In this document: one piece after another, positions 1 through 64,000 of the stretch
How the letters are laid out: every line of letters begins with the position of its first letter
Numbering within the stretch: position 1 is the first letter of the stretch
Source: Squalus acanthias
Taxonomy: Eukaryota
Reading direction: 5' to 3'
Assembly (NCBI GenBank): GCA_030390025.1
Contig: CM059432.1
Location: 4,836,001 to 4,900,000, forward strand
DNA length: 64,000 nucleotides
Notes under the pieces: generated by a model
What the model was told of the DNA's origin: nothing
What the model saw: only the letters and a program-made list of their open reading frames with translations
The model's database searches: none
Position numbers and translations under genes: made by a program

Positions 1-1180
1 CCTGCAGCGACACGCTCCGTATACAATAAAAAGTTAATTGCAGATTCCTGAGCGTGCAGCGTTTTTGTGTCAAGTATCATAGGGGGAAAAATTTGGTTTC
101 TTTGCGCCTCCCGTTAGCGCCCCAAGTTGGCACTAACGGGGCGCAAAGCAACTACCACCCAGGCGCGGCGGCGCCAACGCCTCCCGCGAAATTCAGCGGG
201 AGTTTAGCGGTAGCCGGTAGCGCCCCGCATTGCTACACCTCCGGCGATGACATCATCACCATGCGCAGCGCCCCACTCGCGCAAACTTGGCTCGTGCCCC
301 CTGACCTACTGCTGTGTCCGACAGGGTCAGGGGGCGTACTTGCGGCCGGGGCGGCGCTCATTAAAGGGCAGGTAGTGGGCGGCCATTTTTTTTGGGCCGC
401 CTGCCAGCGCCTGCCCCCTCTGGCCTCCTCCTGCGGGGTGTCGGCCGCGATCGGTCAGCCCGGCGCTCCTCTTGAGTGCCGGGCTCTTTTGCCGGCACCC
501 CACTCCCCGGTGATCCAGCAGGGCCCCGGCTAGGCCCCTCCCCTTTAATCAGGGGAGGGAGGCCTGCAGTACCGCGGCGCTACTGCACATAGCGCCGCGA
601 TATTCAATGGGAGCGCCCCAAGAGGGAGGGGGAGCGCTTCCAGTAGCGCCCCGCCTCCTGCTTGGGGCGCTATCATTCAATTTCGGGCGCTAATTTTTTC
701 GGGTTAGTGCCCCATAGAATCATACAGCACAGAAGGAGGCCATTTGGCCCATCGTGCCTGTGCCGGCTCTTTGAAAGAACTCTCCAATTAGTCCCACTGC
801 CCCCGCTCTTTCCCCAAAGCCCTGCAATTTTTTCCTTTTTTAAGTGATTTTAAAATTCTCATCCTTGTTTTAAAATCCCTCCACGGCTTCCCCCCTCCCT
901 ATCTCTGTAATCTCCTCCAGCCCCACAACCCCTCCGAGATCTCTGCGCTCCTCCAATTCTGGCCTCTTGAGCATCCCTGATTTTAATCGCTCCACCATTG
1001 GCGGCCGTGCCTTCAGCTGCCTGGGCCCCGAGCTCTGGAATTCCCTCCCTAAACCTCTCCGCCTCTCGCTCCTCCTTCAAACCTACCTCTTTGACCAAGA
1101 GTTTAGTCATCTGCCCCAACTTCTCAAATGTCAAATTTTTTGTTTGACGATCGCTCCTGTGAAACGCCTTGGGACGTTTT

Positions 1181-1608
1181 AACATAGAAACATAGAAACT
1201 AGGAGCAGGAGTAGGCCATTCGGCCCGTCGAGCCTGCTCCACCATTCAATACGATCATGGCTGATCATCCAAATCCAGTACCCTGTCCCTGCTTTAATCC
1301 CCACAGTACACATATCCCACCCTACCCCCGGAACCCCACGTATTTAATTCCCCCTAACATATCCCATCCTATCCCCATAACCCCACATATTTAATCCCCC
1401 CCTAACACTAAGGGTCAATTTATCATAGCCAAATCAACCTAACCCGCACATCTTTGGACTGTGGGAGGAAACCGGAGCACCCGGAGGAAACCCACGCAGA
1501 CACGGGGAGAATGTGCAAACTCCACACAGACAGTCACCCGAAGTCAGGTTCGAACCCGGGTCCCTGGCGCTGTGAGGCACCAGTGCTAACCACTATGCCA
1601 CCGTGTTG
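1181..1608 (-). mobile_element. tRNA-derived V-SINE (HE1-like) with CR1-type tail, inserted in an L2-like tail
   Basis: V-domain GGAGGAAACCGGAGCACCCGGAGGAAACCCACGCAGACACGGGGAGAA, tRNA-like head at about 1540-1605 and (CATAGAAA)n tail. Confidence 0.8.
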
Positions 1609-2070
1609 CTATGTTAAAGGCGCTGGGTAAATGCAAGTTGTTGTTGGAGATCCAATTTCCTTTTGAAAGTCACTACTGAATCTGCTTCCACCGCCCTTTC
1701 TGGCCGCGCGTTCCAGATCACAACAACTCGCTGCGTAAAAACATTCTCCTCTTCTCCCCACATGAACATTTCCCTTCCAAATTCACACGCCACCCTGAAT
1801 TTCAAATTCAAATCATGCATGCGGGGAAAAAATGTCTTTGCCATTGTAAACATGCCAATTTAAAGTTACCTTTAATTGTACTGAAGCTTGCAATGTGTTC
1901 AGCTACCATTTGACTATCCGTATTAATTTGTGGCGATGAGTATGATGTGACTTTAATTTAGAAACCACACTACTATTGCATCCACTGTTGGAGAAAGGGT
2001 GTGTCTTCCATCATGATTTCTAGTTGCTGGCTTTACATACCTACAGGGCCTTGGCTATTGCAACAATTAT

Positions 2071-3160
2071 AAACAGAAAATGCTGGAGACACTCGGCAGG
2101 TCAGGCAGCCTTTGTGGGGAGAGAGAGAAACAGCGTTGACGTTTTGGGGCGATGACCTTTCGTCAGAACTGGAAAAAGTCGCAGATGTTATGCTGAACCT
2201 TTATAAAGCGCTGGTTAGGCCACAACTGGAGTATTGCGTCCAGTTCTGGTCACCACACTTTAGGAAGGATGTGAAGGCCCTCGAGAGGGTGCAGAGGAGA
2301 TTTACCAGAATGGTTCCGGGGATGGGGGATCTTAGCTACAAGGACAGGTTGGAGAAGCTGGATTTGTTTTCATTAGAGCAAAGGAGGTTGAGGGGTGATT
2401 TGATCGAGGTGTACAAGATTATGGCAGGTTTGGATAGGCTAGACGGAGAAAGGCTGTTCCCACTAGTTGATGGTACAAGGACTAGGGGACACAGATTTAA
2501 AGTTTTGGGCAAGAGATACAGGGGGGGATGTGAGGAAAAACTTTTTTACGCAGCGAGTGGTGATGACCTGGAACTCGCTGCCGACGGAAGTGGTGGAAGC
2601 GGAGACACTCGATGTTTTCAAGGGGAGACTGGATAGGCACTGGAGGGAAATAAATTTGCAGGGCTACCGGGATAGAGCGGGGGAATGGGACTGACTGGAT
2701 TGCTCTACAGAGAGCCGGCACGGACTCGATGGGCCGAATGGCCTCCTCCTGTGCCGTTATGACTCTATGTAACAGATTTTAAGCATGTGCAGAGGCGGGG
2801 GGAGGGGGGGGAGGAAAAAACAAAAGGGAAGGTCTGTGATAGGGTGGAAGGCAGGAGAGATTAAATGACAAAAGGGATGATGGTGTGGGGTGAAAGGAGT
2901 TGGTAACGGGACAAGTAAAGAAACAAAAGATGGGTCGAGAGGAGGTGTCACTGGGAATGGCAGAATCATCAGCAACAACTGCCGTCTTGGAAAAAATGGG
3001 GGCAGAGGTTATGGTCTCTGTCCCATTATCATCTCCTTTCGCCTTACACCATCATCTGTTTCTCTCTCTCTCCACGGATGCTGCCTGACCTGCTGAGTAT
3101 TTCCAGCATTTTCTGTTTTTATTTCAGATTTCCAGCATCCGCAGTATTTTGCTTTCGTAC
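2071..3160. mobile_element. PLE-B inverted terminal remnant interrupted by a CR1 3' fragment (~2189-2767, +)
   Basis: Minus-oriented tail with a degenerate hammerhead at 2071-2188, resuming at about 2768. Plus-oriented tail at about 3055-3160. CR1 peptide LYKALVRPQLEYCVQFWSP lies in between. Confidence 0.7.
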
Positions 3161-3920
3161 CTGTTGTAACATTAGTTCAGTAATCACCCTTAAAGCTTGC
3201 CAATGGCCAAACTTGTTAAAATGGCTATTTTAGCTTGTTAAAATTTACAGGGCTGTGGGGAAAGATCAGGACTGATTGGAGAGTTCCGCCAAAGGGGCAC
3301 GATGGGCCGAATGGCCTCCTTCTGTGCTGTATCATTCTGTGATTCTTGTATTGCCTCTACAGGCTTGTCATTAATCGGTAGAACGTCTCCAATATTTTGC
3401 TGCCCCCCCAGTTTTTGTAGAACTGCTATTCAACAACAACAACTTGCATTTACATAGCGCCTTTACCGTAGTGAAACGTCCCAAGGCGCTTCACAGGAGC
3501 GATTATCAGACAAAATTCGACACCGAGCCACATGAGATATTAGGACCGAGCTTGGCCAAAGAGGTCGGTTTTAAGGAGCGTCTTAAAGGAGGAGAGAGAG
3601 GGGCGGAGAGGTTCAGACAGGGAATTCCAGAGCTCGGGGCCCAGGCAGCTGAAGGCACGGCCGACAATGGTAGAGCGATCACAATCGGGCAGTGAGGTTA
3701 TTAAACGGCATAAACATCGCACTTGCTTTTTAATAATGGAAATGGACCCTTTCCGAGTTTTTCCTCAGCCGTGTTGCGCTATTAGATTAATCAGAATGCT
3801 AATTGGGCAGCAGGACGATGTCTTTGTGATTAATGCACCCTGTCTTTTGCACATGTTTTGAAATCAAAGTTTTGGAATATAATTATTCATTAAAAATATA
3901 TATCTGTTGTCCCATTCCAG

Positions 3921-4023
3921 GTGTATTCCCAGACTGGACAATGCTGTAAGAAAAGGTTTGAAAAAAAGAAGCTTGATGCAGTGGTTCATCCACAGATCTC
4001 CAAAGGGGAGATTGTTCTTGCAG
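3921..4023 (+). CDS. Desmoglein-like cadherin, probable exon 2 (prodomain start: VYSQTGQCCKKRFEKKKLDAVVHPQISKGEIVLA)
   Basis: Acceptor ttccag, donor gtaggc, 103 nt, phase 0 to 1. Splices in frame to the exon at 7701 (G+TG=Val). Resembles the first prodomain exon of classical cadherins and desmocollins. Confidence 0.75.
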
Positions 4024-4725
4024 GTAGGCCGTGCCTATGATATCAATCGTTAGAACGATTCCTTTTGGTTTAAGAGTCATACGACCAAGAGCTGGATGTT
4101 TTTGGTGTGTCTATAAATCTGCTGCCTTATACGTATTTTTTTTTTTTCTTGTACTACTGTTTAACGGGATAGGCTTTTGCCGTCGGTACTCGAGCAAGAA
4201 ATATATTGACGTATTGTCACTTCCATTGTACAGTGGAAATATAAATATCAGGACGTTCCTCTGAAGGGGAAAGTCAGGCTCCTTCCCTCTCCCATGGTAA
4301 CTGTCTGAGGCTGAGCCAGACCGTTGGCAAGCCTTGGTGTCGTATTTGACCCCGAGATGAGCTTCTGGCCATGAATCCGCGCCATCACCCAGAGGGTGGT
4401 GAACCTGTGGAATTCGCTACCACAGAAGGCTGTGGGGGCCAAGTCACTGAATATATTTAAGAAGGAGATAGATAGATTTCTGGACACAAAAGGCATCAAG
4501 GGGTGTGGGGAGAGAGCGGGAATATGGTATTGAGATAGAGGATCAGCCATGATCATATTGAATGGCGGAGCAGGCTCGAAGGGCCGAATGGCCGACTCCT
4601 GCTCCTATTTTTCTATGTTTCTATCACCAAGACCGCCCATTTCCACCTCGGTAACATCGCCCGATTCCACCTCTTGCCTCAGCTCATCTGCTGCTGACAT
4701 CCTCGTCCCTGCCTTTGTTATCTCT

Positions 4726-5082
4726 GATGTGGAGATGCCGGTGTTGGACTGGGGTGGACAAATGTGAGAAGTCGCACAACACCAGGTTATAGTCCAACAG
4801 CTTTATTTGAAATCACAAGCTTTCGGAGCGCTGCTCCTTCGTCAGGTGAAGTGAAGAGATGCATTTCGGCACAGCATATATAGTCAGAGAACACTGCCAG
4901 ATGATTACAGTTAAAGGGTAGTTGGAAAGATTAACTGTAATCATCTGGCAGTGTTCTCTGACTATATATGCTGTGCTGAAATGCATCTCTTCACTTCACC
5001 TGACGAAGGAGCAGCGCTCCGAAAGCTTGTGATTTCAAATAAAGCTGTTGGACTATAACCTGGTGTTGTGCGACTTCTCACT
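4726..5082. mobile_element. Palindromic PLE-A terminal insertion (inverted terminus with tail, plus direct terminus)
   Basis: Inverted arms of about 150 bp (4764-4914 and 4931-5081). The 3' end matches 58456-58542. TSD TTTGTTATCTCT at 4714-4725 and 5083-5094, inside an L2-like fragment. Confidence 0.88.
4996..5032 (+). ncRNA. Minimal hammerhead ribozyme (PLE-A); mirror copy on the minus strand at 4813-4849
   Basis: TCAC-CTGACGA-A-GGAGC-agc-GCTCC-GAAA-GC-TT-GTGA. Confidence 0.8.
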
Positions 5083-6514
5083 TTTGTTATCTCTAGACTT
5101 GACTATTCCATCACACTCCTGGCCGGCCTCCCATCTTCCACCCTCCGTAAACTTGAGGGCATCCAAAACTCTGCTGCCCCCGTGTCCTAACTCGTACCAA
5201 GTCCCGTTCACCCATCACCCCCTGTGCTCGCTGACTCTTCTTGTGGCAATTGCCAATTTAAGGTTCAGTATGTGCCCCCCCCCCCCTTTTTTAAAGGGGC
5301 ACAACCAATAAAGACTGTAACTTAAAAACATGTTAAAAGGAACCTTAACAAATCAAAATAAAATGTTATCCCCGGGGATGATGATGCACTCCAGTCCCTC
5401 CGGCGCCCACCGGTCACGGAAGGCCTCCAGCGCGCCGGCAGACACCACATGCTCCACCTCCAGGGGCACCCTGTGCTCGCTGACCTACATTGGCTCCCGG
5501 TCTGGCAACGCCTCTCTTTTAAAAATTCTCAACCTTCGTTTTCAAATCCCTCCATGGCCTCGCCCCCCTCCCTACTTCTGTAACCTCCTCCAGCCCTACA
5601 ATCCTCCGAGATCTCTGCTCTCCTCCAATTCTGGCCTCTTGCGCATCCCTGATTTTAATGGCTCCGCCATTGGCGGCCGTGCCTTCAGCTGCCTGGGCCC
5701 CGAGCTCTGGAATTCCCTCCCTAAACCTCTCCACCTCTCTCTCCTCCTTTTTAAGACGCTCCTTAAAACCTACCTCTTAGACCAAGCTTTTGGTCACCTG
5801 TCCTAATATCTCATTATGTGGCTCGGGGTCAAATTTTGTCTGATAATCGCTCCTGTGAAGCACCTTGGGACGTTTTACTACGTTAAAGGCGCTGTATAAA
5901 TACAAGTTGTTGTTGATGAGCCCATGCAGATGAAGTGTCCTTCCGGGGATCCCACAACTCCCGAAGGATCAGTGCTCCAGGGCATCATTGGGCGCAACCC
6001 CAGCCGAGTGGTTATTGCACTGGACTAGCAACACAGCGGTTGTGAGTTCAAATCCCAATGTAGCCGGTTGTAAATTGTTTTTACACAGAGTTTTGTGAGG
6101 CTGCGGAATTCACTGCCAAAGTTAAGGATTGAAGAAAAGACCGTATCGGCATTTAAGGATAGGTTAGATAGGTGGTTGAAGTGATACAGGAACAGGGAAG
6201 GAATGTAAGATTAGGACTACTGTTCATAGGGAGCATAAACACCAACGTGAACTGATTGGGCTGAATAGCCTCCCTTTGTGTCGTAATGTCTATGTAATTC
6301 TATGAATTCATTAAATTTGGTCATTTGTGGGCTGGCACCGTATACAATGAGCATAAAAGCCCAACTGCTTCACCAATATCCTTCAGGAAAGTGACCAGTT
6401 ACCCTTACCCGGTCTGGGGCCTACACGTGACTCCAGTCCCACACTACGTGGTTGCCTCTTAATGCCCTCAGTACAACTGGAGATGGGCAATAATGCCAAC
6501 ATCCTAAGAACAAA

Positions 6515-7150
6515 TCATAGAATGGTTACAGCACAGAAGGAGGCTCTCTGCAAGAGCGCTTCAGCTAGTCCCACTCCCCCGCCCTTTCCCCGTAGCCCTG
6601 CAAACTTTTTTCCTTCAGGTACTTATCCAACTCCCTTTTGAAAGCCACGATTGAATCTGCCTCCACCACCCTTTCAGGCAGTGCATTCCAGATTGTAACC
6701 ACTCACTGCGTAAAAAAGTTATTCCTCATGTCGCCTTTGGTTCTTCTGCCAGTCACCTTAAATCTGTGTCCTCTGGTTCTCGACCCTTCCACCAATGGGA
6801 ACAGTTTCTCTCTATCTACTCTGTCCAGACCCCTCATGATTTTGAATACATCTATCAAATCTCCTCTCAACCTTCTCTGCTCTAAGGAGAACAACCCCAG
6901 CTTCTCCAGTCTATCCACGTAACTGAAGTCCCTGGAATCATTCTCGTAAATCTTTTCTGCGCCCTCTCTAAGGCCTTTACATCCTTCCTAAAGTGCGGTG
7001 CCCAGAATTGGACACAATACCTCAGTTGAGGCCAAACCAGTGTTTTGCAAAGGTTCATCATAACTTCCTTGCTTTTGTACTCAATGCACCTATTTATGAA
7101 GCCCAGGATCCCGTGTGCTTTTTAAATGCTTTCTCAATTTGCCCTACCAC
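6515..7150 (-). mobile_element. CR1 3' fragment
   Basis: LEKLGLFSLEQRRLRGDLI peptide on the minus strand, with tail. Confidence 0.85.
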
Positions 7151-7295
7151 CTTCAATAATTTGTGCACAGGTCTCTCTGATTTTAAAAATGGGATCATTG
7201 CCTGCGAATTTTATGGGGAAATGTATCTATTTGACGTATGTGTTATTTTATTGGCACTGTTTTGGTTAAAAAGCCTAATGCATCTATCTATATAT

Positions 7296-7686
7296 GATGG
7301 AAGAATGAGAAGTGATCTCATTGAAACGTATAAAATTCTTAAAGGGCTTGACAGGGTAGATGCAGGGAGGATGTTTCCCCTGGCTGGGGAGTCTAGAACC
7401 AGGGGTCACAGTCTCAGAATAAGGGGTCGGCCATTTAGGACTGAGATGAGGAGAAATTTCTTCACTCAGAGGGTGGTGAATCTTTGGAATTCTCTACTCC
7501 AGAGGGCTGTGGAGGCTCAGTCGTTGAGTATATTCAAGACAGAGATCGATAGATTTCTTGGAATCAAGGGATATGGGGATCGGGCGGGAAAGTGGAGTTG
7601 AGGTCGAAGATCAGCCATGATCTTATTGAATGGCGGAGCAGGCTTGAGGGACCGTATGGCCGACTCCTGCTCCTAATTCTTATGTA
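7296..7686 (+). mobile_element. CR1 3' fragment abutting a cadherin splice acceptor
   Basis: RMRSDLIETYKILKGLDRVD peptide and CCTAATTCTTATGT tail. Confidence 0.88.
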
Positions 7687-7700
7687 TTTTTTAATTCCAG

Positions 7701-7912
7701 TGAAATTTCATGACTGCAATTTGGGAGAACACATTAAGCTAAGCACCAATGATAACAATTTCGGAATCTATTCGAATGGCTTTTTATATGCAACTCGTAC
7801 TCAAAACATTGACTCAACTTATGGCTTCAAAGTGTTGGCAATGGACCTGAAAACGCATGAGAAATGGAAGGTGAAAATCCTTTTAATCTCTTCAGCAAAC
7901 CAAGCAAATGAG
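7701..7912 (+). CDS. Desmoglein-like cadherin, probable exon 3 (prodomain: VKFHDCNLGEHIKLSTNDNNFGIYSNGFLYATR...KWKVKILLISSANQANE)
   Basis: Acceptor ttccag, donor gtaaga, 212 nt, phase 1 to 0. The V-x-F-x-D-C...D-x-x-F-x-I-x-x-x-G pattern matches the cadherin prodomain. Confidence 0.85.
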
Positions 7913-8159
7913 GTAAGAAATGTCTTTTCATAAAACTTATTTCTGAGTTTGATCATAGGGTATAAGTTGGATCATTTTTATAACTAATAATATCATTCTT
8001 CATACGTTCAACCTCAGATACAAATGGAAACCTTCTTGTAATCGCACACACGAATAGCCAATTCCACCCCACCCTCCCCATTCTTTTCCAGCCTGCGTCT
8101 CTCACTTCCTCCCATGCCTCTATGATGGCCTTTCCCCTTCATACTTGCATTTAAGGTCA

Positions 8160-10901
8160 AAGTCTATTATAAAAGATGTGACAACAGGGCACTTAGAAAA
8201 TATCAACGGGATTAGACAAGGTCAACATGGATTTATGAAAGGGAAATCGTGTTTGACAAACCTACTGGAGTTTTTTGAGGATGTAACTGGTAGAATAGAT
8301 AAGGGAGAACCAGTGGATGTGGTGTATTTGCATTTTCAGAAGGCCTTTGATAAAGTCCCACATAAGAGGTTAGTGTGCAAAATTAAAGCACATGGGATTG
8401 GGGGTAATATACTGGCATGGATTGAAAATTGGTTAACAGACAGGAAACTGAGTAGGAATAAATGGGTCTTTTTCGGGGTGGCAGGCGGTGACTAATGGGG
8501 TACCGCAGGGATCAGTGCTTGGGCCCCAGCTGTTCACAATATATATCAATGATTTGGATGAGGGAACCAAATGTAATATTTCCAAGTTTGCTGACGACAC
8601 GAAACTAGGTGGGATTGTGAGTTGTGAGGAGGATGCAAAGAGGCTTCAAGGCGATTTAGACAAGTTGAGTGAGTGGGCAAATACATGGCAGATGCAGTAT
8701 AACGTGGACAAATGTGAAGTTATCCACTTCGGTAGGAAAGACAGAAAGGCAGAGTATTATTTAAATAGTGATAGATTGGGAAATGTTGATGTACAGAGGG
8801 ACCTAGGTGTCCTTGTACACCAGTCACTGAAAGCAAACAAGCAGTTAGGAAGGCAAATGGTATGTTGGCCTTCATTGCAAGAAGATTTGAGTACAGGAGC
8901 AAGGATGTCTTAGTTATACAGGGCCTTGGTGAGACCACACCTGAAGTACTGTGTGCAGTTTTGGTCTCCTTACCCAAGAGGTGTAATAAAGGGCAGTTAG
9001 AAAGATTAACTGTAATCGTCTGGCAGTGTTCTCTGACTATATATGCTGTGCCGATATACATCTCTTCACTTCACCTGACGAAGGAGCAGCGCTCCGAAAG
9101 CTTGTGATTTCAGATAAAACTGTTGGACTATAACCTGGTGTTGTGCGACTTCTCACATTTACCCAATAAAGGATATAGTTGCCATAGAGAGAGTGCAGCG
9201 AAGGTTCACCAGACTGATTCCTTGGATGGCAGGACTGTTGTATGAGGAGAGATTGGGTCGACTAGGCCTGTATTCACTAGAGTTTAGAAGAATGAGAGGG
9301 GATCTCATTGAAACGTATAAAATTCTGACAGGGCAAGACAGACTGGATGCAGGGAGGAAGTTTCCCCTGGCTGGAGAGTCTAGAACTAGGGGTCATAGTC
9401 TCAGGATAAGGGGTCGGCCATTTACGACCGAGATGGAAAAGAATTTCTTCACTCAGAGGGTTGTGACTTTTTGGAATTCCCTGCTGAGGCTGAGATTGAT
9501 AGATTTTTGGACTCTAGGGGAATCAAGGGATATGGGGATAGGGCGGGAAAGTGGAGTTGAGGTCGAAGATGAGCCATGATCCTATTGAATGGCTCGACAG
9601 GATAAATCTTCATTTAGAAAGACATGGATTAATCAAGGACAGTCAGCATGGATTTGTTACGGGAAGGTCGTGTCTGACTAACTTGATTGAATTTTTTGAG
9701 GAGGTAACGAGGGTTGATGAAGGTAGTGCATTTGATGTAGTCTATATGGATTTTAGCAAGGCTTTTGATAAGGTCCCGCATGGCAGACTGGTCACGAAAG
9801 TAAAAGCCCATGAGATCCAAGGCAAAGTGGCAAGTTGGATCCAAAATTGGCTCAGAGGCAGGAAACAAAGGGTAATGGTCGAAGGATGTTTTTGTGACTG
9901 GAAGGCTATTTCCAGTGAGGTTCCGCAGGGCTCAGTACTGGGTCCTTTGCTTTTTGTGATGTATATCAATGATTTGGACTTGAATGTAGGAAGTATGATT
10001 AAGAAGTTTGCAGATGATACAAAAATTGGCCGTGTGGTTGATAATGAAGAAGTAAGCTGTAGACAGCAGGAAGATATCAATGGACTGGTCAGGTGGCCAG
10101 AACAGTGGCAAATGGAATTCAACCTGGAGAAGTGTGAGGTAATGCTTTTGGGGAGGTCTGACAAGGCAAGGGAATACACTATAAATGGTAGGATACTGAG
10201 AAGTGCAGAGGATCAGAGGGACCTTGGAGTGCATGTCCACAGATCCCTGAAGGTAGCAGGACGGGTAGATAAGCTGGTTAAGAAGGCATAAGGGATACTT
10301 GCCTTTATTAGCCGAGGCATAGAATATAAGAGCAGGGAGGTTATGCTTGATCTGTATAAAACACTAGTTAGGCCACAGCTAGAGTACTGCGTGCAGTTCT
10401 GGTCACCACATTACAGGAAGGATGTGATTGCACTAGAGAGGGTGCAGAGGAGATTTACGAGGATGTTGCCAGGACTGGAGAATTTTAGCTATGAGGAAAG
10501 ATTGGATAGGCTGGGGCTGTTTTCTTTGGAACAGAGGAGGCTGAGGGGAGACCTAATTGAGGTGTATAAAATGATGAGGGGCCTAGATAGAGTGGATAGG
10601 AAGGGTCAGTAACCAGATGGCATAGATTTAAAGTAATTGGTCGGTTTAGAGGGGATATGAGGAGAAATGTTTTCACCCAGACGGTGGTGACGGTCTGGAA
10701 CTCACTGCCTGAAAGGGTGGTAGAGGTAGAAACCCTCATCACACTAAAAGGCACTTGGATGTGCACTTGAAGTGTCGTAACCTACAAGGCTACGGACCAA
10801 GAGCTGGAAATGGGATTAGGGTGGAGAGCTCTTTGTCGGCCGGCATGGACAAGATGGGCCGAATGGCCTCCTTCTGTGCTGTAAATGTCTATGATTCTAT
10901 G
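8160..10901 (+). mobile_element. Two adjacent or nested decayed CR1 LINE copies (~8160-9593 and ~9595-10901)
   Basis: Frameshifted ORF2 peptides (QHGF..GKSCLTNL, VPQGSVLGP, FADD) and CR1 3' tails. Confidence 0.9.
8978..9158 (+). mobile_element. PLE-A terminal fragment with hammerhead (9071-9107), inserted in a CR1
   Basis: Near-identical to 4915-5081. Flanked by duplicated TTACCCAA (8970-8977 and 9159-9166). Confidence 0.85.
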
Positions 10902-12165
10902 ACAGGCCATATGGCCGACTCCTGATCCTAATTCTTATGCTCTTACGGGAGAGGCAAAAAAAAGAGAAAAAACCCGGGGCCAATAAGGGAGAAATAACAC
11001 TGGAAATATGCTCTCCGACCTCCTCAGGCGATCGAAACCAGTGAGGAGCTGAAATATGCAAAACTAAGGTGCTACAGCGCCCCCACTAGAGGGGAGGGTG
11101 TAATTACAGGGTGACAAGTTTACATAGCCAGGTAGCATTATAAATGTGGGTGTAAGGGGGTAGAATTAGGTATCCATTGCACCCATTTTTCATGCGTAAA
11201 ACAGGCCAATACTGAGTGATTTAGCAGTGGGATGGCCCGTGCCCAATCTGTGTGTGAACCACCTAAAACGGGCATTCGGCCCCCTTGCATATGATAATTA
11301 GGGGCCTGACGCCTGTTGAGTAACTGCTCTGTAAAATGAGTTTACGACGAGTGGTGCAGGTTTTGGGCCTGCCATGCTCAGCCGCACCTTGCTCGCTCAA
11401 ACCCCGCCCCCGAAACTAACCTTCGAGCTGAGGCAAGTGGCTCGACATTTGGCATTTAAAATTTTTTTTATTCGTTCCTGGGATGTGGGTGTCGCTGGCA
11501 AGGCCGGCATTTATTGCCCATCCCTAATTGCCTTCGAAGGTGGTGGTGAGCCGCCCTCTTGAACCGCTGCAGTCCGTGTGGTGAAGGAACTCCCACAGTG
11601 CTGTTAGGGAGGGAGTTCCAGGATTTTGACCCAGCGACGATGAAGGATCGGCCGATATATTTCCGAGTCAGGATGGTGCGTGACTGGGAGGGGAACTTGG
11701 AGGTGGTGGTGTTCCCACGCGCCTGCTGCCCTTGTCCTTCTAGGTGGAAGAGGTCGCGGGTTTGGGAGGTGCTGCCGAAGAAGCCTTGGCGAGTTGCTGC
11801 AGTGCATCTTGTAGATGGTACACACTGCAGCCACGGTACGCCGGTGGTGGAGGGAGTGAGTGTTTAAGGTGGTGGATGGGGTGCCAATCAAGCGGGCTGC
11901 TTTGTCCTGGATGGCGTCGAGCTTCTTGTAACGTGTGAGCTGCCTCGAACTCTCATTTCTATCCTTTTTCACAATCCCTCCTCTCTCCCTCATTCTATTT
12001 CCTTTCTCATCCCCTCTCATCCCCACCCTATCTCACTCTACCTCATTCCCCAATCTCTCTCTCGTTCATATTTTCCCCTCTCATTTCTTTCACTGTGTGT
12101 CTTTCATTCTATTTTCCTGTTTCTCTTTCCTGTTTCTCTCGCTCTCCCATTCTGCTCCCTCTTAC

Positions 12166-14260
12166 CGTTACGTGGAGAGACTGGAGAAGCTGGGGTTGTT
12201 CTCCTTGGAGCAGAGAAGGCCAAGAGGAGATTTGATAGAGGTGTTCAAAATCATGAAGGGTTTAGATAGAGTAAATAAAGAGAAACTGTTTCCAATGGCT
12301 GAAGGGTCGATGACCAGAGGACACAGATTTAAGGTGATTGGCAAAAGAACCAGAGGCGACATGAGGGGAAACTTTTTTTACGCAACGAGTGGTTAGGATT
12401 TGGAACGCGCTGCCTGATAGGGTGGTGGAGACAGATTCAATAATGGCCTTCAAAAGGGAATTGGAGAAATACTTGAAGGAGAAAAAATTGTTTACCAGTA
12501 CGTGTGCGTGTGCGTCTGCGCGAGACTGAAGATAGCGCGGGGTTGTAAGCCGTCGCACACGAGGGAATGCCTGATCGATTAATATAGTTTTCCAGGAATA
12601 TACATAAAACGCACTCGATCAAACCATTTTGCTTGCGAGTTCCTGAATTTTCTACGGGTACAGGCATTTGTTCACCTGGCCCCACGAATCTTTCAGAAAG
12701 TCGGTGCTGTTTAGTTTTTGTGATCGCCCTGACTACATTAAATCTGAAGACACGTGGAGGGGAGGGGAGGAGAAATGTATTCACTGAGAGTTGTGGGGAT
12801 CTGGAATGCTCGACCTGAAATTGCTGGTTAGGCCACAGCTGGGGTGCTGTGGACAATTCTGGGCACCACACTTCAGGAAAGATGTCCAAGCATTAGGAAG
12901 GGTGCAGAGGAGGTTCACCAGGATGTTACCAGGGAATGAGGAACTTCAGTTACGAGGAGAGGTTGGCAACGTTCGGACCTAATGGAGGTTTTCAAGATGA
13001 TGAGAGGTTTGGATCGAGTAGAGAGAGAAAAACTATTCCCTCTGGCGAGCGGGTCAATAACCAGAGGTCATAGATTCATAATCATTGGCAAAAGATCTGG
13101 AGGGGAGATGAGGAGAAATGTTTTCACTCGGAGAGTTGTGGGGATCAGGAACGCTCGACCTGAAAAGGTGGTGGAAGCTGATTCCATCAATAATGTGAAA
13201 AGGGAGTTGGACGGGTTCTGGAGGATGAGGAACTGACAGGGTTACGGACAAAAAGCGGGGGGGGTGTGGGACTGAGCACGACTGCTCTTTCAAAGAGCCG
13301 GCACGGGCAGTGACGGGCTGAATCTATGCAAGTTTCTATGATTCCATGACGTTTCTTTCAATTGTTTCCGCAGGTTATCAACAGCAGCCCTCCCGTCATC
13401 TATTTCCCAAAACGCTCAAGACGCCAGAAGAGAGAGTGGATCATTCCACCCGTTGCTGTACGGGAACATGAGCCTCCAATGAACAATCCGATTGCTGTGG
13501 TAAGTGACCCTTGCCTCGGCATGTTAAAATATTAACCGCATATGAGGCATTATTTGCGAAAATAATTTATTGGAGCCTCTTGAGAACCGTGGTTGAAATC
13601 ATGAGGTGCCCTTTAAAATGGAGTAAAACATCGAGGGGAAAACTGAAATCCTTTTTGGTTTGTTTATGAAAGCAAAAAAAAAAAATGGTTGCCTAGCAAC
13701 ATGTAACGTCAAACATGGTGAGACATTGGGTTAATAGAGGCAGAGAGTACAAAAGCAAGGACGTTGTGCTAAACCTTTATAAAAACACTGGTTCGGCCCC
13801 AGCCGGAGTATTGTGTCCAATCCTGGGCACCGCACTTTAGGAAGGACGTCAAGGCCTTGGAGAGGGTGCGGAGGAGATTTACTAGAATGGTTCCGGGGGG
13901 GGGGCGGATGAGACTCTTCAGTTACGTGGCGAGACTGGAGAAGCCGGGATTGTTCTCCTTACAACAAAGAAGTTTAAGGGGAAGATTTGATCGAGGTGTT
14001 CAAAATCATGAGGGGTTTTGATAGAGTAGATAAGGAGAAACTGTTTCCACTGGCAGGAGGGTCGGTAACCAGAGGGCACAGATTTAAAATCATTGGAGGG
14101 GCGGCGTGGGGAGAGGTAAAGAGACTTTTTTTTTACGCAGTAAATTGTTGTGATCTGGAACGCGCTGCCTGAAAGGATGGGAGCAGATTCAATAGTAACT
14201 TTCAAAAAGAGAATTGGATAAATACTCGAAGGGAGAAAAAAAATGCTGGGCTATGGGGAT
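12166..14260 (+). mobile_element. Several decayed CR1 3' fragments (~12166-12490, ~12750-13350, ~13730-14260) flanking a cadherin exon
   Basis: Repeated GDLIEVFKIM.G.DRV and TRGHRFK peptides. Confidence 0.8.
13374..13499 (+). CDS. Desmoglein-like cadherin, exon with furin site and mature N-terminus (PKRSRRQKR|EWIIPPVAVREHEPPMNNPIAV)
   Basis: Acceptor ccgcag, donor gtaagt, 126 nt, phase 0/0. RQKR convertase site, Trp2 and the NPIA motif are typical of desmogleins. Position and strand next to TTR match DSG2. Confidence 0.92.
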
Positions 14261-14692
14261 AGAAAGAAAGACTTGCATTTCTATAGCGCCTTCCACGACC
14301 ACCGGACGTCTCAAAGTGCTTTACAGCCAATGAAGTGCTTTTTGGAGTGGAGTCACTGTTGTAATGTGGGAAACACGATGTTATTTATATCAAAACCCTT
14401 CATGATTTTGAGCAGCTCTATCAAATCTCCCCTTAAACTTCTTTGCTCTAAGAGCAGGGGGGGAGTCGGACGAATGAGAGAGCTCTCTCAAAGAGCCGAC
14501 ACAGACACGATGGGCCGAATGGCCTCCTCCTGTGCCGTGCGGTTCTGTGACTCGAAGCACCGCAGGTACCCACAGAATTGCGTGCGACAAATAAAAGGGT
14601 GAACGCAATTCCTCTGTTAGAGAATGAATGTAATCATTTATTGTAGGTGGGTCCATGATGATTAAATGTCTTTTTATCATTTCTTCTCTTAG

Positions 14693-14848
14693 ATTAGGTC
14701 AGATTTTGAACTCAAGAAGCAATTAATCTACACGATTTCAGGACCTGGGGCTGACAGGCAGCCGGTCAATATGTTTGTAGTTGATAAACGTACTGGTGAA
14801 TTAAATATTACAGGGATGGTGGACCGTGAACAAAATCCACAATTCGTA
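14693..14848 (+). CDS. Desmoglein-like cadherin, EC1 exon (IRSDFELKKQLIYTISGPGADRQPVNMFVVDKRTGELNITGMVDREQNPQFV)
   Basis: Acceptor tcttag, donor gtaagt, 156 nt, phase 0/0. Contains the GELNIT and DRE cadherin motifs. Confidence 0.93.
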
Positions 14849-15327
14849 GTAAGTTTTTTAATTCATTTTCAAGTACCGCATGATTACGGTGATAATTTTG
14901 TGCTCGTTAACACGTGGTCCTTCTGTAAAAAAAAAAACCTTTCAAATATTTTAAACCATGAGAACGCGAGCGGATCATCGCACCAATCTCATTCGGTAGG
15001 CCCGTCCTCATTTGAAGGGTAGGCACGTCACGGAATCGGCACTCCGATGTTGTAACCCTGCTTTTGCTTCACAATCATATGAACACGTGATGGAAGAAGA
15101 GTTTTCTGTTCGATAATCGCTCCTGTGAAGCGCCTGGGAATATTTTACTATGTTAAAGGCGCTGGACAATTGCAAGTTGTTGCACGTTGAAAGTACAGAG
15201 AGTGGAATGTCATACAGAGAGGAACAGGAGGAGGCCATTCAGCCCCAAGAGCCTGTTCCGCCATTCAGTTAGATCAGGGCTGATCTCTATCTGCCCGCCT
15301 TGGTTCCGCAACGCTTAATACCCTTAC

Positions 15328-15724
15328 NNNNNNNNNNNNNNNNNNNNNNNNNNNNNNNNNNNNNNNNNNNNNNNNNNNNNNNNNNNNNNNNNNNNNNNNN
15401 NNNNNNNNNNNNNNNNNNNNNNNNNNNNNNNNNNNNNNNNNNNNNNNNNNNNNNNNNNNNNNNNNNNNNNNNNNNNNNNNNNNNNNNNNNNNNNNNNNNN
15501 NNNNNNNNNNNNNNNNNNNNNNNNNNNNNNNNNNNNNNNNNNNNNNNNNNNNNNNNNNNNNNNNNNNNNNNNNNNNNNNNNNNNNNNNNNNNNNNNNNNN
15601 NNNNNNNNNNNNNNNNNNNNNNNNNNNNNNNNNNNNNNNNNNNNNNNNNNNNNNNNNNNNNNNNNNNNNNNNNNNNNNNNNNNNNNNNNNNNNNNNNNNN
15701 NNNNNNNNNNNNNNNNNNNNNNNN
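15328..15724. other. Assembly gap (397 N)
   Basis: Run of N. The left flank is a CR1 tail and the right flank starts inside a SINE. Confidence 1.
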
Positions 15725-18700
15725 GCGCTGCACTGTCGGAGGTGCCGTCTTTCGGATGAGACGTTAAACCGAGGCCCCGTCTGCCCCCTCAGGTGGACGT
15801 AAAAGATCCCAGGGCCACTATTTCGAAGAAGAGCAGGGGGAGTTCTCCCCGGTGTCCTGGGGCCAATATCTATCCCTCAATCAACACCACGATCTGGTCA
15901 TTATCACATTGCTGTTTGTGGGATCTTGCTGTGCGCAAATTGGCTGCCGCGTTTCCTACATTACAACAGTGACTACACTTCAAAAAAAGGACTTAATTGG
16001 CTGTAAAGCGCTTTGGGATGTCCTAAGGTCGTGAAAGGCGCTACAGAAATGCAAGTCTTTCTTTACTTTAATAGCGCCCTGTGATGATCCCCATCTCAGC
16101 TGCTCAAAGTCAGCTCTCACTCACTCACTAAGCTGCCGAGACATTTGTTTCAACGACAGATGTTGAGTTTCTGAGAGAGCAAATATGAGTAAAGATTGTA
16201 AAGTAGTGCCGATCACAACCTAATAATGTCCCAAAGCGCTTTACAGCCAATGAAATACTTTTTGAAGTGCAGTCACTGTTGTCATGTGGGAAACGCGGCA
16301 GCCAATTTGCGCACAGCAAGCTCCCACAAACAGCAATGTGATAATGGCCAGATCATCTGTTTTTTTAGCGATGTTGATTGAGGGATAAATATTGGCCAGC
16401 ACTCTGGGGATAACTCCCCTGCTCTTCTTCGAAATAGTGCCATGAGATCTCATCTGAAAGAAAGTGTTCCCATTGGCGGAGGGTCGAGAACCAGAGGACA
16501 CGGATTTAAGGTGATTGGCAGAAGAACCAAAATCGACATGAGGAAAAACTTTTTTACGCAGCGAGTGGTTAGGATCTGGAATGCACTGCCTGAGAGGGTG
16601 GTGGAGGCAGATTCAATCGTGGCTTTCAAAAGGGAATTGGATAAGGGGCTGAAGAAAATTTTTTTGCAGGGCTACGGGGAAAGGGCGGGGGGGAGTGGGA
16701 CTAGCTGAAGTGCTCTTGCAGAGAGCCGGCACGGGCTCAACGGGCCGAATGGCCTCCTTCTGTGCTGTAAGCATTCTGTGATTCTGTGATTCTATATTAT
16801 GTCAATAGGGCTCTGTGTTCCTGTCATCAGAACACATGAACCCATCTATGTTCAGAGATTTTAGTTCCATAGATGAAAAATGGGTTAAAACATCAAAGCT
16901 ATGGAGCATTATTATAATTTATCTTTTATCGCCCGTCTCCGCCCCTGCCTCAGCTCATCCGCTGCTGAAACCCTCATCCATGCCTTTGTTACCTCTAGAC
17001 TTGACTATTCCAATGCACTCCTGGTTGGCCTCCCACGTTCTACCCTACGTAAACTTGAGCTCATCCAAGACTCTGCTGCCTGTGTCCTAACTCGCACCAA
17101 GTCCCGTTCACCCATCACCCCCTGTGCTCGCTGACCTACACCGGCTCCCGGTTAAGCAATGCCTCTATTTCAAAATTATTTCCTTGTTTTCAAATCCCAA
17201 ATTCTGGCCTCTTGAGCATCCCCGATTTTAATCGCTCCATCATTGGCGGCTGTGCCTTCTGTTGCCTGGGCCCTGAGCTCTGGAATTCTCTCCCTGAACC
17301 TCTCCGCCTCACTACCTCTCTCTCCTTCTTTAAGATGCTCCTTAAAACCTACCTCTTTGACCAAGCTTTTGGTCACCCGTCCTAATATCTCCTTATGGGG
17401 CTCGGTGTCAAATTTTGTCTGATAATCGCTCCTGTGAAGCGCCTTGGGAAGTTTTACTACATTAAAGGCGCTGTATAAATGCTAGTTGTTGTTGTTTAAC
17501 CACTAAAGGCTCTGCATCATTGAATGACTAGAATGGGATAGCCAGAAAAAAAGCCCAGGGTTATAATCTTTATTGGTATGTGCCAGCTTAGCTCAGCGGC
17601 AACACCTTCACCTCTAGGCCAGAATGTTTGGGTATTAGCCCACACCATAGTTTGAGTGCATGGTCTAGGCTGACACTTCAGTGTAGTAGTGAGAGTGCTG
17701 TATTGTTGCAATTGCCATTTTTTGGATGAGGTATTAAACCAACTCAGATCTTTTACGTCCACCTGAGGGGGCAGACAGGGCCTCGGTTTAACGTCTCATC
17801 AGAAAGACGGCACCTCCGACAGTGCAGCACTCCCTCAGCACTGCACTGGAGTGTCAGCCTAGAGTTTTGTGCTCAAGTTTCTGGAGTGAGACTTGAACCC
17901 ACAACCTTCTGACTCCGCGGCGAGGCGTGCCGCCCACTGAGCCACGGCTGACGGCCTGGGGCAATGGTGAGGTACCCATGAGTTAGAGAAGATTTTTTTA
18001 AAAATAATCAGCCAGCTACCTGGTGATCCTGGCTGGAAAAGTCATACGGTGATGAAGGGATTGGATGTGACTTCATTATTCTTGTGTGTGCACTCGCTCC
18101 ATCCCCCTCCCCGCAGTGAAATGCCTCATTAGCATCCACAGTCTAGGCTCACTTGGAAATATATCGGCCGTTCCTTCATCGTCGCTGGGTCAAAATCCTG
18201 GAACTCCCTCCCTATCAGCACTGTGGGAGCACCTTCACCACATGGACTGCAGCGGTTCAAGAAGGCGGCTCACCACCACCTTCTCAAGGGCAATTAGGGA
18301 TGGGCAATAAATGCTGGCCTTGTCAGCGACGCCCACATCCCAGGAACTAATTAAAAAAAAATGAAGAATGGTGTTGTGGGTAATGTAACAGAGGATTGCC
18401 AGCCTGAGTCACCACCAACAACAACTTGTATTTATATAGCGACTTTAACGTCGTAAAACGTCCCACGGCGATTCACAGGAGCGTTATCAAACAAAATTGA
18501 GCACCGAGTCACATGAGGAGATATTAGGCCTGTTTGGTCAAAGAGCTAGATGTTAAGGAGGGCCTTACAGGAGGAAAGAGGTTTAGGGAGGAATTCCCGA
18601 GCTTAGGGCCATAAGAACAGAAGGATTAGGAGCAGGAGTCGGCCATACGGCCCCTCGAGCCTGCTCCGCCATTCAATCAGATCATGGCTGATCATCGACC

Positions 18701-19348
18701 TCAACTCTGCTTTCCCTGCCCGATCCCCATATCCCTCGATTCCCCTGGAGTCCAAAAATCTATCGATCTCAGCCTTGGATATACTCAGCGACTCTGCATC
18801 CACAGCCCTCTGGGGCAGAGAATTCCAAAGATTCCCCAAAGGGACACCTGAAGCCGCCAATGGTGGGGTGAAGGAAATTGGGGATACGCAAGAGGGGACA
18901 AAATTGGGCAGGATTCGCATCCACAAGAGAACAATTTTATGGTGTGGAAAATCAGATTTGCAGGGCCACCATTTACCAAACTGCACTCCCAGCGAGTGCC
19001 ACCCCCCATTGGGAGGATCTGATGGGAGAATTAGCTTACATTTGGGTTCAACCTGGAACATGTCTAAGTTGGAAGGGGTGGGGGTGGGAAATGGACAAAG
19101 GACCACTTAATAATAAAACGTTACTTGCATTTCATAGAATGCCTCTCGCATTGAAATGCATCAAAGCACTTCACACTTTCAATTACTTTGAACTACATAT
19201 GTGTTTGTTAAATAGTCAAACGCAACAGCAATTCTGAACTAGTAATATTGCCTAAACAGCCACAGGGTGAATGACCAATTCATTTTTTAGTTTGAAGGAA
19301 GAGTATTGGCCAGAACACAGAGAAAATTGCCATTTCTCTTTACACATT

Positions 19349-19554
19349 GATGTGGAGATGCCGGTGTTGGACTGGGGTGGACAAATGTGAGAAGTCGCAC
19401 AACACCAGGTTATAGTCCAACAGTTTTATTTGAAATCACAAGCTTTCGGAGCGCTGCTCCTGACTTCACCTGACGAAGGAGCAGCGCTCCGAAAGCTTGT
19501 GATTTCAAATAAAGCTGTTGGACTATAACCTGGTGTTGTGCGACTTCTCACATT
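19349..19554. mobile_element. Short palindromic PLE-A terminal insertion with hammerhead (19466-19502, +)
   Basis: Same GATGTGGAGATGCC start as the copy at 4726, with arms of about 75 bp. TSD TCTTTA(C/A)ACATT at 19337-19348 and 19555-19566. Confidence 0.87.
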
Positions 19555-19616
19555 TCTTTAAACATTGCCATGGGATCTTTAGTATCCACCTGTCCCAAAA
19601 TATAAAAGAAAAACAA

Positions 19617-20069
19617 GAAAGACTCGCATTTCTACAGCGCCTTTCACAACCTCAGGATGTCCCAACGCGCTTTACAGCCAATGAAGTACTTTTTGAAGTG
19701 GAGTCACTGTTGTAATGTAGGAAACGCGGCAGCCAATTGCGCACAGCAAGCTCCCACAAACAGCAATGTGAAAATGACAAGATAATCTGTTTTAGTGATG
19801 TCGATTGAGGGATAAATATTGGCCCAGGACACCGGGGAGAACTCCCCTGCTCTTCTTCAAAATAGTGGCCGTAGGATCTTTTACGTCCACCTGAGAGAGC
19901 AGATGGGGCCTCGGTTTAACGTCTCATCCGAAAGACAGCACCTCAGACAGTGCAGCACTCCCTCAGCACTACACTGGGAGTGTCAGCCTAGATTATGGGC
20001 TCAAGTCTCTGGAGTGGGACTTGAACCCACGACCTACTGACTCCGAGGTGAGAGTGCTACCCACTGAGT
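19617..20069 (-). mobile_element. tRNA-derived Deu-core SINE (SacSINE1-like). Other copies: 15725-16062(+), 16229-16450 plus 17747-17952(-), 24164-24380(+), 25813-26112(+), 29417-29865(+), 43402-43841(-), 45229-45690(-), 53590-53960(+), 54294-54560(+), 54640-55070(-)
   Basis: A-box/B-box head (GGCTCAGTGG...GGTTCAAGTCC) and core GGATGAGACGTTAAACCGAGG...AAAGATCCCATGGCACTA. The family name comes from recalled similarity only. Confidence 0.8.
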
Positions 20070-20994
20070 CGGTTTAATACCTCATCCAAAAAATGGCAAT
20101 TGCAACAATACAGCACTCTCACTACGACACTGAAGTGTCAGCCTAGACCCTGCTCTCAAACTATGGTGTGGGCTAATACCCAAACCTTCTGGCCTAGAGG
20201 TGAAGTGTTGCCGCTGAGCCAAGCTAACACATACCAATAAAGATTATAACTCTGGGCTTTTTTTCTGGCTATCCCATCTCTAGTCATTCAGTGCAGCAGA
20301 GCCTTTAGTGGTTAAACAACAACTAGCATTTATACAGCGCCTTTAATGTAGTAAAACGTCCCAAGGCGCTTCACAGGAGCGATTATCAGACAAAGTTTGA
20401 CACTGAGCCCCATAAGGAGATATTAGGGCAGGTGACCAAAAGCTTGGTCAAAGAGGTAGGTTTTAAGGAGCATCTTAAAGGAGAGAGAGGTAGAGAGGCG
20501 GAGAGGTTTAGGGAGGGAATTCCAGAGCTTGGGGCCCAGGCAGCTGAAGGCACGGCCACCAATGATGGAGCGATTAAAATCGGGGATGCTCAAGAGGCCA
20601 GAATTTGGGATTTGAAAACAAGGAAATAATTTTTTAATCGAGGCATTGCTTAACGGTCAGCGAGCTCAGGAGTGATGGGTGAACGGGACTTGGTGCGAGT
20701 TAGGACACGGGCAGCAGAGTCTTGGATGAGCTCAAGTTTACGTAAGGTAGGAGGTGGGAGGCCAACCAGGAGTGCGTTGGAATAGTCAAATCTAGAGGTA
20801 ACGACGGCATGAATGAAGGTTTCAGCAGCGGATGAGCTGAGGCAGGGGTGGAGACGAGCGATAAAAGATAAATTATAATAATACTCCATAGCTTTGCTGT
20901 TTTAACCCATTTTTCATCTATGGAACTAAAATCTCTGAACATAGATGGGTTCATGTATTCTGATGACAGGAACACAGAGCCCTATTGACATAAT

Positions 20995-23523
20995 ATAGAA
21001 TCATAGAATGGTTACAGCACAGAAGGAGGCCATTCGGCCCATCAAGCCCGTGCCGGCTCTCTGCAAGAGCACTTCAGCTAGTCCCACTCTCCCGCCCTTT
21101 CCCCGTAGCCCTGCAAACATTTTTTCTTCAGGTACTTATCCAACTCCCTTTTGAAAGCCACGATTGAATCTGCCTCCCCCACCCTCTCAGGCAGTGCATT
21201 CCAGATCATAACCACTCGCTGCGTAAAAAAGTTTTTCCTCATGTCTCCTTTGGTTCTTCTGCCAATCACCTTAAATCTGTGTCCTCTGGTTCTCGACCCT
21301 TCCGCCAATGGGAAGAGTTTCTCTCTATCTACTCTGTCTAGACCCCTCATGATTTTGAACACCTCGATCAAATCTCCTTTCAACCTTCTCTGCTCCAAGG
21401 AGAACAACCCCAGCTTCTCCAGTCTATCCACGTAACTGAAATCCCTCATCCCTGGAACCATTCTCGTAAATCTTTTCTGCACCCTCTCTAAGGCCTTCAC
21501 ATACAATGCTTTTGCTGGACTTTGCTCAAAGGATTATGAAACTGTTAGCAAACATGAAAGCACCTGGAAAAGGAGACAGCCTATTGACACTGGTAGGGAC
21601 AGAGAGTGGGGATAACGGGTGTGTATTCCAATTGGCAGCATGTGACTAGTGGTCTCTCCCGGGGATTCTGTGTTGGGGCCTCAGCTTTTCACTGTATTTA
21701 TCAACAATGTGGATGAAGGAATAGGGAGCCGTATGTTCAAGTTTGCTAAATTAAGTGGCACAGTCAGTAGTGCAGACGGGAGCAGAAAGTTGCAAAGGGA
21801 CATTGATAGATTGAGTGAGTGGGCAGAACTGTGGCTTAGATGGAGTTCAATATTCGGGAAGTGTGAGATCATCCATTTTGGACCCAAGACGGATAGATCA
21901 GAGTGTTTGCTAAATGGCGAGAAGCTGGGAACTGCGGAGGAGCCGAGATTTGGGGCGGGGGGGGGGGGGGGGGGGGGGGGTCCATGTACAGAAATCACTA
22001 AAAGCTAGTGGACAGGTGAAAAAAATAATTTAAAAGGCTAATGGAATGTTGGCCTTTATCTCAAGAGGGCGGGAATACAAAGGGGAAGGAAGTGATGTTA
22101 CAGTTATACAAAGCTCTGGTTAGACCCCCTCTGGAGGAAGGATATATTGACCTCAGAGGGGGAGCAGCGCAGATTCACCAGAATGATACCGGGGCTGAAA
22201 GGGTTAAATTATGAGGACAGGTTGCGTAGACTAGGCTCGTACTCCCTCGAGTGTAGAAGATTAAGGAGTGATCTAATCGAGGTGTTTAAGATGACTGATA
22301 GAGACAAACTATTTCCTCTGGTTGGGGGGGGGGGGGTGGTGGGGGGAGTCCAGAACAAGGGGGCACAATCTTAAAATTAGAGTCAGGCTGTTCAGGGGTG
22401 ATGTCAGGAAGCACTTCTTCACACAAAGAGGAGCAGAAATCAGGAACACTCCCCCCCAAAAAAGCTGTTAAGGCTGGGGGGGGGGGGGTGGGGGGGGCGG
22501 GGGGGTCAATCGAAAATTTCAAAACTGAGATTGATAGTTTTTTTTGTTAGGCAAGGGTATTAAGGGTTACGGAACCGAGGCGAGTGAATGGAGTTAAGAT
22601 ATAAATCAGCCATGATCTCATTGAATGGCGGAACAGGCTCAAGGGGCTGAATAGCCTCCTCCTGTTCCTATAATACCCAACTTACTGCATGTAGCAGTAA
22701 AGTGGGAATAAAGTGAAATATCCCGAACATCATACAAAGCATAAAATACTAGTCTATTCCAGGCAGGGTAATGCCAAGCATCTTTTAGTGTCTCATTATA
22801 ATCATGTCTTTGATATTTTGTAAAAGTGCATGAATCGCAAAAGGTTAGTATGCAGGTACAGCAAGTAATTAGGAAAGCTAATAGAACGTTATCGTTTATT
22901 GCGAGGGGAATTGAATACAAAAGTAGGGAGGTTATGCTTTAGTTATACAGGGTATTGGTGAGACCACATCTGGAGTACTGTGTACAGTATTGGTCTCCTT
23001 ATTTAAGGAAGGATGTAAATGCGTTGGAAGCAGTTCAGAGAAGGTTTACTAGACTAATACCTGGAATGGGCAGGTTGTCTTATGAGGAAAGGTTGGACAG
23101 GCTAGGCTTGTATCTGCTGGAGTTTAGAAGAGTAAGAGGTGACTTGATTGAAAGATATAAGATCCTGAGGGGTCTTGACAGGGTGGATGTGGAGAGGATG
23201 TTTCCTCTTGTGGGAGAATCTAGAACTAGGGGTCACGGTTTAAAAATAAGGGGTCGCCCATTTAAGACAGAGATGAGGAGAAATTTTTTCTCAGAGGGTC
23301 GTGAGTCTTTGGAACTCTCTTCCTCAGAGGGCGGTGGAAGCAGAGTCTTTGAATATTTTTAAGGCAGAGGTAGATAGATTCTTGATAAGCAAGGGGGTGA
23401 TAGGTTATCGGGGGTAGGCGGGAATGTGGAGTAATCAGATCAGCCATGATCTTATTGAATGGCGGAGCAGGCTCGAGGGGCCGAGTGGCCTACTCCTGCT
23501 CCTAATTCGTATGTTCGTATGTT
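20995..23523. mobile_element. CR1 fragments: 20995-21502 (-), ~21590-22670 (+), ~22827-23523 (+)
   Basis: CR1 ORF2 C-terminal peptides and tails. Confidence 0.85.
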
Positions 23524-23606
23524 AATTAAATTCTCTTTGTTCGCGCGCCTTTGCATCTGCAAAACTTTTTAATTCACCATCCCCGGTTTGTTTCTGTTCA
23601 CTTTAG

Positions 23607-23743
23607 GATCATGGTGGCAGTGACAGAAAATGCCCGATCATTATCAAAGTCCTTAATGCCGTCAACGGAACACCAGCTGCTGACCTTCATGTGCAAATCC
23701 TCAGACGGAACGAGGACCAAACCTGGCAGGAGCTCAACGCTGG
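23607..23743 (+). CDS. TTR: Transthyretin exon 2 (DHGGSDRKCPIIIKVLNAVNGTPAADLHVQILRRNEDQTWQELNAG)
   Basis: Acceptor ctttag, donor gtgagt, 137 nt, phase 0 to 2. Aligns without gaps to vertebrate TTR (KCPLMVKVLDAVRGSPA). Confidence 0.95.
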
Positions 23744-23829
23744 GTGAGTACCACAGCTGGGTGACGGTTCCTCAGACTCCTCTACATCTGGACCTACACC
23801 CTTCTGGGTTTCTGTTTTCCAGGGATTAC

Positions 23830-24125
23830 AGTCGCACAGTGGTTTATGTTACTGGACCTGAGATCAAATCCCACCATGGCAACTGGGGAATTTAAATTCA
23901 GTTAATTCAATAAATCTGGAATAAAAAGCTAGTATCAGTAATGGTGACCATGAAACTACCGGATTGTCGTAAAAACCCACCTGGTTCACTAATGTCCTCT
24001 AGGGAAGGAAATCTGCCGTCCTTACCCGGTCTGGCTTATTTGTGACTCCAGACCCACAGCAATGTGGTTGACTCTTAACTGCCCCTCTGAAATGGTGATT
24101 CGTTCTCAAAAGGGCAATTAGGGAC
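23830..24125 (+). mobile_element. SINE-like repeat sharing its 3' tail (AGGGCAATTAGGGA) with the LINE family at 24740-25590; older copy at ~6000-6510
   Basis: TCAAATCCCA B-box-like motif, body shared with the ~6000-6510 copy, and LINE-derived tail. Confidence 0.6.
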
Positions 24126-24739
24126 TGATCTGTCGTAAATCAGACCAGTGCCCGTCCACATAGTGTCAGCCATGCCTCAGTGGGTCACACTCTCGCCACC
24201 GAGTCAGAAGGTCGTGGGTTCAAGTCAAACTTCAGAGACTTGAGCACATAAACCTAGGCTGACACTCCCAGTGCGGTGCTGAGGGAGTGTTGCACTGTCG
24301 GAGGTGCCGTCTTTCGGGCGAGACGTTAAACCGAGGCCCCGTCTGCCCCCCTCAGGTGGACGTAAAGGATCCCACGGCACCTCTCAGCTGCGCTGCTCCT
24401 GACCAGCACCAGGAATATTGGCCCCGTCACAGTCACTGGAAATGCACTGACTGAACAAAAACAAATCGATTGGCAGATAAAAAGTCAGGGTTAAGTAATT
24501 CATTGTGATTCCAGTTGCCAATTTGCACATCTTTCGCAACCATGTTACGCGATCCTTGATAGGATCAGACTAGGGAACCACATGGGAACAGGAGTAGGCT
24601 ATGCAAGCCCCTCGAGCCTGTTCCATCATTCAATTAGATCATGGCTAATCTGTGTCTCAACACCATCTACTCGCCAAGTTAATTTACTCTTCAGAACAGG
24701 AAGGCAAACCTTCAGCATTGAATACAAATACATAACGAA

Positions 24740-25590
24740 GCAGTCCATGCCCGCATGCAGCAAGGCCTGGATGACATTCAGGCTTGGGCTGATAAGTGGC
24801 AGGTAACATTCGCGCCACACAAGTGCCGGGCAATGACTATCTCCAATAAGCGAGCGTCTAACCCACCGCCCCTTGACATGCAACAGCATTATCATCGCCG
24901 AATCCCCCACCATCAACATCCTGAGGGTCACCATTGACCAGAAACTTAACTGGACCAGCCACATAAATACTGTGGCAACAAGAGTAGGTCAGAGGCTGGG
25001 TATTCTGCAGTGAGTGTCTCACCTCTTGACTCCCCAAAGCCTTTCCACCATCTACAGGGCACAAGTCAGGAGTGTGATGGAATACTCTCCACTTGCCTGG
25101 ATGAGTGCAGCTCCAACAACACTCAAGAAGCTCGACACCATTCAAGACAAAGCAGCCCACTTGATTGGCGCCCCATCCACCACCTTAAACATTCACTCCC
25201 TCCACCACCGGCGCACCGTGGCTGCAGTGTGTACCATCTACAAGATGCACTGCAGCAACTCGCCAAGGCTTCTTTGACAGCACCTCCCAAACCCCTTGAC
25301 CTCTTCCACCTAAAAGGACAAGGGCAGCAGGCGCATGGGAACACCACCACCTCCAAGTTCCCCTCCAAGTCACACACCATCCTGACTTGGAAATATATCG
25401 GCCGATCCTTCATCTTCGCTAAAATCCTTGAACTCCCTCCCTAACAGCACTGTGGGAGCACCTTCACCACATGGACTGCAGCGGATCAAGAAGGCGGCTC
25501 ACCACCACCTTCTCGAGGGCAATTCGGTATGGGCAATAAATGCTGGCCTTGCCAGAGACGCCCACATCCCAGGAGTGAATTAAAAAAATG
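24740..25590 (+). mobile_element. CR1/L2-group LINE 3' fragment. Related copies: 11465-11930(-), 18149-18360, 26250-26790, 32490-32740, 36238-36400
   Basis: [14 protein letters not shown] and YRAQVRSVMEYSPLAW peptides; shared GGGATGGGCAATAAATGCTGGCC tail. Confidence 0.8.
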
Positions 25591-25649
25591 CTAATATAAT
25601 TGTAAAACCACAGCTTTTAAATCTTTACTTCATTGCCTTTTTTTTGTAG

Positions 25650-25785
25650 TGTTACGGGACTGAATGGAGAAGTCCACAACCTGACCACCGAGGAGAACTT
25701 TCTTTCAGGAATGTACAAGGTCCACTTTAACACTGCTGATTACTGGAGGAGGCTGGGATTTATCCCCTTTCACGAATGCGCTAAT
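25650..25785 (+). CDS. TTR: Transthyretin exon 3 (VTGLNGEVHNLTTEENFLSGMYKVHFNTADYWRRLGFIPFHECAN)
   Basis: Acceptor ttgtag, donor gtaagt, 136 nt, phase 2 to 0. Contains the GExHxLTTEE and YW..LG..PFHE motifs. Confidence 0.96.
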
Positions 25786-27492
25786 GTAAGTTTCATTTTA
25801 ATTATTTTTCCAGTGTGACTCAGTGGGCAGCACTCTCTCTCTCTCACCTCTGAGTCAGAAGGTTGTAGGTTCAATAGTCCCACTCCAGGGGTTTGAGCAA
25901 AATTATCTAGGCTGATACTCCAGTGCAGTACTGAGGGAGCGCTGCACTGTCGGAGGTGCCGTCTTTTGGATGAGACGTTAAACTGAGGCCCCGTCTGCCC
26001 CCTCAGGTGGACATAAAAGATCCCATGGAACTATTTCGAAGAAGAGCAGGGGAGTTCTCCCCGGTGTCCTGGGCCAATATTTATCCCTCAATCAACATCA
26101 CTAAAAACAGATTGTGTTATGCAGAATTATGCAGTTTAAAGAATAGAAGTTGTACAGTAGAATTTCATGCATTTGCCTTCTATAAAAAAAACACTAGCAT
26201 TTATATAGCGCCTTTCACAGCCAATGAAATACTTTTTGAAGTGAATCAACATCACCTCCTGACTCCCCAAAACCTTTCCACCATCTACAAGGCACAATAC
26301 TTGCCTGGATGAGTGCAGCTCCAACAACATTCAAGAAGCTCGAAACCATCCAGGACAAAGCAGCCCGCTTGATTGGCACCCCATCCACCACCTTAAACAT
26401 TCACTCCCTCCGCCACCGGCGCACCGTGGCTGCAGTGTGTACCATCTACAAGATGCACTGCAGCAACTCGCCAAGGCTTCTTTGACAGCACCTCCTGAAC
26501 CCACAACCTCTTCCACCTAGAAGGACAAGGGCAGCAGGCGCATAGGAACACCACCACCTCCAAGTTCCCCTCCAAGTCACACACCATCCTGACTTGGAAA
26601 TATATCGGCCGATCCTTCATTGTCGCTGGGTCAAAATCCTGGAACTCCCTCCCTAACAGCACTGTGGGAGCACCTTCACCACACGGACTGCAGCGCTTCA
26701 AGGCGGCGGCTCACCACCACCTTCTCAAGGGCACCTAGGGATGGGCAATAAATGCCGGCCTTGCCAGCGACGCCCACATCCCAGGAACTAATTTTTTTTT
26801 TTAAACTCTCTCTATGTCTACTCTATCAAAACCTCTATGGTCACCCCTCAGCCTTCTCTTTTCAAGAAAAAAAGAGACCCAGCCTGTTCATCCTTTCCTG
26901 ATAGGTATAACTATCATTATTCAAGGGATAAGTGCATCAATATTTTAGTGTTTGTGGTACAGCCGTGCGTATGTTGAAGTTAAGCGTAGTTAAAGGTTGA
27001 CATTTGATTTTGATCCCTGGGATTCCGTTAGCTGGGGAACAAAGGGGCCTTATCCGAGCACTAATCCTGTTGGTTGCGGTTGTTTTTGTTGGCGTATCCC
27101 GCCGCCACACCCATTCCGGCACTGAACACTTTCTTCCACCTAGTTTGGATACAGTCAGGGACTTGTGCCAAGTAAGCCTCAAGTGAAGGACCTCAGAATG
27201 TTTAGCATTCCCTGAAACCCGGGTTCAACATCGCTCTTTTTTAAAAAAAAAATCTATAAAAAGTTCCATATTGTACAACGGCTAAACTGAATCCTCACTT
27301 CCCTTTATTCATTATGTACGAGTGATTTACGAGCGTTAAAATATTGGCATACAGCACTGTAGTCCATTAGGCCACCTGTACAATGGTCAAAGCTGATTAC
27401 TGATTAACTAGACCTCAAATAGCAGCAACAACACAATGTTATGGATACAAGAAGCTTATCGAGCATTCAAAACTGGAACTGAGCAGTTTCGT

Positions 27493-30055
27493 AGAATCAT
27501 AGAATGAGACAGCACAGAAGGAGGCCATTCAGCCCATCGTGCCTGTGCTGGCTCTATGAAAGAGCTCTCCAATTAGTCCCGCTCCCCTGATCTTTCCCCA
27601 CAGCCCTGCAAATTTTTCCTTTTTAAGTATTTATCCAATTCCCTTTTGAAAGTTACTATTGAATCTGCTTCCCCCACCCTTTCAGGCAGCGCATAACAAC
27701 TCGCTGTGTAAAAAAAAAAAAAAATTCTCATCTCCCCACTGGATTTTTGCCAAATCTCTTAAATCCATGTCCTCTGGTTACCAACCCTCCTGCCAGTGGA
27801 AACTGTTTTTTTCCCCATCTATTCTATCAAAAACCCCTCTATTAATTCTCCCCATAACCTTCTTTGCTCTAAGGAGAACAATCCTGGCTTCTCTAGTCAC
27901 TCCACATAAATGAATACCCTCATCCCTGGTACCATTCTGGTAATATCCTCTGCGCCCTCTATTGAACACAATATTCTGGGCTGAGGCATAACCAGTGAAT
28001 TATAAACGTTTGCCATAACTTCCTCGCTTTTGTACTCTGTGCCTCTATTTATAAAGTCAAGGATCCCGTATACTTTTATCACAGCCTCATCAACTTGTCC
28101 TGCCACCTTCAAAGATTTGTGTATTTGAACACCAGCTCTCAGTTCCTGCACCCCCTCTTTGAAATGGTACCATTTAGTTTATATTGCCTCTCCTCATTCT
28201 TCCTACGAAAATGCGTCAGTTCACACCTTCTCTGCATTAAATTTCATCTGCTGTGTGTCCGCCCATTTCACCAGTCTGTCCACGTCCTTCTGAAGTCTGT
28301 TGCTATCCTTCTCATTGTTTACTACATTTCCGATTTTCGTATCATCTGCAAACTTTGAAATTATACCCCCTATACCCAAGTGCAGGTCATTAATACATAT
28401 CAAAAATAGCAGTGGTCCTAATACCGACCCCTGGGGGACACCACCACACACCTCCCTCCAGTCTGAAAAGTAACTGTTCACCACTACTCTCTGCTTTCTG
28501 TCCCCCAGCCAATTTTGTAGCCACGCTGCCACTGCCCCTTTAATCCCATTGACTTCAATTCTCCGAACAAGTCTATTATGTGGCACTTTATCAAACCCCT
28601 TTTGAAAGTCCATATACGCAACATCAACCGCACTACCCTCATCAACCCTCTCCGTTGTTTCATCGAGGAACTCAACCAAGTTAGTCAGAGACGATTTGCC
28701 TTTAACAAATCTGTGTTGGCCGTCATCGATTAACCCATGTTCTTCCAAATTCATTGTGTCTCGGATTGTTGTCTCTAAAAGTTTCCCCACCACCGACCTT
28801 AGGCTGACTGGCCTGTAGTTGCTGGGTTTATCCCACTCCCCTTGTTTGAACAAGGGTGTAACATTTGCAGTCCTCCAGTCCTCCGACACCACTCCCATAT
28901 CCAAGGAGGATTGGAGGATTGTGGCCAGAGCCTCCGCAATTTCCACCCTTACTTCCCTCAGTAACATCCCATCCAGACCGGGTGACGTTTCTACCTTGAG
29001 GGCTGCCAACCATTTCGGTACCTCCTCTTTATCTATTTATATCCAATCCAAGTTCTCTACTCCCCTCCTCCTTTCAACATTGTAACATTGGCAGCATCCT
29101 CTTCTCTCGTGAAGACAGAAGCAAAGTGCTCATTTAGTATCTCAGCCGTGCCCTCTGCCTCCACAAGATGATTTCCTTTTTGTTCATTAATCGGCGCAAC
29201 CTTTCCTTTGACTGCCTTTTTACTCTTCATATGTTTATAAAAAAACTTTTAATGTTCCTTTTTATGTTACCCGCTAATCTTTTCTCATAGATTCTCTTTG
29301 CCCCTCATATTTCCCTTTTCAATTCTCCTCTGTACTTTCTGTATTCAGCTTGATTATCTACTGAATTATGAACCTGACATTTATCATAAACCTCCTTTAT
29401 CTGTTTCATTTTAACCGGGTAGCGCTCTCACCTTTGAATCAGAAGGTCATGAGTTCAAGTCCCGTCCCCAGAGAATTGAGCACATAAAGCTAGGCTGACT
29501 CTCCAGCGCAGGGCTGAGGGAGTGCTGCACTGTTGGAGGTGCCGTCTTTCGGATGAGACGTTAAACCGAGGACCCATCTGCTCTCTCGGGTTGACGTAAA
29601 AAATCCCATGGCACTAATTCGAAGAAGAGCAGGGGAGTTCTTCCCGGTTTCCTGGCCAATATTTATCCTTCAACCAACATCACTAAAGAAAAACAGATTA
29701 TCTGGTCATTGCTGTTTGTGGGAGTTTGCTGTGCGCAAATTGGCTGCTGCGTTTCCTACATCACAACAGTGACTACACTTCAAAAAGTGCTTCATTGGCT
29801 GTAAAGCACTTTGGGACGTCCTGAGGTCATGAAAGGTGCTATAGAAATGCAAGTTTTTCTTTTCTTTGTTTGAATATCTTTAGTCATCCAGGGAGCTTTA
29901 ACATTGGATGCCTTTCCTTTCCCCCTCGTGGGAATGTGTCTAGTCTGTACCCAAACTATCTCCTCTTTGAAGGGCTCCCATTGCTCATTTACTGTTTTAC
30001 CTGCCAATCTTTGTTTCCAATCCACCTGGGCCAGCTCCTTTTTCAACCCACTGAA
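27493..30055 (-). mobile_element. Decayed CR1 LINE (~2 kb) with a nested SINE at ~29417-29865
   Basis: The 262-aa RT-like ORF at 28221-29009 and flanking frameshifted ORF2 sequence. Confidence 0.88.
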
Positions 30056-30079
30056 AATACTCAACTGGAAGAGGGCTAA

Positions 30080-30605
30080 TCACACGCTCACTCAGACCTC
30101 ACCGTCCTCGGCCTCTTGCATTGTTCCACGGAAGCGCAGCGTAAGCTCCAGGAACAGCACCTCATCTTCCGTTTAGGCACTTTACAGCCTTCCGGACTCA
30201 ATATCGAGTTCAACAATTTCAGATCATAACCCCGGCCCCTACCACATATGTATACATTTTATCCACTCTTTTGGTCCGTGCCTTTTTCCTTTTTTTCTCT
30301 CTCTCCCCCCACGGCAGCTGTCTCTGATTCTGCCAGCATTTCACACCTTACCTTTTGTTTCTCAACCTGTCCCATTACCATCTCGCCTTGCCTTGAGCAT
30401 CTCTTAATGTCTCTACTCACTCAAGACCATCCCTTTTGTTCTTTTATTCCTCCCCCCAGCCTCCCCCTTGCATTTTTATCTGTTTATTTCTTGCTCTTTC
30501 AGTTCCGACGAAGGGTTTCAACCTGAAACGTTAACTCTCTTTCTCTCTCCACGGATGTTGCCTGGCCTGCTGAGTTTTTCCAGCGTTTTCTGTTGTTATT
30601 TCTAA
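30080..30605 (+). mobile_element. Penelope-like element family B, 3' end (GIY-YIG C-terminus and terminal repeat)
   Basis: Translates as HAHSDLTVLGLLHCSTEAQRKLQEQHLIFRLGTLQPSGLNIEFNNFRS*, similar to the end of the PLE-A ORF. Followed by a hammerhead-like motif (30501-30536) and the GATGYTGCCTGRCCTGCTGAG tail. Confidence 0.8.
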
Positions 30606-31084
30606 TTTCACCTTTGATTGTTCCTCATCCATTTCCATAGCTACTCTGAACCTAATAGATATTGTGATCGCTCTTCCCCAGATGCTCCCCCACTGAAACA
30701 TGCTTCACTTGCCCCACTTCATTCCCCAGAACTAGGTCCAGCACGGCTTCCTTCCTCGTTGCTCTGGAAATGTACTGATCAAGAAAATTCTCTTGTACAC
30801 GTTTCAGGAATTCCTCCCCCTCTTTGCTTTCAATAATCTGGGATTATTTAAATGGAAGAATTTCTGGATCTTTAAAAGATGTTTCTTTAAGATTTATAAC
30901 ATTGTGCGATCCATATGAACACTTACTGGAAGGTTCTTAAACTAAAATGTCTAATATTCTTTTGATGATCAACTTGAGTTAAAACACTGTGACCATCATC
31001 AACTAAGTATACTTTTTACTGCAATTCTGCTTTACATCTTTGCTGCACTTTGGGGAACATATAAAACCGTAGAACAGAAAACAA

Positions 31085-31326
31085 AAGCAAAAACACTGCG
31101 GATGCTGGAAATAAAAACAGAAAATGCTGGAAGTACTCAGCAGGCCAGGCAGCATCTGTGGAGAGAGACACAGAGTTAACGTTTCGGGTTGGTGACCTTT
31201 CATCAAAACTGGAAAAAGTTAGAGATGCAACAGATTTTAAGCAAGTGCAGGGGCAGGGAAAGGCAGGAGGGGACAAAAGAACAAAGGGGGAGTTCTGTGA
31301 TAGGGGGCAGCATCTGTGGAGAGAGT

Positions 31327-31366
<40 letters not shown>

Positions 31367-31975
31367 GAGTTAACGTGTCGGGTCCAGAAAAGCCCGTTTC
31401 TTCCAATACACCATGGCCTCCAACTAATCAAACCCAAAGTTTCTGAGGAAGGTGATTTTTCCACACCAGGCAAAACTTCCAAAATAATCAGCTTCTTCCA
31501 CATGTTCTTGCCACGCACTGAACAACCCTCCACAACCGATCCGTAACATCAGCAAAAATACTGCGGATGCTGGAAATCTGAAACATAAACACGGAATGCT
31601 GGAATTACTCAGCAGGTCGGGCAGCATCTGTGGAGAGAGAGAGAGAGAGAAACTAGAGTTAACGTTTCAGGTCGATGACCCTTCGTCAGAACTGCAAGAT
31701 GTTAAGAGCATAGGCCAGCCAGTCCCAAATTATCAGCATCTACATTTGGAATTACTGTTTAAAGGGTCAAATCTAATCTTTTTAGAACTAGGAAACTAAA
31801 AAGCAGCCAGTTACATATCAATGGGACGAAAGCAAAATACTGCGGAGACTGGAAATCTGAAATATAAACACGGAATTGCTGGAATTACTCAGCACGTCGG
31901 GCAGCGTCTGTGGAGAGAGAGAGAGAGAGAGAAACTAGAGTTAACGTTTCAGGTCAATGATCTACCATCAGAACG
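31085..31975 (-). mobile_element. Cluster of PLE-B terminal fragments in TTR intron 3
   Basis: Repeated AAATACTGCGGATGCTGG...GCAGCATCTGTGGAGAGA...GAGTTAACGTTTC units starting near 31085, 31306, 31550 and 31830. Confidence 0.75.
31657..31693 (-). ncRNA. Minimal hammerhead ribozyme (PLE-B)
   Basis: Minus strand reads AGTT-CTGACGA-A-GGGTC-atc-GACCT-GAAA-CG-TT-AACT. Confidence 0.78.
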
Positions 31976-32009
31976 GTTCGGTGATTTTTTTTTTCTCTTC
32001 TCGTTTCAG

Positions 32010-32114
32010 GTGGTTTTTCGAGTGGCCAGCTCCGAACATCATCACTACACTCTCGCACTTCTTTTGAGTCCTTTCTCCTACTCCACTACAGCAGTCGTCA
32101 GCAACCCACACTAG
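32010..32114 (+). CDS. TTR: Transthyretin exon 4, coding part ([34 protein letters not shown])
   Basis: Acceptor tttcag, stop TAG. The [13 protein letters not shown] terminus is TTR-type and lacks the YRGS motif of HIU hydrolase. Confidence 0.96.
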
Positions 32115-32290
32115 GCCGCTTAAATGGGGCAGCAAATTCTCATCCTCCACCTCCGGTGGTGTGGAAAGAAACTACAAACTATTTAGCAGGTGGTGAAAAT
32201 CTTGTTCGTGTGAATCAAAATTAAGCTAAATATTTGGTAACTTTTGGCTTGAATTTCAATCATCTTTGCAACTGCTCAAAAACTGTGTGC

Positions 32291-32296
32291 AATAAA
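32291..32296 (+). terminator. TTR: Probable TTR polyadenylation signal AATAAA
   Basis: AATAAA about 177 nt after the stop codon, followed by T-rich sequence. Confidence 0.7.
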
Positions 32297-33674
32297 AACA
32301 TTTCTTCGCACCTAAAATTCTATCTATTTTGTTAATTTTTATCTATTCACAAAAGTTGTGTTCATTACCCATTTGTTAACTCTTATGGTTTAACTCTCCC
32401 CATTTACATCAACAAATTCAGTAAACAGAATACGTGGGGAACATGCATAGCTAGAGATGAGATGTGAGGTAACGGTTAACTGAGACAGCACGTCCCGAGC
32501 GTGCGACCTCCGCCACCTAGAAGGACAAGGGCAGCAGGCACATGGGAACACCACCACCTCCAAGTTCCCCTCCAAGTCACACACACCGTCCTGACTTGGA
32601 AATGTATCGCCGTTCCTTCATCGTCGCTGGGCCAAAATCCTGGAACTCCCTCCCAAACAGCACTGTGGGAGCACCTTCACCACACGGACTGCGGCGGTTC
32701 GAGAAGGCGGCTCACCACCACCTCAATGGCAACTAGGGATGCCCGTGCATGTTGGTGTATATTTGTGTACTTAATTGTATTCATACGAGTGTGCGCTGGA
32801 AAGCAGCATGGGAACGAAAGGTAAACATTGCAAGGGGCTGCAAAAACGTGAGGCTTGAGAGGAGGTCCACGTGCAGGTAGAAGTTGGCAAAGAATGCAAG
32901 GGAACCACGGTATGCATTGCATGACTCTTTTGCAATCCAGGAACATTGAAGGTAAGGAATGAGTGGTACACTGCATTTAGGGCAGAAGGGTAGGGCAGCA
33001 TTTTTATTTTTCTTGCCCATATCAGGTCATTAAACTTCATGCCTTCCTGCGTTAGCAAAATAGCACACTATTCCCTCCGCAACACTTGAGCCACCATCGC
33101 CTCCTTTGCCTCATCAGTCCCAAGAGGAGCGCCAGGTTCTCATCAAAATGGGCTGCCTGCTGCTTGGAGGCTGGGCGTCCTGCCATCCCCTTAGCTGCTC
33201 TGGTGCGAGTCCCATAGATGGTACTCAGTGTGGAATCTCTCTCCCCGTTTGCCACAAGGGTCTCTTCCCATTTGCCAACATGGTCGCCTGCATCTCTTGA
33301 CAAACAGAATTATAAGCTCTTCATTCATCCAGGCAGATCTTTGCAATACTGCAGAATGGGGGAAAAAATATACAATTCTGGCCTCTTGCACATTCCCGAT
33401 TCTCATCGCTCCACCATTGGTGGCCGTGCCTTCAGCTGGCTTGGCCCCAAGCTCTGGAGTTCCCTCTATAAACCTCTCCCTCCTCCTTTAAGAACATAAG
33501 AAAGAGGAGCAGGAGTCGGCCATACGGCCCCTCGAGCCTGCTCCACCATTCAATAAGATCATGGCTGATCTTCTACCTCAACTCCACCTTCCTGCACTAT
33601 CCCCAGGTGCTCCTTAAAACCTACCTCTTTGACCAAGCTTGTGGTCACCTGCCTTAATATCTTTGCGTGGCTCG

Positions 33675-33808
33675 CAACGTTCCCTTTAAGCTGTGCAGTG
33701 CTCTGCAGCGCTTGCGTAGCCGATGGGCCGGCTTTTAAATAGGAAAAACCGCGCATGCGCGGTATTTTGAATGGGCCGTGCACCCAAAAAAAATTAAAGA
33801 GAACATTG
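33675..33808. mobile_element. hAT-type MITE
   Basis: TIRs CAACGTTCCCTTTAA and TTAAAGAGAACATTG; perfect 8-bp TSD GTGGCTCG. Confidence 0.85.
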
Positions 33809-34442
33809 GTGGCTCGGCGTCAAATTTGGTTCCGCAATGCTCCTGAAACACCTTGGGACATTTTACTATGTTAAAGGCACTATATAAATGCAAGTTGTTG
33901 TTGTTTAGTGTGGCCACAAAGTACCTTAAAGCACTTATTTGCTTTTGACTACACCAGGTACAGAGGGTAAAACCAAAACATTTGTGAAGACGTCAAGCTT
34001 CCTATAAAATAAGATAGAATTGCATGGAGAGAGGTGGGAAAATTCAACACAAAGCCTTTGAGTGCTGGTATTGTTTATTTTCATAAAAGAATGATACAAA
34101 ATATACAAATATTATCACAAACACACCACAAGACAACAGAGATCCTTAGAAATAATCCATTACGGTTAACAGTGCATTGTACAGCTTAGCATGCCTTTTA
34201 ATTCTTCCTGCAACATGCTACAATAAATTATTTTTGCCTATGAACTGTCTTTATACTGTATTTTTAAGGATGTAAAGAACATGTAATTGTATAGTACCTT
34301 ACACAAACATGGGCTGTTATATGATTGGCAACTCCGCAAGTTCGATCGTTGGAATTTGAACTAAAAACTTAAGTGTTGCTGCCACCAGTACATGTTTTCA
34401 CCGACTGCAAATGCAGTTTCTTCCCTTCCAGTTTTGGATGCA

Positions 34443-34650
34443 ATACATATACATTTAATATATAAATAATATATTATCATATACATTTAATATATATATG
34501 TTTAATGTATATATCATATACTTGATATGTATATTATATATCATACATTTAATATATATATTTATATATTATATACAATATATATATTTATATACATTTA
34601 ATATATATTTATATATATCATACATTTAATATATATTCTATATATAAAAA
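34443..34650. repeat. AT-rich low-complexity (TA)n-like tract
   Basis: Degenerate ATACATTTAATATATA units. Confidence 0.85.
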
Positions 34651-37590
34651 TAAGTGTATGTATGGATAAAAGTTAAAGTGCACAATCCTTTCAGTTAATA
34701 CTGAAAAATAGAAGCATCGCGATACACTAGAAAGGCAAAACGTATATAATGGTGTGCACTACCTTAAAGTTCTCTAGGGTTATCGCTGATATTGTTAGCA
34801 AGAATTCATGTTAAGATTGAAGAAAAACACAAAATAAAAGATGTGCCACGCATGTTAAGGTTTCCTTTTAACTCAAAATTTTAAATGGACTCAACTAGAT
34901 TTTAGGATGCAGTTTAAAAAAAAAAAAAATCTGCCCTTCCATTCAGAGAATTTTAACAAAATGCACGACTAGATAAATGTAATTTAGAGGAACAAGGGAG
35001 CAGAAGGGGCTGGCTTTGACAATTTGATTTGATAGTTTAACGATCATTAATGATTGGTGGTTTAAGAATTAGAAAGACTTTTGTAAAATCGATTGGTGGA
35101 CTAAGGTTAGCGAGAAGTTACTGCACTTTTAATTTTCAGCCTCAGTTTAAGAATCTTTAGATAGTTTTTGATATAATTTGATGTTTTTATTCACAGAAGT
35201 GAATCAATTAGACATTTCCCTCCCCCCTCCCACTTCATACCACTCACTGGTTGAGAGGATAAGCATGCAACTTTTGTCTCAGCCTCTGTCCATTCTGCTC
35301 TACAAGGAGAGAGCAGGGCCTGGAATGACATCCTCCTAGTTGCTTTGCCCCCTTCTCTGTAGAGGAGCCTGCAACTTCCAACTCTGTTCCCCCAAGACCT
35401 GATTGAGACTGGGAACTTGTCACGCAATGAACTGCGACAACAACACAGCTCTTTCGTGCACAAAGGCATTGTAACATGGAATTATCACTGGGAAGAGGGA
35501 GATCTATTCTTGAGAAAATTAATTTTGTGCGTGTGTGAATTTTTAGAATTCAGTATTGAATACCAGAGGCAAAAGCCTCCATTCCTGCCTCGGGAAGTTC
35601 ACGGCAAAGTGTGGGAAGCCCAGAAGCGGACGGTGCTCAAAGAAAATCAACAAGATACTAAAGGCACCCTATATATTGTGAAACCTACTCTACAGAAACA
35701 GTCTGCTATTGGTAGGACTAACCTGCGCTATATTCCGTAACATCCCTGTTTGCAGTGAGTTCAGCTGTCCCACATCTTGTGTTGTGCTCCATGCTCCAAA
35801 TGCCACCCTTAAGCCACAAAAGCCCAAATGAAGGTGAAGCCTGTTGTGCGAGTGGGTGGGGGGTCAACTTAAATCAAAGCTAGCAATAGAGGGGGAGAGG
35901 GCAAGGGAGAATGCAGTGACCCAAAAATGGGTTGAAACTAAAATCAGCCTAAACTGATTCAGAATAGTTGTAGGAACCCCAACCTCCTACAGCAACACTG
36001 GCAAGATTTTAAATTTTAAAAAAGTGAACCTTCATTATAATAAGATTTATTAGCACATTTTTGTCAAGATACTTCAGTTCCTGCACCTCTGGACGCTACT
36101 CTTTAGTGCTTGCACAAGTGCAAGGTTCACGGATAATTTAAGCTTCCTTTCTATCCAGTATTCAGTTAGGCGGTCGGGACTAAACAGTACTGAAAAGTTT
36201 GCAACTGGCAGACAAACCAAAGCCAGAACTTTGAACACTGGGTCAAAATCCTGGAACTCCCTCCCCAACAGCACTGTGGGAGCACCTTCACCACACGGAC
36301 TGCAGCGGTTCAAGGCGGCGGCTCACCACCACCTTCTCAAGAGCAACTAGGGATGGGCAATAAATGCTGGCCTTGCCAGCGACGCCCACATCCCATAAAC
36401 AAATTTTTAAAACTGTACAGTCACTAGTGATAGCAGTTAACGGGTGTTTTAAGCCATTACCCCAAATGCTTTTCTCCCCCACAGGATGCCAGTGTCCTGT
36501 TCAGGTAAGTCATCCAACTTTACTGTAAGGATATTTGCTCTCGTTTTTCTTGAAGCACCTGTAGTTTTTCCCCTTCTAGTACTTCTGAAGCAACGTCTTC
36601 TTTTCATCAACACTTTTTCAATCTAATTTAATACAAAACGGCTCACTTTTACTACTTGTTATTTGACTATCTTTTGAACCAGTTTGCATGGTTTCGTTCT
36701 TCAAGTGCATTCAAAAATATAAAATGTACAGCTGACAAAAGTATTGACCTTAAATCAAAAAGAGAGAAAAAGCTCTCAAGTGTGGTTAGTGACGATTGTG
36801 ACAAGTTACACAGAAAAGATTTGTAAATGCACAACAATGAAAACAAACAATACCAGGCACATCCACAACTGGAGAACTGCTGCCGTCGCCCACGAATGAG
36901 TCAAGAAAACATTTCTTGGGCTCCTCGATGAAACAGCAGATTTTGAACGAAACAAAGTGAGAAAACAGAGAAATTACTTGCAGCCGTTGAAGGGCAATGC
37001 AATGTTGCCCTTCCCTAATTGGTGGAGTCTAGCGGTTATATCCGTTTCCATCAGATTAAATCAAAGCAAAAGGCAGGTTTTTAAAAGACATTCAACAAAT
37101 CCCAACCTAAAAATCAAAAGGCATGGAACATCATCTGAAAGGAGGCTATTTGCACAGAATCATTCCAGCATCTCAGTAGTACTGGCCTATATACAGCGCT
37201 CCGATGGGATTTTACTCACTACATGCTTTTATAACTATTGGCATACGCATGTTAACTTTAGAATGCTTGGTTTCTTTTCTAGGTTATAGAAAGCAGGCTT
37301 TCACTTTCCAAATATGAATCCAGGTATGGCAAGTTTATCAATGCCGAATTTCTATGCATGCAGGAATTCTGCAGGGAAATGAGAATGGATGGTCAAAGCT
37401 ACTCTCGTCAGAACAGAGTGGCAGGAAATAGATTTGGTTGGGCAAATGAGAAAAGTCAATAGTTTCTGAAGGGCTGATGCAAACATAGGTCAGCACACCC
37501 GAAATCCTGCAAGATGAAATTTTGGTTCAGCTAGTAGTTTATCTTCACGCCCATCTTGGCTTTAAACTCCTCTTCCCCACTTACACAAAT

Positions 37591-39330
37591 CCCTCCGATC
37601 GCACCGTGCCACACCCTCCGATCGCACCGTGCCACACCCTCCGATCGCACCGTGCCACACCCTCCGATCGCACCGTACAACACATTCCGATCGCACCCTG
37701 CCACACCCTCCGATCGCACCCTGCCACACCCTCCGATCGCACCCTGCCACACCTCCGATCGCACCGGGCCACACCTCCGATCGCACCGTGCCACACCTCC
37801 GATCGCACCGTGCCACACCTCCGATCGCACCGGGCCACACCCTCCGATCGCACCGGGCCACACCCTCCGATCGCACCGGGCCACACCCTCCGATCGCACC
37901 GGGCCACACCCTCCGATCGCACCGGGCCACACCCTCCGATCGCACCGGGCCACACCCTCCGATCGCACCGGGCCACACCTCCGATCGCACCGGGCCACAC
38001 CTCCGATCGCACCGGGCCACACCTCCGATCGCACCGGGCCACACCCTCCGATCGCACCGGGCCACACCTCCGATCGCACCGGGCCACACCTCCGATCGCA
38101 CCGGGCCACACCTCCGATCGCACCGGGCCACACCTCCGATCGCACCGGGCCACACCTCCGATCGCACCGGGCCACACCTCCGATCGCACCGGGCCACACC
38201 TCCGATCGCACCGGGCCACACCTCCGATCGCACCGGGCCACACCTCCGATCGCACCGGGCCACACCTCCGATCGCACCGGGCCACACCCTCCGATCGCAC
38301 CGGGCCACACCTCCGATCGCACCGGGCCACACCTCCGATCGCACCGTGCCACACCTCCGATCGCACCGTGCCACACCTCCGATCGCACCGTGCCACACCC
38401 TCCGATCGCACCCTGCCACACCTCCGATCGCACAATACCACGCCTCCGATCGCACAATACCACGCCTCCGATCGCACCGGGCCACGCCTCCGATCGCACC
38501 GGGCCACGCCTCCGATCGCACCCCGCCACGCCTCCGATCGCACCCCGCCACGCCTCCGATCGCACCCCGCCACGCCTCCGATCGCACCCCGCCACGCCTC
38601 CGATCGCACCCCGCCACGCCTCCGATCGCACCCCGCCACGCCTCCGATCGCACCCCGCCACGCCTCCGATCGCACCCCGCCACGCCTCCGATCGCACCGT
38701 GCCACGCCTCCGATCGCACCGTGCCACGCCTCCGATCGCACCGTGCCACGCCTCCGATCGCACCGTGCCACGCCTCCGATCGCACCGTGCCACGCCTCCG
38801 ATCGCACCGTGCCACGCCTCCGATCGCACCGTGCCACGCCTCCGATCGCACCGTGCCACGCCTCCGATCGCACCGTGCCACGCCTCCGATCGCACCGTGC
38901 CACGCCTCCGATCGCACCGTGCCACGCTTCCGATCGCACCGTGCCACGCCTCCGATCGCACCGTGCCACGCCTCCGATCGCACCGTGCCACACCCTGCGA
39001 TCGCACAATACCACACCTCCGATCGCACCATGCCACACCTCAGATCGCACCGGGCCACACCTCCGATCGCACCGTGCCACACCTCCGATCACACCGTGCC
39101 ACACCTCAGATCGCACCGTGCCACACCTCAGATCGCACCGTGCCACACCTCAGATCGCACCGTGCCACACCTCAGATCGCACCGTGCCACACCTCAGATC
39201 GCACCGTACCACACCTCAGATCGCACCGTGCCACACCTCAGATCGCACCGTGCCACACCTCAGATCGCACCATGCCACACCTCAGATCGCACAACATCAC
39301 ACCTCCGATCACACCATACCACACCTCAGA
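37591..39330. repeat. 22/23-bp CpG-rich minisatellite (CCACAC(C)CTCCGATCGCACCGKG), roughly 75-80 units
   Basis: Tandem array read directly from the sequence. Confidence 0.97.
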
Positions 39331-40105
39331 AGATTAACCCAAGCTAAACCCATTTTACTTTCAGAAAGTAAGTACTTTCCGAATCATAACTAGACGGCTA
39401 AGTGACTTGGCAGTGTATAACACTACTGTAATAAGGTATGATTTTAGCTGACAGAAACCAGACAGTATATTGCAATTCTTTCCATTATTCAGTATGGAAA
39501 GCAAATGATGTGTCTTAAAGACTATTTACATTTTGTTCTTACATGCCAAGTTACATACATATATACTTCCTTTTTAAAAGGAACATCACACAAATGCATC
39601 AAGTTCAATAGTATAAAAAAACGGAGTGGCAAAGTGCACAATTTTACAGTATATTTACAAATCCATAGCATTATTTCAAGTGGACCGTAAGCCTTCATTT
39701 TAGCTAAAAATACAATATGTTATGCAATACCTACAAATGGGAATTCTATTGGCTCTAACACCTTTGTACAGGAACAGCTGATCAGGACAAGAAAGCTAAT
39801 ACAATAATGTGAGGGCTTAATAATGAGAGTAGCCCTGCTTGTAAACCTCTTGATTTCAGGATGATGGCAGGTTGTCTTTCAAAATGCAGGATGAATTCAT
39901 TAGCAAAGCTAGTGCGCACACATGCAGGTACAATCAGCTGTTCAAAATTCGGGACTCATGCCGTCATTGAATCATCCACAGCTGAGGTGGTTTGGCTGTT
40001 CCTCAAGACCCTTAAAGCCCTTCACTGAACCGCCATAGAATAAAATACTCCGAAATCCATAATGTTCCAGGAAAGCTGTTAAAATTCAAGATGGTCCCAT
40101 CCTCT

Positions 40106-40253
40106 TTAGTCTTCATCTACAGGAGCCAACTCTGGTGTGAGGTTCACTGTTATATTTTTGTACAAAAAATGCAGAGTTATATTTGGAGTATACTTCAAGT
40201 TGTTCAACCCATCCAGGGGCTGGCGTTCCTTAGAATACCTCAACAATTTATAT
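40106..40253 (-). CDS. B4GALT6: B4GALT6 last coding exon (YKLLRYSKERQPLDGLNNLKYTPNITLHFLYKNITVNLTPELAPVDED*)
   Basis: Acceptor ccacag, stop TAA at 40108-40106. DGLNNL motif and B4GALT6-type C-terminus. Confidence 0.95.
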
Positions 40254-40327
40254 CTGTGGGGGGGGGGGGGGAAACGTGGAAATGATTAAAGGAGCAGTGT
40301 AACCCAACATATATCAGAATAAAGTTC

Positions 40328-40775
40328 ATAGAATGATACAGCACAGAAGGAGGCCATTTGGCCAATTGTGTCTGTGCTGGCTCTATGAAAGAGCTCTCCA
40401 ATTAGTCCCTCTCCCCTGCTCTTTCCCCACAGCCCTGCAAATTTCTCCTTTTCAAGTATTTATCCAATTCCCTTTTGAAAGTTACTACTGAATCTGCTTC
40501 CACTGCCCTTTTAGGCAGCGCATTCCAGATCACAACAACTCGTGGAGTAGAAAAAATTCTCCTAATCTCTCCCCTCTGGCTTTTTTGCTAATTACCTTAA
40601 ATCTGTGTCCTCTGGTTACCGACCCTCCTGCCAGTGGAAATAATTTTGAACACCTCTATTAAATCTTCCCTTAACCTTCTTTGCTGTAAAGGAGAATAAT
40701 CCCAGCTTCTCTAGTCTCTCTATATAAAGCTGAATTCCCTCATCCCTGGTACCATTCTAGTAAATCTCCTCTGCC
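40328..40775 (-). mobile_element. CR1 3' fragment
   Basis: CATAGAATGATACAGCACAGAAGGAGGCC tail shared with other copies. Confidence 0.8.
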
Positions 40776-40823
40776 CTTGTAAATTGGCTTAAAAACGTGA
40801 AAAAATATTCAGAGACATTATAC

Positions 40824-41815
40824 ACACACTCCACACTGCCTCAACGGTAACTTCACGATGCTGGCTTCTCACACACTCCACACTGCCTCAACAGTAACCT
40901 CACGAGACCAGCTTCTCACACACTCCACACTGCCTCAACGGTAACCTCACGAGACCAGCTTCTCACACACTCCACACTGCCTCAACGGTAACTTCACGAT
41001 GCTGGCTTCTCACACACTCCACACTGCCTCAACAGTAACCTCACGAGACCAGCTTCTCACACACTCCACACTGCCTCAACAGTAACCTCACGAGACCAGC
41101 TTCTCACACACTCCACACTGCCTCAACGGTAACCTCACGATGCCAGCTTCTCACACACTCCACACTGCCTCAACGGTAACTTCACGATGCCGGCTTCTCA
41201 CACACTGCCTCAACGGTAACCTCACGATGCCAGCTTCTCACTGCCTCAACGGTAACCTCACGATGCCGGCTTCTCACACACTGCCTCAACGGTAACTTCA
41301 CGAGACCAGCTTCTCTCACACTGCACACTGCCTCAACGGTAACTTCACGAGACCAGCTTCTCTCACACTGCACACTGCCTCAACGGTAACTTCACGAGAC
41401 CAGCTTCTCTCACACTGCACACTGCCTCAACGGTAACTTCACGAGACCAGCTTCTCTCACACTGCACACTGCCTCAACGGTAACTTCACGAGACCAGCTT
41501 CTCACACACTCCACACTGCCTCAACGGTAACCTCACGAGACCAGCTTCTCACACACTCCACACTGCCTCAACAGTAACCTCACGAGACCAGCTTCTCGCA
41601 CACTCCACACTGCCTCAACGGTAACCTCACGATGCCGGCTTCTCACACACTGCCTCAACGGTAACTTCACGATGCTGGCTTCTCACACACTCCACACTGC
41701 CTCAACAGTAACCTCACGAGACCAGCTTCTCACACACTGCCTCAACGGTAACCTCACGAGACCAGCTTCTCACACACTCCACACTGCCTCAACGGTAACC
41801 TCACGATGCCGGCTG
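40824..41815. repeat. ~47-bp minisatellite with ~40-bp variants (CACACTCCACACTGCCTCAACGGTAACCTCACGAGACCAGCTTCTCA), about 20-22 units, in the last B4GALT6 intron
   Basis: Tandem array read directly from the sequence. Confidence 0.95.
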
Positions 41816-42295
41816 CTGCTGCATTGCCGAGTTCTCTTTTCTTGCTCCCTCCCCTAGTTCCCACAGCAGCCTATTATGTGGCCTCCGAATGAGATAACTA
41901 ATTAGTGCCAAATATTGGCAGTTTTGCGGTTTGGCCTCATGGTCACGAGGAACTGGGTTGAGACTTCTGAAAATTGTTTCAGTTAAGATCCTTTCAGCCA
42001 GCATAGATAGCAATTTTCATCCCGTGAGTCTAGACTGGATTCAAACCAAGATTCCAGAAGGGAAGGGTCAATATGCTAATCTATTAAATTTTTCAAGTCT
42101 CTAAATCGTTTTATAGTTTACAACGCAAATGCATGTATGAGCAATGCATTTGCAGAAGGATGTGAAATGTACTTAAAGTCTCATACTTACACATCAATTA
42201 CATACTGAACTGTAAAACCAGTTAAAGGAAGATTTTCTGATAAATCTAAATCTACAGTACACTGTAAAAATGCGTGCAGCAAGCTAAATACTTGC

Positions 42296-42397
42296 CTGCC
42301 TAGAAACTGTACTTCCCCTCGATGATGATGGGGTATAGACTTGTACTTTCCCAGATCTCCTTCTGGTCTTGTCACGTTGTATCCTGCATAAAGAACT
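42296..42397 (-). CDS. B4GALT6: B4GALT6 exon 8 (VLYAGYNVTRPEGDLGKYKSIPHHHRGEVQFLGR)
   Basis: Acceptor ttgcag, 102 nt. The donor must be the non-canonical CAG|GCAAGT to keep phase 2. Confidence 0.94.
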
Positions 42398-42454
42398 CTG
42401 CAAGGTGAAGGAGGAAGAGAATTAATAAATTCTACGAGGAGAGATTGAGCCGAT

Positions 42455-42862
42455 ACTCGCTGGAGTTTAGAAGAATGAGAGGTGATCTCATTGAAACATA
42501 CAAGATTCTGAGGGGGATTGACAGGGTAGATGCTGAGAGGCTGTTTTCCCCCTGGCTGGAGAGTCTAGAACTAGGGGGCATAGTCTCAGGATAAGGGATC
42601 GGCCATTTAAGGCTGAGATGAGAAGGAATTTCTTCACTCAGAGGGTTGTGAATCTTTGGAATTCTCTGCCCCAGAGGGCTGTGAATGCTGAATCATTGAG
42701 TATATTCAAGGCTGAGATGGATAGATATTTGGACTCTAGGGTAATCGAGGGATATGGAGATCGGACGGGAATGTGGAGTTGAGGTCGAAGGTCAGCCGTG
42801 ATCTTATTGAATGGCGGAGGCTCAAGGGGGCCGTATGGCCGACTCCTGCTCCTAATTCTTAT
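42455..42862 (+). mobile_element. CR1 3' fragment filling most of B4GALT6 intron 7
   Basis: EFRRMRGDLIETYKIL-type sequence and tail. Confidence 0.85.
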
Positions 42863-42923
42863 ATTAAAGTCAACTCAGCCCTATTCATTTTTGAGTCATC
42901 TGCACCTCTAAATGGGTCCTTAC

Positions 42924-43046
42924 CTCCGCCACAGGTCATCATCCTCTCCACCCCATCCCCAGAAAGCATTGGGAAAGCCATTGATCTTTTTGAACTGCTC
43001 CGATGTGAGACCACTGACTCCACCGAAGAATTCGTTGTACGGCAGA
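42924..43046 (-). CDS. B4GALT6: B4GALT6 exon 7 (LPYNEFFGGVSGLTSEQFKKINGFPNAFWGWGGEDDDLWR)
   Basis: Acceptor ttctag, donor gtaagg, 123 nt. WGWGGEDDD catalytic motif. Confidence 0.97.
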
Positions 43047-43951
43047 CTAGAAAATAAGAGGAAATATATAGGTAATCATTCATAAACTGTATGGCATGAA
43101 ATTTTAAAACAAAAAGAATCCAAAAGAAAATGGAAATATAAAACTCACCCATTTAGCTCGTCAGTGCATTAAAAAAGATATTTAATATGTTAACCAGAAC
43201 ATAAAATATACAGGGCAAAGAAACAGCAACTTGTTAAAAGGAAAGCAAATATAGCAGCTGTGTTTCAACTTAAAATATTATTCCACTCAATTAACAGAAC
43301 GCAGCAACAGAAAAGGATTCTGGATGGTCATACTGATGGTACAACTGAAGATGGAAGCGTCTACAAAGTTACTGGTGAATCAATGTAGTTGATGCATTTA
43401 AAAGACTTGCATTTCTATAGCGCCTTTCACGACCACCGGACGTCTCAAAGTGCTTTACAGCCAATGAAGTATTTTTGAAGTGGAGTCACTGTTGTAATGT
43501 GGGAAACGCACAGCAAGCTCCCACAAACAGCAATCTGATAATGGCCAGATAATCTGTTTGAGCGATGTTGGTAGAGGGATAAATATTGGCCGGGACACCT
43601 CCCCTGCTCTTCTTCGAAATAGTGCCACGGGATCTTTTATGTCCACCTGAGAGAGCAGACGGGGCCTCGGTTTAACGTCTTATCCGAAAGACGGCACCTC
43701 CGACAGTGCGGCACTCCCTCAGCACTGCACTGGGAGAGTCAGCCTAGCTTCTTGTGCTCAAGTCTCTGGAGTGGGACTTGAACCCACAACCTGCTGACTC
43801 GGAGGAGAGTGACTGTGCTGCCCACTGAGCCACGGCTGACATTGAAGGGGAAGCTAGCTAAGTACATGAGGCAGAAAAGGAGCAGAAGAATATGCTGATG
43901 GGGTTAGATGGAGTAGGCTGGGAGAAGGTTGGTGTGGAGCATAAACACGGG

Positions 43952-44078
43952 CAACGGTCTCTGTAAGCTGCGCGGCAGCGCACGGCCCAGGGATCCCGCG
44001 CAGCCAGCTTTTCAATACAAAAACCACCGGTATTTTGAAGGGGCCGCACGGCGCCAAACAAAACTAGAAGGAACCTTG
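43952..44078. mobile_element. hAT-type MITE, same family
   Basis: Degenerate TIRs, TSD AACA(C/T)GGG, shared internal GGTATTTTGAA.GGGCC. Confidence 0.75.
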
Positions 44079-44511
44079 AACATGGGCATTGACCAGCTGG
44101 CCTGAATGGCCTGTTTCTGGGCTGTAATTTCTATGCAACTCTGTGCATTTACTCCCAACGACAACAAGATATCTTGGATGTATAACACTGCAGATAATCT
44201 TGGGTTACAGAGAAACTTTTAAGTCCTGACTAACCTAATTTCCATACAATAGGTTTATAGAAAGAAGGGTGAGCAAAAGTAAAAATTTAGCTTGAAAATT
44301 TTTAAGAATGGTGCAAAAATAGAACTTAAAAATTTCCACAAAGTTTACCGTGCAATTTCAGTACCTGCACTGTGCAGTTTTCTCAGTCCCTCTCCCACCG
44401 CCACCCCCCCCCCCCCCCCCGCCCCCCCCCCCAAAAACAACTTCAGGTTTTGCCCTCTAGAGGAAGACGTCCAAACTATAGGAGGTGCCAATGGATGGCG
44501 CAGATACTTAC

Positions 44512-44699
44512 ATGTACATGTACTTGTCCAGCTTTGATGCAAAATGCCGTGGCATCTGCCCACATCCGTAGTAGTTGCGATCACTTTCTGGTATGTGATC
44601 GACATCGTGGAAAACGAGGCAGTCCCAATCCAGATCTTTCATAGCCTCCATAAAGCCAACATTAAATAGCATTGCACGATTAAAGGGATAGTTACCAGC
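44512..44699 (-). CDS. B4GALT6: B4GALT6 exon 6 (AGNYPFNRAMLFNVGF...FHDVDHIPESDRNYYGCGQMPRHFASKLDKYMY)
   Basis: Acceptor tcccag, donor gtaagt, 188 nt. FNRA and DVD motifs. Confidence 0.97.
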
Positions 44700-47599
44700 C
44701 TGGGAGGGTGAGAAAAAAGAACAAATTTAATTGCACGTAATAGAGCTGCACTCAAAACTATTTCAGAGAGTTACGCAGCGACAGCACATGAAGTTTCAAA
44801 TCATTACACATGCTTGTTTTTCTTTCTGAACCACTTCATGGAAATGAGTGAAAAGGTAACAAAAAAAAGTGCTCGAAGAAAGGTCAACCAAAAATAGAAA
44901 TTGGACGCCATACAACAACTTGAAGTTATACAGCGTTTTTGATGTAGAAAAACATCCCAAGGCGCTCCACAGGGGAGGAAAGGAGCAGGTGTTGAGCATT
45001 TGTGAAAGGATTAGGAGACGTGACAGAAAGTTTGGTCAAAAAAATGTGTTTTGAGAAGGGCGGAGGAGAGCATTAGTGCGCAGGGGGCGAGGGGGGGGTT
45101 GGGGGGAGATACACGAGCGGGATAGATGAGAGAGTGCAAGATAAATGGATATGAGAGAGGGGGAAAAGATTGATAGATAGTAAAAATTTGGGGAGGGTTG
45201 GGGGAGTGAAGGAGAGAAAAAATAATCGTTGCATTTACATAGTGCCTTTTATGGATCTCAGGACATCCCAAAGTGCTTTACAGCCAATTAAGTACTTTAA
45301 GTGTAGTTACTGTTACACTGTAGGGAAATGTGCCAGCTAATTTGCAAACAGCAAGGTCCCACAAAAAGCAAATGATACAAATGACCAGATAATCCGATTT
45401 TAGTGCTGTTGGTCGATGAATAAATGTTAGCTGGACACTGGAAGAACTCCCTCACGCATCTTCAAATAGTGATATGGGATATTTTACGTCTAACTGAGAG
45501 GGCAGGCCTTTCCGTTTACATGTCTCATCTAAAAAGACGGTACCAGCAAGCCTCACCCCAAAAGACGGTACTAGCAACAGTGCACCACTCCCCCAGTAAC
45601 GCACTGAAATGTCAGCCACATTATGTGCTGGAGTTCAGGTTCTGGGAGCGTGGCTTGAACCTGAATCAGAGGCAAGAGTGCTACCTCTTAGTGAGAGCGA
45701 GAGATAGCACAATAGGGAGGAAGAGAATGAGAGAGATAGTGAACGAGAGAGTAAATGTCACGAGAGAGAATGAGAAACTAACCCATGTCTACAGCTATTG
45801 CCACGGGGCAAGCAGTGTGATGAAGAAAAGTAGTTGAATGGTCAGGAGTTGGGTAGCAAGGGGGAAATCGAGGGAGAAGGAAGTGGCTGTCCTGGAAAAG
45901 GTGAGCTTCAATAGCAGGGGTGGAGCAAGTGGGAGACTGGGGTTAGGTTGAGGGAGGGTTTGAGATAGTCAGCGTTGGGGGCAGGGATGAAGGGGCAGCA
46001 ATGGCAATGGCGGAGACCGTTGTTTGGATAGTCTCAATATTTAAGATAAAAAAGACCATATGCTTCTTGCACTTGGCATTAGAAGTGAAGGTGAATGAGG
46101 TTCAGGGAAGGTGGTCAGAGGAAGTGGTTTGTTGTTAAAGAGTTGGAGATTGTCCTTAGCTGCATGATGACCCTGGAATAAGAAAAGTTGTCTGTAGACA
46201 GGGAGGTGCGTTCTTGTTCAAGATGTTAAAGCCAGATATGGGGACGTACGACGAGATCAATCATAAGCTTGGTGTACAAGACCCCAGAGGGCTTCAGGCA
46301 TGAGGGAGCAAAAGTGGGAACTCTTATCAGGGAGCAGCAGGGGTTAGAAACTGTTAAGAACTTGGTGCTGACAAGGGTGTCAAAAGGAGCACCAAATGAG
46401 ATGTTGAGCAATGGCGTGACAAATGAGGTCAAAGAGGAAATTGGAAGTTAGAAAGTGCCTGGATGAGAGTGCCACGGTTTTGCATGCAGGCGAATGTTCC
46501 CACTCCTAAAGCCAGAGGTAGGATGGGGGATATAGATTGTGAGCGAGAGAAGGAGATGATCAGAGATTTCTTCATCATTGATCAAATGCAGGTTGGGTGC
46601 CCCATTATAGAAATGAAAACAAAGCCATAGGAAGCATATGATGAGATTCACCAGGATGATTCGCCAGAGATGGGAAAATATTTGACACTTGAAATAATGG
46701 GGCTATTTCCCCTAGAACAGGGAAGGAGGCCGAGGAGATTTGGAGGTTTTTAAAATTATGAAGAAAATTTATACAGCACCTATAATGTAGAAAAATGTCC
46801 CAAGGTGCTTCACAGAGATATGGGGGGGTGGGGGGGCGGGGGCAGGGGGAGGGGGCTAAGGGGAAAGCAAGCCAAAAAGATTAGGAGGGATGATCAAAAG
46901 CTTGGCTAAAGACATGGGTTTTAAGGAAGGTGTTAAAGGAAGAGCAGAAGATATCAACGCAGAGAGTTTAGAGAAGGAATTCCAGAGAGTTGGACCTAGG
47001 CGGCTGAAGGCCACCAATAATTGGACAAAAAGATGGGTGATGCACAGGAGGCCAGTGTCAGAGGAACAGAGAGTTGTAGGGCTCGAGGAGGTAATAGAGA
47101 TAGAGCAGAGTGAGGCCATGGAGGTATTTAGACACAAGGATGGAAGAGGAAAGAGGGAGAAATTAATTCTGGAGCATCAACTGGAAAGGATGATGTGTTA
47201 GAATATGCCAATTAGGGACTGATGTTAGCTGTGATGCCCCCACATGTCCAACATCACGATGAATACAGGGCTGCTGGTACCTTCAGGAGTAAAGTGTAAA
47301 ATAAATTGGAGCAAAAAATACCTGAACGTAGTAAAAGGCTGACATTTCTCATTGATGCTTCTTTTCCCCACTCACAATTGGTAACATTCAATTGTAGTTT
47401 CATCACTTGTGTAGTGTTCAGTCATGCCAGCAAAAAGGAGACTACACCGATCAGCTATATTTTATGTAACCATCAAAATACTAGGCGGTATAATATTCAG
47501 CACCATCTAGCGAGTCAAAATATCATCTGTACTATTTAAGTAATCCATACTTAGGGCAGAAAACTCTTGCCATTTAAAACCCTTAGTTTCCATTTCTTG

Positions 47600-48910
47600 A
47601 TTATATTCAAGGCAGAGATCGATAGATTTTTGGATACTAAGGGAATCAAGGGATACGGGGATAGTGCGGAAAAGGCTTTTGATAAGGTTCCACATGGCAG
47701 ACTGGTCACGAAGTTAAAAGCCCATGGGATCCACGGCAAAGTGTCAAGTTGGATTCAAAACTGGCTCGGAGACAGGAAGCAGAGGGTAATGGTTGATGGG
47801 TGTTTTTGTGACTGGAAGGCTGTTTCCAGTGGGGTTCCGCAGGGCTCAGTACTAGGTCCCTTGCTTTTTGTGGTATATATCAACGATCTTGACTTGAATA
47901 TAGGGGGTATGATTAAGAAGTTTGCAGATGATACTAAAATCGGTTGTGAGGTTGATACTGAAGAAGGAAGCTGTAGACTGCAGGAAGAGATCAATAAATT
48001 GGTCAGAACAGTAGCAAATGGAATTCAATCTGGAGAAGTGTGAGGTAATGCATTTGGGGAGGGCTAACAAGGCAAGGGAATACACATTAAATGGTAGGAC
48101 ACTGAGTAGTGTAGAGGAACAAAGGGACCTTTGAGTACATGTCCACAGATCCCTGAAGGTAGCAGGCCAAGTAGATAAGGTGGTTAAGAAGGCATACGGA
48201 ATGCTTGCCTTTATTAGCCGCGGCATAGAATACAAGAGCAGGGGGGTTATGCTTCAACTGTATAAAACACTAGTTAGGTCTCAGCTAGAGTACTGCGTGC
48301 AGTTCTGGTCACCACATTAAATGAAAGATGGGATTGCACTAGAGAGGGTACAGAGGAGATTTACAAGGATGTTGCCGGGAGTAGAGAATCTTAGCTATGA
48401 GGAAAGACTGGATAGGCTGGGTTTGTTTTTCTTGGAACAGAGGAGGCTGAGGGGAGACCTTATTGAGGTGTATAAAATTATGAGGGGCATAGATAAAGTG
48501 GATAGAAAGGACCTATTTCCCTTAGCAGAGGGGTCAAAAACCAGGGGGCACAGATTTAAAGTAATTGGGGGAAGGTTTAGAGGGGAAATTTCTTCACCCA
48601 GAGGGTTGTGGGGGTCTGGAACTCACTGCCTGAAAGGGTGGTAGGGGCAGGAACCCTAACCACATTTAAAAAGTACTTGGGATGCTCTAACCTGCAGGGC
48701 TACGGACCAAGAGCTGGCAAGTGGGATTAGGCTGGATAGCTCTTTATTGGCCGGCGCGGACACAATGGGCTGAAATGGCCTCCTTCCATGCTGTAACTTT
48801 CTATGATTCTAAAAGTGGAGTTGAGGTGGAAGATCAGCCATGATCTTATTGAATGGCGGGGCAGGCTCGGAGGGCCGAATGGCCTACTCCTGCTCCTATT
48901 TCTTATGTTC
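47600..48910 (+). mobile_element. Nested CR1 fragments
   Basis: KAFDKVPHGRL...FADD peptide and two different CR1 tails. Confidence 0.88.
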
Positions 48911-49218
48911 TCCCCTTCCAAGGTATATGCACCATTCCCTGGTTGGAACAGCAACCAGTTGATGTACTCCCAGGTCTCTTAACAATATTCTAAAAACAGT
49001 CTAGGTAGCTCATTTTCCTTTCCAAATGATGAAGGGGCTAATACAGCACCACCACATCTATCAGGTGAGGGATGACGGTTCAAATTTATTATGACTTCAC
49101 ACCCATTATATCACTGAAATAGAAAGGTTATTAAGCTGTGGTCCAATTCCTACCTTGAAAAAAAAACCCCACCTCTGGTCTAGTTAGCTTCTACAACCTT
49201 AATTGTAAAAGTTATTAC

Positions 49219-49335
49219 CTGCTCAATAACATAGAAGCCAAACTGCACTCGTTGTCGTTGAAGCATCGGAATCAAGTGCCGGAATAGAATTGGGAGATGC
49301 TCGTGACGGTTGCGGAATGGAATAAGTATTGCCAC
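49219..49335 (-). CDS. B4GALT6: B4GALT6 exon 5 ([39 protein letters not shown])
   Basis: Acceptor ttacag, donor gtaata, 117 nt. PFRNR motif of the GT7 family. Confidence 0.96.
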
Positions 49336-50093
49336 CTGTAAAATACAACAATCTTACAACAACAACAACAACTATTTATATAGCATCTTTAACGTAGTAA
49401 AACGTCCCAAGGCGCTTCACAGGAGTGATTATCAAACAAAATTTAACACCGAGCCACATAAAGAGATATTAGGGCAGGTGAACAAAAGCTTGGTCAAAGG
49501 GGTAGGTTTTAACGATCATCTTAAAGGAGGAAAGCGAGGTAGAGAGGTGGAGGGGTTTAGGGAGGGATTCCAGAGCTTGCGATCTAGGCAGCTGAAGGCA
49601 CGGCCGCCAATGGTGGAGCGATTAAAATCGGGAAATGTCAAGAGGCCAGAATTGGCGGAGTGCAGTGATCTCGGGAGGGTGGGGTGGGTGTGGGTGGTAG
49701 GGCTGGAGGAGATTACAGAGATAGCAACTTTATCTTGCATTCGGAATTAATATTTTCCAGAAATGCTACACTCATATGACCAACTGGAGATGTTTTGAAA
49801 CTTTACCCTATTGAAGAGGGTTAGATAAGGGTTCAATACACCAACTCTTGGGACTCAGCCTGTGCCCTAAAAAAACATTTGCCCCCTCCCCCGCCCCCCG
49901 AATACTTATCCCCCATGCTGAAGGCATCCTTTATTTTTTTTTTAAAACTGTGTCGCACTTTATATAAAATGCCATTATTGTCAGCTTATGCTCGGTTCTG
50001 TGCTACACAAATTTATAGAATTTTGGTTGATCAAGAATGTCTTATTTCTGACCCAAAATTTTTAGAAAGTTACAAATGAAAGGTAACTTTCAA

Positions 50094-50805
50094 AGGGTGT
50101 CCTTGTGCACCAGTTGCTGAAGGTAAGCATGCAGGTGCAGCAGGCGGTTAAGAAGGCAAATGGTATGTTGGCCTTCATAGCGAGAGGATTCGAGTACAGG
50201 AGCAAGGATGTCTTGCTGCAGTTGTACAAGGCCTTGGTGAGACCACACCTTGAGTATTGTGTGCAGTTTTGGTCGCCTTATCTGAGGAAGGATGTTCTTG
50301 CCATGGAGAGAGTGCAGCGAAGATTCACCAGACTGATACCTGGGATGGCAGGAATGACGTATGAAGAGAGATTGGGTCGATTCGGCTTGTATTCGCTAGA
50401 GTTTAGAAGAATGAGAGGTGATCTCATTGAAACTTATAAAATTCTAACAGGACTAGACAGACTAGATGCAGGAAGGATGTTCCCGATGGCAGGGGAGTCC
50501 AGAACCAGGGGTCACAGTCTAAGGATAAGGGGTAAGCCATTTAGGACTGAGATGAGGAGGAATTTCTTCACCCAGAGAGTGGTGAACCTGTGGAATTCTC
50601 TACCACAGAAGGCAGTTGAGGCCAACTCATTAAATATATTCAAGAAGGAGTTAGATATATTTCTTAAGGCTAAAGGGATCAAGGGATATGGGGAGAAAGC
50701 AGGGACAGGGTACTGAATTTGGATGATCAGCCATGATCTCATTCAATGGCGGAACAGGCTCGAGGGGCCGACTGGCCTACTCCTGCTCCTAGCTTCTGTG
50801 TTTCT
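50094..50805 (+). mobile_element. Young 5'-truncated CR1
   Basis: Intact 203-aa ORF2 C-terminus closely similar to the copy at 62164. Confidence 0.92.
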
Positions 50806-51254
50806 AAAGAAAATAAACTGACTATAAATTACAGCATCCCATCAGGAAAAATTGTTAGCTGTAGCATCTTATTGCATTATACTGCATAATTTTCATTCGA
50901 TTATTTAAGGGACCTCTCGATGATTCAGCTAGCTAAGGCAGTGTTAAGCTAAACTATAGACCAAAAAAGTCAACATCTAATTCACGATGCTATGAAATTC
51001 CACCCACTCTGCTGGGATTTGCAATCTCAGTTGCATTGATATCCAAGAGTGGGGAGGGGGTGGGGAGGGAGGGGGGGGGGGGGGGGGGAGGGGGGGGAGG
51101 GGGGGGGGGGGAGAGAGAAAGAGATGCTCTCACTAGCTTTTGTAGCAACTAATTGATGGGGTGCAACAAGACAGGCAATTTTCTTGTAAAAGATTTGTTT
51201 ACATTAGTATTTTCTGTAAAATCCACCGTTTTAGTTCACAATTTGCTACCTCAC

Positions 51255-51379
51255 CTTCCAGCGGGGTTTGCAGTCCTTTGGCTTCCAGCGGCCTCCATAC
51301 TCGATTTCTAAATCTTGTGAAAATAAGCGCTGGATTTCTTCCATGCCGATTTCACTCATGTTAACATCAATAAACCCCT
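51255..51379 (-). CDS. B4GALT6: B4GALT6 exon 4 (GFIDVNMSEIGMEEIQRLFSQDLEIEYGGRWKPKDCKPRWK)
   Basis: Acceptor tttcag, donor gtgagg, 125 nt. GGxWxPxDCKPRWK motif. Confidence 0.95.
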
Positions 51380-51727
51380 CTGAAAAGAGAAAAAAAAATT
51401 AAAACAGCGAAGATGAGGAGCATTTTTGTTTTTACACAGCGGAGGGCTGCATGTCCAAGAGCAGAAACATTTGTGGCTGAATTTTTCTACATCAGGTATT
51501 TGAGATAAGACAAATGGATTCTTAAAGTTTCACTCTAAACACGCAATTTATCCAAAAACTATGCTGCCAGCTCCCTATCTCATACTAAGTTCCATTCCCC
51601 TGTCCCCCGGTGTATTGATTTAAATATCCTCATTCTCATCTGCAAGTCCCGCCTCTGCAATTTTCGGCCATCCTACCTACCTCCCTGCTTGCACCCTCTG
51701 CTCGTCCGACTCGGGTCAGAATTTAAT

Positions 51728-52900
51728 AATCTCATCCTCATTTTCAAATCCCTCCATGGCCTCGCCCCTCCCTATCTCTGTAACCTCCTCCAGCCCCACA
51801 ACCCTCCCCCGAGATCTCTGCGCTCCTCTAATTCTGGCCTCTTGTGCTTCGCCTATTTAAACCACTCCACCATTGGCGGCCGTGCCTTCAGCTGCCTGGA
51901 CCCTAAGCTCTGGAATTCCCTCCCTAAACCTCTCCGCCTCTCTATCTCCTCCTTTAAGGTGTTGCTTAAAACCTACCTCTTTGACCAAGCTTTTGGTCAC
52001 CTGTCCTAATATGTGGCTCGGTGTCAAATTTTGTTTGATAATCGCTCCTGTGAAGCGCCTTGGGACTTTTTACTACGTTAAAGGCGCTATATAAATGCAA
52101 GTTGTTGTCGTTTAAAGTGTTGGGAGAGTCTCTGAATTGTAACAGTATATTCCATTACCCTCAACCTGTTTATGTAATACATTGAGTGTATAGTTATTTC
52201 TACAATGCAAAAAAAAACACAATTAGTGTACACTAACTAATATGGAGGCATCTGTGGTACCCCCAAAAGTCCAACTGGCAGCTCACGCATTCACTAAAAA
52301 AGAACTTGTCGGAGAGTAGAATCACTTGTGTGTAAAGGAAACGGTTGGATAACTGGAACAAAAACTATTGTAAGCATTCTCCCTTTTACAACAACTTGTA
52401 TGTATAGAGTGCCTATAACGTAGTAAAACGTCCCAAGGCGCTTCACCGGAGCTTAATCAAACAAATTTGACACTGAGCCACATAAGGAGAAATTAGGGCA
52501 GATGACCAAAAGCTTTGTCAAAGAGATAGGCTTTAAAGAGCATCTTAAAGGTGGAAAGAGCGGTAGAGAGGCAGAGAGGTTTAGGGAGGGAATTCCAGAG
52601 CTCAGGGCCTTGGCAGCTGAAGGTACGGCCGCCAATGGTGGAGCGATTAAAATCAGGGATGCTCAAGAGGCCAGAATTAGAGGAGCGCAGATATCTTGGT
52701 GGGGGGGGTTGTGGAGCTGGAGGAGATTACAGAGATAGGGAGGGGCGAGGCCATGGAGGGATTTGAAAACAAGGATGAGAATTTAAAAAAAATCAAGGTG
52801 TTGCTTAACCGGGAGCCAATGTAGGTCAGAAAGCACAGGGGTAATGGGTGAACGGGACTTGGTGCGAGTCAGGACCCGGGCAGCCGTGTTTTGGATGACA
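51728..52900. mobile_element. L2-like LINE 3' fragments, tail to tail (51728-52112 +, 52388-52900 -). Other copies: 849-1646, 3433-3690, 4627-5915, 16928-17495, 20316-20860, 33374-33905, 46770-47140, 49360-49720, 59255-59780
   Basis: SRLDYSNALL, LHWLPV and GGRAFS..GP.LWNSLP peptides; AAATGCAAGTTGTTG tail. Confidence 0.8.
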
Positions 52901-52965
52901 AGTTTACAGACACAGATGGAATGGCAAGTGCTTTCACTTACTACAAGTTTATTTATATGACTCAC

Positions 52966-53079
52966 TCATAGAAGGTAGTTTTTCTGGACAAGGCAGGCCA
53001 GGAGAATATGTGAAATCTTCTGGAAGGTACGTCCCACTCTGACCAAGGTATTCACTGGAATTATACCCTTCAAGATAAT
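52966..53079 (-). CDS. B4GALT6: Beta-1,4-galactosyltransferase 6, exon 3 (YLEGYNSSEYLGQSGTYLPEDFTYSPGLPCPEKLPSM)
   Basis: Acceptor ctccag, donor gtgagt, 114 nt, phase 1/1. Matches the B4GALT6 stem region (YLPENFTYSPYLPCPEKLP). Confidence 0.92.
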   Translation of the reverse strand: MILKGIIPVNTLVRVGRTFQKISHILLACLVQKNYLL

Positions 53080-55651
53080 CTGGAGGGGAAAAAGAAAATG
53101 TGGCATGGTCAATAAATGCAACACAGCCTTAGCACAACTGATCAAAGCACATCACATCTCTGCTGTATTTTATTATCTATTCTATGTGCTAAGGATAGTT
53201 GACAAATTTTATTTTGTTTTAAAAATGGTGTATAAAAACAATAGACACTTGATGACCAGCACACTAAACATTCTATTCCCTTATCAGAAGTGCTTCTGTC
53301 CCATATTTAACTAGCTTTTGAGCCAGTGCTCTTTGCTTAGGATTATACATTTTAATATCTTTACAGCCCAAAAATGACAATTCTCCTTTGCATGAATATT
53401 TCTGTATATTAGGTAGCATATCAGGGCATAGCCAAGGGAAACTAGCAATGACAGATGTTTCATCAATTTAATCCTGATGGCTGCTGAGAGCGTCAAAAGA
53501 TGAAGAACTTTATATTGGAAGAGCACAGCTATTGTGATCCCTTTTGAAGTAGTGATCCACACTGGGCTATCTTGTCTAACCTCCTCGTCACCTTGGCTCA
53601 CTGGTGGCATTCTCACTTGAATCAGAAAGTTGTGGGGTCAAGCCCCATTCCTGAACTTGAGCACATAATCTAGGCCGATACCTCAGTCCAATACGGAGGG
53701 TGTGCTGCATTGCTGGGGTGGGGGGGGGGGGGGGGGGGGGGGGTGCTACTGTCTTTGAGATGTTAAACTGAAGCCCCCTTCTGGCTGCTCAGGTGGATGT
53801 AAAAGATCGCATGACACTATTCAACAAAGAACAGGGAGCTCTCCTGGCCAACATCTCGATCAACCAACACCACCAAAACAGTTTAACCGTATTTCTTTGG
53901 CTGTGAAGTACTCTGGGACATCCTGTGGACATGCAAGGCATTACATAAATGCGTGCTCTTCCTTTACTTCCCTTTCTTAAATAATAGACCAAATGAGCCT
54001 CCTTCCAATGCATTGGAACTAGTTGAAAAGCTCAGACCTCAGTGAATTATTAAATATATGAGGCAGTGGCTGCCATGCGGCATTCCTCATTTCCTTAAGC
54101 ACTCTAGTAGGGTAAAGGGAATCAGGTCCAGATGCACAGCCAGATTTAAATGCCTTAATCCTAGCCAATACTATTTCCACAGTTACTTCTGCTGAAGCAA
54201 CTCTAGCACATCTACCAAGGGACTGTATCACCTTTAGAAGTAGAAAAGCAATGCCAAGTAGGAGACATGGATAGAAATATGTAGTTTAATTATGGTAGCA
54301 CCCTCGCCCGAGTCAGAAGGTTGTGGGTTCAAGTCCCACTCCAGAGACTTGAGCACAGAAAGCTAGGCTGACACTCCAGTGCAGTACTGAGGGAGTGCTG
54401 CACCGTCGGAGGTGTAGTCTTTCGGATGAGACGTTAAACTGAGGCCTCGTTTGCTCCCTCAGGTGGATGTAAAAGATCCCATATTTCAAAGAAGAACAGG
54501 GGAGTTCTCCCCAATGTCCTGGCCAATATTTATCCCTCAATCAACTTCACAAAAACAGATTGTGTGTTATGCAGAATTATGCAGTTTAAAGAACAGAAGT
54601 TGTACAGTAGAATTTCATGCATTTGCCTTCTATAAAAAAACACTAGCATTTTTATTGCGCCTTTCACAGCCAACGAAGTACTTTTTGAAGAGGAGTCACT
54701 GTTGTAATGTAGGAAACGCAGCAGCCAATTTGCAAACAGCAAGCTCCCACAAACAGCAATGTGATAATGACCAGATAATCTGTTTTAGTGATGTTGATTG
54801 AGGGATAACTATTGCCCAGGACACTGGGGATAACTCCCTTGCTCTTCTTCGAAATAGCATCATGGGATCTTTTATGTCCATCCGAGAGAGCAGATGGGGT
54901 CTTGGTTTAACGTCTCATTCGAAAGACGGCACCTCCGACAGTGCAGCACTCCCTCAGTACTGCATTGGGAGTGTCAACCTAGATTTTTGTTCTCAAGTCT
55001 CTGGAGTGGGACTTGAACCCACAATCTTCTGACTCAGAGGCGAGGGTACTACCCACTGAGCCACAGTTGATGCTAAAGTGGGCCTCCCGAAGCAGCTAAC
55101 ACCTGCTGCTTATCATGCTTGAGATTCGGAGATAAACTACACATGCTACCGTTAGACACTAGCCCATTGATACTTAATTGAAGCTGGTCTGGCAATCTTG
55201 GGAAAGGAGAGATAAGAGATCATCTTCACTCACGTCAATCAATAGAAGTAATGTAGAATACCCAGTGTCACTACTCTGCAGTGTAAAGATGTAAAGCTAC
55301 ACACGTGAATAAGACGGCATCAAGTCTGTGTAACTTGGCATATATGGACATTTTGATAAGGAACTTGTAGCTCAGAAAAGGTGCAAAATGTCGGACTGGA
55401 ATGAGGATTTGGATTCAAAGGGTTCGATCAACCTGGACTGAGCTCAGAATTGTAACACATTTGAGTTCCCATCCATCAGGGTGTAGTTGGAAGTGTTACA
55501 TTTTGAGTGTATGCCTAAGCACTATTGCATGTACTATTTACTTAATAGATCTATGAACGCTTGACTTCAACATTTTAAGAACCTTACTGTTTTGAGGAAC
55601 AGATATAGCATATAATATCATAAACAAAAATATTTCCTCTAATAGTATCTA

Positions 55652-58542
55652 TGATGCAGAGATGCAAGAAAGCAGACAAGATTCCGAAAGGACTATAGAT
55701 CACGAACCCACTCAAGTCGACATACAACACAGACTACGCTGAGAGACTTTGCCGTCGTACCTCTCGCACACTCCTCAACCATCTCGTACACCAGCTCTAC
55801 AGCAGACGTCGCAACCTCGAAACCAAGATAGAGTCCATGCTCTCAGCCTGTGCTCAGGACACAGCAGACCAGCTACGAGACACCGCCAAACAGACGAGGC
55901 AACGGAACTACGCTGCCTACATGCGCATCAAGAACAGGAAGCTTGAGAAACTCGGCGTAACCACCAGCTACAACCAAGCCTCCCCCGGTACCACGGTTGC
56001 AACCACAGGGAAGTCCATCGTCAACCTGTCGGACCACACCCTTCAACCAGACGAAATCGAAGTTCTCGCCCTAGGGCTCAAGTTCTGCCCCACCACCAAA
56101 ATGGACCCCATCGGTCTCGCGGCGGACACAGAGGAATTCATCAGGAGAATGAGGATCCGGGAATACTACCACAAATCCCAAGATGTCAGCAACATTCCTA
56201 ATGGGACAATCAATGATCCGGAACAGCAGACAGAGGGAACCGCAGTGCTACAACCGAGGAAGAAAGAGTCAAATTGGACCCCTCCGGAGGGTCGCAACCC
56301 TAAGCTTGACATGTATGCTCAAGCTGTCAGGAAATGCATCAACGCCAGATTCATCAGCCGTACTCACAAGACAGTCCAGAATGTCACCCGAGCACAACGC
56401 AACGCCATCCACGCACTCAAGACCAACCGCAACATCGTCATCAAACCAGCGGACAAAGGAGGAGCCATCGTCATACAGAACAGAACGGACTATTGCAAAG
56501 AAGCATACCGACAACTGGACAACCAGGAACACTACAGACAGCTACCCGCAGATCCGACCAAAGAACACACCCGCCAACTCAATAGACTGATCAAGACCTT
56601 CGATCCAGACCTTCAAAACATCCTACGCACTCTCATCCCACGTACTCCCCGCGTGGGAGACTTCTACTGCCTCCCAAAGATACACAAAGCCAACACACCC
56701 GGACGTCCTATCGTATCAGGCAACGGAACCCTGTGTGAGAACCTCTCTGGGTACGTCGAGGGCATCCTGAAACCCATCGTACAGGGAACCCCCAGCTTCT
56801 GTCGCGACACTACAGACTTCTTGCAGAAACTCAGCACCCATGGACCAGTTGAACCAGGAACACTCCTCGTCACAATGGACGTATCGGCACTCTACACCAA
56901 TATCCCCCACAATGACGGCATCGCTGCGACAGCCTCAGTACTCAACACCAACAACAGCCAATCTCCGGACGCCATCCTACAACTCATCCGCTTCATCCTT
57001 GACCACAATGTCTTCACCTTCGACAACCATTTTTTCACCCAAACACACGGAACAGCCATGGGGACCAAATTCGCACCCCAATACGCCAACATCTTCATGC
57101 ACAAGTTCGAGCAAGACTTCTTCGCTGCACAGGACCTCCAACCAACGCTGTACACCAGATACATCGACGACATCTTCTTCCTTTGGACCCACGGCGAAGG
57201 ATCACTGAAAGGACTACACGATAGCATCAACAGGTTCCATCCCACCATCAAACTCACCATGGACTACTCCTCAGAATCGGTTTCATTCTTGGACACACGA
57301 ATCTCCATCAAAGACGGACGCCTCAGCACTTCACTCTACCGCAAGCCCACGGACAACCTCACGATGCTCCACTTCTCCAGCTTCCACCCTAACCACGTTA
57401 AAGAAGCCATCCCCTATGGACAAGCCCTGCGAATACACAGGATCTGCTCAGACGAGGAGGAACGCGATGGACACCTACGGACACTGAAAGACGCCCTCGT
57501 AAGAACGGGATATGACGCTCGACTCATCGATCGACAGTTCTGACGGGCCACAGCGAAAAACCGCATAGACCTCCTCAGAAGACGAACACGGGACACAACC
57601 AACAGAGTACCCTACGTCGTCCAGTACTTCCCCGGAGCGGAAAAACTACGCCATGTTCTTCGCAGCCTTCAACATGTCATCGATGACGACGAACACCTTG
57701 CTAAGGCCATCCCCACGCCTCCACTACTCGCCTTCAAGCAGCCGCCTAACCTCAAAAGTACCATCGTTCGCAGCAGATTACCCATCTTTCAGGAGAACAG
57801 CAACCAAGACACCACACAACCCTGCCACGGCAACCTCTGCAAGACATGCCAAATCATGGACACAGATACCATCATTACACGTGAGGACACTACCCACCAG
57901 GTACACGGTACATACTCATGTGACTCGGCCAATGTTGTCTACCTGATACGTTGCAGTAAAGGATGCTCCAGAGCATGGTACATCGGCGAGACCATGCAGA
58001 CACTGAGACAACGTATGAACGGACACCGCGCAACAATCGCCAGGCAGGAGGGTTGCCTCCCAGTCGGGGAACACTTCAGCAGCCAGGGGCATTCAGCCTC
58101 GGATCTGCGGGTAAGCGTTCTCCAAGGCGGCCTTCGAGATACACGACAGCGCAAAATCATAGAGCAGAAACTGATAGCCAAGTTCTGCACTCATGAGGAT
58201 GGCCTCAATCGCGATATCGGGTTCATGTCACGATACAGAACGTGACTTGACATCATGGCCGGTCTTCCCAGGTGTTTTTTTTTTAAACACAAGAACACAA
58301 ATTGACAGGATATGCAGCCAGCAGGTGGTTTGACACGTTGGACCCCCTGGGACACATCTCATTGTCTTGGCTGTGCTCTTTGTTGTAAGGAATAATGTGA
58401 ATAGATTTTGTCTGGGTTTAAATTGTGAATTCTGGGAGATTCTCTCATTGCTAACTTACCTGACGAAGGAGCGAACTGCTTCGAAAGCTTGTAAAATTAA
58501 ATAAATCTGTTGGACTATAACCTGGTGTTGTGCGACTTCTCA
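55652..58542 (+). mobile_element. Penelope-like element family A, RT + GIY-YIG, 5'-truncated
   Basis: One reading frame from 55651 to 58245 with RT motifs (KPADKGG, DVSALYTNIP, GTAMG, RYIDD) and a GIY-YIG domain (NVVYLIRC...WYIGET). It is interrupted only by TAG at 55696 and TGA at 57541. A 12-bp TSD TAATAGTATCTA lies at 55640-55651 and 58543-58554. Confidence 0.95.
58456..58494 (+). ncRNA. Minimal type I hammerhead ribozyme in the 3' terminus of PLE family A
   Basis: TTAC-CTGACGA-A-GGAGC-gaact-GCTTC-GAAA-GC-TT-GTAA: stem I, CUGANGA core, stem II, GAAA, palindromic stem III (AGCU). Confidence 0.8.
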
Positions 58543-60427
58543 TAATAGTATCTAGGCAGCTCATCTGCTATATCTTTATCCTACCTTGATAAATCTCTTT
58601 AATTGTTTACTAACTTGGAACTTAACTAACAAAAAAATGCTTTGCCATCTCTGCTATAATTGTCAATGACCCTATTTGCAATGACTTTAGCATTCATTCC
58701 CATCTTGGGCATAAACACATCGCTACGCTGTGTGGTGATTGTTCCCTTTATACCCAGTGAAATACTTTTGTTACTTTCTCGAAGAACCTCCTGACTTTGC
58801 CATTTAGGTTCCATGTCACCATGACCCTTCTTTTAATCTTGGGGACATACTAAAACATCTTCATCCATCAGCAGAGACTTAAATAAACTCCATTGTTCTT
58901 CAGTATTGCAGTTATTGTTGCCTCGCAGCAGATCACGATGAACCTTCTGTGAATCTTCTTTCCCAGGTGAAGTCATACTCTCATAAGCATGACATCGAGG
59001 TACAGAAATGGCAAAGAGCTGTATATAGCCGATGCTTAAGAAACTGTCTGGTAGACACAGCTCCACAATTCATCAATTGCTGAAAGGATCTGTTCAATAA
59101 GCATGGTATTCCCAATGAAATAGTAACTCTTCACAGCCCACAATATGCATATGAAAAGTTTAACCAGTTCAGCAGAGTATGGATTCAAGATACCCACAGT
59201 CTAACAGAAAGGCAGAAAATATTGTGATGGCGGGGAAATATTTGCTGAAGAAAAACTTGTATTTATATAGCATCTTTAACGTAGTAAAACGTCCTGAGGC
59301 ACTTCACAGGAGTGTTATAAAACAAAAATTTGACACCGAGCCACACAAGATGATGTTAGGGCAGATGAAGAGGTAGGTTTTAATGAGCGTCTTAAAAGGA
59401 GAAAAGCGAGGTAGAGGGGCGGAAAGGTTTAGGGAGGGAATTCCAGAGCTTAGGGCCTTGGCAGCTGAAGGCACGGCCACCAATGGTTGAGCGATTAAAA
59501 TCAGGGATGCGCAGGAGACCAGAATTGGAGGAGCGCAGAGATCTCGGAGAGTTATAGGGCTGAGGGGCAATTACAGAGACAGGGAGGGGGCGAGGCCATG
59601 GAGGGATTTGAAAACAAGGATAAGAATTTTATAATGGAGGCATTGCTTAACTGGGAGCCAATGTAGGTCAGCGAGCACAGGGGTGATGGGTGAACGGGAC
59701 TTGGTGCGAGTTAGGACACGGGCAGCCGAGTTTTGGATGACCTCAAGTTTGCGGAAGGTAGAATGTGGGAGGCCGGCCAGAAGAAAACTAAAGCCAATGG
59801 TCAAAATTTATATTTCGCCTTGCCTGACTATCAGAAGTTGCTTCATGGATCAGGAACATCTGTTAAGCTACTTATAGATTCTTCAAGATTCCTACTTTGC
59901 AGGCAAATAAAAGGAATAAAACAAGTAAAAAATGTAAAACAAGAAGCTATGACAGACGATTGAACGAGTTGTTCTTACCAATACAACATGAATGATTAAT
60001 ATAACATGAAAGCACAATGTTTCATACAAGTCTGCTGAAAACCCTATGGATGTAGAATAATGTTTTTTCAATAATGAAGAAGTGGACCATCCTCTATGGG
60101 GATCCAAGTAGGTTTTTTTTTTGAGGGGTTGGTTTGGTTCTAAGATGATGCGAGTGATGGTGGAAGATTCGAACCAAGTCACGTTTCTGTGGTAATCCAA
60201 TGCCAGAGCGAGGCAGGACCGCACTACTTCAGGGCAATGTTGCTGATTAACCGGCCAGCCTGGCTCATTCATGGCACTGGGAGAGGTAGATCAGCCTCTG
60301 GGGGCTGAAGTTCTTCCCACTTAGCTCCAAATAACCCTGGACTATTTCCACCAGATCAGAAAAGGCTGAGAGATCAAAAAAATGTAATTATGAAGGCTTC
60401 TGACAGGGTAAAAGAGAGAAAGACCAG

Positions 60428-61320
60428 GTTGGCCTTTATTGCAAAGGGGTTGGAGTACAAGAGCAAGGAAGTCTTGCTACAATTGTACAGGGCTTTGGTG
60501 AGACCACACCTGGAGTACTATGCACAGTTTTGGTCTCCTTATCGGAGGAAGAATATACATAGGATATACGGCACAGAAACAGGCCATTCGGCTCAACCAG
60601 TCCATGCCGGCGTTTATGCTCCACACGAGCCTCCTCCCGTCTTTCCTCATCTAAATCTATCAGCGTAACCCTCTATTCCCTTCTCCCTCATATGCTTATC
60701 TAACCGCCCCTTAAATGCATCTATACTATTCGCCTCAACCACTCCCTGTGGTAGCGAGTTCCACATTCTCACCACTCTTTGGGTAAAGAAGTTTCTTCTG
60801 AATTCCCTATTGGATTTCTTGCCTTAGAGGTGGTGCAACGAATGTTCACTAGATTGATTCCTGGGATGAGGTTGTCCTATGAGGAGAGATTGAGTAGATT
60901 GGGCCTGTACACTCTGGAGTTTAGAAGAATGCGAGGTGATCTCATTGAAACATAAGATTCTGAAGGGGATTGACAGGGTAGATGCTGAGAGGCTGTTTCC
61001 CCTGGCTGGAGTGTCTAGAACTAGGGGGCATAGTCTCAGGATAAGGGGTCAGACATTTAAGGATGAGAAGGAATTTCTTCACTCAGAGGGTTCTGAATCC
61101 TTGGCATTCTCTACCCCAGAGGGCTGTGGATGCTCAGTCGTTGAGTATATTCAAGGCTGAGATTAACAGATTTCTGGACTCCAGGGGAATGAAGAGATAT
61201 GGAGATCAGGTGGGAAAGTAAAGTTGAGGTCGGAGATCGGCCATGATCTTATTGAATGGCGGAGCAGGCGCGAGGGGCTGTATGGCCGACTCCTGCTCCT
61301 AATTCTTGTGTTCCTATGTT
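60428..61320 (+). mobile_element. CR1 3' fragment with an oppositely oriented CR1 tail nested at ~60556-60820
   Basis: CR1 peptides on either side of an inverted tail. Confidence 0.8.
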
Positions 61321-61702
61321 GTGGTCCTAAAGCCTAGTCACTTGCCACTGAGCTCCTAAGCTCTCTGGACTTAGGAAAATGAGGTGTAGCGCAAAGAAGA
61401 GTGAGTGTGCATTCCACACCACGCAAAGAGGAACTGTACTGGAGTGCGGATTTCTCAATAGCTTGGTTTGGAGACCTCTTAAGCACGGTGATGGGTTCCC
61501 ACGCAGGTCAGACATCAGGCTGACTGAAACAAAGTGTAATGCGTTGTACACCCACTAGATGGAGTGCTGGCCAATTGAATGTTCAGAAGCAACAACAGAA
61601 AATAAAAAAAACAGAAAACCTTCCCTTTGATATTTCCTCCCTGCTCGCCTTTCCCTGCCTCTGCACTTGCTTAAAAACCCGTTACATCTCCTAACTTTTT
61701 CC

Positions 61703-61739
61703 AGTTCTGATGAAAGGTCATCGGCCTGAAACGTTAACT
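61703..61739 (+). ncRNA. Minimal hammerhead ribozyme (PLE-B) within terminal fragment ~61615-62008
   Basis: AGTT-CTGATGA-A-AGGTC-atc-GGCCT-GAAA-CG-TT-AACT. Confidence 0.78.
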
Positions 61740-61785
61740 CTGTTTCTCTCTCTCTCTCTCCACAGATGCTGCCCGACCTGCTGAG

Positions 61786-61934
61786 CAATGTTCCCGCTAG
61801 GCTGCACGGTCATCTGCAGGGTCCCGCGCAGCCCGCAAAAATTTTGAATGGGCCACGCACTGGGGGGGGGGGGGGGGGGGGGGGGGGGGTGAGGCAAGCC
61901 GCGCAGGAGGCCATGCGGCTTACAGGGGACATTG
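61786..61934. mobile_element. hAT-type MITE, same family, inserted in a PLE-B tail
   Basis: TIRs CAATGTTCCC and GGGGACATTG; perfect 8-bp TSD CTGCTGAG. Confidence 0.82.
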
Positions 61935-62064
61935 CTGCTGAGTATTTCCAGCATTTTCGGCTTTTATATCAGATTCCCAGCACCCGCACTGCACTATTTT
62001 GCTTTTGGCCACTCAGCATCCATGACAAAAAAAAGGCAATTTAACGTTTCAAGTGTAAGCCATT

Positions 62065-64000
62065 CATAGATACATAGATACATAGAAGATAGGAGCAGGA
62101 GTAGGCCATCCGGCCCTTCGAGCCTGCTCCACCATTTAATGAGATCATGGCTGATCCTCCAATTCAGTATCCCGTCCCCGCCTTCTCTCCGTAACCCTTA
62201 ACCCCTTTTGCCTGTAGAAATATATCTAATTCCCTCTTAAATATATTTAATGAGCTGGCGTACACTGCCCTCTGTGGCAATGAGTTCCACAGGTTCACCA
62301 CCCTCTGAGTGAAGAAATTCCCCCTCATTTCTGTCCTAAATGGTTTAGCCCTTATCCTTAAATTATGTCCTCTAGTTCTGTTCTCACCCGCCAAGGGAAA
62401 CATTCCTTCTGCATCTAGTCTGTCTAGACCTGTCAGAATTTTATACACTTCTATGAGGTCCCCTCTCAATCTTCTAAACTCCAGTGTGTACATCCCTAAA
62501 CTACATAGTCTCTCCTCATAGGTCAATCCCGCCATTCCTGGTATCAGCCTGGTGAATCGCCGCTGCACCCCCTCCATGGCAAGAATATCTTTCCTCAGAT
62601 GAGGCGACCAAAACTGTACACAGTACTCGAGGTGTGGTCTCACCAGTGCCCTGTACAGCTGCAGCAAGGTATCCCTGTTCCTGTATTCCAACCCTTTTGC
62701 TATGAAGGCCAGCATACCGTTTGCCTTCTTGATCGCCTGTTGCACCTGCATGCTCGCCTTCAGTGACTGGTGTACAAGAACACCCAGGTCTCTCTGTACT
62801 TCCCCCTCTCCCAATTTATTGCCATTTAAATAATAATTTGCCCTCCCGTTCCTGCACCCAAGGTGGATAACTTCGCACTTGTCCACATTATAGTGCATCT
62901 GCCATTTATCCGCCCAATCACCCAGTCTGTCCAAATCGCTCTGGAGCTTCCTGGTCTCCTCCTCTGAGCCCACCCCCCCTCCTAGTTTAGTGTCGTCTGC
63001 AAATTTGGAAATGCTGCATCCGACTCCCTGATCCAGGTCATTAATGTAAATTGTGAACAGCTGGGGACCCAGGACAGATCCCTGTGGTACCCCACTTGTT
63101 ACTGCCTGCCATTCAGAAAATGAGCCGTTTATTCCAACTCTCTGTTTTCTATCTGACAGCCAGTTCTCTATCCACGTCAATACTTTCCCCTTTATCCCAT
63201 GAGCTTCAATTTTCCCTGCTAATCTTTTATGTGGGACCTTATCGAAGGCCTTTTGGAAGTCCAGGTACACCACATCTACTGGCTCTCCCCCATCTATTTT
63301 ACCAGTTACTCCCTCAAAAAATTCCAATAGATTAGTCAAGCACGATTTACCCTTTGTAAATCCATGTTGACTCTGTCCTATCCTGTCCCCATTTGCTAAG
63401 TGCTCCGCTATTTCATCCTTAATGATGGACTCCAGCATTTTGCCCACAACTGATGTAAGGCTTACAGGTCTGTAATTACCTGCTTTTTCCCTACCCCCCT
63501 TTTTGAATAGTGGGGTAACGTTAGCTACCCTCCAATCCATGGGCACTGTTCCCGAGTCTAATGAATTCTGAAAAATCATACTTAGTGCATCCGCTATCTC
63601 TCGGGCCACCTCCTTCAGCACCCTAGGATGCATGTTATCAGGCCCTGGGGATTTGTCCGCCTTCAATCCCTTTAGCTTCCTTAACACCATATCCTTAGAG
63701 ATATTGACTTGCGTCAGTTCCTCCTTTGCAAATGTCCCTATTTTTCCCGATATCCCAGGGAGGTTTTTTGTGTCTTCCTTCGTAAAGACTGACCCAAAGT
63801 ATGCATTTAGTTGGTCTGCCATTTCTTTATTTCCCGTTATATATTCCCCCGTATCTGACTGCAATGGGCCAACTTTGGTTTTCACCAGTCTTTTCCTCTT
63901 GATATACTTATAAAAGCTTTTGGAGTTAGTTTTTATATTTTCCGCCAGCTTGCTTTCGTAAGCTATTTTGCCCCTCTTGATTAAGCCCTTTGTCCTCCTT
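62065..64000 (-). mobile_element. Young CR1 LINE; ORF2 RT region open from the window edge to the stop at 62164
   Basis: More than 600 uninterrupted codons with NYRPVSLTS, GVPQGSVLGP and KFADD motifs. Short tandem tail reading (CATAGATA)n on the plus strand at 62065-62088. Confidence 0.95.

Follow-up and report, generated by a model that had tools for sequence, protein, structure and literature searches.

Do desmogleins, the cell-adhesion proteins of desmosomes, owe the short propeptide of their bony-vertebrate members to a common ancestor, or was a complete cadherin prodomain present at first and shed later? The question is raised by a stretch of Squalus acanthias DNA (the window, 64,000 nucleotides), whose exons at 3921..14848 encode the N-terminal portion of a desmoglein of cartilaginous fishes; the original prediction had read them as an ancestral-state gene whose prodomain was lost elsewhere. 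The proposed arrangement of four in-frame exons with about 125 residues ahead of RRQKR/EW was confirmed from the splice ends and phases (Table 1): exons 2-5 have AG/GT ends throughout, and their splicing yields a single stop-free frame with 125 codons before EW. The candidate for exon 1 scores 35 (the next-best scores 10), and its addition brings the prepro region to 141 aa. Exons 2-5 match, in order, the shark desmoglein P0001, a database entry to which they are 67-79% identical (exon 3 alone, 76%), and exon 5 matches Pfam Cadherin with an E value of 4e-5, its closest solved structure being human desmoglein-3 (E 1e-14).

Table 1. Features of the desmoglein locus and its surroundings (positions within the window unless a scaffold is named)
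Feature	Position	Strand	Description
Exon 1	G000:C8:4832468-4832515	+	48 coding nt from ATG up to the GT donor; 3.5 kb upstream of the window
Exon 2	3921-4023	+	103 nt, phase 0/1; last part of signal peptide, Cys-Cys pair, opening strands of prodomain
Exon 3	7701-7912	+	212 nt, phase 1/0; bulk of cadherin-fold prodomain, second conserved Cys
Exon 4	13374-13499	+	126 nt, phase 0/0; linker, convertase site RRQKR, mature N-terminus
Proprotein-convertase site RRQKR	13419-13433	+	in exon 4; starts at residue 121 of the spliced peptide
Trp2 of mature N-terminus	13437-13439	+	in exon 4, RRQKR/EW; furin site plus Trp2, a desmoglein trait
Exon 5	14693-14848	+	156 nt, phase 0/0; central EC1, including DRE calcium motif
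Run of 397 N	15328-15724	.	between desmoglein exons and TTR; likely a scaffold gap standing for the rest of the gene
Transthyretin (TTR) exons 2-4	23649-23744, 25645-25794, 31911-32087 (span 23649..32087)	+	neighbour gene, synteny marker
Desmoglein exons for EC3 to start of cytoplasmic tail	G000:C93:104704-124214	+	unplaced scaffold

That exons 2 and 3 encode a full cadherin prodomain, divided between two exons in the phase pattern of desmocollins and type I cadherins, is upheld by a Pfam match, a predicted fold and equal phases. Exon 3 by itself matches Cadherin_pro (PF08758) with 27.6 bits over a cut-off of 23 (E 3.4e-6), relatives scoring 52.8 (P0001), 39.7 (a ray) and 27.4 bits (a chimaera). 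A profile built from 11 shark and ray stretches aligns over its positions 2-113 with the N-cadherin prodomain 1OP4 at an E value of 6e-18. The prodomain, of about 100 residues, is predicted to adopt a cadherin-type beta-sandwich fold: the model of the orthologue P0001, rather than of the window's own spliced peptide, has seven strands with block pLDDT values of 74-95 over residues 1-90, and its first-ranked Foldseek match is again 1OP4, cadherin repeats scoring Z 10-12. The exon phases equal those of the desmocollin (DSC) and cadherins of the same genome.

Splicing was followed in contigs assembled from public runs of two studies, runs that are presumed to be RNA with none on record as such; since the tables of joints and loose ends were crowded by repeats, it was read from one contig table only, among the matches listed. 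Of the junctions proposed for an RNA-seq check, 4023/7701 is joined in contigs of both studies with 0 mismatches (X2 record 9, X4 record 15) and 7912/13374 in X2 record 9, which unites three exons with 0 mismatches, X4 record 15 joining two; 13499/14693 is bridged by no contig among the matches listed. The spliced contigs, from runs presumed to be RNA, thus contain both the 3921 and the 7701 exons, which the original prediction had recognised could instead prove to be skipped. In the exon 1 region a single contig from these presumed RNA runs aligned, upstream of the start codon.

The gene is divided within the assembly. Its EC1 part lies in the window, where no further desmoglein exon was found past 14848, and the part from EC3 to the transmembrane segment lies on the unplaced scaffold C93, which also holds the second desmoglein paralogue (B). 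A search of the assembly recovered neither exons 6-9 nor the last exon, nor a near-identical overlap placing C93 in the N-gap, nor the first prodomain exon of the animal's own desmocollin, nor exon 1 of paralogue B; the orthologue P0001 has the four to five EC repeats, the single transmembrane segment and the catenin-binding segment of a desmoglein. On C8 the cluster comprises DSC (4.60-4.63 Mb, minus strand), desmoglein (4.83-4.85 Mb, plus) and TTR (4.86 Mb, plus), the DSC gene being separate, about 210 kb upstream of the desmoglein and on the opposite strand. The predicted position upstream of TTR on the same strand, where DSG2 sits, stands in so far as same-strand TTR exons follow, with the N-gap between; equivalence to DSG2 itself does not stand. 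A one-to-one DSG2 orthologue is ruled out, as the gene belongs to a pair of cartilaginous-fish paralogues, each carrying the prodomain, which form a separate clade, the sister group of bony-vertebrate desmogleins as a whole.

This placement comes from a 742-column tree in which desmogleins (99/98), their cartilaginous-fish clade (100/99) and their bony-vertebrate clade (100/99) are each recovered, apart from desmocollins. A mature-region tree likewise groups the gene with desmogleins (94/88) and not with desmocollins or type I cadherins, the outcome on which the prediction had staked itself, and the window's EC1 alone falls inside shark paralogue A. Desmocollins number just two in the trees and type I cadherins three to six, cyclostomes and a type II outgroup being absent, and the coelacanth DSC has a wrong-looking EC1-2 stretch that was kept in the 94/88 tree, where its branch is long, and masked in the 742-column one. 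Desmocollin identity is contradicted by the separate grouping of the mature region and by the long tails of the orthologues. Against a bony-desmoglein tail profile, eight of nine paralogue-A tails score 25-68 bits and the ninth 6.7 (shuffles, at most 3.5), whereas the coelacanth DSC ends 3 residues past the catenin-binding segment; the long repeat-unit tail is seen in orthologues, the last exon of this gene being absent from the assembly. One earlier observation must be withdrawn: the "classical-like" WIIPP of a supposedly mosaic N-terminus is ordinary for desmogleins, those of amphibians, teleosts and sturgeon having EWIIPP or DWIIPP and lungfish EWIVPP.

The proposed survey of cartilaginous and bony fishes gave a clear partition. 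The prodomain is present in each of the 21 named desmogleins seen from sharks, rays and chimaeras, and among the 120 matches listed PF08758 is present in 20/20 cartilaginous-fish rows and 0/20 bony-vertebrate desmoglein rows; because the precomputed flag also fell on many FAT/CDH23-like rows, the domain was rechecked by hmmscan with cut-offs. It was found in 0/9 further bony desmogleins scanned, and desmogleins of lungfish (two paralogues), sturgeon, bowfin, teleosts and tetrapods have none, in a sample without bichirs, gars and paddlefish among the named proteins and with an N-terminally partial coelacanth model. A prodomain-profile search of limited reach returned 3 bony proteins in 21 matches, namely two desmogleins without the domain and one cadherin-1-like protein. 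A prodomain profile used in the survey was made from the shark proteins and is circular where these are concerned. Prepro length is 30-58 aa in 19 of the 20 bony desmogleins sampled and 82 in the other, and two sturgeon models have no furin site. Human and mouse DSG2 have a 36-nt exon 2 and zebrafish Dsg-alpha has no such exon (PMC3268089); when the 12 residues at that position in 17 proteins of tetrapods, lungfish and coelacanth were compared, as a possible mini-exon remnant, with shark exon-2 starts, they ranked 1-9 of 21-42 windows with scores of -9 to +1. The prodomain is present already in public protein models, under automatic names of which some are wrong (cadherin-4-like, cadherin-2-like); we found no paper discussing it in shark or ray desmogleins, and one paper states the opposite.

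From these sequence comparisons it is very likely that the two-exon prodomain goes back to the ancestor of every desmosomal cadherin and that desmogleins lost it a single time, on the bony-vertebrate stem. A single change suffices for the prodomain state on the 742-column tree, the prodomain tree matches the gene tree, (DSG, DSC) versus type I cadherins, and one loss on that stem fits best, so that the ancestral-state proposal is supported, with AU tests that are borderline when shark DSG and DSC are forced into one clade (p 0.049 for the long alignment; no rejection on EC1-2, at 0.11, or 0.08 with type I cadherins). An ancestral prodomain lost more than once in bony vertebrates, or surviving in, for example, bichirs or gars, appears improbable: the reduced states do differ, as the 36-nt exon, its absence in zebrafish and the sturgeon models illustrate, and bichirs and gars lie outside the sample, but bony desmogleins form one clade, every bony lineage sampled is without the domain, and the profile search, within its limited reach, returned no bony desmoglein with it. 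Even less probable is an ancestral short propeptide, with cartilaginous fishes acquiring the module anew from the adjacent desmocollin gene through exon shuffling or conversion. The proximity of that gene and the frame symmetry of the module would permit such a transfer; however, shark DSG prodomains average 30% identity to the DSC prodomain of the same genome, the value for an unlinked type I cadherin being 30.5%, the prodomain tree joins shark DSC with coelacanth DSC (98/94), a constraint uniting only the shark DSG and shark DSC prodomains yields a p-AU of 0.047 on 65 columns, and a loss plus a gain would be needed in place of one loss.

We give hardly any credence to the notion that the shark genes are a separate desmosomal-cadherin lineage nearer desmocollin and not true desmogleins. 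Exon 5 of the window gene has 156 nt, as in desmocollin and type I cadherins, versus 162 nt in human DSG2 (PMC3268089), and the EC1-2 AU test does not reject such a lineage, but desmoglein monophyly in the long tree with its AU value, the paralogue-A tails set beside the very short coelacanth one, the 162-nt exon of paralogue B and the separate DSC gene in the same cluster all argue against it. A slim chance, somewhat above that one and below a regained module, attaches to the window locus being a truncated duplicate or pseudogene with the C93 exons taken from another copy. The exons missing past 14848 and from the assembly accord with truncation, and the two pieces are not directly connected by any read or contig; against this, the break coincides with the N-run, the pieces do not overlap in protein, are both stop-free and show the same pattern of identity (Pristiophorus A, 85% and 80%; the animal's own paralogue B, 64% and 53%), and contigs of two runs extend 349 and 178 letters past exon 5 in sequence differing from the intron.

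The precursor may be processed much as N-cadherin and DSC2 are. The signal peptide (exon 1 and the start of exon 2) would be removed in the ER; the prodomain would then fold, probably via a disulfide between two invariant cysteines, hold the mature N-terminus so that the Trp2 strand-swap is blocked, and probably assist export, until a furin-type convertase cuts RRQKR in the late Golgi and frees an adhesive EC1. Variants in the DSC2 prodomain have been reported to block surface transport. Loss in bony vertebrates would have been easy because exons 2 and 3 together measure 315 nt and the pair begins and ends in phase 0, their removal or shortening keeping the frame and leaving the furin-site exon as a short propeptide. 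We lean slightly towards a fuller history in which all cartilaginous-fish desmogleins keep the ancestral prodomain and a single rare loss marks bony vertebrates, with a mini-exon in lobe-finned lineages, its removal in teleosts and the furin step also dropped in sturgeons.

Cartilaginous-fish desmogleins would then date the difference between the two desmosomal families, desmoglein and desmocollin splitting first and the prodomain disappearing afterwards, at around the time when bony vertebrates arose. They would also supply natural constructs with which to ask whether the prodomain is a folding or export aid, as reported for DSC2, or only a latch on Trp2, and, if the reading is true, a natural series for working out the function of the cadherin prodomain and the reason that desmocollin, unlike desmoglein, requires it. 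This is an evolutionary correction and not a new kind of system, the domain being already in automatic annotations.

Set beside known systems, the gene shares with bony-vertebrate desmogleins (human DSG1-4, zebrafish Dsg-alpha) the RQKR furin site, Trp2, the repeat-unit tail of its orthologues and its place in the order CDH2 - DSC - DSG - TTR - B4GALT-like, which is also the human order. It departs from them in its 141-aa prepro region with Cadherin_pro and its extra exon, their propeptides being of 21-26 aa (PMC3268089, PMC3468437). With desmocollins DSC1-3 it has in common the two-exon prodomain of phases 0/1 and 1/0, followed by a furin-site exon and a 156-nt exon (PMC3268089, Table 2), and its cysteine pair matches DSC2 C32/C57 by position (PMC10235514), but desmocollins differ in a mature region that groups apart and starts RW..LP and in a very short tail. 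The type I cadherin prodomain (N-cadherin 1OP4, PF08758) is matched in profile and fold and differs in that identity over the second prodomain exon is 19-33% and that the shark domain sits on a desmosomal cadherin. The shark and ray "desmoglein-2-like" models (P0001, P0002 and others) are direct orthologues, with 76-85% identity across that portion of the mature protein which the window encodes.

The four in-frame exons originally predicted are borne out, with AG/GT at all ends and a single open frame; they measure 103, 212, 126 and 156 nt, carry phases 0/1, 1/0, 0/0 and 0/0, and place 125 residues before EW. The 7701-7912 exon alone exceeds the Pfam cut-off for Cadherin_pro (PF08758; 27.6 bits versus 23), and the 3921 exon searched alone against Pfam gave no match. 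A search with the 7701-7912 exon returned one protein among seven candidates, the sawshark orthologue P0001 ('desmoglein-2-like'), which matches all four exons collinearly. Scanning with orthologue exon-1 peptides located a signal-peptide exon 3.5 kb upstream of the window (score 35; runner-up 10), bringing the prepro region to 141 residues, within which exons 2 and 3 form a 315-nt module of phase 0-0. Contigs from 4 of the 15 runs listed, of putative RNA origin, were mapped on window positions 3850-14900: a single 465-nt contig of run X2 spans 3921-4020, 7698-7910 and 13372-13493 with zero mismatches, and a single contig of X4, from a different study, spans 3920-4020 and 7698-7904, the small offsets from the exon ends being letters shared at the junctions. 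Two of the three proposed junctions, 4023/7701 and 7912/13374, are thereby seen, while 13499/14693 is unbridged among the matches listed; such contigs show the presence of the spliced form, not isoform proportions.

The observation of a prodomain is real. An alignment of 11 shark and ray prodomain stretches contains two invariant cysteines, and its profile matches the N-cadherin prodomain structure 1OP4 (E 6e-18) and the C-cadherin precursor (8e-16). The fold result was obtained on the P0001 stretch, not on the spliced peptide of the window: the predicted model shows seven strands, residues 1-90 being of high confidence and the linker of low. Foldseek ranked 1OP4 first, and the hits of a wide structure search were cadherin repeats, the top one reaching Z 12.1 at an rmsd of 2.4 across 91 residues.

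Among the matches listed (120 of 935), PF08758 occurs in 20 of 20 cartilaginous-fish desmoglein-type rows from 16 genera, one of them a chimaera model that begins inside the domain, and in 0 of 20 bony-vertebrate desmoglein rows; bony-vertebrate prepro regions span 30-58 aa, with one of 82. Searching independently with the catenin-binding segment brought in, among the best 150 of 169 matches, another 33 long proteins whose mature start could be recognised; two of these, a desmoglein from a ray and a desmocollin from the coelacanth, carry the domain, the other 31 scoring at most 2 bits and three of these being too truncated to judge. A Pfam scan matched 0 of 9 bony proteins (two lungfish, one partial coelacanth, two sturgeon, one bowfin, two teleost, one platypus), the named proteins covered excluding bichirs, gars and cyclostomes. 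In the automatic sturgeon models P0126 and P0273, from two species, a signal-peptide-like stretch abuts the Trp2 motif and the basic furin site is missing, which would mean that these desmogleins may lack any propeptide. The shark desmogleins P0003 and P0004 are named cadherin-4-like and cadherin-2-like in the database, probably because of the prodomain, and such misleading names may have hidden the pattern. The bat 'cadherin-1' model P0012 has three tandem copies of a prodomain-EC1-EC2 block, either a true duplication or an annotation artefact.

In an EC1-2 tree (45 rows, 236 columns) the 74 mature residues contributed by the window group within shark paralogue A; cartilaginous-fish desmogleins form one clade (100/98), sister to the bony ones (93/86), jointly at 94/88. 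AU tests on this alignment do not reject a grouping of the cartilaginous-fish desmogleins with desmocollins (p 0.11), nor one with type I cadherins (p 0.08); on a longer one (742 columns, 27 rows, the window and scaffold C93 pieces merged as one row) the desmocollin alternative has p 0.049, and supports are 100/99 for the cartilaginous-fish clade, 100/99 for the bony clade and 99/98 for all desmogleins. The root on type I cadherins is an assumption of these trees. A bony-desmoglein tail profile also picks up the repeat tails of shark orthologues, tails that desmocollin lacks. The tree grouping and the repeat tails lead us to regard the window gene, on sequence grounds, as a desmoglein; a one-to-one relation to DSG2 does not hold, the gene and its paralogue B being co-orthologous to all bony-vertebrate desmogleins. 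Whether the prodomain was retained or regained can be addressed through its second exon, which in shark desmogleins is about equidistant from the shark's own desmocollin (30% identity) and from a type I cadherin (30.5%). Conversion from the adjacent desmocollin is marginally rejected (p 0.047 on 65 columns), and the prodomain-exon tree has the topology of the gene tree; in it the desmocollins of shark and coelacanth form a group (98/94). Prodomain presence requires a single state change on the long tree, which sustains the idea of an ancestral prodomain lost later; retention with one loss is the simplest reading, and all parts of the overall reading, taken jointly, appear highly probable.

Features at the locus and on the unplaced 128-kb scaffold C93 (C8, the window's sequence in assembly G000)
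Feature	Sequence	Position	Strand
Window	C8	4836001-4900000	
Signal-peptide exon 1	C8	4832468-4832515	
N-run, 397 N	window	15328-15724	
Tandem-repeat array	window	37489-39390	
Tandem-repeat array	window	~40850-41810	
Glycosyltransferase family 7 exon	window	44511-44726	-
Reverse-transcriptase frame	window	55699-58242	+
Desmocollin	C8	4.60-4.63 Mb	-
CDH2-like gene	C8	3.29-3.32 Mb	-
Exons matching P0001 residues 359-882	C93	104704-124214	+
Glycine run (L011)	C93	107290-107627	+
Paralogue B, second desmoglein (L004-L009)	C93	38835-88525	-

TTR exons 2-4 lie downstream of the window gene as proposed, with the N-run in between, and the window holds no desmoglein exons beyond 14848. The scaffold exons matching P0001 do not overlap the window's part of the protein and share its identity profile; a search of the assembly turned up neither exons 6-9 nor the last exon. 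We infer that the rest of the gene is hidden in the gap, probably together with paralogue B, which has two prodomain exons of its own (106 and 206 nt, phases as in the window gene), the second scoring 22.1 bits, slightly below the Pfam cut-off. Its exon 6 is one base short in an A-run (144 versus 145 nt), likely an assembly error. The long reverse-transcriptase frame, with GIY-YIG-like motifs and a single stop near 57541, resembles a Penelope-type retroelement, and the two arrays yield long spurious open frames. The glycosyltransferase exon (Pfam 78 bits) is likely B4GALT6, from its position after TTR. In EC4 of the window gene's 3' part an in-frame run exceeds 25 glycines; it is shorter in the sawshark orthologue, and a glycine-rich stretch is reported in zebrafish Dsg-alpha (PMC3268089).

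All functional steps of the shark precursor would follow those of its relatives. It is established that removing the prodomain frees Trp2 to strand-swap. Furin-type convertases cut desmoglein precursors at RQKR (PMC3468437), and DSC2 transport requires the prodomain, with C32 critical (PMC10235514); both papers also state the contrary rule for desmogleins. A full-text literature search, with subscription papers mostly outside it and an earlier mention therefore possible, yielded no publication that treats the prodomain of a cartilaginous-fish desmoglein, and the accessible text of review PMC6944264 contains none of the words shark, cartilaginous, lamprey or prodomain. The shark and ray profile matches human DSG2 at the furin site only. 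At the place of the module, according to PMC3268089, DSG2 of human and mouse carries a 36-nt exon, a candidate remnant, and zebrafish none, and the exon phases of the shark gene are those of desmocollin.

What the first reader, a model, noticed from the sequence alone, without database searches (positions are those of the whole stretch)
30080..31975. Second, independent hammerhead-bearing PLE family clustered in TTR intron 3
Seen: a GIY-YIG-type C-terminus (EQHLIFRLGTLQPSGLNIEF*) followed by AGTT-CYGAYGA-A-stemII-GAAA-CG-TT-AACT. The architecture matches family A but all helices differ (stem I AGUU/AACU, stem III palindrome ACGU instead of AGCU). Cores are intact at 31657-31693 (-) and 61703-61739 (+). 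They are degenerate at 30501 (U4>C), 31174 (C3>U), 31939 and 2134. About five termini lie within 1.9 kb. Inference: the very common repeat GATGCTGCCTGACCTGCTGAG is a PLE terminus, so this genome may hold very many hammerheads, and this intron is an insertion hotspot or a local tandem expansion.
Basis: partly seen in the sequence, partly recalled or inferred. Interest (0 to 1): 0.7.

Follow-up and report, generated by a model that had tools for sequence, protein, structure and literature searches.

The report
Penelope retroelement ends with minimal hammerheads
These are old, truncated tail ends of a very abundant Penelope-like jumping gene, each with the small hammerhead ribozyme motif known from such elements since 2014, so the find is real but ordinary, apart from the family's possibly very high copy number.

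Summary
Five termini of one repeat lie in the last 2 kb of transthyretin intron 3. Two window copies (31657-31693 -, 61703-61739 +) pass a strict minimal-hammerhead descriptor (7 hits in the window, 5 of them family A; 0.015 per shuffle). One copy joins the motif, through a 271-nt 3' UTR, to the last 49 codons of a GIY-YIG ORF whose relatives are Neptune-type Penelope-like element (PLE) proteins. The copies show the PLE signature: 5' truncation, an inverted end, a partial tandem and an optional ~30-nt tail. The five termini are probably four insertions. One is shared with another organism, and the cluster is no proof of a hotspot. The ACGU stem III is the commonest published state (about 29 of 56). 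The hammerhead fold is poorly populated in prediction, and covariation is inconclusive. No full-length family-B element was found. Depth in four runs is 4x10^4 to 7x10^5 times single-copy, which points to about 10^5 copies but is not a count. This scan already noted hammerhead-bearing PLE ends elsewhere in this genome. Verdict: new member of a known kind.

The parts
30081..30601 (+). 5'-truncated PLE family-B copy: ORF end, 3' UTR, hammerhead, short 3' end; candidate 5-bp target duplication CTAAT (30076-30080 / 30602-30606, weak)
30081..30229 (+). last ~49 codons and stop of a PLE GIY-YIG endonuclease domain (true 5' break somewhere in 30076-30089)
   Evidence: loose ends at 30089 continue the ORF in other copies
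30501..30536 (+). degenerate minimal hammerhead (U4>C); the only sense-strand copy in TTR intron 3
31082..31384 (-). one partial-tandem insertion: tail piece 31305-31384 joined to 3' UTR, hammerhead and long tail; 7-bp target duplication CAGAAAA (31075-31081 / 31385-31391)
31174..31210 (-). degenerate minimal hammerhead (C3>U, private to this copy)
   Evidence: (97-99% of laid depth has C3)
31545..31700 (-). short family-B copy with long tail; its 3' junction is also bridged by a contig of organism B
   Evidence: X6 record 23
31657..31693 (-). minimal type I hammerhead with intact core, antisense to TTR
31823..31975 (-). short family-B copy with degenerate hammerhead (31939-31975); ends 35 nt before the TTR exon 4 acceptor; 87-90% like the 31657 copy
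61611..62007 (+). family-B copy outside the cluster; intact hammerhead at 61703-61739; tail split by a 149-bp element with 8-bp target duplication
2065..3161 (.). one head-to-head family-B insertion: 2065-~3040 (-) with short end, degenerate hammerhead ~2134-2170 and an inserted CR1 piece ~2190-2766; 3055-3161 (+) inverted tail with long end
25650..25786 (+). transthyretin exon upstream of the intron (exon 3)
32010..32114 (+). transthyretin last coding exon (exon 4)

Best explanation
The repeats are dead-on-arrival 3' ends (pseudo-LTRs) of an old, very high-copy Neptune-type Penelope-like retrotransposon family in a vertebrate, probably a shark or ray (host inferred, not tested). Shown: the order ORF end - 3' UTR - hammerhead - tail; 5' truncation at different points; two 3' end classes about 30 nt apart; an inverted end; a partial tandem. 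Inferred from published PLE work: the element's RT/GIY-YIG protein nicks A/T-rich DNA and starts reverse transcription at one of two sites about 80 and 110 nt 3' of the hammerhead. It usually stops within a few hundred bases, so most copies hold the motif and tail but no ORF. The hammerhead is the minimal type I form. It has no helix III of its own, so it could cut (GUU^AAC) only as a dimer through the ACGU palindrome or with protein help, in the parent element's tandem transcript. In these solo copies it is most likely inert and decaying. The cluster is four old insertions (three, if 31657 and 31939 arose by local duplication) in a stretch that later repeats diluted less than the rest of the window.
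For: Descriptor hits 7 vs 0.015 by chance. The 49-aa end matches PLE endonuclease ends (best 68-72%) and 816-924-aa proteins at 47-54%; P0118 has sub-cut-off RVT_1 and GIY-YIG matches. 50 of 54 long relatives carry the CX2-5CxxC linker that marks Neptune/Nematis (PMC8557442, passages). Contigs of other copies run on into the ORF at 30089 (166 and 130 contigs in X6 and X8) and into the family 3' UTR at 31694 (151-261 contigs in all four runs). The 3' UTR of the ORF-bearing copy aligns with that of the 2134 copy (score 99, 0 of 500 shuffles) and the 31174 copy (46, 1 of 500). 2 short and 5 long 3' ends among 7 termini, with the long end on one side only of the head-to-head insertion, as described in PMC8557442 and PMC11167929. 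C3 holds 97-99% of depth. 7-bp target duplication around 31082-31384, null share 2.3%.
Against: No full-length family-B element was found: no genome is held, two DNA-pattern scans and two protein-profile scans gave no locus, and no long protein is closer than 54% over 40 or more residues of the fragment. The 3' UTR link is weaker for the intact 61703 copy (score 29, 18 of 500 shuffles; blastn does join it to the 31174 copy at 81% over 175 nt) and nearly absent for 31657. Covariation in 6 copies does not beat shuffles (388 of 500). The hammerhead fold has probability about 0.001 in both intact monomers, against 0.12 for family A, and the dimer fold lies 13-16 kcal/mol above the best dimer. Pair 10.1-11.1 is R-U, not G-C. 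No clear target duplication for 31657 and 31939.
Confidence: 0.86

Rival explanations
1. Most short copies are a non-autonomous, SINE- or retrozyme-like derivative made of the hammerhead and tail, moved in trans by the PLE protein, rather than truncated full elements.
For: Two copies (31657, 31939) begin within about 10 nt of stem I. Depth at the tail is several times depth in the 3' UTR bins. Non-LTR retrozymes are reported as pLTR derivatives, including in one chondrichthyan (10.64898/2026.07.22.740005).
Against: 5' ends are staggered (30081, ~3040, ~31300, ~61611, ~31700, 31975). Depth at the ORF end is as high as at the tail, 1-5x10^5 times exon depth. There is no tandem of two complete units, and spacers are near single-copy.
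Confidence: 0.12
2. The 31657 and 31939 copies arose by an old local duplication or gene conversion, so part of the cluster is a tandem expansion.
For: They are head-to-tail 280 nt apart, 87-90% identical, and share about four features absent from the five other copies aligned. One 23-nt flank segment is weakly alike (8 of 500 shuffles).
Against: Other pairs reach 76-90%. Flank similarity is weak after five comparisons, and its offset (about 245) does not match the element offset (280). Shared features could equally mark a subfamily.
Confidence: 0.3
3. The end of TTR intron 3 is a true targeted hotspot, for example through nicking in or beside the element's own pLTR.
For: 4 of 6 insertion events lie within 1.5 kb; P = 0.0007 if uniform over the window. 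The anole PLE protein cuts A/T-rich sites in its own ORF-pLTR junction in vitro (PMC11167929).
Against: 55% of the window is other repeats; on the remainder P = 0.007, or 0.07 if one event is a duplication. The window was picked for this cluster. No copy is nested inside another family-B copy.
Confidence: 0.12
4. The copies were kept because they regulate TTR, by ribozyme cleavage, a fold-back between the inverted copies, or an effect on exon 4 splicing.
For: The 31657 junction is shared with organism B. The 30519-30602 and 31108-31191 arms are 89% complementary. The last copy ends 35 nt from the acceptor.
Against: The one intact core is antisense to TTR and the only sense copy has a broken core. 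3 of the 4 cores in the cluster have decayed. Orthologous intron pieces differ by 3-4%, with no sign of extra constraint measured.
Confidence: 0.03

Closest known systems
Minimal hammerheads (min-HHR) in pLTRs of metazoan PLEs (Cervera and De la Pena 2014, PMC4209133; Results, Discussion, one Methods section, supplement parts 1-2 of 3 read)
   Same: Type I topology, 4-bp helix I, extra base between 9 and 10.1, no helix III loop, palindromic 15.2-16.2; many solo truncated copies; several families per genome. C-G at 15.2/16.2 is in about 29 of the 56 listed motifs, G-C (family A's state) in about 5 (counted by eye).
   Different: No cartilaginous fish is among the 56 listed motifs, and AGUU/AACU with this stem II is not among them. 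Pair 10.1-11.1 is R-U (also seen in a few listed rows). Copy number may be about tenfold above the 4,000 (coelacanth) and 9,000 (Xenopus) reported.
Neptune-clade PLEs and the general PLE insertion structure (Craig et al. 2021, PMC8557442; passages read)
   Same: C-terminal GIY-YIG end; relatives carry the CX2-5CxxC linker; partial tandem, inverted 5'-truncated copy, 30-40-bp tail at one end.
   Different: The window fragment holds neither RT nor the linker, so the clade is inferred from relatives. No tree with named references was made.
PAc, Poseidon PLE of Anolis carolinensis (Frangieh et al. 2024, PMC11167929; main text parts 1-2 of 4 read)
   Same: Two 3' end classes that fit two reverse-transcription start sites; A/T-rich flanks; a hammerhead upstream of the 3' ends. 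Its hammerhead needs protein to cut and is not needed for insertion in vitro.
   Different: Different clade. In PAc the ORF starts inside stem II; no such start could be shown here (the 28-codon tail frame matches none of 54 long relatives).
Non-LTR retrozymes (Li, Clavereau, Pollet 2026, 10.64898/2026.07.22.740005; parts 1-3 of 5 read, supplements closed)
   Same: Type I hammerhead in pLTR-derived sequence; reported in one chondrichthyan genome.
   Different: [quoted passage not shown] This cluster has unrelated spacers and one intact core.

Membership tests
PLE minimal hammerhead (min-HHR) | CUGANGA + GAAA + UH catalytic boxes | tested here: met
   2 of 6 window copies intact; C3 in 97-99% of laid depth in four runs. 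Other core positions were not visible genome-wide (182 rows of the table not shown).
PLE minimal hammerhead (min-HHR) | short helix I, helix II of 4 or more bp, extra nucleotide between 9 and 10.1 | tested here: met
   helix I 4 bp, helix II 5 bp, extra A
PLE minimal hammerhead (min-HHR) | palindromic 15.2-16.2, no helix III loop | tested here: met
   ACGU in all 6 copies aligned
PLE minimal hammerhead (min-HHR) | G10.1-C11.1 pair (highly conserved, not universal) | tested here: not met
   A-U or G-U. The same departure occurs in published rows such as cichlid, Xenopus (1), Latimeria (2) and D. willistoni, so it does not exclude membership.
PLE minimal hammerhead (min-HHR) | compensatory changes in helices | tested here: inconclusive
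   87% of cells paired vs 6-44% when slid; 1 two-sided change; 388 of 500 shuffles as high; only 6 copies
PLE minimal hammerhead (min-HHR) | self-cleavage as dimer or with protein | not testable with these tools
   folding predicts a poorly populated active fold
EN+ Penelope-like element | C-terminal GIY-YIG endonuclease upstream of the pLTR | tested here: met
   the 49-aa end aligns to the end of GIY-YIG-bearing proteins; the GIY-YIG motif itself is upstream of the break
EN+ Penelope-like element | RT in the same ORF, in a full-length copy with two pLTRs | tested here: inconclusive
   only in relatives at 54% or less over the fragment; no family-B locus found
EN+ Penelope-like element | 5' truncation, partial tandem, inverted copy, optional 30-40-bp tail | tested here: met
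Neptune clade | CX2-5CxxC linker between RT and endonuclease | tested here: inconclusive
   absent from the truncated fragment; present in 50 of 54 long relatives and in P0018 and P0108; shared with Nematis
Non-LTR retrozyme | tandem repeat with two or more consecutive complete hammerhead units | tested here: not met
   one intact core in the cluster; spacers near single-copy and not clearly homologous

The most novel reading that the evidence does not exclude
Family B alone supplies about 10^5 hammerhead-bearing ends, making this lineage roughly tenfold richer in hammerheads than any vertebrate in the papers read (about 0.55 likely on its own). In addition, its cleavage site sits two bases 5' of a branch-point-like adenosine (UUAAC), followed by a pyrimidine tract and CAG|AUG. 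Self-cleavage and splicing of a pLTR intron would then compete on the same few bases, a ribozyme/splice switch that could also drive exonization and selection against sense-strand intronic copies (about 0.15 likely).
Probability: 0.12. Interest if true: 0.62.

Novelty: new member of a known kind. Interest (0 to 1): 0.24.

Why it matters
As a class it adds little: hammerheads in PLE ends, several families per genome, truncated solo copies and the tail signature are all published. What could matter is scale. If the depth ratios reflect copy number, these genomes hold about 10^5 minimal hammerheads of one family, at many stages of decay and shared across species. That would be a good natural data set for the open question of whether PLE hammerheads are under selection to cut. 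It also identifies a very common repeat of these genomes as a PLE end, which helps annotation.

Tried and rejected
Genome-wide count: not possible, no genome is held. Rfam: no hammerhead model matched at E up to 1; the minimal form lacks helix III, so this is not evidence against. DNA-pattern scans of viral and metagenome contigs: 0 loci. Profile scans of the same collections: 123 and 192 pattern matches, none confirmed. Sequencing runs: no RNA holder listed; no RNA run was laid, so nothing is known about expression. Extension of the ORF upstream of 30076 (weak in-frame blast hits at 29921-30075): rejected, since the minus strand there reads as a CR1-type fragment (CR1 identity recalled) and its contigs end at 30056. 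The tail frame at 3078-3161 as the PLE start: no match among 153 proteins or 54 long ones. Homology of family A and B 3' ends: none. Selection against sense-strand hammerheads: consistent in TTR (1 sense copy, broken) but n = 1, and intact family-A motifs at 5000 and 9075 lie on the + strand near cadherin-like + strand exons, so not pursued. Presence of the 31939 copy in organisms B, C and E: undecided; their exon-4 contigs carry 62, 62 and 77 unaligned letters on the left. The 31082 junction is covered by only 27 letters on the element side in B and C, below the tool's 31-letter rule, so it is not counted as bridged. Literature: five searches aimed at cartilaginous fish found no paper counting hammerheads there except the 2026 retrozyme preprint. 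Repbase and Dfam could not be searched, so the family may already have a name.

Full report
Observation. A strict minimal type I descriptor (CUGANGA, stem II of 3 or more bp, GAAA, paired 15.2-16.2, UH, stem I of 3 or more bp) gives 7 hits in the window. Five are family A (5000, 9075, 19470, 58460 on +; 4845 on -) and two are family B (31689 -, 61707 +, positions of C3). The mean in 200 shuffles is 0.015, the maximum 1. The four other family-B motifs are degenerate: U4>C at 30501, C3>U at 31174, A9>G with broken stems at 31939, G12>A at 2134. A fifth terminus in the cluster, 31305-31384, keeps only the 3' half of the motif. Rfam finds no hammerhead, as expected for a form without helix III. 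The flanking exons at 25650-25786 and 32010-32114 match the transthyretin family, each below the curated cut-off because they are pieces; the exon numbering is recalled. Two corrections: the peptide ends IEFNNFRS*, and 271 nt of pyrimidine-rich 3' UTR separate the stop from the motif.

Link to a PLE. The 49-residue end finds three short proteins at 63-72%. A profile of it with two of them finds 3,137 proteins, of which 150 were listed. The fragment aligns to their extreme C-termini. Of 9 proteins scanned, 6 match GIY-YIG (2 above the cut-off) and 4 match RVT_1 (2 above the cut-off; one of those, P0009, looks like a fusion with another element's RT). Among 54 proteins of 700 residues or more, none is closer than 54% over 40 or more residues of the fragment, and 50 carry the CX2-5CxxC linker that marks the Neptune and Nematis clades (PMC8557442, passages). 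In contigs laid at 80% likeness, 166 (X6) and 130 (X8) have loose ends at 30089 whose consensus reads, by eye, as the preceding residues of the same domain. At 31694, 151 to 261 contigs in each of the four runs run on into the family's 3' UTR. So the window copies are truncated and other copies go further. A full-length family-B element was not found: no genome is held and four collection scans were empty. The RT link is therefore by homology only.

Anatomy. The copies start at staggered points and end at one of two places about 30 nt apart: short at 30601 and 2065, long at 31082, 31545, 31823, 3161 and 62007. The 2065-3161 locus is one head-to-head insertion, split by a CR1 piece, with the long end on one side only. 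31082-31384 is a partial tandem inside a 7-bp direct repeat (null share 2.3%); the 5-bp repeat around 30081-30601 is weak (null 26%); 31657 and 31939 have none above 4 bp. This is the published PLE arrangement (PMC8557442, Fig. 2 legend). In the anole element the two ends match two internal reverse-transcription start sites, the endonuclease prefers A/T-rich DNA, and the hammerhead cuts only with protein and is dispensable for insertion in vitro (PMC11167929, parts 1-2 of 4). Loose ends at 31829 are heterogeneous (agreement about 0.4) and A/T-rich, which fits.

The ribozyme. The motif meets the published description in helix I, helix II, the extra base after A9 and the palindromic 15.2-16.2 (PMC4209133). 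It departs at 10.1-11.1 (A-U or G-U), as a few published rows do. None of the 56 is from a cartilaginous fish. C3 holds 97-99% of the depth at 31206 in all four runs, so the family as a whole has it; other core positions were not among the 40 rows shown of 222. Against activity: the hammerhead fold has probability 0.0015 and 0.0009 in the two intact monomers (family A 0.12), because core bases pair elsewhere, and the dimer fold is 13-16 kcal/mol above the best dimer (family A about 10). Pair counts on six copies are inconclusive. Family B shares no 3' end similarity with family A and their endonuclease ends are 38% identical. It is a separate family, but nothing shows a separate origin of the ribozyme.

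The cluster. Five termini reduce to four insertions. Four of six family-B events within 1.5 kb has P = 0.0007 under a uniform model. Other repeats cover at least 55% of the window, and on the rest P = 0.007, or 0.07 if 31657 and 31939 count as one event; the window was also picked for this. Those two copies are 87-90% identical and share about four features, but their flanks are at best weakly alike (8 and 6 of 500 shuffles in five comparisons) and the spacer has near single-copy depth. Same subfamily or old duplication cannot be separated. The insertions are old: copies differ by 10-24%, and a single-copy contig of organism B bridges the 31545 junction with 10 differences in about 250 letters. 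The only intact core in the intron is antisense to TTR.

Abundance. 39,257 to 97,342 contigs per run were laid on 2.4 kb, which also holds two other repeats. Summed depth over TTR exon-4 depth is 4-16x10^4 in the hammerhead bins, 2-7x10^5 in a tail bin and 1-5x10^5 at the ORF end. The tool warns that this is no copy number; I take it only as an order of magnitude. Published counts are about 4,000 (coelacanth) and 9,000 (Xenopus), and 14,255 tandem retrozymes in axolotl. The retrozyme preprint includes one chondrichthyan; its counts are in a figure and supplements that I could not see, and they may bear on this claim. Searches gave no other paper on hammerheads in cartilaginous fish; PMC6155905 mentions 'shark' only for the name (passages), and the other papers were seen as listings only. 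The host is inferred from recalled repeat types and earlier notes, not from a call.

A lead. Right after the cleavage site the tail reads UUAAC, a 15-30-nt pyrimidine tract and CAG|AUG: 5 of 8 termini have CAG (4 of them followed by AUG), two have CGG and one CAA. This looks like a branch point and acceptor overlapping the ribozyme. D. virilis Penelope has an intron end in helix I. Pyrimidine-rich DNA gives false acceptors easily and no RNA was examined, so it stays a hypothesis.

Verdict. A real, correctly read feature of a kind described in 2014. Earlier notes of this scan report hammerhead-bearing PLE ends elsewhere in this genome and in another; a look-up by sequence found nothing, so I cannot say whether they concern this family. 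New member of a known kind; interest 0.24.

Noticed in passing
window 61786-61934: 149-bp element inside the family-B tail, with imperfect terminal inverted repeats (CAATGTTCCC / GGGACATTG) and an exact 8-bp target duplication CTGCTGAG; looks like a non-autonomous hAT-type transposon (class recalled).
   Followed up: partly
window 55699-58545 (+): Near full-length family-A PLE: RT (RVT_1) and a GIY-YIG-type end with CX4CxxC linker in one frame broken by one stop at 57541-57543, with a hammerhead at 58460.
   Followed up: partly
window 19408-19531 and 4780-5090: Fold-back family-A ends; the first gives sub-threshold Rfam matches to plant microRNA precursors (MIR7807, MIR396), an artefact of the hairpin.
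   Followed up: partly
family-B tail, e.g. window 31630-31662 (-): Branch-point-like UUAAC overlapping the cleavage site, then a pyrimidine tract and CAG|AUG; the two copies with CGG instead (30501, 3077) are both on the + strand.
   Followed up: partly
window 31304-31312: The partial tandem joins tail to 3' UTR at a short shared CTGCC-like stretch, as a template jump during reverse transcription would.
   Followed up: no
window 30609-30826: Another repeat of unknown class between the convergent copies; depth about 10^3-10^4 times exon depth, no second copy in the window.
   Followed up: no
window 42955-51300 (-): Exons of a beta-1,4-galactosyltransferase (motif matches); the 61703 copy and the full family-A element may lie antisense in its upstream introns, not shown.
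   Followed up: partly
window 62164-63999 (-): 611-codon open CR1-type RT frame running off the window; probably a young copy (class recalled).
   Followed up: no
window 37500-39400: About 1.9-kb tandem array that is open in several frames on both strands.
   Followed up: no
window 34250-35000: Very A/T-rich stretch (GC about 24%) downstream of TTR.
   Followed up: no

Follow-up and report, generated by a model that had tools for sequence, protein, structure and literature searches.

Organization of the Element in the Window

On the forward strand of the window (the whole 64,000-nucleotide stretch of Squalus acanthias DNA analysed here), a broken, front-clipped member of an abundant Penelope-like element (PLE) family lies between two perfect copies of a 12-bp target-site duplication (TSD), TAATAGTATCTA, at 55640..55651 (left) and 58543..58554 (right). 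This duplication, reported already in the initial annotation, is the longest direct repeat common to both element ends and agrees in length with the family mode of 12−13 bp; the first T of its right copy is possibly element-derived. At the 5′ junction, three bases (55652..55654) match neither the TSD nor the family, whose matches begin at query base 4, and they are likely untemplated.

The ORF remnant that follows (55655..58245), delimited by its frame and by alignment to the family, holds codons 30−892 of an 892-residue protein that combines a reverse transcriptase (RT) with an endonuclease (EN). Its frame (phase 55651/55654) contains exactly three stops, two internal (TAG at 55696−55698 and TGA at 57541−57543) and one terminal (58243−58245), compared with 18 and 22 in the other two frames, which bears out the original description of an RT+GIY-YIG frame with two internal stops. 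Both internal stops are private to this copy (0 of 29 other copies), which differs from the other best copies by 9 substitutions, 5 of them of CpG type, and by a short deletion in the T/A tract. The term "near-intact", by which the element was first described, does not hold: family homology begins at 55655, inside the ORF at codon 30 of 892, and neither codons 1−29, with the start, nor an upstream pLTR is present, leaving the 3′ repeat only. The copy was probably dead on arrival at insertion. A fixed 5′ end at 55655 for all copies was ruled out, since this position reflects the limit of the query and other copies reach further upstream.

Within the remnant, the RT core spans approximately 56434..57366, as indicated by Pfam RVT_1 (E 1.3e-8), a telomerase-RT-like fold and the motifs ADKGG (at 56449), DVSALYT (at 56878), GTAMG and YIDD (at 57160). 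It is followed by a zinc-finger-like CX4CxxC linker (CHGNLCKTC, 57823..57849), a Neptune/Nematis mark as defined in PMC8557442, and, downstream of the second stop, by a GIY-YIG endonuclease with CCHH (57934..58209), whose motifs read VVYLIRCSKGC, YIGET, RQRMNGH, VGEHF, IIEQ and GLN. Beyond the ORF lies the 3′ UTR (58246..58455), the upstream part of the pLTR, with a T/A tract and many indels between subfamilies; it aligns across these subfamilies, indels included, which rules out captured host DNA. The element is completed by a minimal type I hammerhead motif (58456..58494) and by a conserved downstream pLTR segment (58495..58542), which stops at the short, tail-less 3′ end of the family, in a predicted hairpin loop.

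The Encoded Protein

The protein alignment contains IPKGL, DKG, the RT A/B/C motifs, the CX4CxxC linker and a GIY-YIG domain that has CCHH as well as the R, H, E and N residues, all in a single ORF in which the RT precedes the C-terminal GIY-YIG. The CCHH of the family nuclease is provided by RCSKGC (two cysteines between GIY and YIG), RQRMNGH and VGEHF. Pfam RVT_1 matches the family RT, and Pfam GIY-YIG gives no match to the 233-aa C-terminal piece of the window copy, so that the nuclease is identified by its motifs and by its homologs, which match PF01541. When the predicted structure of a natural intact copy (pLDDT 87, pTM 0.70) was compared with the PDB by Foldseek, the ten best matches were all telomerase RTs (E 2.6e-9 to 3.9e-7); a PDB sequence search returned 0 matches. 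The element is an endonuclease-positive PLE, and the Penelope-like identity proposed at the outset is supported by the presence of all PLE motifs and by a fold nearest to telomerase RTs.

The nearest named homologs are shark proteins (79−94% identity), in line with the shark-type host initially suggested, followed by turtle, crinoid and tick proteins. A quick tree, built without labelled PLE references, likewise clusters the family with shark proteins. The CX2-5CxxC linker occurs in 65 of the 66 homologs that have a GIY motif (66 of 120 homologs). According to the clade descriptions in PMC8557442, this linker zinc finger marks Neptune or Nematis and is missing from Poseidon. The putative Neptune-type assignment made here is a linker-motif call, distinct from placement in a tree with labelled references.

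Hammerhead Motif and Its Relatives

The motif at 58456−58494 reads TTAC-CTGACGA-A-GGAGC-GAACT-GCTTC-GAAA-GCTT-GTAA, in which stem I (TTAC/GTAA), the CTGACGA core, an extra A, stem II (GGAGC/GCTTC), GAA and an AGCT palindrome can be recognized. As annotated, the motif has the make-up of a minimal type I hammerhead, and its stem III is palindromic: the CUGANGA + GAA core and U16.1-H17 are present, together with the unpaired base before stem II, the G10.1-C11.1 pair (A-U or G.U at 10.1−11.1 in a second lineage) and the palindromic 15.2−16.2 positions for a dimer helix III, which define AGCT and ACGT lineages. Cleavage is predicted after GAAAGCUU, between 58490 and 58491.

A genome search with the pattern CTGAYGAA-N11-19-GAAAGCTT gave 41,826 exact-core matches for AGCTT (vs 10 in the reversed control). 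The corresponding counts are 57,063 for ACGTT (vs 111 in the control) and 12,531 with C or A at position 17 (vs 144), about 111,000 in all; the difference between 41,826 matches and 10 indicates that the motif is not due to chance. The AGCT or ACGT palindrome is retained in 99 of the first 100 C17/A17 matches. The exact window variant accounts for 2,074 copies genome-wide, and 22 of the family's 30 best copies have it. Rfam detects no hammerhead in the window at the gathering threshold, nor in 58200−58700 at E up to 10, probably because its models need a full helix III.

Related motifs are found elsewhere in the window. An inverted pair of sister-subfamily 3′ ends (4726..5082), flanked by a 12-bp TSD at 4714 and 5083, carries hammerheads at 4817−4845 (minus strand) and 5000−5028 (plus strand). 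A truncated sister-subfamily 3′ end lies at approximately 8987..9160 (plus strand, hammerhead core at 9075), and a fold-back pair at 19383..19555 contains a whole hammerhead at 19470 (plus strand) and a partial one on the minus strand. These short copies (cores 5000, 9075 and 19470, and 4817−4845 on the minus strand) have TCAC/GTGA as stem I and a different loop II, and they represent 3′ ends from sister subfamilies that possess ORFs of their own. The second lineage is represented by minimal hammerheads at 31657..31693 (minus strand; stem I AGTT/AACT, palindrome ACGT) and 61703..61739 (plus strand).

Covariation and Structural Selection

The TCAC/GTGA double change in stem I, on which the original proposal of covariation was based, is indeed present, but the short copies are identical across the motif and correspond to one lineage event, not three. 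The proposed structural selection finds better support in genome-wide pairing than in the single stem I pair then cited. Pairing is absent from the search pattern; in the first-listed loci, on which the pairs were counted, all 24 AGCTT loci and 25−26 of 26 ACGTT loci have the stem II pairs, and stem I pairs 1−4 are formed in 22−24 of 24 and 21−26 of 26, respectively, whereas slid registers destroy pairing. Among 27 natural variants, 98.7% of 297 cells pair, compared with 20−46% in slid registers, and a double change is seen at 9 of the 11 pairs; these variants are hand-picked and related, and the slid/shuffle comparison is not a probability.

Independent events are few, as most double changes derive from one two-lineage split. 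The ACGTT motifs follow a second PLE lineage, whose protein is 29−41% identical to that of the first, and between the two lineages 8 of the 11 pairs have been replaced on both sides and still pair (four in stem I, three in stem II and the stem III palindrome). Within the AGCT lineage, stem I (at pair 3) and stem II (at pair 5) show further double changes, and its amplified variants include a stem II change from C-G to U-A and several G.U wobbles. For stem I pair 3, U.G hybrids (343 copies genome-wide) outnumber C.A hybrids (166); neither is common, and most arose as scattered mutations within TCAC/GTGA subfamilies. One U.G subfamily occurs among the C17 copies, and the comparison lends weak support to pairing. 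Stem I pair 4 is relaxed: 5 of 23 C17 loci, from a subfamily that has been amplified, have G.A there, and this pair and the 166 C.A copies at pair 3 speak against strict selection.

Copies, Architecture, and Age of the Family

The genome search (3.71 Gb) gave 3,628 candidates; the matches listed number 44, and 40 of them, including the window copy, are nearly full length with 98−100% identity. The best 30 of the 3,628 candidates were used for the ORF and pLTR counts that follow, a top-scoring choice that inflates the intact share. A natural full ORF (~892 aa) is present in 17 of these 30 copies and an open ORF body in 23. The stop-free copies that the initial annotation proposed to look for are thus available, and its expectation of a "reconstructable enzyme" proves both overstated and moot. 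In 18 of the 29 other best copies, a hammerhead-bearing pLTR lies upstream and is connected to the tail and the start codon; 13 of the 29 combine it with a full ORF, and many have inverted partners. The family unit comprises a tail, an 892-codon RT-EN ORF, a 3′ UTR and a hammerhead, and it often occurs as a partial tandem, which places a hammerhead ~92 nt upstream of the start codon. The dN/dS ratio between sister subfamilies is 0.15−0.46.

The best copies show a mean pairwise distance of 0.84% (minimum 0.14%), and partners within one insertion differ by 0−1.5% (median 0.37%, 24 pairs), one pair having 0 mismatches in 942 positions. "Recently active", as the element was first described, is therefore appropriate only in terms of sequence; in time, 0.84% could represent millions of generations at the epaulette shark mutation rate of 7e-10 per generation (PMC10587355). 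With this rate, taken from another species, 0.2−0.3% per lineage would correspond to 3−4 million generations; CpG decay, to which 66 of 198 private changes belong, and RT errors turn this figure into an upper bound. Given shark mutation rates, copies at 99% identity are not necessarily recent, and present-day activity of the family is possible, judging from the pair with 0 mismatches. About half of the sampled words are present in five organisms, so that several species have close relatives of the element in common.

Insertion Signature and Proposed Mechanism

A TSD of at least 8 bp flanks 71 of 101 inspected insertions, compared with 6 of 2000 shuffled pairs, and its length has a mode of 12−13 bp (44 of the 71). 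Measured from the predicted cut in 121 motif copies, the 3′ ends fall mainly at +48−62 (58 copies) and +92−104 (45 copies); of the others, 12 continue into the ORF, 4 have their ends at different positions and 2 could not be placed. These two 3′ end sites, ~40 nt apart, are the PLE tail, the near site lying in a predicted hairpin loop and the far site at the start codon. The window copy uses the near site, and the far site is also where contigs of other organisms terminate. In the anole PLE, the two 3′ ends were described as RT start sites (PMC11167929). A 68-nt GT..AG intron candidate, extending from the predicted cut to the AG of the tail, yielded no joint in 6 contig runs and one metagenome run. 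Contig runs reveal neither transcript ends nor strand, and a single raw RNA run gave 0 matching reads among about 10 million, a result without bearing on expression.

We consider it likely that the locus is a Neptune-type PLE, 5′-truncated and stop-broken, that was inserted by target-primed reverse transcription and carries a 3′ repeat with a predicted minimal hammerhead. By extrapolation from the anole PLE in vitro (PMC11167929), the GIY-YIG domain would nick AT-rich DNA and reverse transcription would begin inside the RNA at one of the two start sites. For the window copy, the nearer start site would have been used, the uncut hammerhead copied through, and synthesis would have stopped 29 codons before the start. 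The hammerhead may process tandem transcripts by weak cleavage that depends on dimerization or on protein, and on the 3′ repeat it would have to remain uncut during copying, so that poorly folding variants such as that of the window would be favored. Since the RT start sites are located downstream of the motif, any motif-bearing copy would stem from RNA left uncut at the motif; at least 41,826 copies contain the 3′ hammerhead, and these are impossible to obtain from a template cut at that hammerhead.

Predicted Folding and Possible Cleavage of the Hammerhead

According to fold prediction, the window variant prefers a shifted CGAAG/CUUCG helix (−8.6 vs −6.0 kcal/mol), which buries G8, A9 and G12. 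The calculated probability of stem II is 0.10 for this variant, compared with 1.0 for its one-base sister, and it reaches at least 0.96 in 24 of the 27 natural variants. The stem II variant of the window is thus predicted to fold into an inactive register.

Possible traces of cleavage were sought at the 5′ junctions of the sister subfamilies, where 405 junctions coincide with the predicted cut, compared with 98, 181 and 143 at −4, +2 and +4. Inspection of 25 junctions by eye identified 7−9 fold-backs that have GTGA in common with stem I, as well as 2 small indels; discounting these leaves ~230−260 junctions at the predicted cut, and no clear peak at this site remains in the sister subfamilies once fold-back microhomology is discounted. 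In the literature, PLE hammerheads are described as weakly active as dimers (PMC4209133); that of the anole PLE cleaved once protein was added, its mutants left insertion in vitro unaffected, and no RNA-seq ends were seen at the cut (PMC11167929). The lack of a clear junction peak fits this picture of low dimer activity and of a protein-assisted cleavage that is dispensable for insertion in vitro.

Alternative Interpretations

The element might belong to Nematis, or to an unnamed PLE clade, and not to Neptune: the linker zinc finger is common to both clades, Neptune appears as paraphyletic in PMC8557442, and the quick tree contains no labelled references. This is very doubtful, given that the linker found here is the full CX2-5CxxC form, whereas that of Nematis is described as reduced (PMC8557442), that vertebrate PLEs are reported as Neptune or Poseidon (10.64898/2026.07.22.740005), and that the nearest named homologs come from sharks, turtles, a frog, a crinoid and a hemichordate. 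It is extremely improbable that the short hammerhead copies form a non-autonomous retrozyme family using the element in trans. The same 3′ ends continue into ORFs (87−96% protein and 90−95% DNA identity), their 5′ ends are variable, many are fold-backs and no tandem array occurs among the inspected copies; the median size of the inspected insertions (299 bp) and the published link of retrozymes to PLE pLTRs (10.64898/2026.07.22.740005) speak for the retrozyme explanation.

The element may also be the same and its motif no longer cut, being maintained as an RNA structure or protein site near the RT starts, or as a passenger of the downstream segment. The downstream 48 nt agree at 90−96% between subfamilies in 13 of 14 comparisons, compared with 72−87% for the motif; the window variant is predicted to misfold, yet occurs in 22 of the 30 best copies; and the lack of a clear junction peak and the dispensability of cleavage in vitro in the anole PLE (PMC11167929) point in the same direction. 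Nevertheless, the catalytic core is invariant in the 27 variants from two lineages (its letters being partly imposed by the search), position 17 varies among allowed bases only, and the anole hammerhead did cut with protein (PMC11167929), which makes a non-cutting motif quite unlikely. On the preferred reading, of a Neptune-type PLE whose predicted hammerhead would cut weakly, a tentative proposal can be added, which we regard as unlikely as well: the youngest autonomous sublineage may have expanded while carrying one stem II substitution by which the ribozyme is held in a shifted, inactive helix, a natural switch that would be off on the 3′ repeat for RT passage and opened on the 5′ repeat by dimerization or by the element protein. 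If this were true, the function of PLE hammerheads in vivo could be tested directly with the one-base sister pair and its thousands of dated copies.

Comparison with Known Systems

An RT-EN element with a pLTR hammerhead is an arrangement known since 2014. Cervera and de la Peña (PMC4209133) described minimal hammerheads that metazoan PLEs, among them Xena, Poseidon and Neptune of fish, carry in their pLTRs, together with the dimer logic and intragenomic covariation. The shark motif shares with those hammerheads the type I core, the short helix I, the unpaired base between A9 and 10.1, the G10.1-C11.1 pair, the palindromic 15.2−16.2 positions, the mostly dispersed single motifs, the opposite-strand pairs and the occurrence of several families with compensatory changes. 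It differs in helix II, of 5 bp here vs 7−8 in that source, and in number (~111,000 exact-core motifs vs ~4,000 in coelacanth and ~9,000 in Xenopus, obtained by different search methods), which is more than ten times these published counts. No shark was found in the searched portions of that paper and its supplement, nor was a paper on shark PLE hammerheads found in the open-access literature, whose supplementary lists could name such a motif. A Penelope-like expansion in whale shark introns has already been reported (10.1101/443036).

With PAc, the Poseidon of Anolis carolinensis (Frangieh et al. 2024, PMC11167929), the shark element has in common the RT-GIY-YIG ORF, partial tandems, two start/end sites defining a 30−40 nt tail, AT-rich targets and a pLTR hammerhead. 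In contrast to the shark element, PAc belongs to a clade that lacks a zinc finger in the linker. The start codon of PAc lies within its hammerhead, which in the shark element is found 92 nt upstream, and its RT starts 111−118 nt inside the ORF, whereas the two 3′ ends found here coincide with the 5′ UTR and the start codon, respectively. With the Neptune clade (Craig et al. 2021, PMC8557442), it shares the C-terminal EN with CCHH, the CX2-5CxxC linker, DKG, the pLTRs, inverted 5′-truncated partners and the tail, and no difference was found from the account of the clade in that source.

Although the copy itself is dead, the family is useful as a test system. Internal initiation has so far been shown for one Poseidon (PMC11167929), and a vertebrate Neptune-type family with full ORFs, a sharp 12−13 bp TSD and two 3′ ends offers a second clade in which it can be tested; its natural well-folding and misfolding hammerhead variants also allow the importance of cleavage to be tested. 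Non-LTR retrozymes, reported in one chondrichthyan, likewise carry a type I hammerhead related to PLE pLTRs, but they are non-coding tandem repeats, whereas the shark element is coding and has TSD-flanked truncated copies (10.64898/2026.07.22.740005).

Splice-like signals and conservation around the hammerhead motif

At the hammerhead motif of the main PLE copy, the splice-site-like string ACTTACCTG (window 58453-58462) reads CAG/GTAAGT on the minus strand, which is a textbook 5′ splice site, and its plus strand resembles the 5′ end of U1 snRNA. The sister copies carry CAG/GTGAAG at the same position. In antisense insertions, such a string could affect host introns. At locus L009, a 68-nt GT..AG stretch (1322-1389) extends from the predicted cut as far as a pyrimidine tract within the tail, 23 nt upstream of the start codon. 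This stretch is a possible intron; no splice joint for it was found in the contigs.

Within the 3′ UTR (window 58246-58455), subfamilies with 90-95% likeness in their ORFs match at only about 51-66% over the 96 nt that precede the motif, a low likeness due to many indels. Over the 48 nt that follow the motif, likeness is 90-96% in most subfamily comparisons. Mini-insertions of about 50-90 bp, each with its own TSDs, were observed at loci L211, L221, L250 and L251; they start at the predicted cut or just past it and lack the hammerhead core.

Second PLE lineage and other features of the window

Hammerhead motifs of a second PLE lineage (further loci L104, L107 and L189), bearing an ACGT palindrome, lie at 31657-31693 (-) and 61703-61739 (+), with 57,063 exact-core motifs genome-wide. 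The protein of this lineage is 29-41% identical to that of the main family and also contains the CX4CxxC linker.

A 611-aa open frame at 62167-63999 (-) resembles a CR1/L2-type LINE ORF2, as judged from its motifs, and related fragments occur at 9542-10288, 28224-29036 and 50087-50713. The window further contains 397 consecutive N (15328-15724), a minisatellite of 22 copies with a 47-bp period (40823-41806) and one of 78 copies with a 22-bp period (37592-39327), the latter with open frames on both the plus and minus strands.
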